DNA from: Macrostomum lignano
Taxonomy: Eukaryota
Length of the DNA: 64,000 nucleotides
Reading direction: 5' to 3'
Assembly (NCBI GenBank): GCA_002269645.1
Contig: NIVC01000143.1
Coordinates: 558,001 to 622,000, forward strand
The notes under the pieces were generated by a model. The model made no database searches. It saw nothing but the letters and a program-made list of their open reading frames with translations, and was not told the origin of the DNA. This document shows, piece by piece, positions 1-64,000 of the stretch (positions are counted from its first letter, which is position 1; each line of letters opens with the position of its first letter). Both the position numbers and the translations under genes were made by a program.

Positions 1-1030
1 CACCCTCTCCACCCACTCTCCGCCCTCTCTCCACCCACCTTGCCCTCTCTCTGCCCTCTCTCCACCCTCTCCACCCTCTCTCCACCCTCTCTCCACCCTC
101 TCCACCCTCTCTCCACCCTCTCCACCCTCTCCACCCACTCCACCCTCTCCACCCACTCTCCGCCCTCTCTCCACCCTCTCTTCACCCTTTCTCCACCCTC
201 TCCACCCTCTCCACCCTCTCTCCACCTTCTATCCACCCTCTCTCCACCCTCTCCACCCTCTCTCCACCCTCTCTCCACCCTCTCCACCCTCTCCACCCTC
301 TCCACCCTCTCCACCCTCTCTCCACCCTCTCTCCACCCTCTCCACCCTCTCCACCCACTCTCCGCCCTCTCCACCCTCTCCACCCACTCTCCGCCCTCTC
401 CACCCTCTCCACCCACTCTCCGCCCTCTCTCCACCCTCTCTTCACCCTTTCTCCACCCTCTCCACCCTCTCCACCCTCTCTCCACCTTCTATCCACCCTC
501 TCTCCACCCTCTCCACCCTCTCCACCCTCTCCACCCTCTCTCCACCCTCTCTCCACCCTCTCCACCCTCTCCACCCACTCTCCACCCTCTCTCCACCCTT
601 TCTCCACCCTCTCTCCACCCTCTCCACCCTCTCCACCCTCTCCACCCACTCTCCACCCTCTCTCCACCCTCTCTCCACCCTTTCTCCACCCTCTCCACCC
701 ACTCCACCCACTCTCCACCCTCTCTCCACCCTCTCTCCACCCTCTCCACCCACTCTCCACCCTCTCTCCACCCTCTCTCCACCCACTCTCCACCCTCTCT
801 TCACCCTTTCTCCACCCTTTCTCCACCCTCTCTCCACCCTCTCTCCACCCTTCTCCACCCTTCTCCACCCTCTCTCCACCCTCTCTTCACCCTCTCCACC
901 CCTCTCCACCCACTCTCCACCCTCTCCACCCTCTCTCCACCCTCTCCACCCTCTCTCCACCCCTCTCCACCCTTTCCACCCCTCTCCACCCTTTCCACCC
1001 CTCTCCACCCACTCTCCGCCCTCTCTTCAA
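1..1030. repeat. Low-complexity CT-rich tandem repeat (CTCTCCACC-like units), probably intronic
   Basis: Near-continuous ctctccaccct units. It explains the spurious ORFs 40..1125, 182..868, 442..1008 and similar. Confidence 0.95.
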
Positions 1031-1225
1031 CCTGTTTCTTAAATCATCAAGAAGCGCAATCCCTAAAGAACAGGAGTCCAATCGAAATGCTTCGCCGCTG
1101 CAAACGCAGTCAACTACTTAGTTGAATTTTATCCAAGCCAACTCTTACTAAACCGATATCTACATTAGTTCGAAACCTTAACCAAAAAACTTCATCACTG
1201 AACTGGAAACCCGTCAATTTTCTAG

Positions 1226-5814
<4,589 letters not shown>

Positions 5815-6056
5815 ATGCACTTTGGATTTTCCCTTCCAGTTGAACAGACTTGGAGCTTCTTGTATTGTTTTTGCTCATATTTCTATGCCTTACAAACATG
5901 TTTTGTTTAACCAAATCAAATGATTTAAACAAATATTTTGTGACATTTTCTCAGAAAAGTGTTTAGCTTAATAACGGCTGTAAATAGATTATAAAATAAA
6001 GAAAAAATTAATGCAACATGTTTACTCAAAAGACACCCCTTGACTCCTAAATAATT

Positions 6057-6590
6057 CAGACACCCAATACCTCCTTCAGATACCCAATACCTCCTTCAGA
6101 CACCCAGTACCTCCTTCAGACACCCAATACCTCCCCTAGACACCCAATACCTCCTTCAGATACCCAATACCTCCTTCAGACACCCAATACCTCCTTCAGA
6201 TACCCAATACCTCCCCTAGACACCCAATACCTCCCCTAGACACCCAATACCTCCCCTAGACACCCAATACCTCCCCTAGACACCCAATACCTCCCCTAGA
6301 CACCCAATACCTCCCCTAGACACCCAATACCTCCCCTAGAAACCCAATACCTCCCCTAGACACCCAATACCTCCTCAGACACCCAATACCTCTTTCAGAC
6401 ACCCAATACCTCTTTCAGACACCCAATACCTCCTTCAGACACCTAATGCCTCCTTCAGACACCCACCCAATACCTCCTTCAGACACCCAATACCTCCTTC
6501 AGTCACCAAATATCTCCCCTAGACACCCAATACCTCCTCGAGACACCCAATACCTCCTATAGAAATCAAATACCTCCCCTAGACATCCAC
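6057..6590. repeat. 20-bp minisatellite (GACACCCAATACCTCCTTCA / ...CCCCTA)
   Basis: Tandem units downstream of the first gene's 3' UTR. Confidence 0.95.
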
Positions 6591-7737
6591 GTCCCTCAGA
6601 TACACGAAGAACAATAAAAAAATCTTAAACTTAACTTTAAAGATTGATATATAATCGTGAATCAATGAATCAAAGTGCATATTGATATATTTATTTACTG
6701 TATAAACCAATGCTTTCATGTATTTCTACAACTTTCACAATCACTACTTATATTAGCATGTATGTACAATACTGGCAAATTGTTCTTAGTGTCTGTCTGT
6801 CGGTATAATTTAAAAAATAGCGCCTAAAAGGTACATTATAATCGCTCATTAACTGTTTAAGTGTAACAAATTAAAATTAGCTATTGGATTAATTACATTT
6901 TATATAATTAATAAAATTGAGCCAAAGGATAATGAAGTAAACAGGCACATACATATCTTCCGTTAATTGATATTTGAAAATCTGCCTTTTTTGTTTTAGT
7001 TGTTTCGTTTTTCCGAATCAGACGTGTTTTTGGCTTGAAGCAATTTTACAATCGCTGCATTTGAAAAGGACGGTCTCGAAGGGTCGCGAGACTCAGAAGC
7101 GTTCTCTAATGAGCTGCTCTGTCACCCAAGGTTATGAAATGAAAAAGTCTAGTTAAATACCTCTAAGGATCCTCTTTGATCCTCTTTGATCCTCCGCGAC
7201 TGCTTTTAAGTACATTTTAAGCAAGTTTCGAGTTTACATATGATAAATTAAGTTTAAATTCAGCTTATGAAACGCCCCTTAACCATTTTAGGGCCAGAGT
7301 CTGAACAGCTCAATACTATATGAGTACTTGCTGACTAAAGTAATTACTTTTTCATTATTATTTTTTTTAAATTTAGCATTTTCAGCACCAAATCATAAAA
7401 TTTAGCTTTTGTTATAATGCACTATCTCGAAATAGCTCTCTGGTATGGCCTCTGGTACTACGTGTGGGAATACATGTAAGAGTGAAGTCGCAAAGTTGAC
7501 GGTAGAATATTATTGCAAATGAGATTAGTAATCGTTTTATATGCAAAGCATTTTAGTTTAACAAACATCAAGCTATCATCGATAAGCGGAGATAAAAGAC
7601 AGCAAAATTTTAAGTTACTTTTGCAAGAAGTTTGAGACTACTTTGAGCGAGAATTTCTATTCTGTTTTCGTGCACAATGATAGAAGGCTATGTAGCTACA
7701 TTTGCGACTTCGACTTCGACTTCGATTTTTGCATGCA

Positions 7738-7990
7738 TCCAGGCGCGTCGCCACCAGGGGGGGAACGGGGGGGACATGTCCCCCCCCCCAGTAAAAGATC
7801 TGGGGGGACATGCCAATGCTTTGTCCCCCCATTCCAACTTGTGACCCGTTGTGGTAATTAATATATTTTTCTTCAGGGCGCAAAAACATAGCGCCTTCGG
7901 CGCCAAAATGAGAGTCTGCGGTGCCAAAAGGAGTGCCTGCGGCGCCAAAAGGAGTGCCTGCGGCGCAAAAGAGTGCCTGCAGCGCCAAAT
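7738..7990. mobile_element. Fragment of a GC-rich MITE-like repeat (CAGGCGCGTCGCCACC end, GGGGGGACATGTCCCCCC palindrome)
   Basis: Terminal-like motif, internal palindrome and short ~20-bp tandem units. No second end identified. Confidence 0.4.
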
Positions 7991-7994
7991 CACC

Positions 7995-8514
7995 GCGCTC
8001 ACCAGCGCAGCAGATACCCCATTTTGAGATAGAAGCCACGCGATCGCAGGCCTGGACACCGAGTCAAACGCCTTGCGAAAGTCGACGAAGATGATTGACA
8101 CGGAGCGCTGGCGGGTCTTACAGGCCTCCGAGCACTGAGGACCATGCGAGCTGATGCCGCCGCTGGGATGGACGCCATCCCTCCCAGGGTCCTGAAGCTG
8201 CCCGAGCTCACCCCGATCATCACCAGCCTGTTGTACATGTACCAGCACTGCAGCCTTGGAGGCAACGAGACTGCCTCAGCTCCTCAGCAATGACGCACCT
8301 CCAAGACTGTCTCCATCTCTGAGAAAGCTACCCCACCAGCCTGGACAACCAGCGGGGCATCGCGCTGGAATGCACAACGCCGAAGCTGCTGAACGCGATT
8401 CTGCGCAACCGCCTCCTACCCGGCCTCAACCCGCTGCTGCTGAGCCTCCAAAGTGGCTTCCGCCCGGGCAGGTCCACTACCGAGCAAGTTGCCACCATCC
8501 GCTGTGTCATCGAT
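7995..8514. mobile_element. Non-LTR (LINE) reverse transcriptase fragment, internally inverted
   Basis: + strand 8129-8514 reads ALRTMRADAAAGMDAIPP...DNQRGIALECTTPKLLNAILRNRL...LQSGFRPGRSTTEQVATIRCVID. - strand 8128 to ~7995 reads EACKTRQRSVSIIFVDFRKAFDSVSR, the next RT motif. Confidence 0.85.
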
Positions 8515-8539
8515 CAGCAGACTGGACGTCGCATTCTCG

Positions 8540-8690
8540 GTGCGTCCATTCACGAACACCCCTGCGGCTAAGTCAGGTAAGTCAATGATCCGCAATTGTC
8601 CAGCTCGATGAAGCGCTGAGCCCTGCGAGTTCTCTTCAGGTGCAGCACCCAGGTGTAGGACGCCGTGAAGTCCAGACCTGTGGGGGCGTC
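8540..8690 (-). pseudogene. Inverted fragment of a paralog of the 8947-9945 gene
   Basis: 8627-8690 is a near-identical reverse complement of 9466-9529. Similarity continues at protein level (RTRRAQRFIELDNC vs RTPGEVVFLELSSC). Confidence 0.75.
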
Positions 8691-8946
8691 CTCAAACCTC
8701 AAATTTGCTGAACTAAAATGACCGTTGCCTCAAAGTCAGAACTCCGGGAACTCTCCACAGCAATTGTAGCGTCAAGGTAAACATGCCGTCAAAATTAACA
8801 AGCTGCTAAAAGCCAATGAGAAACTTAAGCCCATCAGGGCGCCTTCAGCCAAAAGCTCAAAACTGCGGTACGATCTGATGCCGAGGTTCTCAATACAGGC
8901 AGACTTCTCTTCTACTGACTCACAGAAGCTTGCAATACGTCACAAA

Positions 8947-9945
8947 ATGTCCAGCCTCCTACATCTCGCTGTTCTGTGCGCCTTTGACTGTGTGAACGGA
9001 GACAGAACTGCACAGCACAGAGTAGTCAACAACGACTGCCTGAACTTGTCGCTATCGGTGTGGCAAATGCCGCGACCCTCCGCCTCCCTGCTCAACTGTT
9101 TCATGTCGAGTCGGTCGTTCCGTCTCGGCAGCGTCGGCGTGGTGCAGCGGAACAAGCGAAACGCCTCGTGCGCGCTGTTCCGCTTCGGTGAGGTGTGCCG
9201 CCTGCTCAACTTGACCTCGATCAACTCGTCTACAACGACTGAGAGAGTGGCCGCTGAAAGCACCTGCGACACCGTGGTGGACTCGGAGTACGACGCGATC
9301 GCTGCGAACGAGCACTTCAGTGCTGTGTGGGTCGGAGACAGGGGACTGGCGCTGGAGAACCTGGTGTGCGGCTCCGAGGGACAGAGGAACCCCAGGAAGT
9401 CGCTCAATGTGACCTGGACGAGTGAGGGCGCTCGCATGGACGGAGTCTCGTCTCGGCTGTGGGTGGACGACCCCACAGGTCTGGACTTCACGGAGACCTA
9501 CACCTGGGTGCTGCACCTGAAGAGAACTCCAGGTGAAGTTGTCTTTCTGGAGCTGAGCAGCTGCATCGGATCCGGCAACATGCTCGACCACCTGCAGGAG
9601 TACTCATCGATGGTAGGAGTGAGTCACGCCCTCTACCTAAACCCGGGTTTCTTCGCCAGATTCCAGACCGGCTCGGTGCTGCCTGCGGACCCGAACGAGT
9701 TCTTCATCGCTGGCGTCTCATTCAGAAGGCAGCAGAACCTGACTCGCTTCTTCTATGGAGCAAAGTTTCTACCGACTGCCGGCGTCTTTGATCAGACGAA
9801 AAGCTTCAACCAAGCCGGAGCCTGCATCCATGTGGGCTTTCGGTACAACAACAAGTACATGCTTCAAGGTGTGGTCAGAGCCGTGGCCGTTTCTAATACG
9901 AATCTGCCAGAGGAAGCCATTAATAAAGTTTTCTTCGGAGTTTGA
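8947..9945 (+). CDS. Single-exon secreted protein: signal peptide, PAN/Apple-like Cys domain, LamG/ConA-like C-terminal domain (332 aa)
   Basis: Long ORF 8878..9945 with coding-like codon usage. Second Met gives MSSLLHLAVLCAFDCVNG (hydrophobic leader). The beta-rich C-terminus ends LQGVVRAVAVSNTNLPEEAINKVF, a LamG-like ending. Domain calls are by motif resemblance. Confidence 0.75.
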   Translation: MSSLLHLAVLCAFDCVNGDRTAQHRVVNNDCLNLSLSVWQMPRPSASLLNCFMSSRSFRLGSVGVVQRNKRNASCALFRFGEVCRLLNLTSINSSTTTERVAAESTCDTVVDSEYDAIAANEHFSAVWVGDRGLALENLVCGSEGQRNPRKSLNVTWTSEGARMDGVSSRLWVDDPTGLDFTETYTWVLHLKRTPGEVVFLELSSCIGSGNMLDHLQEYSSMVGVSHALYLNPGFFARFQTGSVLPADPNEFFIAGVSFRRQQNLTRFFYGAKFLPTAGVFDQTKSFNQAGACIHVGFRYNNKYMLQGVVRAVAVSNTNLPEEAINKVFFGV

Positions 9946-11879
9946 AACTCAGTACAGCTTCAAAAGTTAGCACAGAAAAGTTTGCCAACAACATTACTTG
10001 GAAAAACTGTCAATTTAAACGACCAACTATTCAAACATTGTTATTCTGATGTTATTCGAATGAATATGTTACAACTCTTCGATTTTTTCAGTACTTGACG
10101 CCTGTTTCTGCTAGATTGAACTTTCGTAGGTAAATCCCGTAGTGACGCTTCATTATTAATCTCTTTGAACGATTAAAAATCAAACAAGCTACTGACAGCA
10201 ACCGGGAAGGTGTGCACCTTTGACGTTAATTAATCGGAACCTGCAGCCAGCATATCCGTTGTGATTCCTAAATTATGTACATAAAAATTTGTTGAAACCA
10301 CATAATCTTTTGTTGTATTGTCTTATCACTTGTTAAAACCATTTTCTAGTGCTTGGACTATGACTATATTAATGTTGTTGTCTGCAATGAGAATTTTCTG
10401 GATGCAGCACCAAATTTTGTGTGCTCATATACCCGCATAGTTTCTTTCTAAATGAATAACTACAGCTAAGTTGACAAAATTTGTGCCCACCTTCAAATAT
10501 ACTTATAACGCACAACTTTATCTTAACCATCCATCCCTGGTGTGCGTTAATGAAATCCTTATGAAATCCTCAAGGACTACTTGAGTAGAAGGACGGTAAA
10601 CAAGTTTTTTGGAAATGTTTAAGAGGCAAGAGTTTTACCGAAAAAATACACATTACGGAGAATGAACGGTTTCAGTTTTTTCAGCACAAAAATCTATTGA
10701 TATTTATAAAGCCTTTCGTTTAGAAAATTAGAATTCTAAGGTATTTTTTTGAACGAATGTCAGTGTCGGAGTCGCATTCAGCGCTAAGCAGACAGCAGAT
10801 CTTTTATGAAGCTGAAAATTCTGCCATTCATCCAAAGCTTGGGCAGCTTTTTGAGATGCTTTTCAAACCCTGGCCTACCAGTCGAATCGGCTGTTTTGCT
10901 TGACTGGCAACTGACTGGCAACAGAGTCCAATCTTGCATTTGTTTTTCTATGCCTTGTTTGGGGCGGCCTCCCCGGCAACCATGCAGTTCTGGCTGGTTA
11001 TATAGGGGTGGGTGCTCCGGCCCTTTGTTTGAGCCCTCGCCCTCCCCCTACCCCCGCAGCCTGAGCCACTGAAAAAATCGATGACGATTCTATAACAAAT
11101 TATCGCCATCGAATCGTTATAGAATGGCTCAAAGGATCTGTACAAATTCAATGATAGATAATTGGCAGAAATTTCGATACGATATTATGTTGCTATATTA
11201 CGAGTATATTAGCTATGGGAACTTAGAATATTGAAAGAACCTTTCAAAGAATATTACGTGCAGAGTTTTTAAGCAAAGAGAATGATTAAACGAGACATAC
11301 ATGTGTAGTACTGTAGGCCCTTGTACATTCATGTGAAAGTAGCTTATTTTTCATCATTTTGATTATACATAATTGCATTTGACCACAGCAGACATAGAAA
11401 CTTTGAAACTGGAAGCATATGCCAGGGAACCCATCATATCCATATCGCTCACAGTCCGATTGTTCGCCAGCCCTTCTGCTTCCTCCAAGAGGTCTTGCAC
11501 CGCATCCAGCAGACTGGAGACCAGCTTAATCTCAGCTCTCGGGTGAGGACTCGGCCTTGCAGGAATCTTCAGTCCAATTCTTAATTCTGCACATTGGATT
11601 CACAAGCTGGCTGAAAGTCAAAGCTTCAGTGGGTCGCTGAAAATGCTTGCTTTTAGCGGCAGTCCGTTGGCTCCAAACGTAACGGAAAGGTCTTCGGCCA
11701 GGCAGATGTTGCAGGAAACACGGCACACTGGCTGTCTCTAGCATATACAACCTGGATAGCCGTCTGAAAACCAGCTAGTTTGACTGGGCGAGGCTTCCCT
11801 CTCTGTTACTCACCCCTTTTCTCGGCCCAAGCCGGTTTGGTGATACTAATGCGTCTCACTATACCTAGAACAAGCTCAT

Positions 11880-12720
11880 CTCACCGCTCTCGGCCCTTTT
11901 CATTGCTGCGGTTGTATTCCTGCATCTGGAGTTCTGCGCGAGCTGTCGGAACCAATTCGGCATGGCCCTGATGAAAAGTGTCGCCAGAGCTTTTGTTTGG
12001 GGGCCAGGAATAGATGCTGACATCGAGTTGGTTGTAGCAGCTGCCAAGACTGCCAATCCATTAAGCTGCATCCGGTGCTGGCTTCCACTGCACCCCTGGG
12101 TGTGGCCAGACCAGCCCTGGGGACCGCATCCACGTTGACTTTGCTGGGCCGGTTAGACGCCGCCTGCAGTTTCTCCTCTTAGTGGAGGCGACTCAAATCG
12201 GCCGAGCTGGTCCGCAAGCTGCGAGCGTTGTTTGCACAATGGGGCCTCGTATCCAGAACTCGTATCGGACAACGGTCCAGCATTCATCAACCAGGGGCTT
12301 AGCAATGTCTGCAAGGCAAATTGAATTCGCCATGCAAGAAGCAGCCCATATCACGCCAAGACCCACGGACTGGTGGAACGGCTGATGAAGTCGTTCAAGA
12401 TGGCCATGGAGGCGCCACAGAGCAGTCAGCCTGACCTCAACATCCGCCTGTGCAGCTGGCTGCTGGGCTACCGAGCTAGCCCGCACCCAACGACCGGTCG
12501 GACACCAGCGGAGCTCTTCCTGAAGCGGCAGCTTCGGACTCGAATGGATCTGCTGCGGCCGTCAGCCCAGGATCGAGTACTGCGAGAGAAATCGGCCCAG
12601 AAACGACAGCACGACCGGCGGGCGCGAGAGCTGCCGGAGGAGCCGTGGTCGGAGGCCTGGGCCAGGGACTACCGGCCTAATGCGGCGGCCTGGCAGCCAG
12701 CTAAAGTTCTCGAGCAGACC
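11880..12720 (+). pseudogene. Degenerate Ty3/Gypsy integrase (zinc-binding plus DDE core)
   Basis: Frameshifted motifs GMALMKSVARAFVWGPGIDADIE..C..C, PWGRIHVDFAGP, DNGPAF, SSPYH, GLVERLMKSFK and YRASPHPTTGRTPAELF. Confidence 0.88.
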
Positions 12721-13346
12721 GTTCGATCAGAAATTTTTTTTGACGGTACACGTGTCTTGGCTAAGAAATTGCTCAATGCTAAAGGGATCGAATATTCGAA
12801 AAACATGCTTTTATGCAAAGGTCAAGCAGACTTTCCGATTTGAAATGCATTGTAAGAATGCTAGATAAAAAACTGACTGGCTGAATTCCGGATTTGAATC
12901 TCAGTAGTGTAAAGTTTTTTATTTAAACCTTTTATTCAACGTCAAACATAAAAGTTGCGTCAGGTAAAACATGTAAGAAGCCTCAAATTTTTATTAAATT
13001 TTTGGAACAATTTACACGAAAAAGGTGACTTCAAAACTGAAATATGCTCTTAAGAAAATGAGCTTCTTATAAATAAGTTTATTCTCTTGCTTATTGGGCG
13101 CCCCAAAGGGGGGAACTAGATTGCTAGTCCTATATACTAGCAGCAGTTTTAGCCATATAAACTCGGTTTAAAGTTTTCGGCTGCAGCAGAAGCGGCTGTT
13201 TTTCCGGTAGTCTGGACATCCGTCGGTTATCATTGAAGGATTTTCGTCTTTTGCTTATTGGGCGCCCCCCGAAGGGGGCAGTAGATTGCTATCAAAGCAT
13301 GAGAACAGCCATGAGAGTACTACGTCCCACAAACTGGCTTTCCAAG

Positions 13347-14960
13347 CAGGAATGGGCAGACTTTTACCTCAAAGGCCAGAAAAGAATCCAGCTTATGGCT
13401 GAGGGGCAGTTGAGAGGCGAGAGAAGAAGGAATAGACTATTCGAAAAGAGAGGAGAGGTAATAAGGAGAGAAAAGACAATAGGAGAGATGAGGGAGTGAG
13501 GACGATGAGAGGAGAGAGTAGACAGTAGAGTAGCGAGTGGAGAGGAGAGAGTAGAGGAGCGAGTAGAGGAGAGAGTAGAGGAGCGAGTAGAGGAGCGAGT
13601 AGAGGAGAGAGTAGAGTAGCGAGTGGAGAGGAGAGAGCAGAGAGCTGCAGATGAGAGGAGAGCAGAGAGAAGAGCAGAGAGGAGTTAGTAAAGAGGAAAA
13701 AGGAGAGATGAGAAATGAGAGATGAGAGATAAAGGAGGAGAGTGGAGAGAGAAGAGACGAGACAAGAGAGGGAGAGAGTATATAGAAGAGGGAAGAGAAG
13801 AGGAGAAAGGAGAAAGGAAGGTGAGGAGACAAACAAGGTGAAAGAAAAGAGTACAGAGGACAGAATGAGAGAACATATAAGACAGTAAAGATGACAGATG
13901 AAAGAGGGGGGATGAGCTGAGAGCAGAGACGAAAATGAACAGACGAGAGATAAGAGAGAAGAGATTACAGAGACGAAAGGAGAGACAAAAGGGAGAGAGA
14001 AGTGAGTGAGGCGAGAGGAGAGAAAAGAGGAGAATGGAGGGGAGAGAGTAGAGAGGAAAAGAAAGCATTTATAAGCATCTGGGGAAGCAGAGAGAGAGGG
14101 GGAAGCAGAGAGAGGGGGAAGCAGAGAGAGAGGGGGAAGCAGAGACAGGGGGGAGCAGAGAGAGAGGGGGAAGCAGAGAGAGAGGGGGGAAGCAGAGAGA
14201 GAGGGGGGAAGCAGAGAGAGGGGGAAGCAGAGAGAGGGGGGAGCAGAGAGAGAGGGGGAAGCAGAGAGAGAGAGAGGGGGAAGCAGAGAGAGAGAGGGGA
14301 GCAGAGAGAGAGGGGGGGAAGCAGAGAGAGAGGGGGGAAGCAGAGAGAGAGGGGGAAGCAGAGAGAGAGGGGGGAAGCAGAGAGAGAGGGGGAAGCAGAG
14401 AGAGAGGGGGAAGCAGAGAGAGAGGGGGAAGCAGAGAGAGAGGGGGAAGCAGAGAGAGAGGGGGAAGCAGAGAGAGAGGGGGAAGCAGAGAGAGAGGGAG
14501 GAAGCAGAGAAATGAAAAGAGATAAAGGAGAAGAGAGAGAAGAGAAATGAGAGATCAGAGAGCAAATAAAGACGAGAGAGAAGAGAGGTGAAGGAAAAGA
14601 CGAGAGAAGAGTGGGAGGAGAGGAAAGAGAAAAGAAGAGAAAAGAAGATAAAAGAGATGAGATAAGAGAGATGAAAAAGAAGAGAAATGAGGGAAGATAC
14701 GAGAGAAGAGAATAGAGATGAGGGAAGATACGAGAGAAGAGAAGAGAGATGAGGGAAGATACGAGAGAAGAGAAGAGAGATGAGGGAAGATACGAGAGAA
14801 GAGAGGAGAGGAGAGAGAGCAGAGAGGAGAGGAGAGAGAGCAGAGAGGAGAGACGAGGGACGAGAGAGAAGAGAGGAAACAGAAGAGAAGATAGAAATTT
14901 CAAAGGATCCAAGGGACGTAGTGAGAGTCAGAGGCAGAGGCCAGAGTTTGCCAATACATG
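13347..14960 (+). mobile_element. Non-autonomous hAT-like element with a long GA-rich interior
   Basis: Left end CAGGAATGGGCAGACTTTTACCTCAAAGGCCAGA and right end GGCCAGAGTTTGCCAATACATG resemble the ends of the 60147-60825 element. The interior includes a 17-19-bp GGGGGAAGCAGAGAGAG array (14083-14500). The TSD is not cleanly preserved. Confidence 0.6.
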
Positions 14961-15360
14961 TTTTAGAGTCAGACAGACATTAACTGCCTATTTAAAGTAA
15001 AAGCACCCCAGCCAACAATATCAATGTTTGCCTCAAATCCTAATTTCACGCGAATGTACTCCATTTTGTTTACCTCTATCCTACTAACTATAACAAGTTT
15101 TTGTTTCAGTATAAGCTCAGATTTCAGAATACATGCAAAAATAGTTCCGGGGATTGGAATTCCCCGGGTTCAAATTCCGCGGGTTTCAACAGCTTGTTAA
15201 ATATATATAAAACCAAATAAATTTAAGTTGTAGAATCCTCTTTGACCAAGTTTGGTTATAAATGCTATTAAAACCGTACAATACATGTATGTGAATATAT
15301 TTAACTCGCATTTTTAAGCGACTTGGGCTTGATTGACAAGTCATTATTTAACCAAGCAAC

Positions 15361-15954
15361 TCAGTCCGCTTCTTGCTGGATCGGCTCCGCTTCGGCAGCC
15401 AATCTGGCCTGGAGGTCGCGAGTTCGAGGCTCGGATTCGTCGTACAATATTCGCAAACACAGGGAGCAGGTCTGGCACTGCAGCAGTGGCAAGCGGGACA
15501 GCAGCTGGGCTGCGTGAATACCCACCTGTGCAATTGCGGGTGGCTGTTGTGAGCTGTCTGCCTGTCTGTCTGCCTGTCTGTCTGTCTGTCTGCCTGTCTG
15601 TCTGTCTTCCTGTCTGTCTGTCTGTCTGCCTGTCTGTCTGTCTGTCTGCCTTTCTGCCTGCCTGTCTGTCTGTCTGCCTGCCTGCCTGTCTGTCTGCCTG
15701 CCTGTCTGTCTGCCTTTCTGTCTGTCTGTCTGCCTGCCTGCCTGTCTGTCTGTCTGCCTGCCTGCCTGCCTGTCTGTCTGTCTGCCTGCCTGCCTGCCTG
15801 TCTGCCTGCCTGTCTGTCTGTCTGCCTGCCTGTCTGTCTGTCTGTCTGTCTGCCTGTCTGTCTGTCTGTCTGTCTGTCTGTCTGCCTTTCTGCCTGCCTG
15901 TCTGTCTGTCTGCCTGCCTGCCTGTCTGTCTGTCTGTCTGCCTTTCTGCCTGCC

Positions 15955-15999
<45 letters not shown>

Positions 16000-16159
16000 T
16001 TCTGTCTGTCTGTCTGCCTGTCTGTCTGTCTGTCTGCCTGCCTGTCTGTCTGCCTTTCTGCCTGCCTGTCTGTCTGCCTTTCTGCCTGCCTGTCTGTCTG
16101 CCTTTCTGCCTACCTGCCTGCCTGTCTGTCTGCCTGCCTGTCTGTCTGTCTGCCTGTCC

Positions 16160-16254
<95 letters not shown>

Positions 16255-16843
16255 AGCAGACCCAATCCCCGAAAACTCACCCGGTCCCCGCAGCGGCAGT
16301 CCCAAAAGCACTGAAAGCTGCTCAGCAGAGTCCCGTGAGCTGCATCCAGACAAGCGGCTGTGCAATCTTCTTCCATCAGATTGTCCAGTAGTTCGGTCAC
16401 CGTGAGCTCCTCTTGAACAGGGTGGTCCTGCCAGGGGTTGATGCAATTGTTGAAGACACCCCAATATTCCTCACACAGACACCCCAGACACCCTTTGAAA
16501 CCTGAATACCACCCCACCCAGCTTAGATAAATTGATTCACAGGCATTCAAAAGCAAACAGACCTCAACACAACCTCGAGCTGCTCATTCACCTGTTCCCG
16601 CCTGCTCAGCATCAGTGCTGCATCGTACACTCGTCTCAAGCTGGCATCTCGCAGCACAGAATAGGCCATGTTAATCAGATGAAATCCCTCAGCATCTGGG
16701 TTTTTATCTGGGTGATACTTGAGACATGCAGTTTTCCATGCGGCTCTGATACTGGATTGATCGGCTTGCGATGAGACGCCCAACACGCTGTACCAGTCCC
16801 TGCTCACAGGTATTGACTCACCAAACTGCTTTGCCGAAGTCAT
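15361..16843 (-). CDS. DNAJC24: DnaJ homolog subfamily C member 24 / DPH4 (J domain plus CSL zinc finger), 3 exons, 187 aa
   Basis: Exons 16843-16592, 16427-16281, 15525-15361, all phase 0 with GT-AG ends. J domain contains HPD (YHPDK). The CSL finger is CRCG...CQTCSL. Confidence 0.92.
15555..16255. repeat. (GTCT/GCCT)n microsatellite in DNAJC24 intron 2
   Basis: Tetranucleotide run that explains ORFs 15333..16391 and 15994..16464. Confidence 0.97.
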
Positions 16844-16929
16844 TTGTGAGTCACAAAAAACAGCTGGAACAGCTAGAATTTGCAAGAAAGAGACATTTTA
16901 AACATAAATTATTTGAAAAAATCTTACTG

Positions 16930-17168
16930 CAACCGACATAGCCATATCTGAAGGCAGCGTACGGCTGTTTAGTCCAAGGTCTGGGGGTCACTACACACAC
17001 TAAATTACCCCAGCTAATGCTGGCACCCATTTTACAGCTGAGTGAACTGAAGCAATGCAGAGTTAAGTGTCTTGCTCAAGGACACTAGTTGTTTCGGTGA
17101 GGTCGAGAATCGAACCCCCGACATTCAAGTCGTAAGTCCGACGCTCTAACCACTAGGCTACAACCCCC
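16930..17168 (-). mobile_element. tRNA-derived CORE-type SINE, copy 1
   Basis: Minus-strand head has A box (TAGCCTAGTGGTT) and B box (GGTTCGATTC), followed by GTGTCCTTGAGCAAGACACTTAAC...CTGTAAAATGGG, which resembles the MIR/CORE domain. Confidence 0.8.
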
Positions 17169-18029
17169 CTTATTCTTTTAATGCTACTGAAAGTAGAAAT
17201 AAGAAAATAAGAAAATATAAACAACAAAAAGTTAACGAAACACAATGAAACAGAATTTTATATTTACATAACATACAAGTATAACGTATACAATATAACG
17301 GATTCTAAGAAATTTTATTACAAACATAAGAGCCATAGTTAACTGATAGTTACAATTACAACAACATATTATGCTTCTTTTTAACGAATCATAAAATTCC
17401 AAGAAATCAACTTTAAATCAATAAGGGTCTGTAACCACCGAGAAGGCAAGCAGTCGGAGGCCTATGAGACGCCAAAGGTCAATTGGAATTTGTTGGTAGG
17501 CCATCAAAGGGAGAATTAGTGTTTACATTTAAGCCATGGCTAGTAGGGAGGCTTTAAGGCCTGATGCTTTTTCGCATTAATCAGCTTTTTTCGGTCCAAT
17601 TCGGTCCATCCGGTGTTGAGAATGCGGAGAACCTTATCTGTGAACGTCCGCTACCTATAAATAAGGGCTACCGGGCGAGCGACCATCTAACCTCTTGGAT
17701 AGTCATTGCGGGACACCCCAGGACCAGACGTGTCTTGTTAATGAAGATTTACGCAACTATAAGCTAGTCTTCAATTAAGAATATAATAAAAAGAAATCCG
17801 AAAATCAACATTTGGTTTTTTTCGACGCGTTTCGCACACCAAGGTGCATCGTCAGGTATATTGTTTGAAACGAAAGGTGTGAGTAAGCGAATTTACCTGA
17901 TTTAAGGGTATAAATTTCAATGATAAAAAACTGAATCAAAGACAGTATAGTAGTGACAGACTGCTTCAAGTTTAGGTCAATTTCGTAGCCATGTAACTAG
18001 TAATTAAAACTTTGTTGATCTTCCACAAT

Positions 18030-18270
18030 AAAGGTAAAGTTATGATCCAATACCACGACTGAAAGGTCGGGGCTACGATTCTCGACCCACTAGGAACAAT
18101 AATTTGTGTCCTTGAGCAAGACACTCAACTCATGCATTTCTCCAGTTCACCCTGCTGTAAAATGGGGTAATTATGGGTGTGTGGCGACCTACCAGTCCTT
18201 GGACTGAATAGCCGTACGCAGCCTTCAGTTGCAAATTAGGACAGATTTAATAATAAATTATTATTATTAT
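18030..18270 (+). mobile_element. tRNA-derived CORE-type SINE, copy 2 (decayed head)
   Basis: Same core (GTGTCCTTGAGCAAGACACTCAAC...CTGTAAAATGGG) and tail (CCTTGGACTGAATAGCCGTACGC) as copy 1, in opposite orientation, with a (TTA)-rich end. Confidence 0.78.
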
Positions 18271-18312
18271 CATTATTTAAATGAACCTAAACTTGAAGAA
18301 TTCATTTAGCTA

Positions 18313-18834
18313 CTACTGATTAGCAGCAAACTGAGTAGTAGTATTGCTAGCAAGATCATGCTCAGAGGCAGCCTGACTCAGGGGAGCCAGCTCGCCCACA
18401 GTGGCCACAGATGCAGCATAGTGCTCAGGATAAGCTCTCTCAGTCAGCCGTTTGATATTATTAATCCTTTTAAACACCAGCTCAAGATCTTTCCGCAACT
18501 CGTCCAGAGTCTGCTGGTGCTGCCGGAACTCCCCACTCAGCTGGCGAAATCGTCCCAGCGAGAGTTCATTGAAATTTGACAGCATATGATTGGCCCGCTC
18601 GAATCTCTCAAGCATCTCAGTCTGAGACACTGTGATCACGTGCAGGGAGGGCCGGTCAATCATGGATAGAAATGAGCCAGTGAGAGCTTCCGGTCTCTGG
18701 GGATTCACTAATGTCTGCCGGCGCAGCTGCTGCTGTCTCTGCTGAGGAGACATCTGACCATCGCTGTCATCAGCTGCTGCTGCTGCTGCTGCTGTGGCAC
18801 CATCATGGCTGCTGCTGCCGGAGTTCGATGTCAT
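18313..18834 (-). CDS. KXD1: KxDL motif-containing protein 1 (BORC subunit), single coding exon, 173 aa
   Basis: Q..MLERFERANHML.NFNELS..R...RKDLELVFKRI..IK....AYP matches the KxDL family signature. An acceptor-like CACTTCAG lies 5 nt before the ATG. Confidence 0.9.
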   Translation of the reverse strand: MTSNSGSSSHDGATAAAAAAADDSDGQMSPQQRQQQLRRQTLVNPQRPEALTGSFLSMIDRPSLHVITVSQTEMLERFERANHMLSNFNELSLGRFRQLSGEFRQHQQTLDELRKDLELVFKRINNIKRLTERAYPEHYAASVATVGELAPLSQAASEHDLASNTTTQFAANQ

Positions 18835-18890
18835 TCAGTCTGAAGTGGATGTTGCACTGCAGTGATACCTAGTTCAACCGTACACCTGAG

Positions 18891-18923
<33 letters not shown>

Positions 18924-19327
18924 GCCTGTCTGTCTGTCTGTCTGTCTGTCCCTATTTCTATAGTATACATTCTATTGAATTCCTTCAATTTCTTCAGTAC
19001 ATATTTATTCACTATACACCAAAATAGGATGTTGTGTACTGGAAGTGCCTGCCCTAGCGTGTATATACAAGTATGTCTTGCCTAAATCTTTAAAAGAAAA
19101 TAGCTAACATAAATTCGTTACTATCAGAATGACGGAAGTAACACGGCTACTTCTAAAGATTAAGTAAAAATATTCAGAACCGAATTTTTTATTTAAAACA
19201 CTAAGATTTTTCAAACAGACACAAATGACTTGTAGAAGTTATAAAATTTAATTCAACGGTTGAAAAGCGGGACATTGCAGCCCATGTAGCTCTGGGATAT
19301 GGTAGAATTTTGTGCTTTGCAGATTGA

Positions 19328-21135
19328 GGCAGGGAGAGAAGCAGGGAGAGAGGCAGGGAGAGAGGCAGGGAGAGAGGCAGGGAGAGGCAAGGAGAGAGAC
19401 AGGGAGAGAGGCAGAGAGAGGTAGGGGGAGAATCAGAGAGAGGCAGGGAGAGAGGCAGGGAGAGAAGGGAGAGAGGCAGGGAGAGGCAGGGAGAGAGGCA
19501 GGGAGAGAAGGGAGAGAGGCAGGGAGAGAAGCAGAGAGAGGCAGGGAGAGAGGCAGGGAGAGAGGCAGAGAGAGAGGCAGGGAGAGAGGCAGGGAGAGAG
19601 GCAGGGAGAGAGGCAGGGAGAGAGGCAGGGAGAGAGGCAGGGAGAGAGGCAGGGAGAGAAGGGAGAGAGGCAGAGAGAGGCAGGGAGAGAGGCAGGGAGA
19701 GAGGCAGGGAGAGAGGCAGGGAGAGAAAGGAGAGAGGCAGAGAGAGACAGGGAGAGAGGCAGGGAGAGAGGCAGGGAGAGAGGCAGGGAGAGAGGCAGGG
19801 AGAGAGGCAGGGAGAGAGGCAGGGAGAGAGGCAGGGAGAGAGGCAGGGAGAGAGGCAGGGAGAGAAGCAGGGAGAGAGGCAGGGAGAGAGGCAGGGAGAG
19901 AGGCAGGGAGAGGCAAGGAGAGAGACAGGGAGAGAGGCAGAGAGAGGTAGGGGGAGAATCAGAGAAAGGCAGGGAGAGAGGCAGGGAGAGAGGCAGGGAG
20001 AGAAGGGAGAGAGGCAGGGAGAGGCAGGGAGAGAGGCAGGGAGAGAGGCAGGGAGAGAAGGGAGAGAGGCAGGGAGAGAAGCAGAGAGAGGCAGGGAGAG
20101 AGGCAGGGAGAGAGGCAGAGAGAGAGGCAGGGAGAGAGGCAGGGAGAGAGGCAGGGAGAGAGACAGGGAGAGAGGCAGGGAGAGAGGCAGGGAGAGAGAC
20201 AGGGAGAGAGGCAGGGAGAGAGGCAGGGAAAGAGGCAGGGAGAGAGGCAGGGAGAGAGGCAGGGAGAGAGGCAGAGAGAGAGGCAGGGAGAGAAGGGAGA
20301 GAGGCAGAGAGAGGCAGGGAGAGAGGCAGGGAGAGAGGCAGGGAGAGAGGCAGGGAGAGAGGCAGGGAGAGAAAGGAGAGAGGCAGAGAGAGACAGGGAG
20401 AGAGGCAGGGAGAGAGGCAGGGAGAGAGGCAGGGAGAGAGGCAGGGAGAGAGGCAGGGAGAGAGGCAGAGAGAGGCAGGGAGAGAGGCAGGGAGAGAGGC
20501 AGGGAGAGAGGCAGGGAGAGAGGCAGGGAGAGAGGCAGGGAGAGAGGCAGGGAGAGAAGCAGGGAGAGAGGCAGGGAGAGAGACAGGGAGAGAGGCAGGG
20601 AGAGAGGCAGGGAGAGAGGCAGGGAGAGAAAGGAGAGAGGCAGAGAGAGACAGGGAGAGAGGCAGGGAGAGAGGCAGGGAGAGAGGCAGGGAGAGAGGCA
20701 GGGAGAGAGTCAGGGAGAGAGGCAGGGAGAGAGGCAGGGAGAGAAGGGAGAGAGACAGGGAGAGAGGCAGGGAGAGAGGCAGGGAGAGAGGCAGGGAGAG
20801 AGGCAGGGAGAGAGGCAGGGAGAGAAGGGAGAGAGGCAGGGAGAGAGGCAGGGAGAGAGGCAGGGAGAGAGACAGGGAGAGAGACAGGGAGAGAGGCAGG
20901 GAGAGAGGCAGGGAGAGGCAGGGAGAGGCAGGGAGAGAGGCAGGGGGAGAAGGGAGAGAGGCAGGGAGAGAGGCAGGGAGAGAAGGGAGAGGCAGGGAGA
21001 GAGGCAGGGAGAGAGGCAGGGAGAGATGCAGGGAGAGAGGCAGGGAGAGAGACAGGGAGAGAGGCAGGGAGAGAGACAGGGAGAGAGGCAGGGAGAGAGG
21101 CAGGGAGAGAGGCAGGAAGAGAAGGGAGAGAGGCA
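19328..21135. repeat. 12-bp minisatellite (GCAGGGAGAGAG)n, ~1.8 kb
   Basis: Tandem units between ATPSCKMT and KXD1. Source of false ORFs 19248..21334. Confidence 0.97.
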
Positions 21136-21182
21136 ACTCAAAAAACAGCAGCAAAATAACAAGTAGGATGCAGCATCCGGCA

Positions 21183-22925
21183 TCAACTCCAAGCTCTCGC
21201 AGCACCGTTAGTCCTGGCAGCAGCAGCAGCAGCCGCAGGTGGCCGGTACAGCCACACGGAGTCCACCCCGTCAATAATCTGGTCGACATGTCTCCAGTCG
21301 GGCAGTCGGTACCGACAAGCCACCACGCAGGCATCTGGATGCAACTCAGCCGCCAGCTTGGCTTGCAAGGGTTTCATTAAAGACTTCACCCCGAATATCA
21401 CCACAACATCGTATGTGGACAGCGAGTGGCGGAGCAGGTCGGTTCGTAGGAATTTCGGACGATGAATGCAGTTGAGACGGGAACAGGTGAGGCGACTGTA
21501 CAGCACCAGGGGCCAGTTGAGCTCGACACCAGTGGCTTGGTACAGGCGGAGTGCCGCTTCGCGTACAATGCGACCGTCTCCGGAGCCAAGGTCTATCTGG
21601 TGTGAGGGAGTTAAGCGGTTCTTCATGGTGTGACTCTTCATGGTTTGATTCTTCATGGTGTGATTCTTTATGGGTTGATTCTTCATGGTGTGATTCTTCA
21701 TGGTGTAATTCTTCATGGTGTGATTCTTCATGGTGTGATTCTTCATGGTGTGATTCTTCATGGTGTAATTCTTCATGGTGTGATTCTTCATGGTGTGATT
21801 CTTCATGGTGTGATTCTTCATGGTGTGATTCTTCATGGTGTGATTCTTCATGGTGTGATTCTTCATGGTGTGACTTCTCATGGTGTGATTCTTCATGATG
21901 TGATTCTTCATGGTGTGATTCTTCATAGTGTGACTCTTCATGATCTGATTCTTCATGATGTGATTCTTCATAGTGTGACTCTTCATGATGTGATTCTTCA
22001 TGGTGTGACTCTTCATGGTGTGATTCTTCATGGTGTGATTCTTTATTGTGTGATTCTTCATGGTGTGATTCTTCATGGTGTGATTCTTCATGATGTGATT
22101 CTTCATGGTGTGATTCTTCATAGTGTGACTCTTCATGGTGTGATTCTTCATGGTGTGATTCTTCATGTTGTGATTCTTCATGATGTGATTCTTCATGATG
22201 TGATTCTTCCTGATGTGATTCTTCATGATGTGATTCTTCCTGATGTGATTCTTCCTGATGTGATTCTTCATGGTGTGATTCTTCATGATGTGATTCTTCA
22301 TGGTGTGATTCTTCATGGTGTGATTCTTCATGATGTGATTCTTCATGGTGTGATTCTTCATGGTGTGATTCTTCATGTTGTGATTCTTCATGGTGTGATT
22401 CTTCCTGATGTTATTCTTTAAGTTGTGATTCTTCCTGATGTTATTCTTTATGGTGTGACTCTTCAAGGTATGATTATTTATGGTGTCACTCTTCATGGCG
22501 CGATTTTTTATGATGTGATTCTAACAGTGATTTGAGAAGATAGAAAAACATTTAAAAAAGTTTTTTTAAAGTGATATTTCAATGAGTGTAGACGGCCGCT
22601 CACTAACCAGTCTCACTGGCATGCTGGGCACCTTAGTAATTCTGTTATTCTTCTTGAGCAAGCTGAATACATTGGCCACCTGGCTGTCGGTGGCCGGTAC
22701 AAACGGCAGCGCGTGGCGCCTCAGCGCCGGCGTCAGAAAGGGCGCCGCCGCGAACACCATGCCTAGGGCGCCGGCCGCGCAAGCGGCGCCAACCGCCAGA
22801 CGGCGCAGGGGAGATGCGACTGCGGTCGGAGCTGACGGTGAAGATGATGAAGCGCCTGGGAGGCTGTAAATTGCAGCCTCATCACTGATGGCGCAGTTGG
22901 ATTCCGAGTCTGGCTGGAGTATCAT
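21183..22925 (-). CDS. ATPSCKMT: ATP synthase c-subunit lysine N-methyltransferase (FAM173B-like), 2 exons
   Basis: Exon 1 22925-22608 (donor GTTAGT; alternative donor after 22632) and exon 2 21596-21183. Motifs [44 protein letters not shown] and GVDSVWLY. Confidence 0.9.
21622..22520. repeat. 15-bp minisatellite (GTGTGATTCTTCATG) filling the ATPSCKMT intron
   Basis: Tandem units that produce the KNHTM-repeat false extension of ORF 21183..22496. Confidence 0.97.
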
Positions 22926-23049
22926 TTTTTGGCGAATGCTTTATGATTTCTGCTTTTGCAATCACTTTTCCAGGGGGTTATAAGGTCTTCAGGGTCATAG
23001 GATACATCTTAGGGTAAAAAATTGTTTACGTTCATGGAATGTTCTTTAG

Positions 23050-23530
23050 GGTCATGGGGTATTATGTAGACTCATAATGGAATATTCTTCATGGTCATTG
23101 GATATTTTTTGGCGTCTTGGGATACACTTTAAGGTCATGGGATATTCTTTATGGTCATTGGATATTCTTTGGCGTTTTGGGATATTCTTTAGGGTCATGG
23201 GATATTCTTTGGGGTCTTGAGATATTCTTTAGGGTCATAGGATATTCTTTGGGGTCTTGGGATATTCTTTAGGGTCATTAACTATCCTTAAGGGTCATGG
23301 GATATTATTTAGGGTAATGAGATGTTCTTTAGGGTCATGGGATATTCTTTGGGGTCTTGGGATATTCTTTGGGGTCATGGGATATTCTTTAGGGTCATGG
23401 GATATTCTTTGGGGTCATGGAATATTCTTTGGGGTCATGGGATATTCTTTAGGGTCATGGGATATTCTTTAGGTCCTAGGATATTCCTGGGATATTTTAG
23501 GATATTCTTTAGGTCCTAGGATATTTTTAA
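23050..23530. repeat. 20-bp minisatellite (GGTCATGGGATATTCTTTAG)
   Basis: Tandem units in the intergenic spacer. Confidence 0.93.
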
Positions 23531-23718
23531 GGTTCATGGGATCATACGACGTACTAACGGTTATACAACACTTTTGGGGTCATACTATACGATAGCCACT
23601 ATCATTATCACAAACTCGTAAATCTTTCAGCAAGACTATTGGCTATAATACCAACTATTTTCAAATAATATATTTGTAAACTTTTCAACTAGACTATGAG
23701 CTCACACAATGCACAAAC

Positions 23719-24519
23719 TCATTGCGACAGACTTCTAAAAGCAGCAACACAGGCAGATAAATCAACACCAACAGTGTTAGAAGCAGAAGTTCTTCGTTTC
23801 TTAGAGTCGGCAGCAGCGGCACTGCAGCTCAAGGCAGCAGACAAATCGAAAGCAACTCTCAAGCACAATTCTCCAACAGTTTCTGCGCTGGCAGGAGGCA
23901 CTCTCTTAAAAACATTAAAAGTTAAACAGTGATAAGCCAGTAGGCCAGCCTTTTGGTTGCCATGGTGACACAGGACAGTCAGTTGATTAGATTTTTCGTT
24001 GCTATCCGCTTCAAATGCCTTAGCAACGAAGTTGGCGGCTTCAATCAGCTGATTCCTAGTCAGACTGCCGCCAGGCAGTGCAGGGCAGCAGGCTACTGCA
24101 GTTTGGTCCAGTCTCAAAGTGGCCTCACATCGACCAGCCAAGGTCAAAGCGGTGCTTGACAAATTTCTCAACTGATTGACAATTGACAGACACCTGGAGT
24201 GAGATCGAATCAGCCTGCTGATCTCAGCCTCATCCGGTGATTCTAAATTATTCGATAAAGACTCGTTTGAACTCGAACTGGACGATGAAGAATAAGATTC
24301 ATGATCACTATCAGCTTCACTTGTGCTTTTATTCTCATCATCAGCTTTGGACAGAGCTAGTTTTAAATCTTGTCTCAGCTGACGAGTAGAAGAGTGCAGT
24401 CTGACGCTTGTGGCGCGGTAGTCCAGCGCCAAGTCTACAAGTTGACGCGAATGACGCTGCCACAGTTGTGACACTTCGGGATCCTTGCGCGAAGATAAGG
24501 GATTAGGGAATAAGTGTAG
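23719..24519 (-). CDS. Met-less 266-codon open frame, possibly CINP-like (CDK2-interacting protein)
   Basis: Open from directly after TTTTTAG (24519) to TGA at 23719 with no ATG codon. Coiled-coil-like helices flank an S/E-rich linker. PAL...T...E...K....L.H.G....LL.Y recalls the CINP C-terminus. Family assignment is tentative. Confidence 0.7.
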   Translation of the reverse strand, partial: LHLFPNPLSSRKDPEVSQLWQRHSRQLVDLALDYRATSVRLHSSTRQLRQDLKLALSKADDENKSTSEADSDHESYSSSSSSSSNESLSNNLESPDEAEISRLIRSHSRCLSIVNQLRNLSSTALTLAGRCEATLRLDQTAVACCPALPGGSLTRNQLIEAANFVAKAFEADSNEKSNQLTVLCHHGNQKAGLLAYHCLTFNVFKRVPPASAETVGELCLRVAFDLSAALSCSAAAADSKKRRTSASNTVGVDLSACVAAFRSLSQ

Positions 24520-24549
24520 CTAAAAATCATCTTGTCATGGCTATCTAGA

Positions 24550-25152
24550 TTATCCTGAACTGATCCTTAGAGTCCCCAGTCTACTCAGAACTGATCCTTG
24601 GAGTCCCCAGTCTACTCAGAACTGATCGTTGGAGTCCCCAGTCTACTCAGAACTGATCGTTGGAGTCCCCAGTCTACTCAGAACTGAATCTTATAGTCCC
24701 CAATCTACTCAAAACTGATCCTTGGAGTCCCCAGACTACTTAGAACTGATCCTCAGAGTCCTCAGTCTACTCAGAACTGATCCTGAGAGTCCCCAGTCTA
24801 CTCAGAACTGATCCTCAGAGTCCCCAGACTACTTAGAACTGATCCTCAGAGTCCCCAGACTACTTAGAACTGATCCTCAGAGTCCCCAGACTACTTAGAA
24901 CTGATTCTTAGAGTCCCCAGACTACTTAGAACTGATTCTTAGAGTCCCCAGTCTACTCAGAACTGATTCTTAGAGTCCTCAGTCTACTCAGAACTGATTC
25001 TTAGAGTTCCCAGTCTACTCAGAACTGATTCTTAGAGTTCCCAGTCTACTCAGAACTGATTCTTAGAGTTCCCAGTCTACTCAGAACTGATTCTTAGAGT
25101 TCCCAGTCTACTCAGAACTGATCCTTAGCGTCCACAGTCTACTCAGAACTGA
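24550..25152. repeat. 31-bp minisatellite (GAGTCCCCAGTCTACTCAGAACTGATCCTTA)
   Basis: Tandem units between the TPRKB stop and the Met-less ORF. Confidence 0.95.
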
Positions 25153-25337
25153 TATATTACTTAGAAAATCAATTACTTTACAAAAAACCAAGCAAAAAAA
25201 ACATTTCAAAGAAGCAATAAAGACCTAATTTCACGTTAACAACAATTTACTTTGACACAATAATTGAACAAATAAAAACTTGCAATTAGGCTACTGATAG
25301 TAATATAAACAAGAGAGCAACAATTAAAATTGCAGTC

Positions 25338-26810
25338 CTACACGGTAACCACATCTTTGCAAGCGACTCTGGTTACAAAACAGTAACTGAGAGAATCTCC
25401 AGATTCCTTTGACAGGGCCTGCTCCTCCGGTGTGACTTTGTACAGTTCAAATAGTTCGACAAGATCGCACTCGGGATTCGTGTCGGGCCACAGTGAATGG
25501 CTAGATTCGCAATCTAGTTGACTGGTCAATTTGGATTCTAATCCGTCTAGGCTAGCGGACGATTTATCAGCTGATTGGGGATGAAACAGCACAGCAACTA
25601 CACTGGCAGTGCTGGAGTTCATACCGAACTTGGCTAAAGATTGACTGATATTTTTTGTTGGCGATAGACAGTACAGCAGTTCCGTGTGAATTGATTTAGT
25701 TGCCATGCGAGACTCCGATTGATGAGCCAAAGCTTGATTGGCGGCTGTGAGCAGGTGCAAGCTGTCGTACACCTGAGATCAATGACAAATTTATGTCATT
25801 TAGAAGGCCGCTAATACCCTATGGGTTATTTATTCATAAAAGGTCGCTAATACCCCTACAGGTCATTTAGAAGACCGCTAATACCCCATGGGTCATTTAG
25901 AAGGTCGCTAATACCGTTTTGGGTCACTTAGAAGGTCAAAAGATACCCCCAGGGGTCATTTAGAAGGTCGCTAATACCCCAGGGGTCATTTAGAAGATCG
26001 CTAATACCCCAGGGGTCATTTAGAAGGTCGCTAATACCCCCAGGGGTCATTTATTGAATAGAAGGTCGCTAATACCCCCAGGGGTCATTTAGAAGGTCGC
26101 TAATACCCCAGGGGTCATTTAGAAGGTCGCTAATACCCCCAGGGGTCATTTAGAAGGTCGCTAATACCCCAGGGGTCATTTAGAAGGTCGCTAATACCCC
26201 CAGGGGTCATTTAGAAGGTCGCTAATACCCCCAGGGGTCATTTAGAAGGTCGCTAATACCCCAGGGGTCATTTAGAAGGTCGCTAATACCCCCAGGGGTC
26301 ATTTAGAAGGTCGCTAATACCCCATGTGGTCATTAAGAAGGTCGCTAATACCATATTTGGGTCATTTAGAAGGTCGCTAATACCCGATAGGTCATTAAGA
26401 AGGTCGCTAATACCCTTGTGGGTCACTTAGAAGGTCAATAATACTCCTACGGGTCATTTAGGTCGCTAATACCCCCAGGGGTCATTTAGAAGGTCGCTAA
26501 TACCCCCAGGGGTCATTTGGAAGGTCACTAATACCCCAGGGGTCATTTACAAGGTCACTAATACCCCATGGGCCATTTAGAAGGCTGCTAATACCCTTGA
26601 CTTCTTCAGAATCTCACTAATACAAGCACAGTTGCTGCAAAAGCTCACTAATTTAGTTGACACCAAAGCTCCAGCAAGGTGACCTTGGATAGCAGCAGTG
26701 TGCACCTCTGCAGGATTTTTCAATCCTTGAAACAGGCGCATTGAAATAGTCACATTAGGTACCGACATACTTGGATAGCGCATCCAACCAGTGCTTGAAG
26801 TTGTCATCAT
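25338..26810 (-). CDS. TPRKB: KEOPS complex subunit CGI-121/TPRKB, 2 exons, 198 aa
   Basis: Exon 1 26810-26649 (donor GTGAGC) and exon 2 25772-25338, phase 0. Motifs LFQGLKN, HLLTAANQAL, M.TKSIHTELLYCLSPTKNISQSLAKFG and TRVACKDV. Confidence 0.92.
25790..26600. repeat. ~29-30-bp minisatellite (GGGTCATTTAGAAGGTCGCTAATACCCCAG) in the TPRKB intron
   Basis: Tandem units fill almost the whole intron. Confidence 0.95.
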
Positions 26811-28919
26811 AGTAGCAGAATGTGTTTTTTTATATAATTTTTTTAGAATTAGGTCTAAAAATAATAATAAACCAAGAATGTCAAAAATATGAATATTGAA
26901 TTAATAATTATACTATTTCATGACAAAAATCACTAGATAGAGATAATTTGACAATGACCAAATTTTTATCAAAAGTTAAAATGCAAATGTTAAACACTAA
27001 AACAATAAATATTAAGCATGATCAAAGTTATTTGACAATCTCATAAAATTTATCTTAGATTAAAACTTCCAAATTGAATCAACCAAATACTTGCTTTAAA
27101 ATGGAATAGGAAAGTTGACAATTGTCAATTGAAATACCAATTAGTCATTTTAATGTGACACAAAGATTTGGAACAAGTTGAGAGTTGAGTATGAATGTTG
27201 TAGCTTATAAATGAATAACAATAGTAATTAACTATAAAACCATTTAATGCATACTGCACTTTGCACTATAATAGTACTTGAATTTTGTTTATTTAGTTTA
27301 CCTTACATACAAATTAGATAAACCAAAATATTTCAATTAGTTTTACTTAAATCAAATTTAAAAAATTATTTAGAAACAAATAGTAAATAGCAATCTCTAC
27401 TAAATATTGACAAAATGCCTTATCTGCTATTGTGTAACATTTGGAAATTAATATTTGTAGTGAAGCTGAATACTAGTTATAAAAATTCAATATGCATATA
27501 TATAATATATAAAATATATATGTAGACTCTGCATATGATTATGATTCTATAAATTTAGACATTGCTTCTGTAGTGTTGCAAGAATTGGGGGTTGCTTGGA
27601 TTTGGGTCTAGAGATCTTGGAATTGCACTGCTATTACCAGTGTAATGGTTTACTCTTTGGCTTTTGAGGTGGGATAGACTGCTGTTGTCCGGGTTAACCC
27701 TAGCAAACACTTTTATAGGGGCTGAGACTGGGGAGAATTCTAAAATCAAGGGAGTGCTGCCACCAGCATGGGGACTATAGGATTGGCAATGAAGGGGTCT
27801 GATTAGGTTCCATGCAAATAAATAATGCTAGAACAACTGAAGGAGTCTCAGAGATTTCAATGTCCAAATGATAGGACTCAATGGTAGCAAATGGCCTAAG
27901 CGGCGCAGTCCTAGCACTGTCAAATGTCCATGCTTGAGCATGTCTGAGTTTAGCTCTCAGAGGACTCCTAACTCCTACAAACCTAATAACTATGTCTTGC
28001 ACAGATGGGCAGCAAGGAATAAATCTATGCACCTATAGCAGCAACAGACTCACAACTAACTAAGTCTAATAGCTATTTCTTAGAATTATGCACATGTGCT
28101 ACAACTGCAAAATCACCATCACTCTTATTATTCATGCCTATATCGCAAATAGGCAATCAGCAGAATGGCTTCAGCCAACTGATTTCCTGCCAATAAGGTA
28201 GGCTGGGAAATCAGAGCTATAGCACTAGCAATGCTCTACCAAGACCTGTTCAGGAGCATGCTTTCTGCTTGAGCACTGCAATGCTCTACCAAGACCTGCT
28301 CAGGAGCTTGCGTCTGCTTCTAGTGATGCTTTGCTCTACCAAGACCTGCTCAGGAGCTTTGCTTCGCTGTTAACTGGCGCTAGAGCACTAGACTTGGAGA
28401 AGGCTCTTGACAAGTCTTCACGAGGTGGTTCTTAGGAGAAAATCAGACAACGGTCTACATGCATTGATATAGAATGTAGAGGGTAGAGCGTTTGAGCATT
28501 CCATGGCTTGACTATGGATTGGCAGCCTGAAGAGTGTGGATAATTATACATAACAAATATTGATTAAACATAGGGGGAGAGTAGCCGACAGTTGCCTCAA
28601 GCCATTAGTGAAAGTAGCATGCCAAAATTGGGCTTATGCGCACAAGGCTGCATAAAGGGAGGGTTAAGCTTAGGACACAGGGTCCATGAAACCCTTAGTA
28701 TAAAAGAATGACACATGGGAAGAGGCTTAGATGGCAAAGGAATGAGAGAGCAGAAGGGGAGAAAGTCCAGCGAGTACACAAGGAGAGGAATGCAGCTAAC
28801 TAGATTTGTGTACACTGAGCAATTGTATGTGGTAAGCTAGGCAACAACAGTACATGCAAGCGCCAAATTTGGTAGCTTCGACTAACTAACCCTAGGCTAG
28901 AAAGCTTCCTAGTTTCCTA

Positions 28920-31103
28920 TAGAGGTCAGACGAGCAAAATTTTGGGCTTCTTCAAGTTTATGTTGATAAAATACTTCCAATTTTCCGATTTTTCTGAAAT
29001 TTTCACCAGACACTTGGTGGATACCCAAAATGATAAAAAAGCAAAATAATCACCAAAAAACCACATTCTGTGGTGATGCGACCTCAGTTTATTAATTGAC
29101 CATAGTGTCAATGAGAATTCAACAAAAATTGTTTCAATGAAATTTGTATTTAAAAATAAACATTTTTCAAAAAATGTTAACTTGCTTTGAGAATATAAAA
29201 TTAAAAAAATTATAACTAATATTAATAATTTTCCAATTATAACGTATAGTGAATATAAATTAATACAAAATTTGATATTGAGTTTTGCTATAATGTCAAA
29301 TAATTGCCTTATCACGGTTTCCTCTTTTTTAAATTTGCCACATCTACCATGCACATTATTGTCTCCCACATTCTAAATTGTTGCTACCTTTGCCATTGTG
29401 GTCAACAGTAATACCTCTTGCCAAATGATTTAGTAATGTAAGTAATTAATTATATTATAAATGTCTGTAATATTCAAGTTTGCGTTGATAAAATCAACCT
29501 CCATGAAGAATCCCCTACCCAAAAATCCCTTATCCCATTCCATGCCCTAATAGTTGGTCATTGACCTTTTTTGTAAGGATTGATCCCTTTTTCCCTAAGT
29601 TTGGAATTTATCAACACCTTCTTGAATAGGTCTCCATGCCTCTATTCAAGTTTATGTTGATAAAATCAACCCCCATGAAGAATCCCTTATCTTAAAAACC
29701 CCCATCCCATTCCTCATGCTCCAGTGTTTGGTCATTGACCTTTTGGTAGGGTCTACCCCTCCACTGAGTCTGGAATTTATCAACATCATCTTGAATAGGT
29801 CTCCATGCCTCTATTCAAGTTTATGTTAATAAAATCAATCCCCATGAAGAATTTCCCCACCCTAAAACCCCCCATTCTCCATGTCCCGATGGTTGGTTTT
29901 AAGTGCCTACATATAGTTGGGTTGAAAGTACCAAAAAATGAAGCTCAAATTTGAAATCAGCACCATCAAAAACTCCTATAGAGACAAAATTATGCTCCTA
30001 TTAAAATTGCAACTAATTTATCAACACCCTATTGGAATAAGTTGACAAAACGCGGACAACTGTCTGTCGCATTTTCGGATTCTCCTGGTGTTGCGTCGCG
30101 TGACAGTGGTGTCAAGTGGTGTGTCGCGTCGCACGACACTGGAAACCTGGTGTTGTCATGCGTCGCGTCGCAGCCTGGACCTGTAGCCAAAACCTTGCAA
30201 ACTGTGTTTCATTGTAATATGTTCACGGTTGTTTCTCGGTATTTAAATGTTTCAAACATGTTTGATAATAACTGGTTCTTGAATTGTTCTTTTTTATTTT
30301 GACAGTAAAGTAACTAATACTTCAAATATAATTTTTAGAAATGTTACTTGTTAGTTACAATGCATGCACTGTTTTTCTAAGTGTTGTACCTTTGTTGTTT
30401 TACTGTTTATTGTTTTTAAATTTCTTTTCTTTTTCCACAAAATTGAAAGGAATACTCTCGTCCCTCGCCCCATGGTCTCCGCATCGAGAGTGAACGGCAG
30501 AATGGGAATGGTCAATTGCAACGTGGCTGCTGTGGCGCCCCATCCCCCAGTCATTCGGTCAACAGACACCGGTGTTGCGTCGCGCGTCGCCGCCCCCCAG
30601 TCAACAAAATTTGGTGTCGCGTTGTACTTTTGAGGGCACAATTTTGGCACCCGTGTCGCGCGTCTGCGGGTTTTTGAAACTTATTCCAATAGGGTATAAA
30701 TATAAACTTGAAGAAGTTCAAAATTTTGGTTGGGTATGAAATTTCATGAAATTTTCAAAGTCAGGCATGATCGTGATCATGAATTTATATTTGCATACAT
30801 GTATTTAGAGCTCATAAGTTACAAGTGTTGAAAATAACAAAACAAGAAAAGAAATATTTATAAATTGATAATAGCTACTTGGTAATGCTGTCAAGTCAAC
30901 AAATTTAAAATTTATTACTCTTTTACACAATTGTGTTCACATATTTTGGTAAATCAAGTAGAAAAGTTATACTTCTAATAAAAATGTAATAAAGCAGAAA
31001 TTTAAGACTTTCGTGAACAGGTTTCAAGGAAATCACGATCATGAAAAAAATGGTCATGAATTCACAAAATTGTGATCACGATTGTGATCACGTCCAACCC
31101 CTA
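28920..31103. mobile_element. Non-autonomous hAT-like DNA transposon (~2.2 kb)
   Basis: Perfect 8-bp TSD GTTTCCTA at 28912-28919 and 31104-31111. Imperfect TIRs TAGAGGTCAGACG / CGTCCAACCCCTA. Subterminal GATCACG/TCATGA repeats and three ~170-bp internal units (29474-29880). Confidence 0.8.
30026..30695. mobile_element. MITE nested in the hAT element
   Basis: Perfect 18-bp TIR ACCCTATTGGAATAAGTT / AACTTATTCCAATAGGGT, with GTCGCG-rich subterminal repeats at both ends. Confidence 0.75.
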
Positions 31104-32538
31104 GTTTCCTATGTTAATGAGCCTCAAGCCTCGTTATGATGACTCAATTATACCACATTATGCAACTTCTCAGTGCTAAAAAAGGCTACTTAGAGTGCAT
31201 GGAGGCAGCAGAACAGTTCCTATTCCAGATACTAGCAGTGCCTAAGATGTGAATGTGGCCCTATGCTTGTAGCAGAAGGCTGTGGCCACATCATTTCAAA
31301 AATGAAAATTAATGGGTTTGGCAATGCCTAAGTAGAAAGAAAACCATAGGCATTGTTACTAATCATTTATTTGAAACAAATAACATATATAAAACATAAT
31401 TTAATGACTATTATTAACAACTCACTATTTTAATCCAACAATAACATCATAACATATATGGCCTATTCGCTACTCCAGTCTTAACCCAATTAAAAATATA
31501 TAACTATTAATTTCTACAATAAATTATCAAAAGTAAAATATTACTTAGATATATGCCAAAAAATATCAAAAAGATATTGCAATAATAAGTGGCAATAAAG
31601 GACCTGTTTTGCATTGCAACAATATAGGACTGTAGGATCATTTCTTGCATTACAACCTTTTTTATAGTCTTATATACTAAAATAACTATGACATAGGCCT
31701 GCTCTGTGGCATAATTTTTCTAATGGATTGTTCTATACACAAGATACTTTGTGCCAACCATTTTTTCATGTCTGTTGTACACTGGAATTTTCCAGCATAA
31801 GACTTGGTTGGGAATATATTAGTAAAGACCAAAGAGCAACCCTACCAGAATACATTAGAATTGCTGTTAGAAATTTTATTACTAAATTAAGAATACACAA
31901 CGACAACTTTGGTGATATCAGTAGAATAATTTAAAAAGAGAAGTAAAACCATAGGAAAATAATTAAGTTTTTGAATTTTTTAGAGGTAGATTCAAAAGCC
32001 TTGTTACAACGAAGTGACCAAGTGTTGGCTTGGGGAGTGTTGACGAAGTGACCAAAAGTTCCATTATATGAATGATGTGTATCTGATACAACTTGAATCT
32101 TGCTTGATAATTACCAGTGTAACATATTTTAAATCTACTATGCGTTGGGTCTTTACTTTTTACTTAAGCCTAAGATTTATAATTCGCTTCTTTTAAAAAC
32201 AACAATGATCGCCGTTCTTTGAAACTTAAGGACTTGAAATGTATAAAAACTTAGGCCGCTATAACAACATTTACAGGTCATATATGTTACTGCTAGAATT
32301 AAAATGTTTTTTATGATACATAAAGTAACTTTAAACTTAAAAAACATTGTTTTTAAGTGTAATACTAAAAGACAAAATTATATATTAATTGATGTCAAGC
32401 GACCTATCCCAAATTCAAAATTTCGCGTCTTGCAAGAAAGTTCAATCTGAACATACAAGAGGAGGCTTCAGCCTTCAGGCGAATCACGCCTTGGTCATTT
32501 ACTGTTTTTCTGTAACTTAAGGTGCTTGTTAATAGGTA

Positions 32539-33237
32539 ATGGAAATTGCTCCTGCGAGTATTGAGGTTTGTCTGAAACTTAACCGCTTTGTTTGTGGAGA
32601 AGCACAGAACGATGTTGTTGCTCTTAGAGATTCCCATGTAAGAATACTTTCGTCACACGAGCTTGGAACCCTATTGACGGTACCCTTTTCCGAGGGCGAT
32701 CCCGTACCTCTTTCATTGCCGCCTTCAAGACCACCAACCCAGCGAGATTTGCCCAAGTCCAATTTATCGTCGCGATCTGGGACGAGGGAGCGCCCGAAAG
32801 AGAAAGAATTAGAACCTCAGCGACTTTCCGATCCAAATGCTGTCATCATTGATAGCACTACAGAAGAGAGGCCAAAGCGAAGCTCATCGAAATTTCTAAA
32901 AATGATTAATGAAGAGCGCAAAAGCCGCTGGAATTGTGATCAAGCAGCGCTGCCTGTTGATGGAGTCGAATCACATGGAGCCGATAATTCAACTAGACTT
33001 AACAAGGGAATGCATTCTCCGCCAAAATTCGAGCCCGGTGCAGCTTTAAATCCTCTTCGCCAGGAGCAAAAGGTTTCTCAACAGCTTCGAGACGAAATGT
33101 TCATGGATATCTTGGCACAACAGCGAAATCAAAACTTTGCTGACAACATGAGTCAAGTGTCTGGAATGTCTGCTAAGGAACGAATTCTCAAGACTGGTCA
33201 TGCAACTGGAATCCCAGACAATCTGCGGCAGTTATAA
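32539..33237 (+). CDS. Uncharacterised 232-aa ORF (mostly disordered, charged)
   Basis: Long ORF in very AT-rich surroundings, with an acceptor-like TTGTTAATAG just before the ATG. No recognisable domain. Confidence 0.5.
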   Translation: MEIAPASIEVCLKLNRFVCGEAQNDVVALRDSHVRILSSHELGTLLTVPFSEGDPVPLSLPPSRPPTQRDLPKSNLSSRSGTRERPKEKELEPQRLSDPNAVIIDSTTEERPKRSSSKFLKMINEERKSRWNCDQAALPVDGVESHGADNSTRLNKGMHSPPKFEPGAALNPLRQEQKVSQQLRDEMFMDILAQQRNQNFADNMSQVSGMSAKERILKTGHATGIPDNLRQL

Positions 33238-34505
33238 TACTTTATGATGAATATTAACTGATTTATTTCAAACATTTCCTTTCGCTGTATTGTAAACTGT
33301 ATCAAATTTAAATAAGTATAACATGATACATTCAAGATTGATTCTTTTTTTGGCTAGGTCATTTTTGCACTTAATATGGCCAGCAGGTTACTTGCATGAA
33401 ATAAATGATCTTTTGGCTTATTATATATGCAACTTTTGGTTCATTGGATTTTAATTAGACAACAGCTGGCTGATTAGGTATTTTAGTAAGTAGCATATGT
33501 ATTTTTTCATTTTTACTAGAAGTAGAATATATAATATTGTTAGTAGTAATAATGAATATATTTGTATATTTTTATTATTAAGCATGTTCTAGATACTGTA
33601 TCTAATTTAGTTTTCAAATGTTGAAATATTTTAGGATTATATATGTAAAACTATATTTATATTATAACATATTGTGGCAAATTTAAAAAAAATTATGTTT
33701 TGAAACTATTGTTATAATATGTTTTTAACCTTTGATTGGAAATTTTTTGTAGTCTCAAGATTTTTGTTTTATATAAATTTGCCTCATTTTTATACTAATG
33801 TTATATTGTAATATTGTACCTAATGACCTCTTCCATTGTTTGAAAAGTACTTTTTTAATTATTTAAGCAGATATTTTCTATGCTATGTTACTTGCATTAT
33901 AATTTTTGGTTTGTAATTTTGAATTAAAATTGTGACTTGTTTCTACCTGAGCCACATATATGTAATTTTTCTATATTCGCTAACAACCCCATCTTATGCT
34001 TCTAACTTTTCTTTGTAGTGCCTCTATTATGGTGTGCTTTCAAAAACAAAATATAAAAAATTAATTTTTCATAAAATACTACTTGATCTACTCCTTTTTT
34101 CTTTTTAAAAACTGTCAATAATAATAAAGTTATACAAAAGTTAATTTTCCTGTTATCATTTTAGCTATGAATTATTTTTAAATAAATCAAGTTATAGCTA
34201 ACAAACATTTTAATATCAAGGAAAGTTGCAGACTTCATTTTACTGTACTGGAATAGACACCTTGCATTCACTAAGACACCCTGCACTTACTGAGACACCC
34301 TGAACACACTGAAAGAGACAACATGTACTGTACTCACTCTGAGATTAATGTGAGCTAATGTAAAGTCACCAAGACAGCTGGCAGCATGCTAGAAGAAAGT
34401 TCTAAAGATCTTTAGATTTAAGAGTCCCACTATGTTTTTCCGGTTTAAATAGGTACTTTTTCAAATTCTTAAATAACTCGAAATTTGCTTTGACAGACCA
34501 AAAGC

Positions 34506-36118
34506 ATGTCCGGCAGTTCAAAGTCTATCTGGTTTTTTGGTTATGGTAGCAACATGAATGCAGACAATTTGGCAAACAAAAAGAATGTTGTTGTTAAACA
34601 GACCACACATGCTATTCTCCGTGGCTATAAGATGACCTTTTCTGTTCCTGGATTCAGCTATGTGGAGCCTTGCTTTGCTAATTGTGAAAAAGCAGGTGGG
34701 TTCTGGTATATTTTATTACTTTTTCGATGCTACTATACTATACTTTAGAAGTGTAGCCATGTCGCTCCTCTTAATGCACACTGACGAGTACTTAATGTCC
34801 CGAGCTAAAACCATCTGAGAAACTCTCTGCCACAGACACGATCGACAGCCCCGAAATATGCATAAAATTCATTGCAAGGCACAACTAAACCCGTCTCGAG
34901 ACGTACACGAAGACCAAACCCACTTCGGGATACACCCTATACCCTGCTCGGGAAGACGCGCTGAACTCACCTCGAAAGACACACTGAACTCACCTCGAAA
35001 GACACACTCAACTCACCCCGAAAGACACACTGAACTCACCGCGAAAGGCACACTGAACTCACCTCGAAAAACACACTGAACTCACCTCGAAAGACACTCT
35101 GAACTCATCTCAAAAGACACACTGAACTCACATCGAAAGACACACTGAACTCACCTCGTAAGACACACTGATCCCACCTCGAAAGACACTGAACTCACCT
35201 CGAAAGACACACTGATCCCACCTCGAAAGACACACTGAACTCACCTCGTAAGGCACACTGAATTCACCTCGAAAGACACACCGGACCGGAGTAGATACGC
35301 TAAATCGACCGCAAGACGCTAACAAGCGGACGTACGACCGTAAATTTAACAATTTTCAACCCCCCCCCCATCCCGACACAGCGCCCACTGATTGCGTTCA
35401 CGGCGTAGCTTTCGAAACCGACCAAGATTCGATCGATCGCATGGACCGAGTCGAGATGGTCTATGACAAAGCCTGGGTACCTCTAGAAAGCTACGACGGT
35501 CGCCAATTTGAAGGCTACGTGTATGTGAACAAGGCAGGCTTCAAAAGCACCACAGAAGGTACCCCATCGAAACGCTATCTTCAGATGGTGATCGATGCGG
35601 CTAGACGTGCCGGTCTCAACTCTGACTACATTGCCAAACTTGAATCCGTGAAAGCGTACAAACCATCAGCTGAAACCCTAGCAAAGAGGTCTGCCATACT
35701 GTCTGGAAACTATCCAGTCAAAGACATGACTCGCGAATCTCTAGGCGAAGATCCGTCAAACTTCACCAGCCTGTTTGGTTACATATTTCGTATTGGACCG
35801 CCGAAGCCGCCATTCACTATGCAGCACGGTCGCGATGTGACCAATCTAATGCTATTGCATTATCTCAATCTGCCAATGGATGTTGCTGCAGATCGACAAG
35901 ATGCTGAAAATCTGCCTCGCATGAAATTGATAGAGAATCGACCAGATGCTTATGAATATCTGCTGACTTGGTTAGATAAATTTGCTGCCGCCAGAAATCA
36001 ACATGATGAAGTGTCGTCTCCAGTGATTGGCAGACACAGGCAGTTCATGGCTGCTCAGGTCTGCTCTGACTCCGGACTGCCTGTCAGTCAGTGGGTGTTT
36101 CCTGCTCCTGAAAATTGA
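34506..36118 (+). CDS. GGCT: Gamma-glutamylcyclotransferase-like protein A with C-terminal extension, 2 exons, 308 aa
   Basis: Exons 34506-34695 and 35382-36118 (phase 1). GGCT/AIG2-fold motifs WFFGYGSNM, VHGVAF, MDRVE..Y and PSKRYL. Confidence 0.85.
34960..35282. repeat. ~23-bp minisatellite (ACTGAACTCACCTCGAAAGACAC) in the GGCT-A intron
   Basis: Tandem units. Confidence 0.92.
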
Positions 36119-36759
36119 ATTCAGACGGTCACGGATGCCTGGCGTGGTAGGAACTTATTAGTAAAGTCGTAGTATTAGAATATTGACACCAAAGAGTTTT
36201 CGTTTTATAACTTGTGGCTTGTGTGCTCGAAAAAATTGCACCAATGCACAGAGAGTGTACGTGCCTGACGATTAGAAAGTCCGCTGTAAAGGACCGCTTG
36301 CATGTGCTCACAGGAGTCAGCGGCATCACCAGAATTTTCATCAGCTTGGATTTTTATTTATAGGCGATTTTTTTGTTAATTTAATTTTTGTTAACTTTCT
36401 TGCAAGTCTGTTAGATTAATCTCTTCTTCCAAGAATTGTGATATTGCTGCAGATTTTTTCATCATTTTAGGCAAATTTTTGCTGGCTTCTCAATTGATAT
36501 TTGTGATATCTTCTTTTGTAAAGAGAATATTCATTTCTATACAAAGAAAAGCCGATGCCTTTTATAGTTTTTGTTTTGTACGAATCTTGCTAAATAAAAG
36601 AGTTATTAATTGTTTTTTGTTGATTAACTTTTTTTCAGCGCTATATTTTTATAAGTAGGTATGGAGTGCTTTCTATCCTATTCAAGGTGTCTTTCGATAG
36701 GTTCTTCTGCAACTCTCAGGATGTCCTTTAATGGCTGATTCTACAAACCTCCGATTGTC

Positions 36760-37180
36760 CTTCAGGGGTTGCTTCTGCAAATGTCCGGTTGTCCTTCATG
36801 AGTGCTTCTGCAAACCTCAGGTTGTTCTTCAGTGAGTGCTTCTGCAAACCTCAGGTTGTCCCTTATGAGTGCTTCTGCAAACCTCAGGTTGTCCTTCATG
36901 AGTGCTTCTGCAAACCTCAGGTTGTCCTTCAGTGAGTGCTTCTGCAAACCTCAGGTTGTCCCTTATGAGTGCTTCTGCAAACCTCAGGTTGTCCCTCATG
37001 AGTGCTTCTGCAAACCTCAGGTTGTCCTTCAGTGAGTGCTTCTGCAAAACTCAGGTTGTCCTTCAGTGAGTGCTTCTGCAAACCTCAGGTTGTCCTTCAG
37101 GGGGTGGCTTCTAAAAACCCTTGGTTTTCCTTCCAGGGGATGCTTCTAAAAGCCTCAGACGGTCCTATAAACCTCCGGTT
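36760..37180. repeat. 33-34-bp minisatellite (GTGCTTCTGCAAACCTCAGGTTGTCCTTCATGA)
   Basis: Tandem units between the two GGCT-like genes. Confidence 0.93.
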
Positions 37181-37377
37181 GTCCTTCAGTGAATCCTTCT
37201 GCAATCCTATAAAACGACAAGCAATCCATTAAGTAAAATTTTCAACTTTGCCTGAATTTACATCTTGAGTTTCAATGCAATAATTTCAGATTGCAAAATT
37301 ACCTTTGTTAGCAAGTAATTATTTGAACTGCTTGTCGTTAACAATATTTTTATCATCTAACATTGCAGTGTTTAAAT

Positions 37378-38991
37378 ATGTCTGGTGCAAATAAATCAAC
37401 TATTTGGTTCTTTGGATACGGAAGTAACATGGACAGCGAGAATTTGTCCAAGAAGAAGGGCGTCGAAGTGCTGCAGAGCACACCGGCTGTGCTGAGAGGC
37501 TACAAGATGGCTTTCTCACTGGCTGCTATACCACTGGCTGAGCCCTTCTTCGCCAACTGCGAAAAAGGCTGTGAGTAAGGTTTGTGTGTCTGTATGACCT
37601 AAGAAACTTCTCATTGATTGACTATTCATTGATCTCTGCTCATGTAAATCAACAATAATGAACAATTCTTTAACTATCCTGATCATCCAGCCGAGTCAGA
37701 CAACATTCACGGCGTAGCGTTTGAAACTGACGCGGATTCGATCGCTAAAATGGACAAAGTTGAAATGGGCTACGACAAAGCGTCCGTTATCCTGGAGGCC
37801 TACGATGGTCGGAAACTTGATGGCTACGTTTATGTTAACAAACCGCAGCGAGAGGTTCGAGTGGGCAACCCGTCAGGTGTGTATTTGGGTATTTTGAGTT
37901 TAGAGGAGGGGATTAGAGACTGTGTGTATGCACATTTTTTAAATCAGAACGGTATACACTGCATGCGCTTTACCGTGACAAGAATCGCTTAAAAAGTCGT
38001 TGCAAACAGCTCTCCAGTGACTCTAACGACTCAAACGCGTCTAGTGCGACGGAGAGGCGACTGTTGCGTCACAAAAACGTCATGTGTGAGATGTAGAATC
38101 TTAAGAGTCGTCCAACAATCGCTGCGTTGGCGCTTAACTTTTGCTAGAGACATGACTCTAATTCATCAAGCGACGCAAACGCGCTTCAAACACAACTTAG
38201 GGACTCTACCACGCCTCAATTACTTGTACGACCCCAGAGTCGTTATACCGTCGCCCCAAAGTCGTTTCAGAGTCGCAAACCAATAAAACGCTTCAAATTG
38301 ACTCTTAGGCGACTCTTTGACGACTCTTTGGCAACTTGTACCGTGACTGTATTTGTCATCCGCAAGGACTCTGTGGCGTCCCAAGTGACTGTGGATGATT
38401 CCCTTAGCCCTTAGCCTACGCTCGTAGGTGCCGCTTTTATCATAATCGTCCTCTATTACCCCTCGTCCAGGTCGTTACCTACGCCTGTTAATCAACGGTG
38501 CCAAAGCGGCAGGCCTGAACAAAGACTACATAGCCCGGCTGGAGGCCACGCCAGTGTACAAGCCTTCGGCCGAGACGTTGGCTAAACGCGCCGCTTTGAC
38601 CTCGGCAACCTATCCAACCAAGGAGATGACCCAAGAGGCCCTGGGCAAGGACCTGTCACATTTCGTCAGCGTTTTTGGCTACATCATCGATGCTGGACCG
38701 TCCACAGGATTTTTCTCGTCCCACCGCGGCAAAGACATCACCAATCGGATGCTGAGGCACTATTTGAATTTGCCACTTGACTCGGTTGAAGATCCTCAAG
38801 ATGCCGAGCATTTGCCCAATTTGAAATTGTTGGAGTCTCGACCGGACGCTGTGGATTTCGTATGGACTTGGTTTGATCAGCACGCCAGTAGCGGCACAGT
38901 GGTTGCTAGGCACGCCGCGTTTCTAGCAGCTCAAGAGGTCGATTCGAGTACTGGGAAGCCTCGATCTCAGTGGACGATTCCAACGGCTTGA
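37378..38991 (+). CDS. GGCT: Gamma-glutamylcyclotransferase-like protein B (tandem paralog), 3 exons
   Basis: Exons 37378-37570, 37691-37876, 38471-38991 (all junctions phase 1). Colinear with paralog A, for example YKPSAETLAKR in both. Confidence 0.85.
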
Positions 38992-40529
38992 GTGCAATTT
39001 GATTCAAGGTGCTATGGTTCGAGCCCATAACATATTTTTTAAATATGGCGTTTTTGTTTTAGTTTTACCTATAATTCATTACGGAGTAGTGCTAAAAAGC
39101 TTTTCTATATATTTTTTACTTTGAATCCGGAACTTATAGTCTAACATTAGGTTTTGTTATATCTGTCTTTTTAGTACGTCAGATTTTTAAAAATTAGGCT
39201 TAGAAATTTAGGTAAATAATCGTCAAGTCATATACAGCTATAGGCTCATTTTCTATTTTCGCATGGTTGGCTGAATCATGAATCAGCTGTCTGAAATCCG
39301 TCACTTGGTAGCTGCTTTCGAATTTTTTGGTGCAAAATCTTCAATTTCACGCGCCTTTGTAGGTTGTCTCTTTATTTAATTTTTAGGGTATAATAATTAG
39401 CCTTCTTTAATCGATAGAATTAATCTATAAGACTTGTAGCTACAGAAATAAAACCGTCGTTAAATATTATTGTTTGTTTAAATCTGCTTTGTAAATCCTT
39501 AATTACAGCTTTCTGTTGTTAAATAAATCAAATTTTAAATGAAACTAGACTTACATGTAGCTATAAGGCAGCATGTACTTTTAGGACGATTTATTCAAAA
39601 TGATAACTAACGACTTAATTGAAAAACGAATGGATTTAGAAGGGGTGTATTTTTCGAACCAGTGTGTGCTATCGTTTACTATTATGTGTAGTGTGTTCAT
39701 AATTATTTGATTGTTTATCCTAAATGTATTTATTTTTGTTTATCGTTGTAGTGGAGTATCTGACCTCCGTGATTTTTCGAGCTTATAACACTTTTTGCAG
39801 TGTATTTGCATCTATTTAGTCTCAGCTTCAATAATACTATAATAGTACTAATTTAATATTACTTTTCCATGACCGACATTTTTCCGGAAATTTCCGGCAT
39901 TATTTATTTTTAGCAGATCATGCCATTCAAGTTAGGTTGCTTAGCTATTCAAACATAATTTCTTATTAACAAATAGTATTTATCTCTAACTTTAAGATGG
40001 AATCTTAATATATAAGAAAATGTTTACTAAACTTATAAAAATCTTAATTTTAATAAACATCTAAAACTTTTCTTGTTGATGTTAAAAAGTAGCAATTGTT
40101 TAAGAAATGTTGTCAATCTTATTTATTTTTTCATTATTAAAAATAATTTTATAATTTAAATTATGTTCTATGTTTTTGTGAACTTTAAGCGCCTTTAATT
40201 GAGCCGCGATAGTGATTGATTTTGTGTTACGAGTATTTAATATCTTTAATATTGTACACGTAGTACCGTCTATAACAAATATATATTTCAGTCCTATTAT
40301 TGCATCAATATTTAGATTTTTTTATTATATATACAGTGTATTTAGTGCCTTAGTTTTATTGCTCTATTTAACAGGAATGCGACTTTTCTTTTTCTATTTC
40401 TCGTTGCTTGGATTGATATGCAGCAGCTGTATACATGTAGCTAAGTGCAGCACACAGGGGTGTCGGAACCGGGGAGCCCGTGGGGCTGGAGCCCCCCCCC
40501 CACTTTTTAGCATGATCCTGCAATTGCCC

Positions 40530-40724
40530 TTTTTGAATTTCAAGCAGCTTCACGGTCTCGTCGAATCCCAGCGGTGTCTGTTCACCATCCGAACTCTGAG
40601 ATGGCGGTGGCTGCATCGCTGCGAAGATCCGCTGTCCTTCAGCACCCAGGCAGTGCAGAAGCAGGGCTCGCTTTCTCGCGTCTTGTAAGAGTGTCGAATC
40701 CCGCCGCCATTTAGTAGTTGTTAA
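40530..40724 (-). pseudogene. Ty3/Gypsy (Mag-like) gag fragment
   Basis: NNY..MAAGFD..DARKRALLLHCLGAEGQRIF...FDETVKLLE. Cut by a piggyBac end on one side and a CAGGGGTGTCGGAAC MITE-like end (~40455) on the other. Confidence 0.8.
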
Positions 40725-41096
40725 CCCCGAGGATGCGGGTGGCCTGCTCTGCAGGCCATACCTCATGGTCTATGGCTTGCGAATCATTTCGATGCTGTTT
40801 CGAAAAATAAGTCTACATAACCGTAGCTTGCGGCTTTGGCCTGCTGAGCAGGCCATGACTATTTTCTATACAGAAAACATTTTGTAGATCACGGTCAACG
40901 AGTTTTTCTATCTGATGTAGTCATTTTTAATAAGAAACATTAAAAATCAAGAACATAAATTGCTATAACGTATGAACAATGTTTAACAGCTAAACAGCAA
41001 CAATAACATAACCTGTTTATAACCAGATGGCATATTGGGCATAAATTCGGTTTTCCGCTATAAATTTTTTACTGGATTTTCAGACATTAATACTTT

Positions 41097-41852
41097 TGTC
41101 ACGTTATTTGATGTTGTCCGTGACCCTTAAAAGGGCCGTTTTAGTCCCAAATGAATCGAGTCAAGTCTTGATAGCGGATTTGCGTAGCGGAGCACTTGGC
41201 ATACAAGGCCGGAAACTGGCCGTAGTTGGTTATTATTGTTGAGATCAATATTCGATGCGGTTAATATCAATATAGAACTTATTGCGCTTTTGGGGCACTG
41301 GCGGCTGCAACAATGGTTTTGAATTGAAGGTGAGTTAGAGATTGTAGTTGAGTGGTAGGCGAGTGATGCAAGACGATGCAACGTGGTGAGTAACGGCGAT
41401 GAGCACAACAGTGGCAGATGCGTAGTGGTGAGATTGGCGTTAGCCGTGGCAGACAGTGGCAGGCAGTGTAAACAGGCTGGTCCAGACAGAGAGAAGGAAA
41501 ACAAGGCCGAGGACAGGCCGGGAGGAAGAGAGAAGCACAGATAAGGACGGGAGTGAGGAGTGCCGCCGCCAGGCGGGGGGTTTAATAAAGGAGCGCAGAG
41601 GGGGGTAGCGCGAAGCACGAGTGGTTTTCATTGGCTGGCGAGAGAACTTAAAATTATCGATCGTGCCAATTTTATACGGTCGCGAGAGAGGATAGCAAAA
41701 TATACAGTGAATTAGAAATTGCCACAAAATCGTTGGGCTCTACTATAAGTAAACGTTAAAATAAACTATTGGAGAAATTAATATGAGAAATTACAAGGGA
41801 AAATATAGTCCAGCGGCCCTTTTCGGGACCACCTTAAACTGACAACGTCACA
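41097..41852. mobile_element. Solo LTR (756 bp) inserted in the piggyBac relic
   Basis: TGTCACG...CGTCACA termini with 4-bp TSD CTTT (41093-41096, 41853-41856). Homologous (inverted) to 54334-55094. Confidence 0.88.
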
Positions 41853-42123
41853 CTTTAATGCTTTTAAACCTGCGTTACTGATTATCATCCGGCCTTTCCA
41901 GATTAGAAATTCAAAAACCTGCTTCATTTTCCTGCTTTGGAGTTTGGACTATTACATTGTGTCGTGTTAACTTTTTAACTTTTTACTTCTTTTAAATTTT
42001 TAGACTGTAAGTTTTAAAGAATCCGGAAAATAATTTAGAGTGGGAAGCCGAAGTTATGCCGCATATTGTTTGTCAAGTAAAAATGAGCTGCCTTTGGCTT
42101 TGAAAACTAAAAGCAAATTTAAG

Positions 42124-43818
42124 TTACACCTGAGCGGCATGCCAGTCGGCAAAGCTGGGGGCTGCGCACAGTCCAGGGTTGCCTTCACATTATCCGCAGC
42201 AGAAGACTTTTCTTGACCTGGCCGTTCTTGTAGCACTGCCTGCACCGCTTCGTTGGTCGGGCTTGCGCTTCGGTGGCTTCAATGCGCTTCAGCGAGTGTT
42301 GTTGGTGAGCCACTGCTGGCTGCTGCTGTGCCCGAGCAGCTCTTACACGATCTGGTCCAGAGGAGTCGATAAAGTTCTTGATGATGGTCTCCAGAAACTT
42401 TAAAAACTCCAGTGTACCTCCGCACGATCGGTACACAACCCAGCCATTTCTGGCCAGTACAAGAAAAAGGTTCGCGCCGAGCTTTGTGGGCCACTTCTGA
42501 GTCCGCCGGCATGGGTTGTATGGCTGCAAGGCAGAGTCCAGCCTGTCGACACCACCCATAAATCTGTTGTACGACACAACTGTCTGTTGCTTCTGCTGGA
42601 TGACCAGTTCGTTTCGTACGATTCGGTGAACAGGGTGAATTTGGGCTACGCCTTGCGTGTCAAGGAAGTAAACTTTCTTTAGGCCCGAGCTCTTCCTGTC
42701 AACTATTTTCAACGCTAGCACGTTTCCTTTGCGCATAAACATGTAGCTTGGAGCTTGGTTTCCCTGGATACCACGAAAGCCATCTGGGACACCGCGATCG
42801 GCGCGAACTGTGCATGTCAGCATGGTGCTCCGCTGCAGCAGATACATCGCAAGACGATAAGATCCGAACCAGCTATCGCAGAAGATGTGATAACCCAAAT
42901 CCAATACGTACCTAACTGCCTCCACCAGGACTTTCTCACTCAGAGACAGCCCCCCACACCCGAGACCTTGACCGAATCGCTCATTCTCAGCTCTACTAGA
43001 GTGCACTAAGAAGTTGCTGACGTAACCGGAGCTAGCTTCGCAGAGACAATATAGTTTGATGCCATATCGCGCTTTCTTGGATGAAATATATTGACGAAAT
43101 GTGACACGACCCCTGAACAGAACAAGCTCTTCGCCGCCATTAATTTCTTTTTCTGGCATGTTAACACTGCGACATATCTCAGCTACACGCGTAATAAATG
43201 GTCTTGCCTTTGCTAGCGGGTCGTTTCCATCGAAGTTGTTGCAGTCATAGAAGCGCAGCTGGCTACTGATCTGTTGGTACCTGTCCCTTGTCAGGCAAGC
43301 GAGTTGTTGAAGAAAGGTGTTGCGTAGAAATTATCTTTGCTCCAATAGTTGGCAATCTCGGGCTTTTTATCTATTCCCATGTAGAGCGACATGGCGACAA
43401 ACTTTTTCATCTCGTCCACGGTCACGTCTTTCCACGCGAAGGAAACCTTTGAGGCAGGTTTGGCATCGATGCTTGTAGCTCAAGCCAAGCGCATTGGTCC
43501 AAGCGCAGAGCTGTTGCAGTAGGTCAGCAGTCAGAAACAGCTTGAAAAACGCAGCTGGATCGTCATCGGCAGTCTCTGGCCTCGGCAAGTCAGGATTCAC
43601 GTCCGGCATTCCCAAGAACTCGGGCTCTGCATCTGGCCGTTGATCCTGCCCAGCTTCCCGTGCCACCCAAGCATCATTTGGCAAGCCTCCAGCATCTTCA
43701 TTTGGCTGGAGATGCAGGTCCTCCTCTTCTTCATCTTCGCCCTCATCCGCTGTTAGCCAGCCTTCCTCTCCCCTAGGTCGGAGTCGGTATCCGGATCAAA
43801 TTGCACTTGAGCAGCCAT
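42124..43818 (-). pseudogene. piggyBac (PGBD4-like) transposase, frameshifted
   Basis: Acidic N-terminus, FFKLFLTADLLQQLCAWTN, LRFYD..DPL.K.RP, LVLFRGR..FRQYI..K..RYGIK, FCDSWF, YNRFMGGVDRLD and a C-terminal Cys-rich RCRQC...C.C domain. Several frameshifts, and the expected first catalytic D reads G (GGEEL). Confidence 0.92.
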
Positions 43819-45419
43819 GACAAACACTGTCCGACACGGAAATTATTGTATTCTACTAAATAAAGCTGCTAATAATTTAATTAATTAATTACCACTTGAC
43901 TTCAATTATGTAGCTTCAAGCTTTCTTGATTAGATGAATCCTACAATTTTACTGTTTGTCATTCATACCCACCCGGCCATCCACCCTACTCCAGTTTGTT
44001 TTTTGCCTTCATTTTCATCCTTCATTGCTACGAGTATTAAGCTAATCCGCCGGCTGTCGCAGGCTACGGCTGTGTCAAAAATATTCTAAAATAGTCTATG
44101 GCCTGCTCTGCAGGCCATTCCACAAGCTACGCTGGTGAATAGAATCCCAACCAGCAGTGTAGGAGAAAATTTTAAGATTAAGATCAAACTGAAATGCTTT
44201 TTGTTGCGACGAATAACTCAAAGTTTCCATTGAATTGAGTGCTCAAATTATAAAATAAAATGAAAAAATGCTATAGTACGAGCTACATAGAATATGCAAT
44301 CATCTTCAGGACATGCCAATTTTCATCACATAAAACCAAAAACGAACCAAGACAGAATGATTTAATTGCTGCCCCTTCAATGTTGAGAGATACAGAGACT
44401 CACCCTCAGTGCCAACCCACAGCACTCTGAGTTGGTATTTTAGCCCCACCGCTAGCAAGCTGCACATCCAAACTAGGGCAAGCTTGTGAAATTTATCGTG
44501 TACGATCGAAGCCTCAATGATCTTTACTTTGAAATCGTTAATGCAACCACGCAACACCTTAAAAAGCTGCATGTATGAATAGGAAACACTGTGATCAATA
44601 AAACTGATAGAAGGCACCTGCCTTTTGCTTTTTGCTTTGCTTTGCGAAAGAGGCACAACTTGATATTCATTGTTATATGAACATTTGGTTTGCTGTGATG
44701 ATTTCGGCATGCCCCGAAGATGACGGCTTGCGTCGAAACGCGTTGGCTTTAAACATGTTTGCTTTTTGGCGTTCCTTTTTTTAAATAATCCTGCCAAAAT
44801 TTCACATTTTTTATCCGACTTAAGAGATGACTAGAAAAAATGATTAAAACAACTCCCTTGCCGGCCTTGCTCTCCTGGCTGCAATTCCGTGAGCAATAAC
44901 ACCGCCTTTGCGACTCTTTATTGCAGCCGTCAGCGCTTTAGAGCCTTGCTGTTGAATTTCTTGTGAATGCCACTCGGCATGCGGACGACGTTGGTTAGAG
45001 TCTGACGGACGGGGGAGGCGGGGTGGCATCTGCTATCAGCTGATGGTTTGGGAATTGCTATGGTAGAGTTGCGGTTGGCCTGAGATGGTGGTAGAGGATC
45101 TGGGAGGATGGAGAGGATCTGAGAGGGTGAAGGATCTCAGAGGGAGTCAGGGTGATCAGAGGATCAGAATAAAAAATCAACACAGAATCCTAACTTTCTG
45201 AACGAAAAGCTTTATGAATGTCAATGAAGCTTTAAGTAGGGCAAAACATATCAAAAGATGAACATTGGGTCTGCCTCCTATCGAAAGCAATAACAACTTT
45301 TGTGCTGAAAAAGGAAAGCTTCTTATCTCCGTAGTGTATTTTTCAGCGAAAAGTTGCCTTCAAAAAAGTTGACATAGATATTGAGTGTTGCGTCCTTTTA
45401 CTTAAGTTGCCTTTGCTTG

Positions 45420-46340
45420 TACATTTGCCACAAACTGGCTTTCAAAGCACTTAACCTGACGCTAAAGGATCTGCGCGGCAACAACCAGCTAATGGGTGGT
45501 GTCACCCTGCTGCTCTCTGGAGACTTTAGACAGACGTTGCCTGTAATTCCGCTCGGCACCCCAGCCGATGAGATCAATGCTTGTCTCAAATCTTTGAATA
45601 TGTGGCCATCAGTTGAGAAGTTGCACTTGCGAACCAACGTGAGGGCTGCAGTTTATGGCGATGAAACAGCTCATCAATTTGCTTTCATTCTCTTGGAGGT
45701 CAGTCCCCAGGATGGGCTGTCACCAATTGCTCCATTCGGTACAATCGTATCTTCTGTGCAGGAGCTCAAGGCTAAGGTTTATCTGAACATGTCGCACATA
45801 TTTTCTGACATTGACTGACTGTCAGAGAGGCCATTTTGTGTCCCAGGAATGACGCAGCTAATAGTATCAACTCCCAGCTGCTCAAGGAGATGCCTGGCAA
45901 TACCACCAGCTACAAGTAAATTGACACAACAATGACTGGTGACAATGTTGTGGAGTTTTCCATCGAGTTCTTGAACTCTCTAAAGCCTCCTCGAACGCCA
46001 TCGCACAACCTCCAGGTAAAAATGGGTGCACCAGTTATGCTACTGCGCAATTTAAATGCCCCAAAGCTAATTGTCAAGCAACTCTTTCCGAATCTGGTTG
46101 AAGCAACAATCGTGACAGGATCCGGCAAAGGGCAGTCTGTGTTGATTCCGAGAATTCCAATTATTTTATCGGACCTGCCTTTTCAATTCAAGAGAGTACA
46201 GTTCCCATGAAGGTTTGCTTTGCCATGACCATCAACAAAGCCCAAGGACAGTCGCTAAAAGTGGCCGGAATCAACTTAGAGTCACCCTGCTTCTCACATG
46301 ACTAGCTTTATGTGCATGCTCACTATTTGAAACTGCTGGC
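45420..46340 (+). pseudogene. Helitron PIF1-like helicase fragment, copy 1
   Basis: LLSGDFRQTLPVIP, DEINACLKS, RAILCPRN, EFLNSL.PP..PSHNL.VK.GAPVMLLRNLN and FAMTINKAQGQSL, with stops and frameshifts. Confidence 0.92.
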
Positions 46341-47784
46341 CTCTTCAACTTTGTTGCCAGGGGGGACAAGGAAATTGGTGAATCCTTAGGCACTGCGATA
46401 AGCATCTGTGAAAGTTATTACAACAGGACTATTTGATGGAACATTTTCTATTTTTAAGTATATTACGAGCTACATTTATCAGTAGTAGAGGTACGAAGTT
46501 CCCCCATTTAATAAGTTTTTTGCTACTCAAGGACAGTGATAAAACTATTTGTGGCGAACCTTCTGAAGCAAGCATCAAGTAACCTTCCCTCCAGACCGGA
46601 CTAAAAATTTGGCTCTGATTTGAAAGAAATTGGCAGTTTCAATTGATACTAAATATTATGTTACTCATCAAACATGTTCCTTAATAGTTTTGCTGTTGTC
46701 TAGCATATGTACTGTGCTTAGCTTCTCTATAGTACTTGAACAGTATTGGTAATTTTCTCGATTTCTCGATGATAGGAGTCAGATTCCATTCTATTCTAGA
46801 AATATACTTTTTTAAACGACTTTACTCCATGTTTTTAACCTCGTATCTTACTACGAGTATTAACAACTTTTTGCTTGAGTCTAACACTAAAATTCAAGAC
46901 TTCCTGCAAAAACAGTTCCGGGAATTGGAATTCAGCGGGCTCAAAATCCTCGCGCATCAACAGCTTGTAGACTTATAATATGGCAAAGACAAGGGCAGGA
47001 AGAGAGGCAAGGCTGAAGTAAACTGAAGCAGGCATAAATAATGAGGCAGCCAAGACAATGGAATCCAGCAAACAAGCAGGGCCCCGAGTGGAATGCAGCA
47101 GCGCTTGCAAAAATCTACAGCAGTCACTAACCATTTCAAAGTTAACTGAAGCTCAAATAAAAGGCGGCAGATTGGCGGAAGCGTCCGGCCAGAGAATATT
47201 TGATGAGCCCGGCACGGAGGCAGCTCCTGGGGAGGAGCCAGCGGGCGCTCCTGAGACCGACAGCCACCCCCGACGAACGTATCAACCGAGGGATGAACGC
47301 GCGGACCGGGCCGCACAAGAGGACAGTGAAAGAACTCAGGACTGACTTCCCCCAAATACTCCAACTCAACCAGAGTAAACTGGTGAGTCTAACCGCCTCA
47401 CCCTCGCCCCCGTAGCAACTCGCGTGTTGAATGCTAATCTTATTGCAAGTGCTGTTTGTGCAAAACTTGCCGTAGTTAACCACGCGACATCCCACTCACC
47501 CCATCGACGATAGGGGATGAAATTTTAGAAGTTTTTCCTAAATAGACGGGATTTCAGCCCCGAGAGACACTTCTTTCTTTCTCGCTTTTGGAGAAATAAT
47601 GTCACAAACTGAAGTCCCATTCTCTTTTTGAGTTAGCGAAAAAGTTGAGACTACGAAAAAATATAGCCAACTGCGATTTTGGTTGTAAGCTTTCAAAAAT
47701 TCAGCAGAAACCATTAGAATTACGCTAGTAGAAGAATGCATTACACTAGAAGAGATTAAAGTACTAGACTATAAAAGTACTGTA

Positions 47785-48572
47785 CTAGAAGAGAGTCTTA
47801 CATCAGCATTCCCCATGAGTCTTGACATCCCAGCAATTCCCCATGACTCTTAAGATCCCAGCGATTCCCCCTCATAAGTCTTGACATCTCAGCTATTCCC
47901 CAGACGTCATAAATTCCCCGAGCCTTGACATTAAAGCAATTTACCCCATGAGTCTTATGACATCTTCCACATCGTGACGCAATTCAACTCAGAGTCACAA
48001 TTCAGTCAGTTAACTTATGTAAAAAGCCTGTTGTGATGCAATCCTTACCAGAAAAATAATTCATTAAATCTTTTGCTCATTAGTAAAAACTTCTGTTTGA
48101 ACTTTGAACATTTTTTCAAATATTTAATCCCATTAGCATTGAGAAGTTTTTAAGCCTCGACACTTGTCACAGGCTGTGATATTTCTGTGAAATACTTAAT
48201 CCAATTAGCATTGAGAAGTTTCTAAGCCTCGACACTTGTCACAGGCTGTGATATTTCTGTGAAATACCTAATCCCATTAGCATTGAGAAGTTTCTAAGCC
48301 TCGACACTTGTCACAGGCTGTGATATTTCTGTGAAATACCTAATCCCATTAGCATTGAGAAGTTTCTAAGCCTCGACACTTGTCACAGGCTGTGATATTT
48401 CTGTGAAATACCTAATCCCATTAGCATTGAGAAGTTTCTAAGCCTCGACACTTGTCAATGAAAAAATTCTGTCTATGTTAAGTATGGAAATCGGTTAAGC
48501 CGTTTTCTGAAATTAATCACATACATGTACCTACGCTCGTACCGACAGACACTCAGATCTTAATACTGTGGA
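47785..48572 (-). mobile_element. Helitron-like non-autonomous insertion with a 72-bp tandem array (48125-48457)
   Basis: Absent from the duplicated copy near 52920. Minus-strand ends A|TCCACAGTATTAAGATC...TGTCTGTC and CTAG|T. About 4.6 copies of a 72-bp unit containing the palindrome TCACAGGCTGTGA. Confidence 0.6.
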
Positions 48573-49997
48573 TAAATACTTTTGCAAGCTTTCTAGAGGA
48601 CATTAGATCGTACGTAATGTGTTGTCCGAATTCTTTTTTATAAAGTTGACTTCGAACTCACGAGTATTTTGGAAATACAAAACAAATTAATGTATATTGA
48701 ATGCATATTGAATTTGTATGAATATTGAATTTGAGCTATCTTTGACCCTCGAAGCCACTTGGTGATGATGTGAACCAGCCATTTGCATGGATTAACTTTG
48801 TGACAAGCAACTTTCGATGAAAACTGTTTATGCATCAGAGTAAAAGTATATATAGCTTAGGTAAAATGTACGAGTATTTAGATAGCTCAAAACGATTTTT
48901 ATTAAGGTTTGTTTATATAATGTTTGTTTGAAAATCGAAAGGAAACGATTCAGCTTCAGCATAAAAGTGAAATACGAGCTAGCTAATTTTAATTGTGAAA
49001 TCACGCTTGACTATTGTGACAAAGGAAACTGTTGAAACTCTTGAATGATTGGCGTTGCAAAAGTTTCCGGATTGTATTTACGAGTGCTGTAAACAACCGG
49101 AATTTCGTACGAATCCTGGGCATAGCTGCTTTATTGTAGAGTAAAATGATTGAACATACGAAACAAAACTAATGACGCATTTAAACGTGTTTGAAATTCA
49201 AATTTTCACTCACTTTTAATGTTACTGTTGCGTACAAAATGAAGTGACGTTGGCTGTCCTAAATTAATCATCTGTAAAGTACGCTCGTACATGGTTGCGA
49301 GGTTACAAAGTAGCCTCGCCTGCACTGCATTCCCTCAACTACTTGTCACTTTCCCTTTGATATCCAATAATCAAGTTGCCAATGAAGAAATCGTTTTATG
49401 AAACTAATATGTGTTCGTGGTTAATTAAATTGTTAGAAGGAAGTTTTGCTCAGAAAGTCATCGTTTTGAAATTGACCATTCAATAGAGAAGATGTGTGAA
49501 TGAGTTTTGGCTAAATTTCACCTCATTTGGACATTTCTGTCAATTAGAGTAATCATATTCCGGAAACTTAAGCAACAGCCCTCGTATCAAGGGTTTTGCG
49601 CTAGTATAAATTGTTCATTGGTGTAGGTAATATCTACGAGTAGTACGTCGTAGTAAAATTGAGTTGGATAATAATTTCAAACTCAAAATTCCAAACTTCA
49701 TTTCATATAAAACAGACAAGAGGACCACAAACACCATTATAATAAAGATTTTTTAACACATTTGTCTTAGAATAGTTATTGATTAATTGCTTACCGGCGT
49801 CAGAGGGTTGCATTAAGAAATTGAACGAAAATCTGTTTGCTGTGAACAGAGGGGCGCGTTCGAATTATTAGCTAATCAGTTTTGGACATTTACACAACGT
49901 TATTAGCAGTCACTGTGAAGGCGTCGGAAATAAGATTTTGCGATTAAATTTCTCCATCCGGTTCCTCTTGTCTGGCGCTGCCTGCAGTTTCTCAGAA

Positions 49998-50353
49998 TCA
50001 AGCAAAAGGAGACAGGCACTCGCACAGAACTCTGGTAATAGTCTCGAGTCCCGGCCGCTGCTTAACGAACACCCGGCCTCTCCTGGAGCAGCCGCAGCTC
50101 CTCACCGACTTGCTGCACTTGTCGAACACGAACAGCTGGCACGGACCGTCAGCCAGGCTGAACGCCTGACAGCGCAGCTTCTCGGAGCACAGAGTGGCGC
50201 ACCCAATTCTGCTGCCTTCGTTTGAGTAGGTCTCAACAAACTCATCGTTGATGCAGAGGCTGCCGTCAATGAGAGGTTGTACACCTGTTGGCTGGCAGTG
50301 GAGAGGCTAAAAACAAGACTCATCCAGGCCACAATGTTCGATACTCTGGTCAT
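49998..50353 (-). pseudogene. Secreted PAN/Apple-domain gene with a 1-nt frameshift (pseudogene or assembly indel)
   Basis: Leader MTRVSNIVAWMSLVFSLSTAS. After a frameshift near 50275 the frame reads SRIGCATLCSEKLRCQAFSLADGPCQLF (PAN Cys pattern) to TGA at 49998. Confidence 0.65.
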
Positions 50354-51174
50354 TTTTGCTTGTAGCCGGCTGGGAATTTTTTAAATAATTTTTCCAGTAA
50401 TAACGTGAGACGATGCAATTCGCTTACCAAAACAAAAAAATTTCCAACAACTAACCGATTTTCTCAGTTTTTTCTGACCAATCGTGGGCCAGCTCTTCGG
50501 AGAATTTCTTATTGGTGGAAAAATTTGAATTCCCAGAGGTGACTTCCGAACCATGTTGACTGTGTCTTAATTCGTCCCTGGAAACCACAGACAGCGATGC
50601 CGCGCAGGGAGATCCCGCTGTGCCGGTGTCCGCAGCGGGGTGCATCTGCGAAGAGTCTTGGGCGGGGGACGGTCGCTCACTTGGTAGCTCGACGGACGAG
50701 CTGGCAGAATTTCTTGGGCCTCAAATGTGTCAAAAAGGTCCGGGTTTTGGCAAGAGACGTGACTACTTAGAGGCAGAATGGGGTTTTTATTAGGCTGATT
50801 TGACGCAAAAACCAAAACTATACTACTATTGTAAAAAGAAGTAAGTAGTATATGAAAACGATATTTTAAGCGTATACTGAATTTCAGTATCCACTTTATT
50901 GTGCATTGTCTTTTTCTCCTGATCTACTGATATATGTACACATTGAATTAATCCTTTATCTCCTTATACATGCGCATTATCTACTAATTCTCTATCTATA
51001 CCTATCTACTCTTCCCTGTCTAATTATATGTGTACATTTTCTATTATTGTCCCATATTCTCTGTGTACAATTCCACTAATATTGGAGCTTATATGTACAT
51101 CAATAGCCTCTACTCATATCAGCCACATACCCCAGAATTAGAGCCTGCATTGGTATGTACATTTTCTATGCTCT

Positions 51175-51600
51175 TTGCTGTGGAGTTTCCGATTGAGTTC
51201 CTGAACTCTTTAGAGCCTCCTGGAACGCCATCGCACAACCTCCAGTTAAAAGTGGGTGCACCAATTATGCTACTGCGCAATTTGAATGCCCCAAAACTAT
51301 GTTGCGGCACCAGGCTAATCGTCAAGCAACTCTTTCCGGATGTGATTGAGGCAAAAATCGTGACAGGATCCGTCAAAGAGCTGTCCGAAAATTCTAAGAA
51401 TTCCAATTATTCCATCGGACCTGCCTTTACAATTTAAGCGAAGGTCTGCTCTACCATGGCCATAACCATATCCCAAGGACGGAGTCGCCTAAGGTGGCCG
51501 GAACCAACTTGGAGTAACGCTGCTTCTCACACATAGTCAACTTTACGTTGCATGCTCACGCGTTGAAAGTCCAGCTGGCCTCTTAATCTTTGCTTCCAGA
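51175..51600 (+). pseudogene. Helitron PIF1-like helicase fragment, copy 2
   Basis: [46 protein letters not shown], homologous to 45950-46340. Confidence 0.9.
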
Positions 51601-54333
51601 GGGGGGATTCGGTGTACGTATCTTTAGGCACTGCGATAAGCGTATGTTAAAGCAATTACAACTGTACTATTTTCACAGAGTGGACTATATGATAGAACAT
51701 TTTCTATTTCCAAGTTTTTTTACGAGCTACATTTATCAGAAGTACGAAGTTCTCCAGTGCACATTAGTTTTTATTAGTTTTCTTGCTTATTAAGTTTTCA
51801 AAGCTTCCTTAATTGCCACCATGGACCAACCCATAACACGAAACGGAAGGACATTGGTTAAACTATTTGTTGCCAACCTTCTGAAGCAAGCATCAAGTAA
51901 CCTTTCCTCCCGACTGGACTAGAAATTTGGCTTTGATTTTCTAAGAAATTGGCTATTTAAATACTTAAACAGATTTTAACAGTACTGTTAGTTTTCTCCA
52001 TTTCTCGTGTTGGGAGTCTCAGATTTTATTCTAGAAATATAATAGTTTTTAAAACGAGCTGACTTCAAGATTTGTTTACCCCTTTTCTAGCTCGTAACTA
52101 CTAGTATTAACAAGTTCTTGTTTGAGCATGATTTTAGATTCGAGAATGTCTGCAAAAACAGTTCCGGTGTTGGAATTCTGCCCGGATTCAACAGCTGTTA
52201 TTGTAGACTTATGTATGACTTATTTATGTATGTATGACTTATTGTAGACAACTGTGGTTGTAGACTTATAATAAAGAAAAGCCTAGGGAGGCAAGGCAAG
52301 AGAAGCTGGAGAACACTTGAACATGAGGCAGCCAAGACAATGGAATGCAGCAAGCAAGTAAGGGGCTAAGAGTGGAATGCAGCAACGGAGGCAAAAAAAT
52401 TACAGCAGCCACCATCCATTTCAAAGCTAACTGAAGCTCAAGGATGAGGCGGCTGACAGGCTCGAGCACCGACCGGAGAATATTAAATGAGCCCGGCACG
52501 GGGCCGCTCCTGGGAGGAGTCAGCGTGGCTTCAAAGACCGACAGCCACCCTTGACGAGCGTAGCAACCGAGGGATGAACGCGCGGACCGGGCCGCACAAG
52601 AGGACAGTGAAAGAACTCAGGACTGACTTCCCCCAAATGTTTGTGCAAAACTTGCCGTCGTTAACCACTCGACAACCCCCATCGACGGCAGGGAATGAAA
52701 TTGTGGGATATTTTTTAGAATAGACGGGAGCTCCGCCTCCAGGGGCACTTCTTTGCTCCTCGCTTTTAAAGAACCTAATTTCACAAACTGAAGTCCTACA
52801 TTCATTGGAGTTAACGACAAACTTGAGACAAGGAAGAGTATAACCAACAGCGATCTCGGTTTTAAGGTCTCTAAAATACAGCGGAATCCATTAGAACTAA
52901 ATTTAGAAGAAGGTATATCACTAAAAAAGGTTGTGAAGGACATTAGATCGTATGAAGTTTTCACAAGGCCTTTAACCGAATGAACTTATGACAAGTAACT
53001 TGATAGAAACTGTTTATGCATCAGATTTTAAGTATAACTTAGTTCAAATATGCTTAGATACATGTAGCTCGAACCGAATTTTATAAAAGTGTACGACTAA
53101 CAGTTTTGATTTTCATGTTTGGTTGAAAGTCAAAGTGAAAGTTTGGTTAATAAACTGCAGCATAAAGGTTTCATAGCTGAATTTTTTTATTTTGACTTTA
53201 TGCTCGACGACAATATAGTGACAAAGTAAACTATTGATTATTGAACGCTTGTATCGAGGATTTGTGCTTTCGCAAAATTACACGTATGTATAGGTACTGT
53301 TTATCATGTCATAATAAAACTGGGTAATAAATTCAAACTAGATGATGAGGACGCACTTTTTTCCAATTCCGCGCTAGCACATGGGCTCTAACTTACTAGC
53401 CTACTGACAGCAGGCTACGGGCATTTTTATCCTTTTTCTGCGAATTGTCATAGAATCTATACTAGATATAATGTTTGGTCATACTAGTAGTCATAATAAC
53501 ATAGCCGCAGCTTTTTGGGTCGTAAATAATCGTTTTCAAAGTTTGTCTGACAGCCACCTGCGCCTCACTCAGTGTTGAGGCGGGCGCCAGATGGTCTGAG
53601 GGGATGCGGGCGGTAGCTTTTTTCTCATCATTTTGACAGGCCATCAGATTAATGAGGTCAGAGCCTATTGTTCGGATTCACTCAAGCGTGTGACAGCTTT
53701 GACAGCTATGCGTTTTACCCCTAAAAGTATCTTGGGATTAGCGATTAGCGATTTCTCTTCATTATCTTCACTTTCTATTTAATAAGAGCTTTCTAATGTA
53801 TATTTTTTCATTAATTTCTGTCAATCCTACGCGAAAAGTCATAAATCATTTTGTTGCGATTTTGATTGATTTATGGCCGCGCCTGTCATCTTTTTACGAA
53901 CCTGTGGGAACTGATAGGATCTCCCGGTCACGTGATTCTGGGTAGCAACAAGCTTAGCCAATCAGAAAATTCGGCGCTCATTTTAACAAAACGGCTCAGC
54001 AAATCAGAATCGACGTGTTCCATTATAACATTATAACAAAGTGGTCCAGTTGGCGGCTATTTAAACCGGTGTTTTTGGCCCGCTCGGACCTCAACCGGCT
54101 CTCCCGCGCGGAGGAATCTTCCCGACATTTCTGGTTCCCGGAGCCCGACCGTCGTCTCTTGATCCCCGGATTGCGACTTCCCCCTCATCATCAAGGACGA
54201 GTCCCCCGGTCATCAGCAGCGAACATCAAAGTTAAGATCATCACCTGCTAGCTATCAGCGAAGATTGTGTCAGCATCATCCCGAGTCTACAGCTAGACCA
54301 ATGACACCCCAACAGCAAAAGAGACGAACAGCA

Positions 54334-55094
54334 TGTGACGTTGTCAGTTTAAAGTGGTTCCGCAAAAGGGCCGTTGGACTACAATTTCACTACAATTTCT
54401 CATTTAATATTCTCCAATCGTGTATTCTCACGTTTACTTGTAGTAGCGCCCAACGAATCTGTATCAATTGCTAATCATTGCGTACATTGTAATCTTTGCG
54501 TACGTCTGTAGGGTCTCGCACGATCAATAATTTCAGTTCTCACTTTTCCCCCGCCAGCCAATGAAAACTCTCCGCATTTATTATGCTAACCTTCCTGCGC
54601 TCCTTTATTAACACCGCCTGGCAGCGGGCTGGGGCTTTTCACTTTTCCTCCCTTTCCTTTCCTTCCTTCTTGCCCTCTCGCTTGTCTCTCCTTATCTCTC
54701 GCCACGGCTCCACCCTGTCTGGGCCAGACTTGTTTACGCATTCGTGCTCCACCTTGTACTGCCACGGGCTAGCGCCCAATCACGCCACTACTTGTCTATT
54801 TGCTACTCACTGCCACCACCGTACTCAGCGCCATCACTTGCCACTTTGCTTCACCCACATCCTTCATCATCTGCTTGACTTCATAACTTCAATTACATCA
54901 ACCCGTTGTTGCAGCCGCCAGTGCCCCAGAACACTATAACTCTTGTATTGACATTAATCATATTGATAACGACAATAAACGGTTTACGGCAGTCCTCTGC
55001 CATCATACGCCAAGTGCTTCCGCTACACAACCCACTCCGCAAGAGTTTGACTTCACCATTAATTGGGGACTACAACGACTACAAAAACGTGACA
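54334..55094. mobile_element. Solo LTR (761 bp) inserted in repeat B2 of the Ngaro element
   Basis: TGTGACG...CGTGACA termini with 4-bp TSD AGCA (54330-54333, 55095-55098). B1 shows the empty site GAACAGCAGGCAGG. Confidence 0.92.
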
Positions 55095-55627
55095 AGCAGG
55101 CAGGCAAAGGTCTATGGCCCGAAGCAGCGCGAGAGGTGGAGAAAGCGACCCCGTAGTAACGATAAGTTTTTTTAGCAAGCAAACGAGATTAAAAGAACAA
55201 ATAATGTGTTCAAAAAATTTTTGAGCTGCAAAGCCAAAGCGAGCGACGGGGCACAGAGGGCGACGTGCATATAAATAAGCGGGTGAGCAAACCCCCCACC
55301 CCACGGGGTTAGAGAGGACGGAGCACAAAGGCGGCACAATGTACAGCGCGAGGGGTGGATGGCTAACACCCATTTCACTCCAGGCTTACAAAAGAGCCTA
55401 AGAGAAATGGAGGCATTAACCATCACACCCCAACAGCAAAAGAGACGAACAGCAGGCAGGCAAAGGTCTATAGCCCGAAGCAGCGCGAGAGGTAGGGAAA
55501 GCGACCCCAACCCCGAAAAAGGAGAGAACAGGAAGATAAAAGCAAGGAGGCAGAAAAAGTAAGCGAAGCCAGGCCATAAACGCCAAGGTAAAACTCCAAA
55601 GGGTCAAAAAAACGAGCGAGTAAGCAG

Positions 55628-56716
55628 TCAAGAGGCCAGGCGGGCAGCGACTCGCCGAGCTGCCGCCCGACGGCGGGCCAAGGACGCCTCATCAGAGAAA
55701 TACCGAAAGACGCAGTCTGAACGCCAGTCGCCAATGCAACGGATGTCGGCGATTGAGAGGCCTGACTGAAAGGCGGCGCTGGCCCCGCCTCTACGCAGAC
55801 TGTGACCCGAGAAGCCGCACTCGCCAAAGCCGCACATAGACATGCCCCGCTTTAGGAGCCGGATGAACATAGCGGCAGACAAGAGAGTCCGGCCGCGGCT
55901 GCCTAGGACAGAAAACAGGGGCTGCTGCGACGCGCAGATTTGATTCTCGCGCAGATGAGTTGCTAGTGCGGAAGCGGGACAGATAAGCAGGCATTCAGAG
56001 GCCTGCGGCAGAAAAACTTCCAGTTGCCGCTCCTTGAATTGGTTTGTTTTTGACCTGCTGAGCACCAGCCGCAGACCACCGGGGCACGCTGATAGGCAGC
56101 TCCAGGGAAGAGCGTCCGCAGCGGTGGATGGTAAGAGCTCGCCGAGCCTAAGGACTCCCCACCAGGCCACCAGCAATGCTGCCTTGAAGGCGGCCAGCAG
56201 ACGGGGCGGCAGCAAATGACGTAGCTCGGTGGAGCTGCAGAGCAGGCGGAGGTGGCTGGGCTTCAGCGGCGTCGCACGCCGAGGCTGCCGGCTCAGAAGA
56301 CGCCGAGCCCCGCGACACACGAGAGCCAGGCGAGCGCTGCCCTTGGTCGGGTCTGGCGACGCGGAAGCCCTATGTAGGAAAGACACCGCGCTGAGGCTTG
56401 ACTGCACACTGGAGTAGGACGCCGGTCCACGTTGTACCAGGAACGAAACAAATTGGTAGACATCAGACTCGGAGGTGGCGGTCGCGGGAATTCGACGCTG
56501 CCGACAGGATTCGTTCCAGACTTGTAGGTGGCTCGCATAGGACTTCCTGGAACTAGGCGCTAGTGACAGGCGGCACAGAGCGGACACAGACACGGTGGAG
56601 CGGAGCGGAGCGCGGCTGCGACCTGTGAATGAAGAGCGGTGCGAGACACGGCAGAAATGGTGTGGGAAGCAAATTCGAAAGGGCAAATGCATAAAGAGCC
56701 GTAAAGACGGTAGCAA
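55628..56716 (-). CDS. Tyrosine recombinase (Ngaro ORF3), apparently intact
   Basis: Catalytic residues LRLGE (R), SKTNQ (K), GHSLRRGG (HxxR), GDWRSD (W) and FRY (Y). The exact start is uncertain because it overlaps the RNase H region. Confidence 0.93.
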   Translation of the reverse strand: MLPSLRLFMHLPFRICFPHHFCRVSHRSSFTGRSRAPLRSTVSVSALCRLSLAPSSRKSYASHLQVWNESCRQRRIPATATSESDVYQFVSFLVQRGPASYSSVQSSLSAVSFLHRASASPDPTKGSARLALVCRGARRLLSRQPRRATPLKPSHLRLLCSSTELRHLLPPRLLAAFKAALLVAWWGVLRLGELLPSTAADALPWSCLSACPGGLRLVLSRSKTNQFKERQLEVFLPQASECLLICPASALATHLRENQICASQQPLFSVLGSRGRTLLSAAMFIRLLKRGMSMCGFGECGFSGHSLRRGGASAAFQSGLSIADIRCIGDWRSDCVFRYFSDEASLARRRAAARRVAARLAS

Positions 56717-58272
56717 AAATTAATGAGCTCTCTGCTCGAGCCCCCCATTCTAGAAGCGGAGTCGCTCAGCAGCTGCATCTGGCCAGGAAGGTGAAACGCC
56801 TGGAGCTGAATTCCCGACGTGAGGCACACGAGAGCAACGGTCTGATAGATGCGGATGAGCGAGGATGCCGACAGGACAGCTTATTGACCATGCCGCGGCA
56901 GCAGTGCTATCCGAGTAAATCACCACGCGGCTGTTCCTAAGCTGCTCGCGGAAGCGCAGGATGGTAAGCAGCGGAGCCAGCGCCTCTTTGTGGTTGATAT
57001 GAAGGTCGCGGAACTTGCTCTCGAAGTCCTTCTCCCAGCTGAAGTACGTCCAGTCATTGAATTCGCTGCCAAAGACGATGCCAGCAGCACCCTCGCAACT
57101 GCTATCAGATTCGATGGCCACAAGTTGACGAAAACCGGGGCGAATGACCGTCGGCGGCAGAGAGCTCACGATATGCCGCCACCAGAGGAAGAGGTTGCGA
57201 AGCTCAGATGGCAGCCGGGTATCCATTCTGTAGCTGAGGATGTCGAAGAGCGGGCGCAGGAAAGGACGCAAAAGCCTGTTGATCTGGTTGAGCCAGCACA
57301 ACTTTCCGGCCAGTTTTTCGAGCTGCTTCAGCTTAACAGCGTCACGTGACAGGCAATCGTTCAGCAGTTTCCGAATGTCGTTTTTCTTGTTGCTTGGAAG
57401 TGACAGGGTGCCGTTCACAGTGTCAACCAGCACGCCGAGAAACACAACGTGTTGAGCTGGAGCCACGGTCTTCTTGATGTCGAAGCCTAAGTTCTGCAGC
57501 AGATCAACCAGATAATTTAAGGCCTCCTGAGCCGCTTCTTCAGTATCAGCGGCTACTGCCCAGTCGTCCAAGTGTTGACGGTAGCTGTGAAGCCAATGCT
57601 GAGCATGTGGCGCTTGATGCAGGCCGATAAGCGATGGAAAATTTCACATGATGCTCGAGCATCAAAGGGCAACCGGGTGTCAACGAGCACCGAGTCTTCG
57701 CTGTCGGCAGCAAACCGCCAGCTGAGGCCCGTGAGCACCTGGTCGTCTGGGTGAATACCGACGGAACGATAGGCCTGCTTGAGGTCGATTTTGCCGATAA
57801 ACGAGCTTGGGCGAAGATAGCGGGTCAGGTCTTGGACAGAGGCGAAGCGCAGCCTCATTTCCTGCTCATAGCTGTCGTTGACGGAGGACCTCAAAGGTCT
57901 AGAAAGGTCATGAATAACCCGGACACTGCCGTCAGATTTTGGAATCGCCCCGATGGCGTTCACCATGACAGGGCCATTGGCGAGCTGCAGGCGGCCGAGA
58001 CGGAGCTCCTCGGCGAGCTGTTCATCAAGCTGATTGGCTTGGTCCAAGGCTGAGCGGTAGTTGGCGGAGCAGGCAAGAGAAGGCGGCAACCTATTGACGA
58101 GCCGAAAGCCGTAACTAAGGTCGTTGCGAAGAAAATTTTCGTCTTGGTCACCCAGAAGCAGCGGCTCCCAGGCGGCCAGGTTCATGTCGGACGACAGAGC
58201 GCGGCGCGGTGGAGAGAGCAGGGTGGGAGCTGGGCAATGAGTAGGGGGAGGCAAGATAAAAGGCGACGGCAA
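56600..58272 (-). pseudogene. RT/RNase H (Ngaro ORF2) with frameshifts
   Basis: IGAIPKSDG..RVIHDLSRP, KIDLKQAYR and DTRLPF. YLDD is broken by a 1-nt loss near 57575 (AAC-AC-TTG-GAC-GAC). RNase H motifs ESDSS, HINHKEAL, YSDST and HLPG..LLSDSASR. Confidence 0.92.
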
Positions 58273-58297
58273 ACGGGGGTTAAAAGCAGGGCGGCTA

Positions 58298-59367
58298 TTA
58301 AAAATATCTAGTTTTTTGCTCCCTCCACAGCGTCGCCGCCGACGCTGGCCGGACGGTGCTGGTGCGCGGGGGTTGCGGCCGGCCGCATTCGCGCAGCTTG
58401 CAGACGTGACGGTACCTACAGGAGGACCGCTGGCAGCCGGCAGGGGAGTTGTAGCTTAGGCAGATGGGAGCTTGCGACTGGTTGGATGCTGGTCTGCTCA
58501 GGGTGACTTTTAAGTTTCTTGGTGCGTTAAGGTGTCGTTGGTACAGCTGTGGAGGCTCGCAGCCCCATCGATGCGAATCCGAGTCTGCGATCAACTTTCT
58601 GTAATCCTCATCGAATTCCCACACGACACTTGGACTGTAGTTAGCATCTAAGAGCTAGCCGAGTACTCCAGATAGCCTTTTAGTTCGTCAACATTGACAG
58701 ATCCGTCCTCATTAATGTGAATCAGCGACCCATCATCAACTAGTCGAAGCAAAATCTTAGAGTTCCCTGCAATCCACTGGCCGACAGAGATTTTCCCCAA
58801 GCTGGGTGGCTGCTTCTTAAAGACCAGGTTGCCGTTCTCCATGCAGGCTGTGAGGCTCTCATTAGATTGATTAGAACTGGGCTTGACAAAATCGCGAATC
58901 AGATAAGCCCTGCTAGGCTTTTTGTCACACTGGCTTCTGCCGGGATCTGTAAGAGCGCCGCCTAACAAAAACGCCTCATGCAAGCCAGCATTTTCTCTCC
59001 GCTCACCTTGTTGTGGAGGTTCCTGAGACCGGTGATTCTGCGACTGATTGAGCTCGCTTTGCAGTTGTGCGCGGCGCCGAGTCAGAGCTTCAATCTCCAG
59101 CTGCTCGACCTCCTTCCTCAGAGCCGCCAGGTCGCTCGCCGCGCTCCCTGAAGCTCCGTGTCCACCCGTCGAATGTCCACCGTCGATGGTGTCTGAGTTG
59201 AGGCTTGCGTCGTGACTTTTTGCTGCAGCTGGATACTCAGACATAGCACGCAGGTGTCTGTGTAGACGCTCATAGAGTTGTTGTAATTTACGACCAGCTT
59301 GTGAGAGGCCTCGCTAAGCTAGCTCTTGTTTGAGCTGTTTAATTGTAAAATTGCGTGCACTTTCCAT
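58298..59367 (-). pseudogene. gag-like ORF1 (N-terminal SAP-like motif, C-terminal Cys/His finger) with one stop and one frameshift
   Basis: MESARNFTIKQLKQELA*RGLSQAGRKLQQLYERL is in frame with ORF 58648..59244 (YLIRDFV, ISVGQWIAGN). It continues as WEFDEDYR...WG and ICLSYN..GC.R.SCRYRHVC. Confidence 0.85.
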
Positions 59368-59579
59368 GATGGTAAAAATTTTGAGCTGCAAAGCCAAAGC
59401 GAGAGACGGGGCACAGAGGGCGGCGTGCATATAAATAAGCGGGTGAGCAAACCCCCCAACCCACGGGGGTAGAGAGGACGGAGCACAAAGGCGGCACAAT
59501 GTACAGCGCGAGGGGTGGATGGCAACACCCATTTCACTCCAGGCTCACAAAAGAGCCTAAGAGAAATTGAGTCATCAAA

Positions 59580-60003
59580 CAGGCTCTTCCACTCATTCCA
59601 CGGCGTCGTTGATGGTCCCGGTTGAGGCAGGAATTGCTCTGGTGGCGAGATGTTGATCCTTGGCACCTCCGATGTGCTAGGAGCTGTCGCTGACTGAGAC
59701 ATTCTGATCACTGTGTACTTTTGCGGTTTGGCGCTTGTTAAAGGCGGCCTTTACGGCTGGGCTGGCACTCAACTTGTTAGTGAAAACTCAAAACCCCAAA
59801 TTGTGGGGGGTTTGGCCTAGCTTGCGACGCCAATGTTGTGTTGAGAGAGTCAGACTGATTTTTGGGGTACACACGAACTTAGACCAAGTTGGCCATCCGA
59901 CTGGTATAATTTATACTTTGATATTTACTTAGCTGCGACCGATCAATATCGGCAAAGAGATGTACATAGCAGATGTACATCTCTGCAAACCAACTACAAA
60001 ACA
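59580..60003 (-). mobile_element. 5' end of a Mag-like Gypsy element: short LTR (59834 to ~59998/60003), PBS and gag start
   Basis: TG...CA-bounded ~165-bp LTR followed (minus strand) by PBS-like TGGCGTCGCAAG (59821-59832) and gag N-terminus PPEQFLPQPGPSTTPWNEWKSLF, truncated at Ngaro repeat A1. Confidence 0.72.
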
Positions 60004-60146
60004 CAATAGTGTCGGCCAGTTTTCGGCTTTGGCTTTTCTGAGTCTTGGAAGCTTTAGGGTACCAGCTGATGTAATAGTTCATGTTGTTCTCAATCCCATT
60101 CCACTGCCGCTTTTATCTAATGTGCCTAAGCCTAGTGCTTTTAGTG

Positions 60147-60825
60147 CAGGGGTCAGCAAGCTTTTTACCTCAAGGGCCGGATTGAGAACAGCGCGACTGC
60201 CCTCTGCATGGGTCCGCTTTGCTGGCCCCCTAAGCAAAATGCGCGCCCAGGAGTCCCTGATGACTGCGGGCTATAGGGAGAGAGGATGAGAAATAAAGAA
60301 CAGAAATACGAGCGCAGGAGAATGGAGAGGCGAAGGAATAAAGGAGAGGAGAGGAGAAAGGTGAGGAGATGAGAGAACAGAAGAGAGGTGAGGAAATTAG
60401 AGGAGAGGAGACTAGAGGAGAGGAGAGGAGAGGATAGGAAAAGAAAGGAGAGAGGTGAGGAGATGAGAGGAGAGGATAGGAAAGGAGAGGAGATGAGAGG
60501 AGAGGAGAGAGAAGTGAGGAGAGGTGGGGAGATGAGAGGAAAGGAGAGAGGATAGGAGATGAGAAGAGAGGAGAGGAGAGGAGAGGAAAGGAGAGAGGAG
60601 AGGAGATAGGTAAGGAGATGAGAGGAGAGAAGAGAGGTGAGGAGAGGAGATTAGAGGAGAATATGAGAAGAGAGAGGTGAGGGAAGAGAGATGAGAAGAG
60701 ACACAAACATCGAGCGGGGCGGATTGCCATTGTGAAGATTCAAATTAAGGACCCAATTAAGGCCTGGATGGAGAGGCTTTGCGGGGCCACATTTTGCCTC
60801 TCAGGCCGGAGTTTGCCAACCCCTG
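60147..60825. mobile_element. Non-autonomous hAT (Charlie-like) element with GA-rich interior
   Basis: TIRs CAGGGGTCAGCAAGCT / AGTTTGCCAACCCCTG and 8-bp TSD TTTTAGTG / TTTTAGTA (7/8 match). Confidence 0.85.
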
Positions 60826-61822
60826 TTTTAGTATTTAGCCCTTTTACTTTGGCATCTCTGATCGAAATTCCGAGTCCGCCGCAATCCCAAAGACTTAAAC
60901 CGCTTCTGGCGCTGCAACTAAAAGCACTAAAATGCCGTCAGATACATGTAAAAGAATAAAGAGTCAGCGCCAAGAGGAACTGAAGGAGGCAGCCAAGAGA
61001 TCCAGAAAATTACTGGTCTTGCCCTGGCAATTTTCATGCATTAATTTGAGATATTTACTAAATACATGTAAATTGATAGTGCAGTAGTGCAGTGCGCAAT
61101 GTTTGAATTTGTTGAAAATTCGAATATTTTTCACACTGGCCACTTTCAACACAGATTGAATATTGGCCTGGTTGTCACAATTAATGTCGCAAACTGACAT
61201 AACAGCAGTAGTTAGGGTTGCCCTTAGATTAAAAAAATCATGTTCAATGTGCCCTTCCACCAAAAGCCCCCCCCCACTTTAAATATGTTCCGACACCACT
61301 GGCAGCACAAGTAATTAACTGCGTGCAACTGAGTTTACATGTAGTACAATTATTAAGGAAGGGAAGAACTCTCGCAGGAAAACCTCGCTGCAGGAAAATC
61401 TCGGCGGGGAAATCGCAGTGGAAAATCTCCAGTGGGAATAAAACCCGCCGCTGCGGGAAAACCTCCTGCGGGAAAACCTCGCTGCGGGATAAACTCCCGC
61501 GAGAAAAACTTCTGCGGGGCCTCGCTGCGGAAAAGCTCGCGGGGGAAAACTGCGAGAAAACCTCGCTGTTGGAAGAGGAAAACTTTCTGTAGGCAATTCT
61601 TGTGTTCTCGGATAGACTAACAACTCAGATTAATTTGCAATTATTCCGACTCAAAAAGACGGATTAACGGAAATTAGATTACCACATACTAACAGCATTT
61701 ATAATAAAGTGTATTTATCTGCCAAATAAAGACAATTTTGTTTCAAATGCAGAAAGAAAAGTTTAAGAATTTCTTTTACTCTAGGGCACAAAACGGGCAC
61801 ATGTTTAACTTTTTCGAAATGA

Positions 61823-62495
61823 TCTCTACATATAAAAATCAAAACTCTGTCTGTCTGTGTGTGGACAATTTTGATCGCTATGGACTCCCAAACCGCTCAA
61901 CCAAATGACACCAAATTTTACACCCACCCTAAACTCACTACGGAGAATGTCTTAGGCTACCTTTAAATTTCCTAAATTTGAGTATTCCTACCTAAAAGTG
62001 CAAAAAACTGCTCAAAATGCGCGATTTTTTTACTAAAGCCTCCTTAGCGCCGCTCCACTTCTACCGATCCTCTTCAAATTTAACACAATTGATCTTCAAC
62101 TATTTTGGCACAATCGTGTAAAATTTCGAGTCGGAAAGTTAATCCTGAAAGGCGCTGTGCACTTTTAAAGTTAGGCTGTTTTTTTCAGCGAGGCAGCCAC
62201 CCCAACCTCCGCCCGCCTGCCTCTCTTTCCCGATCTGGGCCCAGATGTGTAAAAGGGTTTCAAAATTGACTAACTTTCAGCTGCCATAAGTTTGCTCCAC
62301 GTAAAGCGATTGACTTTAAACTTGACACAATTCTTCATTGACTCATTTTCTATCTAAATGTAAAGTTTCAACTCTGTAACTCAACCGAAAAAGAAACTGT
62401 AAGCATGTGAAGTTTGTCTGCTTTTTCTGTTGTTTGTGCCACTCACTCACTCATTCCCCCAGAGCCAGACGAAGGGTCAGGCGATAGGACTAAAT
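61823..62495 (+). mobile_element. Probable non-autonomous Helitron-like repeat
   Basis: A|TC start, TATAAAAATC...CTGTCTGTCTGT microsatellite and AAACCGCTCAACCAAATGACACCAAATTT motif typical of invertebrate Helitron-N elements. The 3' end is degenerate. Confidence 0.45.
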
Positions 62496-62908
62496 GTACA
62501 TAGCAAATGTACAGTGTTTTGGAATAACTTTATTTATAGCCTTCTCTGCACCCCGAGAGTGGAGAGGCTACGTTTAGCCATAACAGTTTAGTGAGAAACT
62601 CTAACCACTGTCCTCTGTATTGGCAAACTCTGCAGCAGTTTAACAGTGGATGGCAATTGGCAAATCGAGGGAATCCAGCATGATTTGTAAAAGCGAAAGA
62701 TTTATGAAAAGGCGATGCAATGCAATACAACCCTACTAAATTAGTCACACCATAGAAATTTTAGGTTTCTCTTAAAAAGTACTTTAAATTTTAAATGTCC
62801 TCCTAAGAAATGCTTATTTCCTTGGTTGTTAGACTGATGCAGACTGCAGTGGAACTGAAAATACACAAATTCCTTTCAGGACTTCAAATTGGCAAGAAAA
62901 ATGACGTG

Positions 62909-64000
<1,092 letters not shown>

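What the first reader, a model, noticed from the sequence alone, without database searches (positions are those of the whole stretch)
15361..26810. Five co-oriented housekeeping genes forming a candidate trans-spliced operon
Seen: TPRKB, the Met-less ORF, ATPSCKMT, KXD1 and DNAJC24 are all on the minus strand. After removing minisatellites and SINEs, the spacers are only a few hundred bp to about 1 kb. Acceptor-like AGs lie just upstream of the KXD1 (CACTTCAG 5 nt before ATG) and DNAJC24 starts. Established: operons resolved by SL trans-splicing in nematodes, tunicates and flatworms are enriched for conserved housekeeping genes. Inference: one promoter upstream of 26810 drives a polycistron linking tRNA t6A (KEOPS), ATP synthase methylation, BORC lysosome positioning and diphthamide synthesis.
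Basis: partly seen in the sequence, partly recalled or inferred. Interest (0 to 1): 0.72.

Follow-up and report, generated by a model that had tools for sequence, protein, structure and literature searches.

The report
Five-gene trans-spliced operon, Macrostomum lignano
This is a tight, repeat-swollen cluster of five same-strand genes in the flatworm Macrostomum lignano that fits the species' already published kind of spliced-leader operon, so it is a real but ordinary example.

Summary
The window is Macrostomum lignano Mlig_3_7, contig NIVC01000143.1, bases 558001-622000. TPRKB, an ORF with no Met codon, ATPSCKMT, KXD1 and DNAJC24 all lie on the minus strand. The spacers shrink to 257, 271, 470 and about 1,000 nt once tandem arrays and two SINEs are removed. 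The nearest neighbours are on the opposite strand, 7.7 and 9.5 kb away.

M. lignano has one 35-nt spliced leader (SL) ending in AUG. About 15% of its genes are published as operon members, defined by the same repeat-adjusted <1 kb rule.

GenBank locus tags in the window and two 92-99% identical paralogous copies place adjacent genes of this cluster in shared transcriptional units. Those units were cut at SL-read and poly(A) sites. Annotated 5'-partial CDS starts abut AG acceptors.

The Met-less ORF has zero ATG codons in all three copies, with pN/pS of 0.10-0.18. It becomes a normal ORF only if the SL supplies its AUG. ATPSCKMT probably relies on the SL AUG too.

I did not see SL reads, and a single promoter for all five genes remains inferred. 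Verdict: interpretation supported, a new member of a known kind, low interest.

The parts
26811..27560 (-). Candidate promoter region of the cluster. Non-repetitive, AT-rich stretch directly upstream of the TPRKB ATG, with TATATAAA at 26836-26829.
   Evidence: GC is 22% here against 48% for the cluster, and the TATA-like octamer starts 26 nt before the ATG. No gene is called between here and the divergent GGACT-family gene at 34506. In the L002 paralogue the annotated TPRKB CDS, which is 5'-partial, begins 3 nt before the ATG and not at an AG. Function is inferred, not shown.
25338..26810 (-). Gene 1, TPRKB (CGI-121, KEOPS subunit), 198 aa. Exons 26810-26649 and 25772-25338. The intron is filled by a 31-bp minisatellite (25795-26596).
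   Evidence: Pfam CGI-121 E=1.7e-29. Model. GenBank PAA89634.1, BOX15_Mlig025748g1. Tandem array.
24484..25337 (-). Spacer 1. TPRKB 3'UTR, a 31-bp minisatellite (24557-25153), then a pyrimidine tract and the AG acceptor at 24485-24484.
   Evidence: 854 nt in total, 257 nt non-tandem. No GTRAG donor and no canonical AATAAA/ATTAAA. Sequence.
23719..24483 (-). Gene 2, ORF2. A 254-codon lineage-restricted ORF with no ATG codon. Its start codon is inferred to come from the 3'-terminal AUG of the spliced leader.
   Evidence: The deposited CDS is 5'-partial and starts at the first base after AG. There are 0 Met codons in all three paralogous copies, and an in-frame TAA 12 nt upstream in two copies closes other options. 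pN/pS is 0.10-0.18. No homologues were found.
22926..23718 (-). Spacer 2. ORF2 3'UTR plus a 20-bp minisatellite (23021-23542).
   Evidence: 793 nt in total, 271 nt non-tandem.
21183..22925 (-). Gene 3, ATPSCKMT (FAM173B-type lysine methyltransferase), 243 aa. Exons 22925-22608 and 21596-21183. The intron is filled by a 15-bp minisatellite (21619-22522). A consensus acceptor CTCCAG (22919-22914) lies inside the apparent first codons.
   Evidence: Homologues 45-50% identical, named ATP synthase subunit C lysine N-methyltransferase. Model. An SL-AUG joined at 22913 reads MPDSES... in frame. In paralogue L002 the deposited CDS (Mlig008015g3) is 5'-partial and begins at DSES, downstream of the genomic ATG. 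This gene is not annotated in the window copy.
18835..21182 (-). Spacer 3. ATPSCKMT 3'UTR running through a 1.8-kb 12-bp minisatellite (19326-21135), AATAAA at 19193-19188, (GACA)15 at 18891-18950, and acceptor CTTCAG at 18845-18840.
   Evidence: 2,348 nt in total, about 470 nt non-tandem. The deposited annotation calls a spurious 477-aa ORF from 21183 to 19201, which shows that an assembled transcript crosses the array. PAS and acceptor positions. From PAS to acceptor is about 350 nt.
18313..18834 (-). Gene 4, KXD1 (KxDL, BORC/BLOC-1-related), 173 aa, single exon.
   Evidence: Pfam KxDL E=7.6e-21. Exact match to the deposited protein. An SL-AUG would open a 3-codon uORF whose TGA overlaps the main ATG.
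16844..18312 (-). Spacer 4. KXD1 3'UTR, two inverted tRNA-derived SINE copies (18055-18228 and 16948-17170), and acceptors TTCTAG (16878-16873) and TTCCAG (16869-16864).
   Evidence: Inverted repeats with 85-89% complementary arms. Rfam tRNA hit at 17098-17167. Deposited 5'-partial DNAJC24 CDS starts sit 1-2 nt after these AGs in all three copies, as expected from frame trimming.
15361..16843 (-). Gene 5, DNAJC24/DPH4 (J domain plus CSL zinc finger), 187 aa from the ATG at 16843. Exons 16843-16592, 16427-16281 and 15525-15361. The last intron is filled by (CTGT)n at 15554-16254.
   Evidence: Pfam DnaJ E=7.5e-18 and Zn_ribbon_CSL E=1.5e-6. Model. GenBank PAA89630.1, BOX15_Mlig022980g1.

Best explanation
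The cluster is a spliced-leader (SL) operon of Macrostomum lignano.

Proposed mechanism:
1. RNA polymerase II starts in the AT-rich region just upstream of TPRKB (about 26811-27560).
2. It transcribes about 11.5 kb of the minus strand through all five genes. That includes roughly 5.4 kb of minisatellites that have expanded inside introns, 3'UTRs and intercistronic regions.
3. The precursor is cut into five mRNAs by 3' cleavage/polyadenylation of each upstream cistron.
4. The single 35-nt M. lignano SL is trans-spliced onto AG acceptors at 24483 (ORF2), 22913 (ATPSCKMT), 18839 (KXD1) and 16872/16863 (DNAJC24).
5. Because the SL ends in AUG, it also donates the initiator codon. ORF2 has no ATG of its own. 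ATPSCKMT probably depends on it too, because its genomic ATG lies upstream of the consensus acceptor.
6. For KXD1 and DNAJC24 the SL-AUG opens only a short uORF that ends on the main ATG.

Shown here: gene identities, strand, spacing, acceptor sequences, the Met-less conserved ORF, and the shared transcriptional-unit tags in GenBank.

Inferred: SL addition at each named site, and a single promoter.
For: Species and background:
- The KXD1 ORF is an exact match to GCA_002269645.1 contig NIVC01000143.1. NIVC is M. lignano Mlig_3_7.
- Published biology: one SL, CGGTCTCTTACTGCGAAGACTCAATTTATTGCATG. About 30% of genes are SL-spliced and 10,458 genes lie in operons of 2-9 genes. Operons are defined as same-strand neighbours with a repeat-adjusted distance under 1 kb. 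The acceptor motif is [T/C]TNCAG.

This cluster against those criteria:
- Five adjacent minus-strand genes with repeat-adjusted spacers of 257, 271, 470 and about 1,000 nt.
- Opposite-strand neighbours 7.7 and 9.5 kb away.
- The annotation pipeline cut RNA-seq transcriptional units into genes only at experimental SL-read and poly(A) peaks, and gave unit clusters a shared prefix.
- Tags: copy L002 has TPRKB, ORF2 and ATPSCKMT as Mlig008015g1, g2, g3, and KXD1 and DNAJC24 as Mlig025748g5, g6. Copy L003 has TPRKB and ORF2 as Mlig014127g1, g2, and KXD1 and DNAJC24 as Mlig022980g2, g3. The window's TPRKB is Mlig025748g1.
- Deposited 5'-partial CDS starts fall at AG| boundaries for ORF2 (two of three copies) and for DNAJC24 (three of three copies).
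- YTNCAG lies next to three of the four downstream starts, against a background of 1.9 per kb.
- Apart from one at 16927, about 55 nt before the DNAJC24 acceptors, no GTRAG donor lies between an upstream cistron's 3' region and the next acceptor.

ORF2:
- 0 Met codons in all three copies.
- The SL-AUG is in frame at 24483, with an upstream in-frame stop.
- pN/pS is 0.10-0.18.
- An SL-donated initiator AUG is established in flatworms (Cheng et al. 2006, as cited in PMC9851317).
Against: - No SL-containing reads, poly(A) tags or TSS data could be inspected. The SL sites are inferred from annotation boundaries and motifs.
- Transcriptional-unit prefixes change between ATPSCKMT and KXD1 in both paralogous copies, and between KXD1 and DNAJC24 in the window copy. 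The authors attribute such splits to repeats, but an internal promoter would look the same.
- The KXD1-DNAJC24 spacer is about 1 kb after SINE removal, right at the published threshold.
- The ORF2 acceptor (GCGCAAG|) lacks the YTNCAG consensus.
- The L002 ATPSCKMT CDS start is 3 nt, not 0-2 nt, after the CTCCAG acceptor.
- No canonical AATAAA/ATTAAA occurs in the first two spacers.
- A GTAAG donor at 16927 could give DNAJC24 a short cis-spliced 5' exon instead.
- The three copies are 92-99% identical throughout, so conservation of order among them says nothing about selection.
Confidence: 0.62

Rival explanations
1. The cluster is two or three shorter SL operons rather than one. An example would be TPRKB-ORF2-ATPSCKMT and KXD1-DNAJC24, with an internal promoter in the ATPSCKMT-KXD1 spacer and/or the KXD1-DNAJC24 spacer.
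For: In copy L002 the unit prefixes are exactly Mlig008015 (g1-g3) then Mlig025748 (g5, g6). In L003 they are Mlig014127 (g1, g2) then Mlig022980 (g2, g3). In the window, DNAJC24 has a prefix of its own, Mlig022980g1. The two longest spacers are these two (2,348 and 1,440 nt). 75% of published M. lignano operons have two genes and 18% have three.
Against: The authors state that units tend to break in repeat-rich intercistronic regions, and the break coincides with the 1.8-kb minisatellite. The prefix Mlig025748 is shared by the window's TPRKB (g1) and L002's KXD1/DNAJC24 (g5, g6). Given 95% clustering of whole units, this implies an assembled unit containing both ends. An assembled transcript crosses the minisatellite to 19201. 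That leaves only about 350 nt between the AATAAA at 19193 and the consensus KXD1 acceptor.
Confidence: 0.24
2. These are five independently transcribed genes, each with its own promoter and some individually SL trans-spliced. They happen to be co-oriented in a small gene island.
For: Co-orientation of five genes has a chance probability of 1/16. 60% of SL-spliced M. lignano genes are not in operons. Raw spacers of 0.8-2.3 kb are long by operon standards.
Against: Multi-gene transcriptional units are annotated across three of the four junctions in the paralogous copies. The non-repetitive spacer sequence is only 257-470 nt for three junctions, and that must also hold the upstream 3'UTRs. The flanks are 7.7 and 9.5 kb of TE-rich DNA.
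Confidence: 0.09
3. ORF2 is not a separate SL-initiated cistron. It could be an alternative 3' exon of TPRKB, a near-cognate (GTG/CTG) initiated ORF, or non-coding spacer that happens to be open.
For: The acceptor AAG| is non-consensus. A GTG lies at codon 4. There are no homologues in 5.8 billion clustered or 1.84 billion representative proteins. The AlphaFold model has low confidence, pLDDT 52.
Against: It is annotated as a separate gene (g2) cut from its unit in all three copies. The frame is open for 255-266 codons in non-repetitive DNA in all three copies. Synonymous differences outnumber non-synonymous ones 9 to 3-5, giving pN/pS of 0.10-0.18, and the only indel is 9 nt long and so in frame. 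TPRKB ends with its own stop codon and is full length against Pfam CGI-121.
Confidence: 0.1

Closest known systems
Macrostomum lignano SL operons (Wudarski et al. 2017, PMC5730564; Ustyantsev & Berezikov 2021, PMC8629364)
   Same: Same species and genome assembly. Same-strand adjacent genes, repeat-adjusted intergenic distance under 1 kb, and a single 35-nt SL. Members are mostly genes conserved with human (4 of 5 here, against about 70% genome-wide). Intercistronic regions are inflated by repeats. The first gene is apparently not trans-spliced, as in 18% of published operons.
   Different: Five genes is at the rare end of the published size range: 75% have two genes, 18% have three, and the maximum is nine. 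This particular cluster is not described individually in any paper I could search. The window copy is mis-annotated, with ATPSCKMT missing.
Flatworm SL 3'-terminal AUG used as initiator methionine (Cheng et al. 2006, J Biol Chem 281:733, cited in PMC9851317)
   Same: The SL ends in AUG. The acceptor places that AUG in frame with an ORF that has no start codon of its own (ORF2), and probably with ATPSCKMT as well.
   Different: That work was done in Schistosoma mansoni by experiment. Here the conclusion rests on sequence and annotation only, and the gene concerned is an internal cistron of an operon.
Caenorhabditis elegans operons (SL2-type)
   Same: A polycistronic Pol II precursor is resolved by 3' end formation coupled to SL trans-splicing. 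Members are functionally unrelated housekeeping-type genes. Operons hold 2-8 genes.
   Different: C. elegans uses a dedicated SL2 for downstream genes and has intercistronic regions of about 100 nt. M. lignano has one SL, and here the raw spacers are 0.8-2.3 kb because of minisatellites and SINEs.
Operons of parasitic flatworms (Schistosoma, cestodes; PMC12582326)
   Same: A single type of SL resolves the polycistrons, and cis-splicing is rare at acceptors that resolve polycistrons.
   Different: Those operons are defined with intergenic distances of 300 bp or less and mostly comprise gene pairs. I could not test whether this cluster is conserved in those species.

Membership tests
M. lignano SL operon (criteria of Ustyantsev & Berezikov 2021) | Immediately adjacent genes lie on the same strand and are not interrupted by an opposite-strand gene. 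| tested here: met
   Five consecutive minus-strand genes. The only other called genes within 10 kb are on the plus strand outside the cluster.
M. lignano SL operon (criteria of Ustyantsev & Berezikov 2021) | Intergenic distance is under 1 kb after subtracting tandem repeats and transposable elements. | tested here: met
   The spacers are 257, 271 and 470 nt, and about 1,000 nt for KXD1-DNAJC24. All were measured stop codon to next start, so true transcript-to-transcript distances are shorter. The fourth spacer is borderline. I had no M. lignano repeat library, so only the two SINE copies could be subtracted from it.
M. lignano SL operon (criteria of Ustyantsev & Berezikov 2021) | Downstream genes carry the SL, shown by SL-containing RNA-seq reads at their 5' ends. 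| not testable with these tools
   Only indirect evidence is available. Genes named gN were cut from units at SL or poly(A) peaks. Deposited 5'-partial CDS starts abut AG in 5 of 7 cases. YTNCAG lies at three of four starts. ORF2 needs an external AUG. No read data are held here.
M. lignano SL operon (criteria of Ustyantsev & Berezikov 2021) | Polycistronic precursor RNA spans the neighbouring genes. | tested here: inconclusive
   Shared unit prefixes cover TPRKB-ORF2-ATPSCKMT (L002), TPRKB-ORF2 (L003) and KXD1-DNAJC24 (L002, L003). The ATPSCKMT-KXD1 junction is bridged only by inference. That inference rests on the window's TPRKB being Mlig025748g1, L002's KXD1 being Mlig025748g5, and the numbering gap g2-g4. 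The tags of the three middle window genes are not shown by the tool.
M. lignano SL operon (criteria of Ustyantsev & Berezikov 2021) | A single upstream promoter drives the cluster, with no internal promoters. | not testable with these tools
   There is only a candidate: a 22%-GC, 750-bp unique region with TATATAAA 26 nt before the TPRKB ATG.
SL-donated initiator AUG (flatworm type) | The SL ends in AUG. | tested here: met
   The published M. lignano SL ends ...TTGCATG.
SL-donated initiator AUG (flatworm type) | The recipient ORF lacks its own in-frame AUG, and the acceptor puts the SL AUG in frame. | tested here: met
   ORF2 has 0 ATG codons in 255-266 open codons in three copies. AG|GAT at 24483 is in phase 0, and an in-frame stop lies upstream.
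SL-donated initiator AUG (flatworm type) | Translation actually starts at the SL AUG. | not testable with these tools
   This needs ribosome profiling, N-terminal proteomics or a reporter.

The most novel reading that the evidence does not exclude
ORF2 could be a Macrostomum-restricted, possibly young, protein-coding gene lodged between conserved cistrons of an operon. It would be expressed only because SL trans-splicing hands it a cap, a 5'UTR and its start codon. That would make it a concrete example of an AUG-terminated SL lowering the barrier to gene birth inside polycistrons.

Two of the five cistrons (ORF2 and ATPSCKMT) would then depend obligatorily on trans-splicing. This would lock the operon in place even though 47% of it has been invaded by tandem repeats.
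Probability: 0.15. Interest if true: 0.5.

Novelty: new member of a known kind. Interest (0 to 1): 0.2.

Why it matters
It matters little beyond annotation. SL operons, repeat-inflated intercistronic regions and the enrichment of conserved genes among SL-spliced genes are all published for this species. This cluster was very probably counted in the genome-wide tally.

It has three modest uses:
- It is a clean worked example of a rare five-gene operon. The promoter region is well bounded for M. lignano transgenesis, which is the one flatworm system with stable transgenics.
- It offers two cistrons that seem to need the SL's AUG. That gives a simple test bed for SL-dependent translation initiation in a free-living flatworm.
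- It exposes an annotation error. In the window copy and in copy L003, a spurious ORF inside a minisatellite (477 aa and 412 aa) is deposited in place of ATPSCKMT.

Tried and rejected
- **Homologue searches for ORF2.** The word-indexed search found only its own paralogues. Full HMMER against 1.84 billion representatives added only a 1,030-aa tandem-repeat artefact. Pfam and PDB sequence searches gave nothing below E=0.05. AlphaFold2 without an alignment gave an all-helical model with pLDDT 52, too poor for a fold search, so none was run.
- **Synteny outside M. lignano.** The KXD1 search at E<=1e-8 returned only M. lignano, and that threshold was too strict for the tool. Three unnamed ENA contigs carrying the closest ATPSCKMT relatives have no TPRKB, KXD1 or DnaJ neighbours. 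Their organisms are unknown and their genes were called in a prokaryotic manner, so this says little. No other flatworm genome was reachable.
- **Synteny among the three M. lignano copies.** I rejected this as evidence because the copies are 92-99% identical across genes, spacers and minisatellites, which indicates recent duplication.
- **Supplementary tables.** The three M. lignano papers hold no entry for these locus tags or gene names, and no paper mentions the tags.
- **SL RNA gene.** None is present in the window. The SL had 0 matches with up to 3 mismatches, and Rfam found only the SINE's tRNA-like head.
- **Sigma-70 promoter and terminator scan.** This does not apply to a eukaryote, so I ignored it.
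- **L003's TPRKB as a pseudogene.** The 122-aa call suggested this, but exon 1 is intact, so the short call is an annotation difference.
- **Alternative ORF2 acceptor TTTTTAG| at 24520.** It is in frame in the window copy but closed by an in-frame TAA in the other two copies.

Full report
**Source of the window**

The KXD1 reading frame (18834-18313, minus strand) is an exact match to a protein called on contig NIVC01000143.1 of assembly GCA_002269645.1. The accession NIVC00000000 is the Mlig_3_7 genome of the free-living flatworm Macrostomum lignano. Comparing locus ranges gives window = NIVC01000143.1:558001-622000.

**Checking the observation**

I read the minus strand and built intron-exon models. 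The products are 198, 254, 173 and 196 aa, the same as the deposited gene calls on that contig.

| Gene | Coordinates (minus strand) | Evidence |
|---|---|---|
| TPRKB | 26810-26649 + 25772-25338 | Full-length match to Pfam CGI-121, E=1.7e-29 |
| ORF2 | 24483-23719 | 254 codons, deposited as a 5'-partial CDS |
| ATPSCKMT | 22925-22608 + 21596-21183 | 243 aa, 45-50% identical to proteins named ATP synthase subunit C lysine N-methyltransferase |
| KXD1 | 18834-18313 | Single exon, Pfam KxDL E=7.6e-21 |
| DNAJC24/DPH4 | 16843-16592 + 16427-16281 + 15525-15361 | J domain E=7.5e-18 and CSL zinc finger E=1.5e-6 |

All five genes are on the minus strand.

Tandem Repeats Finder shows seven separate arrays inside the 11,450-bp interval. 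Together they cover 5,396 bp, or 47%. They fill one intron each of TPRKB, ATPSCKMT and DNAJC24, and three of the four spacers.

The spacers, measured from stop codon to next start:
- 854 nt, 257 of them non-tandem.
- 793 nt, 271 non-tandem.
- 2,348 nt, about 470 non-tandem.
- 1,440 nt, with no tandem array.

The last spacer holds two inverted copies of a tRNA-derived SINE, at 16948-17170 and 18055-18228. Removing them leaves about 1 kb.

The quoted acceptor CACTTCAG, 5 nt before the KXD1 ATG, is exact. DNAJC24 has TTCTAG and TTCCAG 29 and 20 nt before its ATG.

**Is it more than chance?**

Co-orientation of five genes alone has a probability of 1/16. Three further points add weight.
- The nearest annotated genes are on the other strand. 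One is a GGACT-family gene 7.7 kb upstream (34506-36118). The other is a large gene ending about 9.5 kb downstream. The DNA in between is rich in transposable elements.
- The published trans-splice acceptor motif [T/C]TNCAG occurs at 1.9 per kb on this strand. It sits within -30..+12 of three of the four downstream starts. About 0.08 per start is expected, giving my estimate of P~0.002.
- ORF2 has no ATG codon at all.

**What is known for this species**

M. lignano has a single 35-nt spliced leader, CGGTCTCTTACTGCGAAGACTCAATTTATTGCATG. [quoted passage not shown] Ustyantsev and Berezikov assigned 10,458 genes (about 15%) to operons (PMC8629364).
- Their rule was same-strand neighbours, with the downstream gene SL-spliced and the intergenic distance below 1 kb after subtracting repeats.
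- The size distribution was 75% two-gene, 18% three-gene, and a maximum of nine genes.
- About 70% of SL-spliced genes are conserved with human.

The genome annotation itself was built from RNA-seq 'transcriptional units', many of which are precursor RNAs holding several genes. The TBONE pipeline cut these units into genes only at experimentally supported SL-read and poly(A) peaks. Units that clustered at 95% identity received the same name prefix (PMC5730564).

**Locus-specific evidence from the deposited annotation**

Three copies of the whole cluster exist in the assembly: the window, L002 on NIVC01001521 and L003 on NIVC01000038. All have the same five-gene order. They are 92-99% identical across genes, spacers and minisatellites. 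They are therefore recent duplicates, and their shared order says nothing about selection.

Their locus tags are informative:

| Copy | TPRKB | ORF2 | ATPSCKMT | KXD1 | DNAJC24 |
|---|---|---|---|---|---|
| Window | Mlig025748g1 | not shown | not shown (junk ORF deposited here) | not shown | Mlig022980g1 |
| L002 | Mlig008015g1 | Mlig008015g2 | Mlig008015g3 | Mlig025748g5 | Mlig025748g6 |
| L003 | Mlig014127g1 | Mlig014127g2 | not retrieved (junk ORF deposited here) | Mlig022980g2 | Mlig022980g3 |

The tool does not show the tags of the three middle window genes. The numbering gap g2-g4 fits them exactly. Adjacent genes of this cluster therefore share RNA-seq-derived units across at least three of the four junctions.

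The prefix Mlig025748 joins a TPRKB-containing unit with a KXD1/DNAJC24-containing unit. Under 95% clustering of whole units, that implies an assembly containing both ends. This last step is my inference.

The unit boundary between ATPSCKMT and KXD1 coincides with the 1.8-kb minisatellite. The authors say that repeat-rich intercistronic regions are where units tend to break.

An assembled transcript does cross that array. The deposited annotation calls a spurious 477-aa ORF from 21183 to 19201 in the window, and a 412-aa equivalent in L003. These end just before an AATAAA at 19193. That leaves about 350 nt to the consensus KXD1 acceptor.

**Acceptor sites and start codons**

The deposited 5'-partial CDS starts of the downstream genes sit as follows:
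- Directly after AG for ORF2 in two of three copies.
- 1-2 nt after AG for DNAJC24 in all three copies, as expected from frame trimming.

Two cases do not fit. ORF2 in L003 starts 6 nt further in. ATPSCKMT in L002 starts 3 nt after CTCCAG.

In L003 the KXD1 acceptor is mutated to CTTCTG, and that copy's CDS is annotated as 5'-partial.

TPRKB in L002 begins 3 nt before its ATG and not at an AG. The only upstream AG acceptor candidate in the window (TTTTTAG, 44 nt before the ATG) is lost in L002. This fits TPRKB being the non-trans-spliced first gene, as in 18% of published operons.

**The Met-less ORF**

ORF2 is open for 255-266 codons in all three copies, with no Met codon. Between copies, synonymous differences outnumber non-synonymous ones 9 to 3-5, giving pN/pS of 0.10-0.18. 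The only indel is 9 nt long and so in frame. It therefore behaves as a coding gene.

Joining the SL at 24483 gives ATG|GAT CCC..., which is in frame and yields 255 codons. In two copies an in-frame TAA 12 nt upstream rules out any acceptor further upstream.

Use of the SL's terminal AUG as initiator is established in flatworms (Cheng et al. 2006, as cited in PMC9851317).

ATPSCKMT probably works the same way. A consensus CTCCAG lies within its apparent first four codons. An SL-AUG joined at 22913 reads MPDSES... in frame. The L002 annotation starts at DSES, downstream of the genomic ATG.

For KXD1 and DNAJC24 the SL-AUG opens uORFs of 3 and 8 or 11 codons. In each case the TGA stop overlaps the main ATG as ATGA.

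ORF2 has no detectable relatives. Its structure model is unreliable.

**Mechanism and its rivals**

The best-supported reading is a single Pol II precursor. It starts in the 22%-GC unique region upstream of TPRKB, which carries TATATAAA at 26836-26829. It is resolved by polyadenylation and SL trans-splicing into five mRNAs. I put this at about 0.62.

The main rival is two or three shorter operons with an internal promoter at one of the two long spacers, at about 0.24. It is supported by the unit splits and by the rarity of operons with more than three genes.

Independent monocistronic genes are unlikely, at about 0.09, given the shared units and the short unique spacers.

Points that remain weak:
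- No reads were inspected.
- No canonical poly(A) signal occurs in the first two spacers.
- The ORF2 acceptor is non-consensus.
- A GTAAG at 16927 could make a short cis intron ahead of DNAJC24.
- The last spacer sits at the 1-kb threshold.

**Comparison with known systems, and novelty**

This is the same kind of object as the published M. lignano operons, and mechanistically like operons of nematodes and parasitic flatworms. It differs from C. elegans in using one SL and in having kilobase-scale, repeat-inflated spacers.

No paper I could search names these locus tags. The cluster is therefore a new, individually undescribed member of a known kind. It is unusual only in size (five genes), in having one or two cistrons that need the SL's AUG, and in being half tandem repeat.

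Interest is low.

Noticed in passing
window 19201-21183 (-); L003 8090-9328: The deposited annotation has a spurious ORF read through the 12-bp minisatellite, 477 aa in the window copy and 412 aa in copy L003. The real ATPSCKMT gene (22925-21183) is not annotated in either copy. Only copy L002 carries it (PAA66902.1, 238 aa, 5'-partial).
   Followed up: yes
window 18832-18839 and 16841-16872 (-): If the SL is added at the predicted acceptors, its AUG opens uORFs in both KXD1 (3 codons) and DNAJC24 (8 or 11 codons). Each uORF ends in a TGA that overlaps the main start codon (ATGA). The same stop-start overlap in two neighbouring cistrons may be chance or may reflect termination-reinitiation.
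   Followed up: partly
window 16948-17170 and 18055-18228: Two copies of a tRNA-derived SINE lie in inverted orientation about 900 nt apart in the KXD1-DNAJC24 spacer, with 85-89% complementary arms. In a polycistronic precursor they could pair into a long double-stranded RNA stem.
   Followed up: partly
window 15361-26810: 47% of the cluster (5,396 of 11,450 bp) is made of seven unrelated tandem arrays with periods of 4, 4, 12, 15, 20, 31 and 31 bp. Each sits in an intron, 3'UTR or spacer and never in coding sequence. All are shared with the two paralogous copies.
   Followed up: partly
L003 about 9980-10000 (equivalent to window 18840-18845): In paralogous copy L003 the KXD1 acceptor CTTCAG is changed to CTTCTG, and the deposited KXD1 CDS there is 5'-partial (170 aa). 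That copy may be processed differently or not at all.
   Followed up: no
window 34506-36118 (+): The upstream neighbour is a divergently oriented gene of the gamma-glutamyl cyclotransferase-like family (Pfam GGACT/AIG2_2, 308 aa). It could share a bidirectional regulatory region with the cluster, although 7.7 kb of repeat-rich DNA lies between them.
   Followed up: no
window 42188-43330 (-), 45378-45815 (+), 55631-58455 (-): Transposable-element remnants lie outside the finding. They include a piggyBac-type DDE transposase ORF (Pfam DDE_Tnp_1_7, E=7.5e-43), a PIF1-like helicase fragment (Helitron-like, E=1.4e-15) and a long ORF block with a weak tyrosine-recombinase N-terminal match (possibly DIRS-like).
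   Followed up: partly
window 8770-9942 (+) and 32536-33234 (+): Two non-repetitive ORFs of 391 and 233 codons have no Pfam match and no deposited gene call. Their nature is unknown.
   Followed up: partly

What the first reader, a model, noticed from the sequence alone, without database searches (positions are those of the whole stretch)
23719..24522. ATG-less 266-codon ORF positioned to receive its start codon from a spliced leader
Seen in sequence: this minus-strand frame has no ATG over 266 codons. It opens exactly after TTTTTAG (24519, phase 0), and a second AG (CGCAAG|GAT at 24484) is also phase 0. Upstream lie only a minisatellite and the U-rich 3' flank of TPRKB, where I found no candidate coding exon. 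Established knowledge: flatworm spliced leaders end in AUG, and in Schistosoma this AUG can act as the initiator Met. Inference: trans-splicing supplies the initiator, giving M-LHLFPNP... or M-DPEVSQLW.... The alternative is cis-splicing from TPRKB exon 1 (also phase 0), which would give a chimeric TPRKB-exon1 fusion isoform and would be unusual too.
Basis: partly seen in the sequence, partly recalled or inferred. Interest (0 to 1): 0.85.

Follow-up and report, generated by a model that had tools for sequence, protein, structure and literature searches.

The report
Gene whose start codon comes from the spliced leader
This is a real, selectively conserved flatworm (Macrostomum lignano) gene with no ATG of its own, sitting second in an operon, which almost certainly gets its start codon from the AUG at the end of the trans-spliced leader: a neat but already known flatworm mechanism.

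Summary
The minus-strand frame 23722-24519 is open for 266 codons with no ATG. The window is Macrostomum lignano (Mlig_3_7, contig NIVC01000143.1), whose 35-nt spliced leader ends in ATG.

GenBank annotates this ORF as a 5'-partial 254-aa hypothetical protein starting at DPEV, directly after the second AG (AAG|GAT, 24484|24483). In a paralogous locus it is "g2" of a multi-gene transcriptional unit: TPRKB = g1, a methyltransferase-like gene = g3, and KxDL further downstream.

Two paralogous copies carry an in-frame TAA inside the 12 codons between TTTTTAG and AAG|GAT. Its "phase 0" is also automatic, because that TAG is the stop that bounds the frame.

The 254 codons are under purifying selection (11 synonymous and 6 non-synonymous changes, dN/dS about 0.17, p = 4e-4; one in-frame 9-nt indel). 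A modelled SL+exon mRNA has the SL AUG as its first AUG, opening 255 codons. Every other AUG opens 32 codons or fewer.

Best reading: SL trans-splicing at 24484|24483 supplies the initiator Met (M-DPEVSQLW...). I saw no SL-containing reads or translation data. The protein has no detectable relatives outside M. lignano. The mechanism is known from Cheng et al. 2006, so this is a new example, not a new kind.

The parts
23722..24483 (-). Conserved coding exon of gene 'g2': 254 sense codons (DPEVSQLW...SLSQ) with no ATG. With the SL AUG it would give a 255-aa protein.
   Evidence: Translation. Identical to GenBank-derived protein P0003, 254 aa. dN/dS about 0.17 among three paralogs. Modelled SL+exon mRNA.
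23719..23721 (-). Stop codon TGA of g2
24484..24485 (-). AG of the proposed SL trans-splice acceptor (CGCAAG|GAT); the first exon base is 24483
   Evidence: Phase 0, with 74% pyrimidines in the 19 nt upstream. The annotated 5'-partial CDS starts here in L001 and in L003 (= the window).
24486..24519 (-). End of the outron / 3' splice-site region: CTAAT branch-point-like motif and a C/T-rich tract. Open in this copy, but not conserved as coding.
   Evidence: The paralogs L001 and L002 have an in-frame TAA here (LHLFPNP*SSRK). Pyrimidine content.
24520..24522 (-). In-frame TAG that bounds the open frame.
24557..25153 (.). 31-bp x 19.3 minisatellite filling most of the TPRKB-g2 intercistronic spacer
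   Evidence: The spacer length differs between paralogs: 977, 763 and 854 nt (from the coordinates).
25154..25337 (-). T-rich 3' flank of TPRKB. It has no canonical AATAAA on this strand.
25338..25772 (-). TPRKB/CGI-121 exon 2 with its stop codon (gene g1 of the unit)
   Evidence: Pfam PF08617, E = 3.5e-24. Gene model rebuilt and found by exact match in the database as BOX15_Mlig025748g1.
26649..26810 (-). TPRKB exon 1 (ATG at 26810, 162 nt, phase 0, donor GTGAGC). A TATATAAAAAAA motif lies about 25 nt upstream of the annotated 5' end.
23021..23542 (.). 20-bp x 26 minisatellite in the spacer between g2 and the next gene (methyltransferase-like, ATG at 22925)

Best explanation
The ORF is the second gene of a polycistronic transcriptional unit of Macrostomum lignano: TATA-type promoter, then TPRKB, then this gene, then a methyltransferase-like gene, then KxDL, all on the minus strand. 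The pre-mRNA is resolved by spliced-leader trans-splicing. The 35-nt SL is joined to the acceptor CGCAAG|GAT (24484|24483). The SL's 3'-terminal AUG then lies directly in frame with GAT CCC GAA..., is the first AUG of the mature mRNA, and serves as the initiator. The product is a 255-aa protein, M-DPEVSQLWQRH...SLSQ, with no other methionine. The 36 nt between TTTTTAG and AAG are outron (branch-point-like motif, pyrimidine tract), not coding.

Shown: the organism, the SL sequence, the frame relations, the lack of any genomic ATG, the purifying selection, the operon-type context and the annotated 5' end.

Inferred: that SL reads map exactly to this AG, and that ribosomes start at the SL AUG.

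The protein has a predicted long N-terminal helix, an acidic and Ser-rich linker and a low-confidence alpha/beta C-terminal half. It has no detectable relatives, so its cellular role is unknown.
For: - Organism: the only protein hit belongs to M. lignano, and the window encodes P0003 exactly on NIVC01000143.1.
- SL: it ends in ATG (PMC8629364). PMC10468722 also notes the SL probably carries the start codon. Use of the SL AUG as initiator in flatworms is cited to Cheng et al. 2006 in PMC12582326, PMC5832876 and PMC7653826.
- One transcriptional unit: in paralog locus L001, TPRKB, this ORF and the methyltransferase-like gene are Mlig008015g1, g2 and g3. TPRKB of the window's contig is Mlig025748g1, and the KxDL cluster carries the name Mlig025748g5. 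The annotation pipeline cuts units at SL and poly(A) signals.
- Annotated start: the deposited proteins are '5' partial' and begin at D of AAG|GAT in two of three copies. In L001 an in-frame TAA lies 5 codons upstream. A 5'-partial call starting at D therefore requires an mRNA 5' end within 0-2 nt of the AG. This rests on my inference that ORFs were called TransDecoder-style.
- Upstream acceptor: the paralogs have TAA between the two AGs.
- Selection: 11 synonymous and 6 non-synonymous changes, dN/dS 0.17, p = 4e-4, plus one in-frame 9-nt indel.
- Modelled mRNA: the SL AUG opens 255 codons and every other AUG opens 32 or fewer.
- Spacing: TPRKB stop to acceptor is 854 nt, of which 597 are minisatellite. 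The repeat-adjusted 257 nt is under the 1-kb operon criterion of PMC8629364.
- No cis exon: there is no in-frame ATG...|GT mini-exon with a consensus donor between TPRKB and the acceptor.
Against:
- The acceptor is AAG, not the most enriched YTNCAG motif. That motif is found at only about 44% of SL sites.
- In the third copy (L002) the annotated protein starts 6 nt downstream of the AG, at GAA. The neighbouring g3 in L001 starts 3 nt after an AG. Annotated 5' ends are therefore not always exactly at acceptors.
- 5'-partial calls are common in this annotation: 5 of the 12 genes seen.
- No canonical AATAAA follows TPRKB or g2.
- No orthologs were found, so conservation of the ATG-less state beyond recent paralogs is untested.
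Confidence: 0.77

Rival explanations
1. Trans-splicing uses the upstream TTTTTAG acceptor (first exon base 24519), giving M-LHLFPNPLSSRK-DPEV... (267 aa).
For: The frame is open from 24519 in this copy, and T5-AG looks like a canonical acceptor. It could be a minor alternative site in this copy.
Against: Both paralogs carry an in-frame TAA in these 12 codons. Annotated proteins never include them. The phase match is automatic because the TAG is the bounding stop. Only 47% pyrimidines lie upstream, against 74% for the downstream site.
Confidence: 0.06
2. The ORF is expressed as a chimeric protein by cis-splicing from the TPRKB exon 1 donor (26649|26648, phase 0) to the 24483 acceptor, skipping TPRKB exon 2. 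The start codon would be the TPRKB ATG.
For: Exon 1 is phase 0. Its GTGAGC donor is the only consensus in-frame donor within about 3 kb upstream. Sharing of acceptors between cis- and trans-splicing is reported in parasitic flatworms (PMC12582326).
Against: The transcript-based annotation separates g1 and g2 and leaves g2 5'-partial in all three copies. The exon 1 donor is needed for the conserved CGI-121 domain. There is no positive evidence for such a junction.
Confidence: 0.08
3. The ORF is not translated. It would be a non-coding stretch of the polycistronic transcript, or a pseudogene that lost its first exon.
For: No ATG. No homolog outside M. lignano in 5.8 billion and 1.84 billion-protein searches. 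No Pfam, PDB or fold match. The AlphaFold model is weak, pLDDT 52.7.
Against: The frame is intact in three paralogs, the only indel is in frame, and synonymous changes are significantly in excess (dN/dS 0.17, p = 4e-4). The ORF is in unique sequence, and its length was reached in 1 of 200 shuffles.
Confidence: 0.06
4. Translation starts at a genomic near-cognate codon (for example GTG at 24474) on an mRNA that is not trans-spliced.
For: A GTG lies 3 codons into the ORF.
Against: An internal gene of a polycistronic unit has no cap without SL addition. Once the SL is added, its AUG precedes the GTG in frame. Near-cognate initiation is rare (general knowledge).
Confidence: 0.03

Closest known systems
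Flatworm mRNAs that use the SL 3'-terminal AUG as initiator methionine (Cheng, Cohen, Ndegwa & Davis 2006, J Biol Chem 281:733, Schistosoma mansoni); called 'slORFs' in PMC9851317
   Same: The SL ends in AUG, the acceptor places that AUG in frame with the ORF, and the SL supplies the start codon.
   Different: This is a free-living macrostomid, not a parasitic flatworm. The recipient ORF has no Met codon at all, so dependence on the SL would be obligate. The gene is a lineage-restricted orphan inside an operon. Translation from the SL AUG has not been demonstrated for this gene.
SL-resolved operons of M. lignano (Wudarski et al. 2017, PMC5730564; Ustyantsev & Berezikov 2021, PMC8629364)
   Same: Same-strand genes share one transcriptional unit, the repeat-adjusted spacer is under 1 kb, the first gene has its own promoter, and the spacers are repeat-rich.
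   Different: Those papers do not discuss genes that lack a genomic start codon. I found no mention of this particular unit in the searchable literature.
C. elegans and Oikopleura slORFs initiated at near-cognate codons in the SL (PMC9851317)
   Same: The ORF is created or extended by the leader sequence.
   Different: Here the codon is a canonical AUG at the very 3' end of the SL, and the ORF is the main and only long ORF of the mRNA.

Membership tests
SL-AUG-initiated flatworm mRNA (slORF sensu Cheng 2006) | The organism performs SL trans-splicing with a leader ending in AUG | tested here: met
   The window is M. lignano NIVC01000143.1. The SL CGGTCTCTTACTGCGAAGACTCAATTTATTGCATG is given in PMC8629364.
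SL-AUG-initiated flatworm mRNA (slORF sensu Cheng 2006) | The acceptor AG places the SL AUG in frame with the ORF, with no intervening stop | tested here: met
   AAG|GAT is phase 0. The modelled mRNA gives a 255-aa ORF from the SL AUG. This holds in all three paralogs.
SL-AUG-initiated flatworm mRNA (slORF sensu Cheng 2006) | No usable genomic AUG for the same ORF | tested here: met
   There are 0 ATG in 266 codons. The other AUGs of the mRNA open 32 codons or fewer. No in-frame upstream mini-exon with a consensus donor was found.
SL-AUG-initiated flatworm mRNA (slORF sensu Cheng 2006) | SL-containing transcripts joined at this acceptor | tested here: inconclusive
   The evidence is only indirect. 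The transcript-based annotation puts the 5'-partial CDS start at the AG in 2 of 3 copies and names the gene g2 of a unit cut at SL and poly(A) signals. In the third copy the start is 6 nt off. No reads were available.
SL-AUG-initiated flatworm mRNA (slORF sensu Cheng 2006) | Translation actually starts at the SL AUG | not testable with these tools
   This needs Ribo-seq, N-terminal proteomics or a reporter.
Downstream gene of an M. lignano operon (criteria of PMC8629364) | Adjacent same-strand genes, a repeat-adjusted distance under 1 kb, and a trans-spliced downstream gene | tested here: met
   TPRKB stop 25338 to acceptor 24484 is 854 nt, less 597 nt of minisatellite, leaving 257 nt. In paralog L001 the genes share the unit prefix as g1, g2 and g3. 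Trans-splicing of g2 itself is inferred.
Any known protein family (for the product) | Significant sequence or fold similarity | tested here: not met
   Best Pfam E = 0.061, below cutoff. Best PDB sequence hit E = 0.11. Foldseek found no hit at E <= 0.001, on a low-confidence model. The exhaustive phmmer search found only the gene's own M. lignano cluster (P0001) and a tandem-repeat artefact, P0004.

The most novel reading that the evidence does not exclude
The gene is a young, lineage-restricted (possibly de novo) coding gene that arose inside an operon spacer. It could become translatable without ever evolving its own promoter, cap site or start codon, because SL trans-splicing at a chance AG supplies all three. 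That would make SL-AUG donation a facilitator of gene birth in flatworms. A second unexcluded reading is a dual-use acceptor that also yields a TPRKB-exon-1 fusion isoform.
Probability: 0.15. Interest if true: 0.6.

Novelty: new member of a known kind. Interest (0 to 1): 0.3.

Why it matters
The gene shows concretely why ATG-requiring gene finders miss or truncate genes in flatworms and other organisms with spliced leaders. GenBank lists it only as 'partial', and the protein cluster holds no UniRef entry for it.

A Met-free ORF that depends entirely on the leader's AUG is a clean natural test case. Blocking trans-splicing, or mutating one AG, should abolish the protein. M. lignano is transgenic-tractable, so SL-AUG initiation could be tested in vivo in a free-living flatworm.

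It does not change what is known about the mechanism.

Tried and rejected
- **Homology.** The word-indexed search of 5.8 billion proteins found only the M. lignano cluster. The exhaustive phmmer search of 1.84 billion representatives added only P0004, a 1030-aa translated tandem repeat. Its score is inflated by 15 repeated stretches of about 30 bits each, and I rejected it as a homolog.
- **Families and structure.** Pfam, PDB sequence search, a single-sequence AlphaFold model (pLDDT 52.7) and Foldseek against PDB (no hit at E <= 0.001) gave no functional lead.
- **Literature on the gene.** A full-text search for the gene names Mlig008015, Mlig025748 and Mlig014127 found nothing. The supplements of PMC5816591 and PMC5730564 hold no occurrence. 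No supplement is held as text for PMC8629364.
- **SL RNA gene in the window.** I found only a 2-mismatch chance match at 61035-61050; 8 of 100 shuffles did as well.
- **Poly(A) signals.** There is no canonical AATAAA on the minus strand after TPRKB or after g2. The only one nearby is inside the ORF, at 24328-24333, so 3' ends could not be placed.
- **Upstream cis exons.** Enumerating ATG...|GT phase-0 exons found none with a GTRAG donor except TPRKB exon 1.
- **TPRKB exon 1 in L002.** I checked whether it is missing there, which would have excluded the fusion rival. It is present at 98% identity, so the check does not discriminate.
- **Orthologs.** Orthologs in other Macrostomum species could not be looked for with the collections at hand.

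Full report
**1. The observation**

On the minus strand, TAG (24522-24520) is followed by 266 sense codons, LHLFPNPLSSRKDPEVSQLW...AAFRSLSQ, and then TGA (23721-23719). None of the 266 codons is ATG.

The phase of the first one carries no information, because that TAG is the stop codon that bounds the frame.

Upstream lie a 31-bp x 19.3 minisatellite (24557-25153) and the T-rich 3' flank of a CGI-121/TPRKB gene (Pfam PF08617, E = 3.5e-24; sequence). TPRKB exon 1 is 26810-26649, 162 nt, phase 0, with donor GTGAGC. Its intron is 26648-25773 and ends TCTCAG.

ORF length alone is only moderately improbable. 1 of 200 shuffles of the window reached 254 or more open codons. The window also contains many longer ATG-less open frames, and most of those I checked overlap tandem-repeat arrays. 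This ORF is in unique sequence.

**2. Where the window comes from**

The only protein match in 5.8 billion sequences is a cluster of three Macrostomum lignano proteins. One of them, P0003 (254 aa), is identical to the window ORF from DPEV onward. It is encoded on GenBank contig NIVC01000143.1 of assembly GCA_002269645.1 (Mlig_3_7). The fetched locus L003 maps exactly to window 17719-30483.

The other two members are paralogous copies on other contigs: P0001 = BOX15_Mlig008015g2 (locus L001) and P0002 = BOX15_Mlig014127g2 (locus L002). Both are labelled 'partial'. M. lignano is described as a hidden polyploid (abstract of PMC10468722), which fits three copies about 98% identical.

**3. The spliced leader**

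M. lignano has one 35-nt SL, CGGTCTCTTACTGCGAAGACTCAATTTATTGCATG, ending in ATG. [quoted passage not shown] The most enriched motif at SL acceptors is YTNCAG, present at 9,551 of 21,754 sites (PMC8629364).

[quoted passage not shown] That the flatworm SL 3'-terminal AUG can act as initiator Met is attributed to Cheng et al. 2006 by several papers.

**4. Operon context**

By exact-sequence look-up, the neighbours in paralog locus L001 are Mlig008015g1 (TPRKB), g2 (this ORF) and g3 (a methyltransferase-like gene). They have consecutive accessions PAA66900 to PAA66902, followed by KxDL (PAA66903).

TPRKB of the window's own contig is Mlig025748g1, and the KxDL cluster carries the name Mlig025748g5. 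The window ORF's own gene name is withheld by the tool. I therefore infer its place in the Mlig025748 unit from gene order and from the paralog.

In the Mlig_3_7 annotation, a shared prefix with .g1.g2 and so on denotes genes cut out of one assembled transcriptional unit by the TBONE pipeline, using SL-read peaks and poly(A) sites (PMC5730564).

The distance from the TPRKB stop to the AAG acceptor is 854 nt, of which 597 nt are minisatellite. The remaining 257 nt is below the 1-kb repeat-adjusted operon threshold of PMC8629364. The same paper notes that repeats inflate intercistronic spacers, which is what is seen here.

A TATATAAAAAAA motif sits about 25 nt upstream of the annotated TPRKB 5' end. 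This fits a promoter in front of a first gene that is not trans-spliced.

**5. Which acceptor**

Three lines of evidence point to AAG|GAT (24484|24483).

(a) In L001 and L002 the 12 codons between the two AGs contain an in-frame TAA (LHLFPNP*SSRK; TTA in the window, TAA in both paralogs). An SL joined at the upstream site would terminate after 8 codons in those copies.

(b) The deposited 5'-partial proteins begin at D of GAT in L001 and in L003 (the window). In L001 a stop lies 5 codons upstream. An ORF reported as open to the transcript's 5' end and starting at D therefore implies an mRNA 5' end within 0-2 nt of the AG. This is my inference from how TransDecoder-type 5'-partial ORFs are called.

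(c) The 36 nt in between look like a 3' splice region. They hold a CTAAT branch-point-like motif and 74% pyrimidines in the 19 nt before the AG, against 47% before TTTTTAG.

There are caveats. In L002 the annotated protein starts 6 nt further downstream (EVSQ...). The neighbouring g3 in L001 starts 3 nt after a CTCCAG. Annotated ends are therefore not always exactly on acceptors. AAG is also not the preferred CAG.

**6. Is it a real coding gene?**

Among the three copies, the 254 codons differ at 17 sites. 11 are synonymous (all at third positions) and 6 are non-synonymous, over 183 synonymous and 579 non-synonymous sites. This gives dN/dS of about 0.17, and the probability of 11 or more synonymous changes under neutrality is 4.3e-4. 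The only indel is 9 nt, in frame, in a poly-Ser run.

None of the copies has an ATG in the frame. Purifying selection on the protein has therefore acted since the copies diverged, without a genomic start codon.

**7. The mature mRNA**

Joining the SL to 24483 gives ...TTGCATG|GATCCCGAAGTG.... The SL AUG (mRNA positions 33-35) is the first AUG and opens 255 codons. Every other AUG in the transcript opens 32 codons or fewer. No ATG-started ORF of 60 aa or more exists on this strand in the region.

Between TPRKB and the acceptor there is no ATG-containing phase-0 mini-exon with a consensus GTRAG donor. The only such donor within about 3 kb upstream is that of TPRKB exon 1.

**8. The product**

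No family could be assigned:
- Pfam: best E = 0.061, below cutoff.
- PDB sequences: best E = 0.11.
- Exhaustive phmmer over 1.84 billion representatives: only the gene's own M. lignano cluster, plus a translated tandem repeat whose score comes from 15 weak repeated stretches.
- Single-sequence AlphaFold model: weak (pLDDT 52.7). It shows a long N-terminal helix (residues 2-55), a disordered acidic and Ser-rich linker, a second helix and a low-confidence alpha/beta C-terminal half.
- Foldseek against PDB: nothing at E <= 0.001.

In the data available here, the gene is an orphan restricted to M. lignano.

**9. Verdict**

Its main inference, that the SL supplies the initiator, is well supported by indirect evidence, in the M-DPEVSQLW... 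version only. The M-LHLFPNP... version is contradicted by the paralogs. A TPRKB-exon-1 fusion remains a low-probability minor isoform.

The mechanism is established for flatworms, so this is a new, clean example and not a new phenomenon. The remaining novelty is that dependence on the SL AUG appears obligate (a Met-free ORF) in an orphan gene embedded in an operon. That invites the untested idea that SL-AUG donation eases the birth of new genes. Direct proof needs SL-junction reads and an N-terminal peptide or a reporter.

Noticed in passing
window 19326-26596: Every intron or intercistronic spacer of this transcriptional unit carries its own, unrelated minisatellite. They are: 31/61-bp x 24 in the TPRKB intron (25795-26596); 31-bp x 19 between TPRKB and g2 (24557-25153); 20-bp x 26 between g2 and g3 (23021-23542); 15-bp x 60 in the g3 intron (21619-22522); and 12-bp x 157 before KxDL (19326-21135). 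Copy numbers differ between paralogs.
   Followed up: partly
window 22905-22930, minus strand (g3 start): The methyltransferase-like gene has a genomic ATG (22925, MILQPDSES...). A CTCCAG|CCA site matching the published SL-acceptor motif YTNCAG lies 4 codons later and is in frame with the SL AUG. The paralog is annotated 5'-partial from D. The SL AUG may replace the genomic start here too, giving M-PDSES....
   Followed up: partly
window 21183-22496, minus strand: A 437-aa ATG-started ORF reads through the 15-bp minisatellite as (M/I)KNHT pentapeptide repeats and into the methyltransferase C-terminal exon. In the paralog L001 this stretch is annotated as an intron. The repeat keeps an open frame, which could mislead gene finders.
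   Followed up: partly
window 19201-21183, minus strand (L003 9301-11283): GenBank annotates a 477-aa protein here, over the region of the 12-bp repeat (19326-21135). The 412-aa counterpart in paralog L002 translates largely as SLPA/LSPC-type repeats. This is probably an ORF-calling artefact in a repeat, counted as a gene of the unit.
   Followed up: no
window 26811-26850, minus strand: A TATATAAAAAAA motif lies about 25 nt upstream of the annotated TPRKB 5' end, and that 5' end is only about 3 nt before the ATG. This suggests a TATA promoter with an extremely short 5' UTR for the first gene of the unit.
   Followed up: no
window 17098-17167, minus strand: There is a marginal Rfam tRNA hit (30.9 bits against a gathering score of 29) that ARAGORN does not call. 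It may be a tRNA-derived element or a pseudogene.
   Followed up: partly
L003 11610-11660 (window about 18830-18875, minus strand): Upstream of KxDL there is a CTTCAG|ACTGAATG acceptor-like site. If it is used, the SL AUG would open a 4-codon uORF (ATG ACT GAA TGA) overlapping the real ATG out of frame. In paralog L002 this CAG is mutated to CTG, and the annotated protein starts 3 codons later.
   Followed up: no
window 13396-14979, minus strand: This is a 528-codon ATG-less open frame, the longest ATG-less open frame in the window. It overlaps an 18-bp repeat array (14081-14510) only in part. I did not examine it.
   Followed up: no
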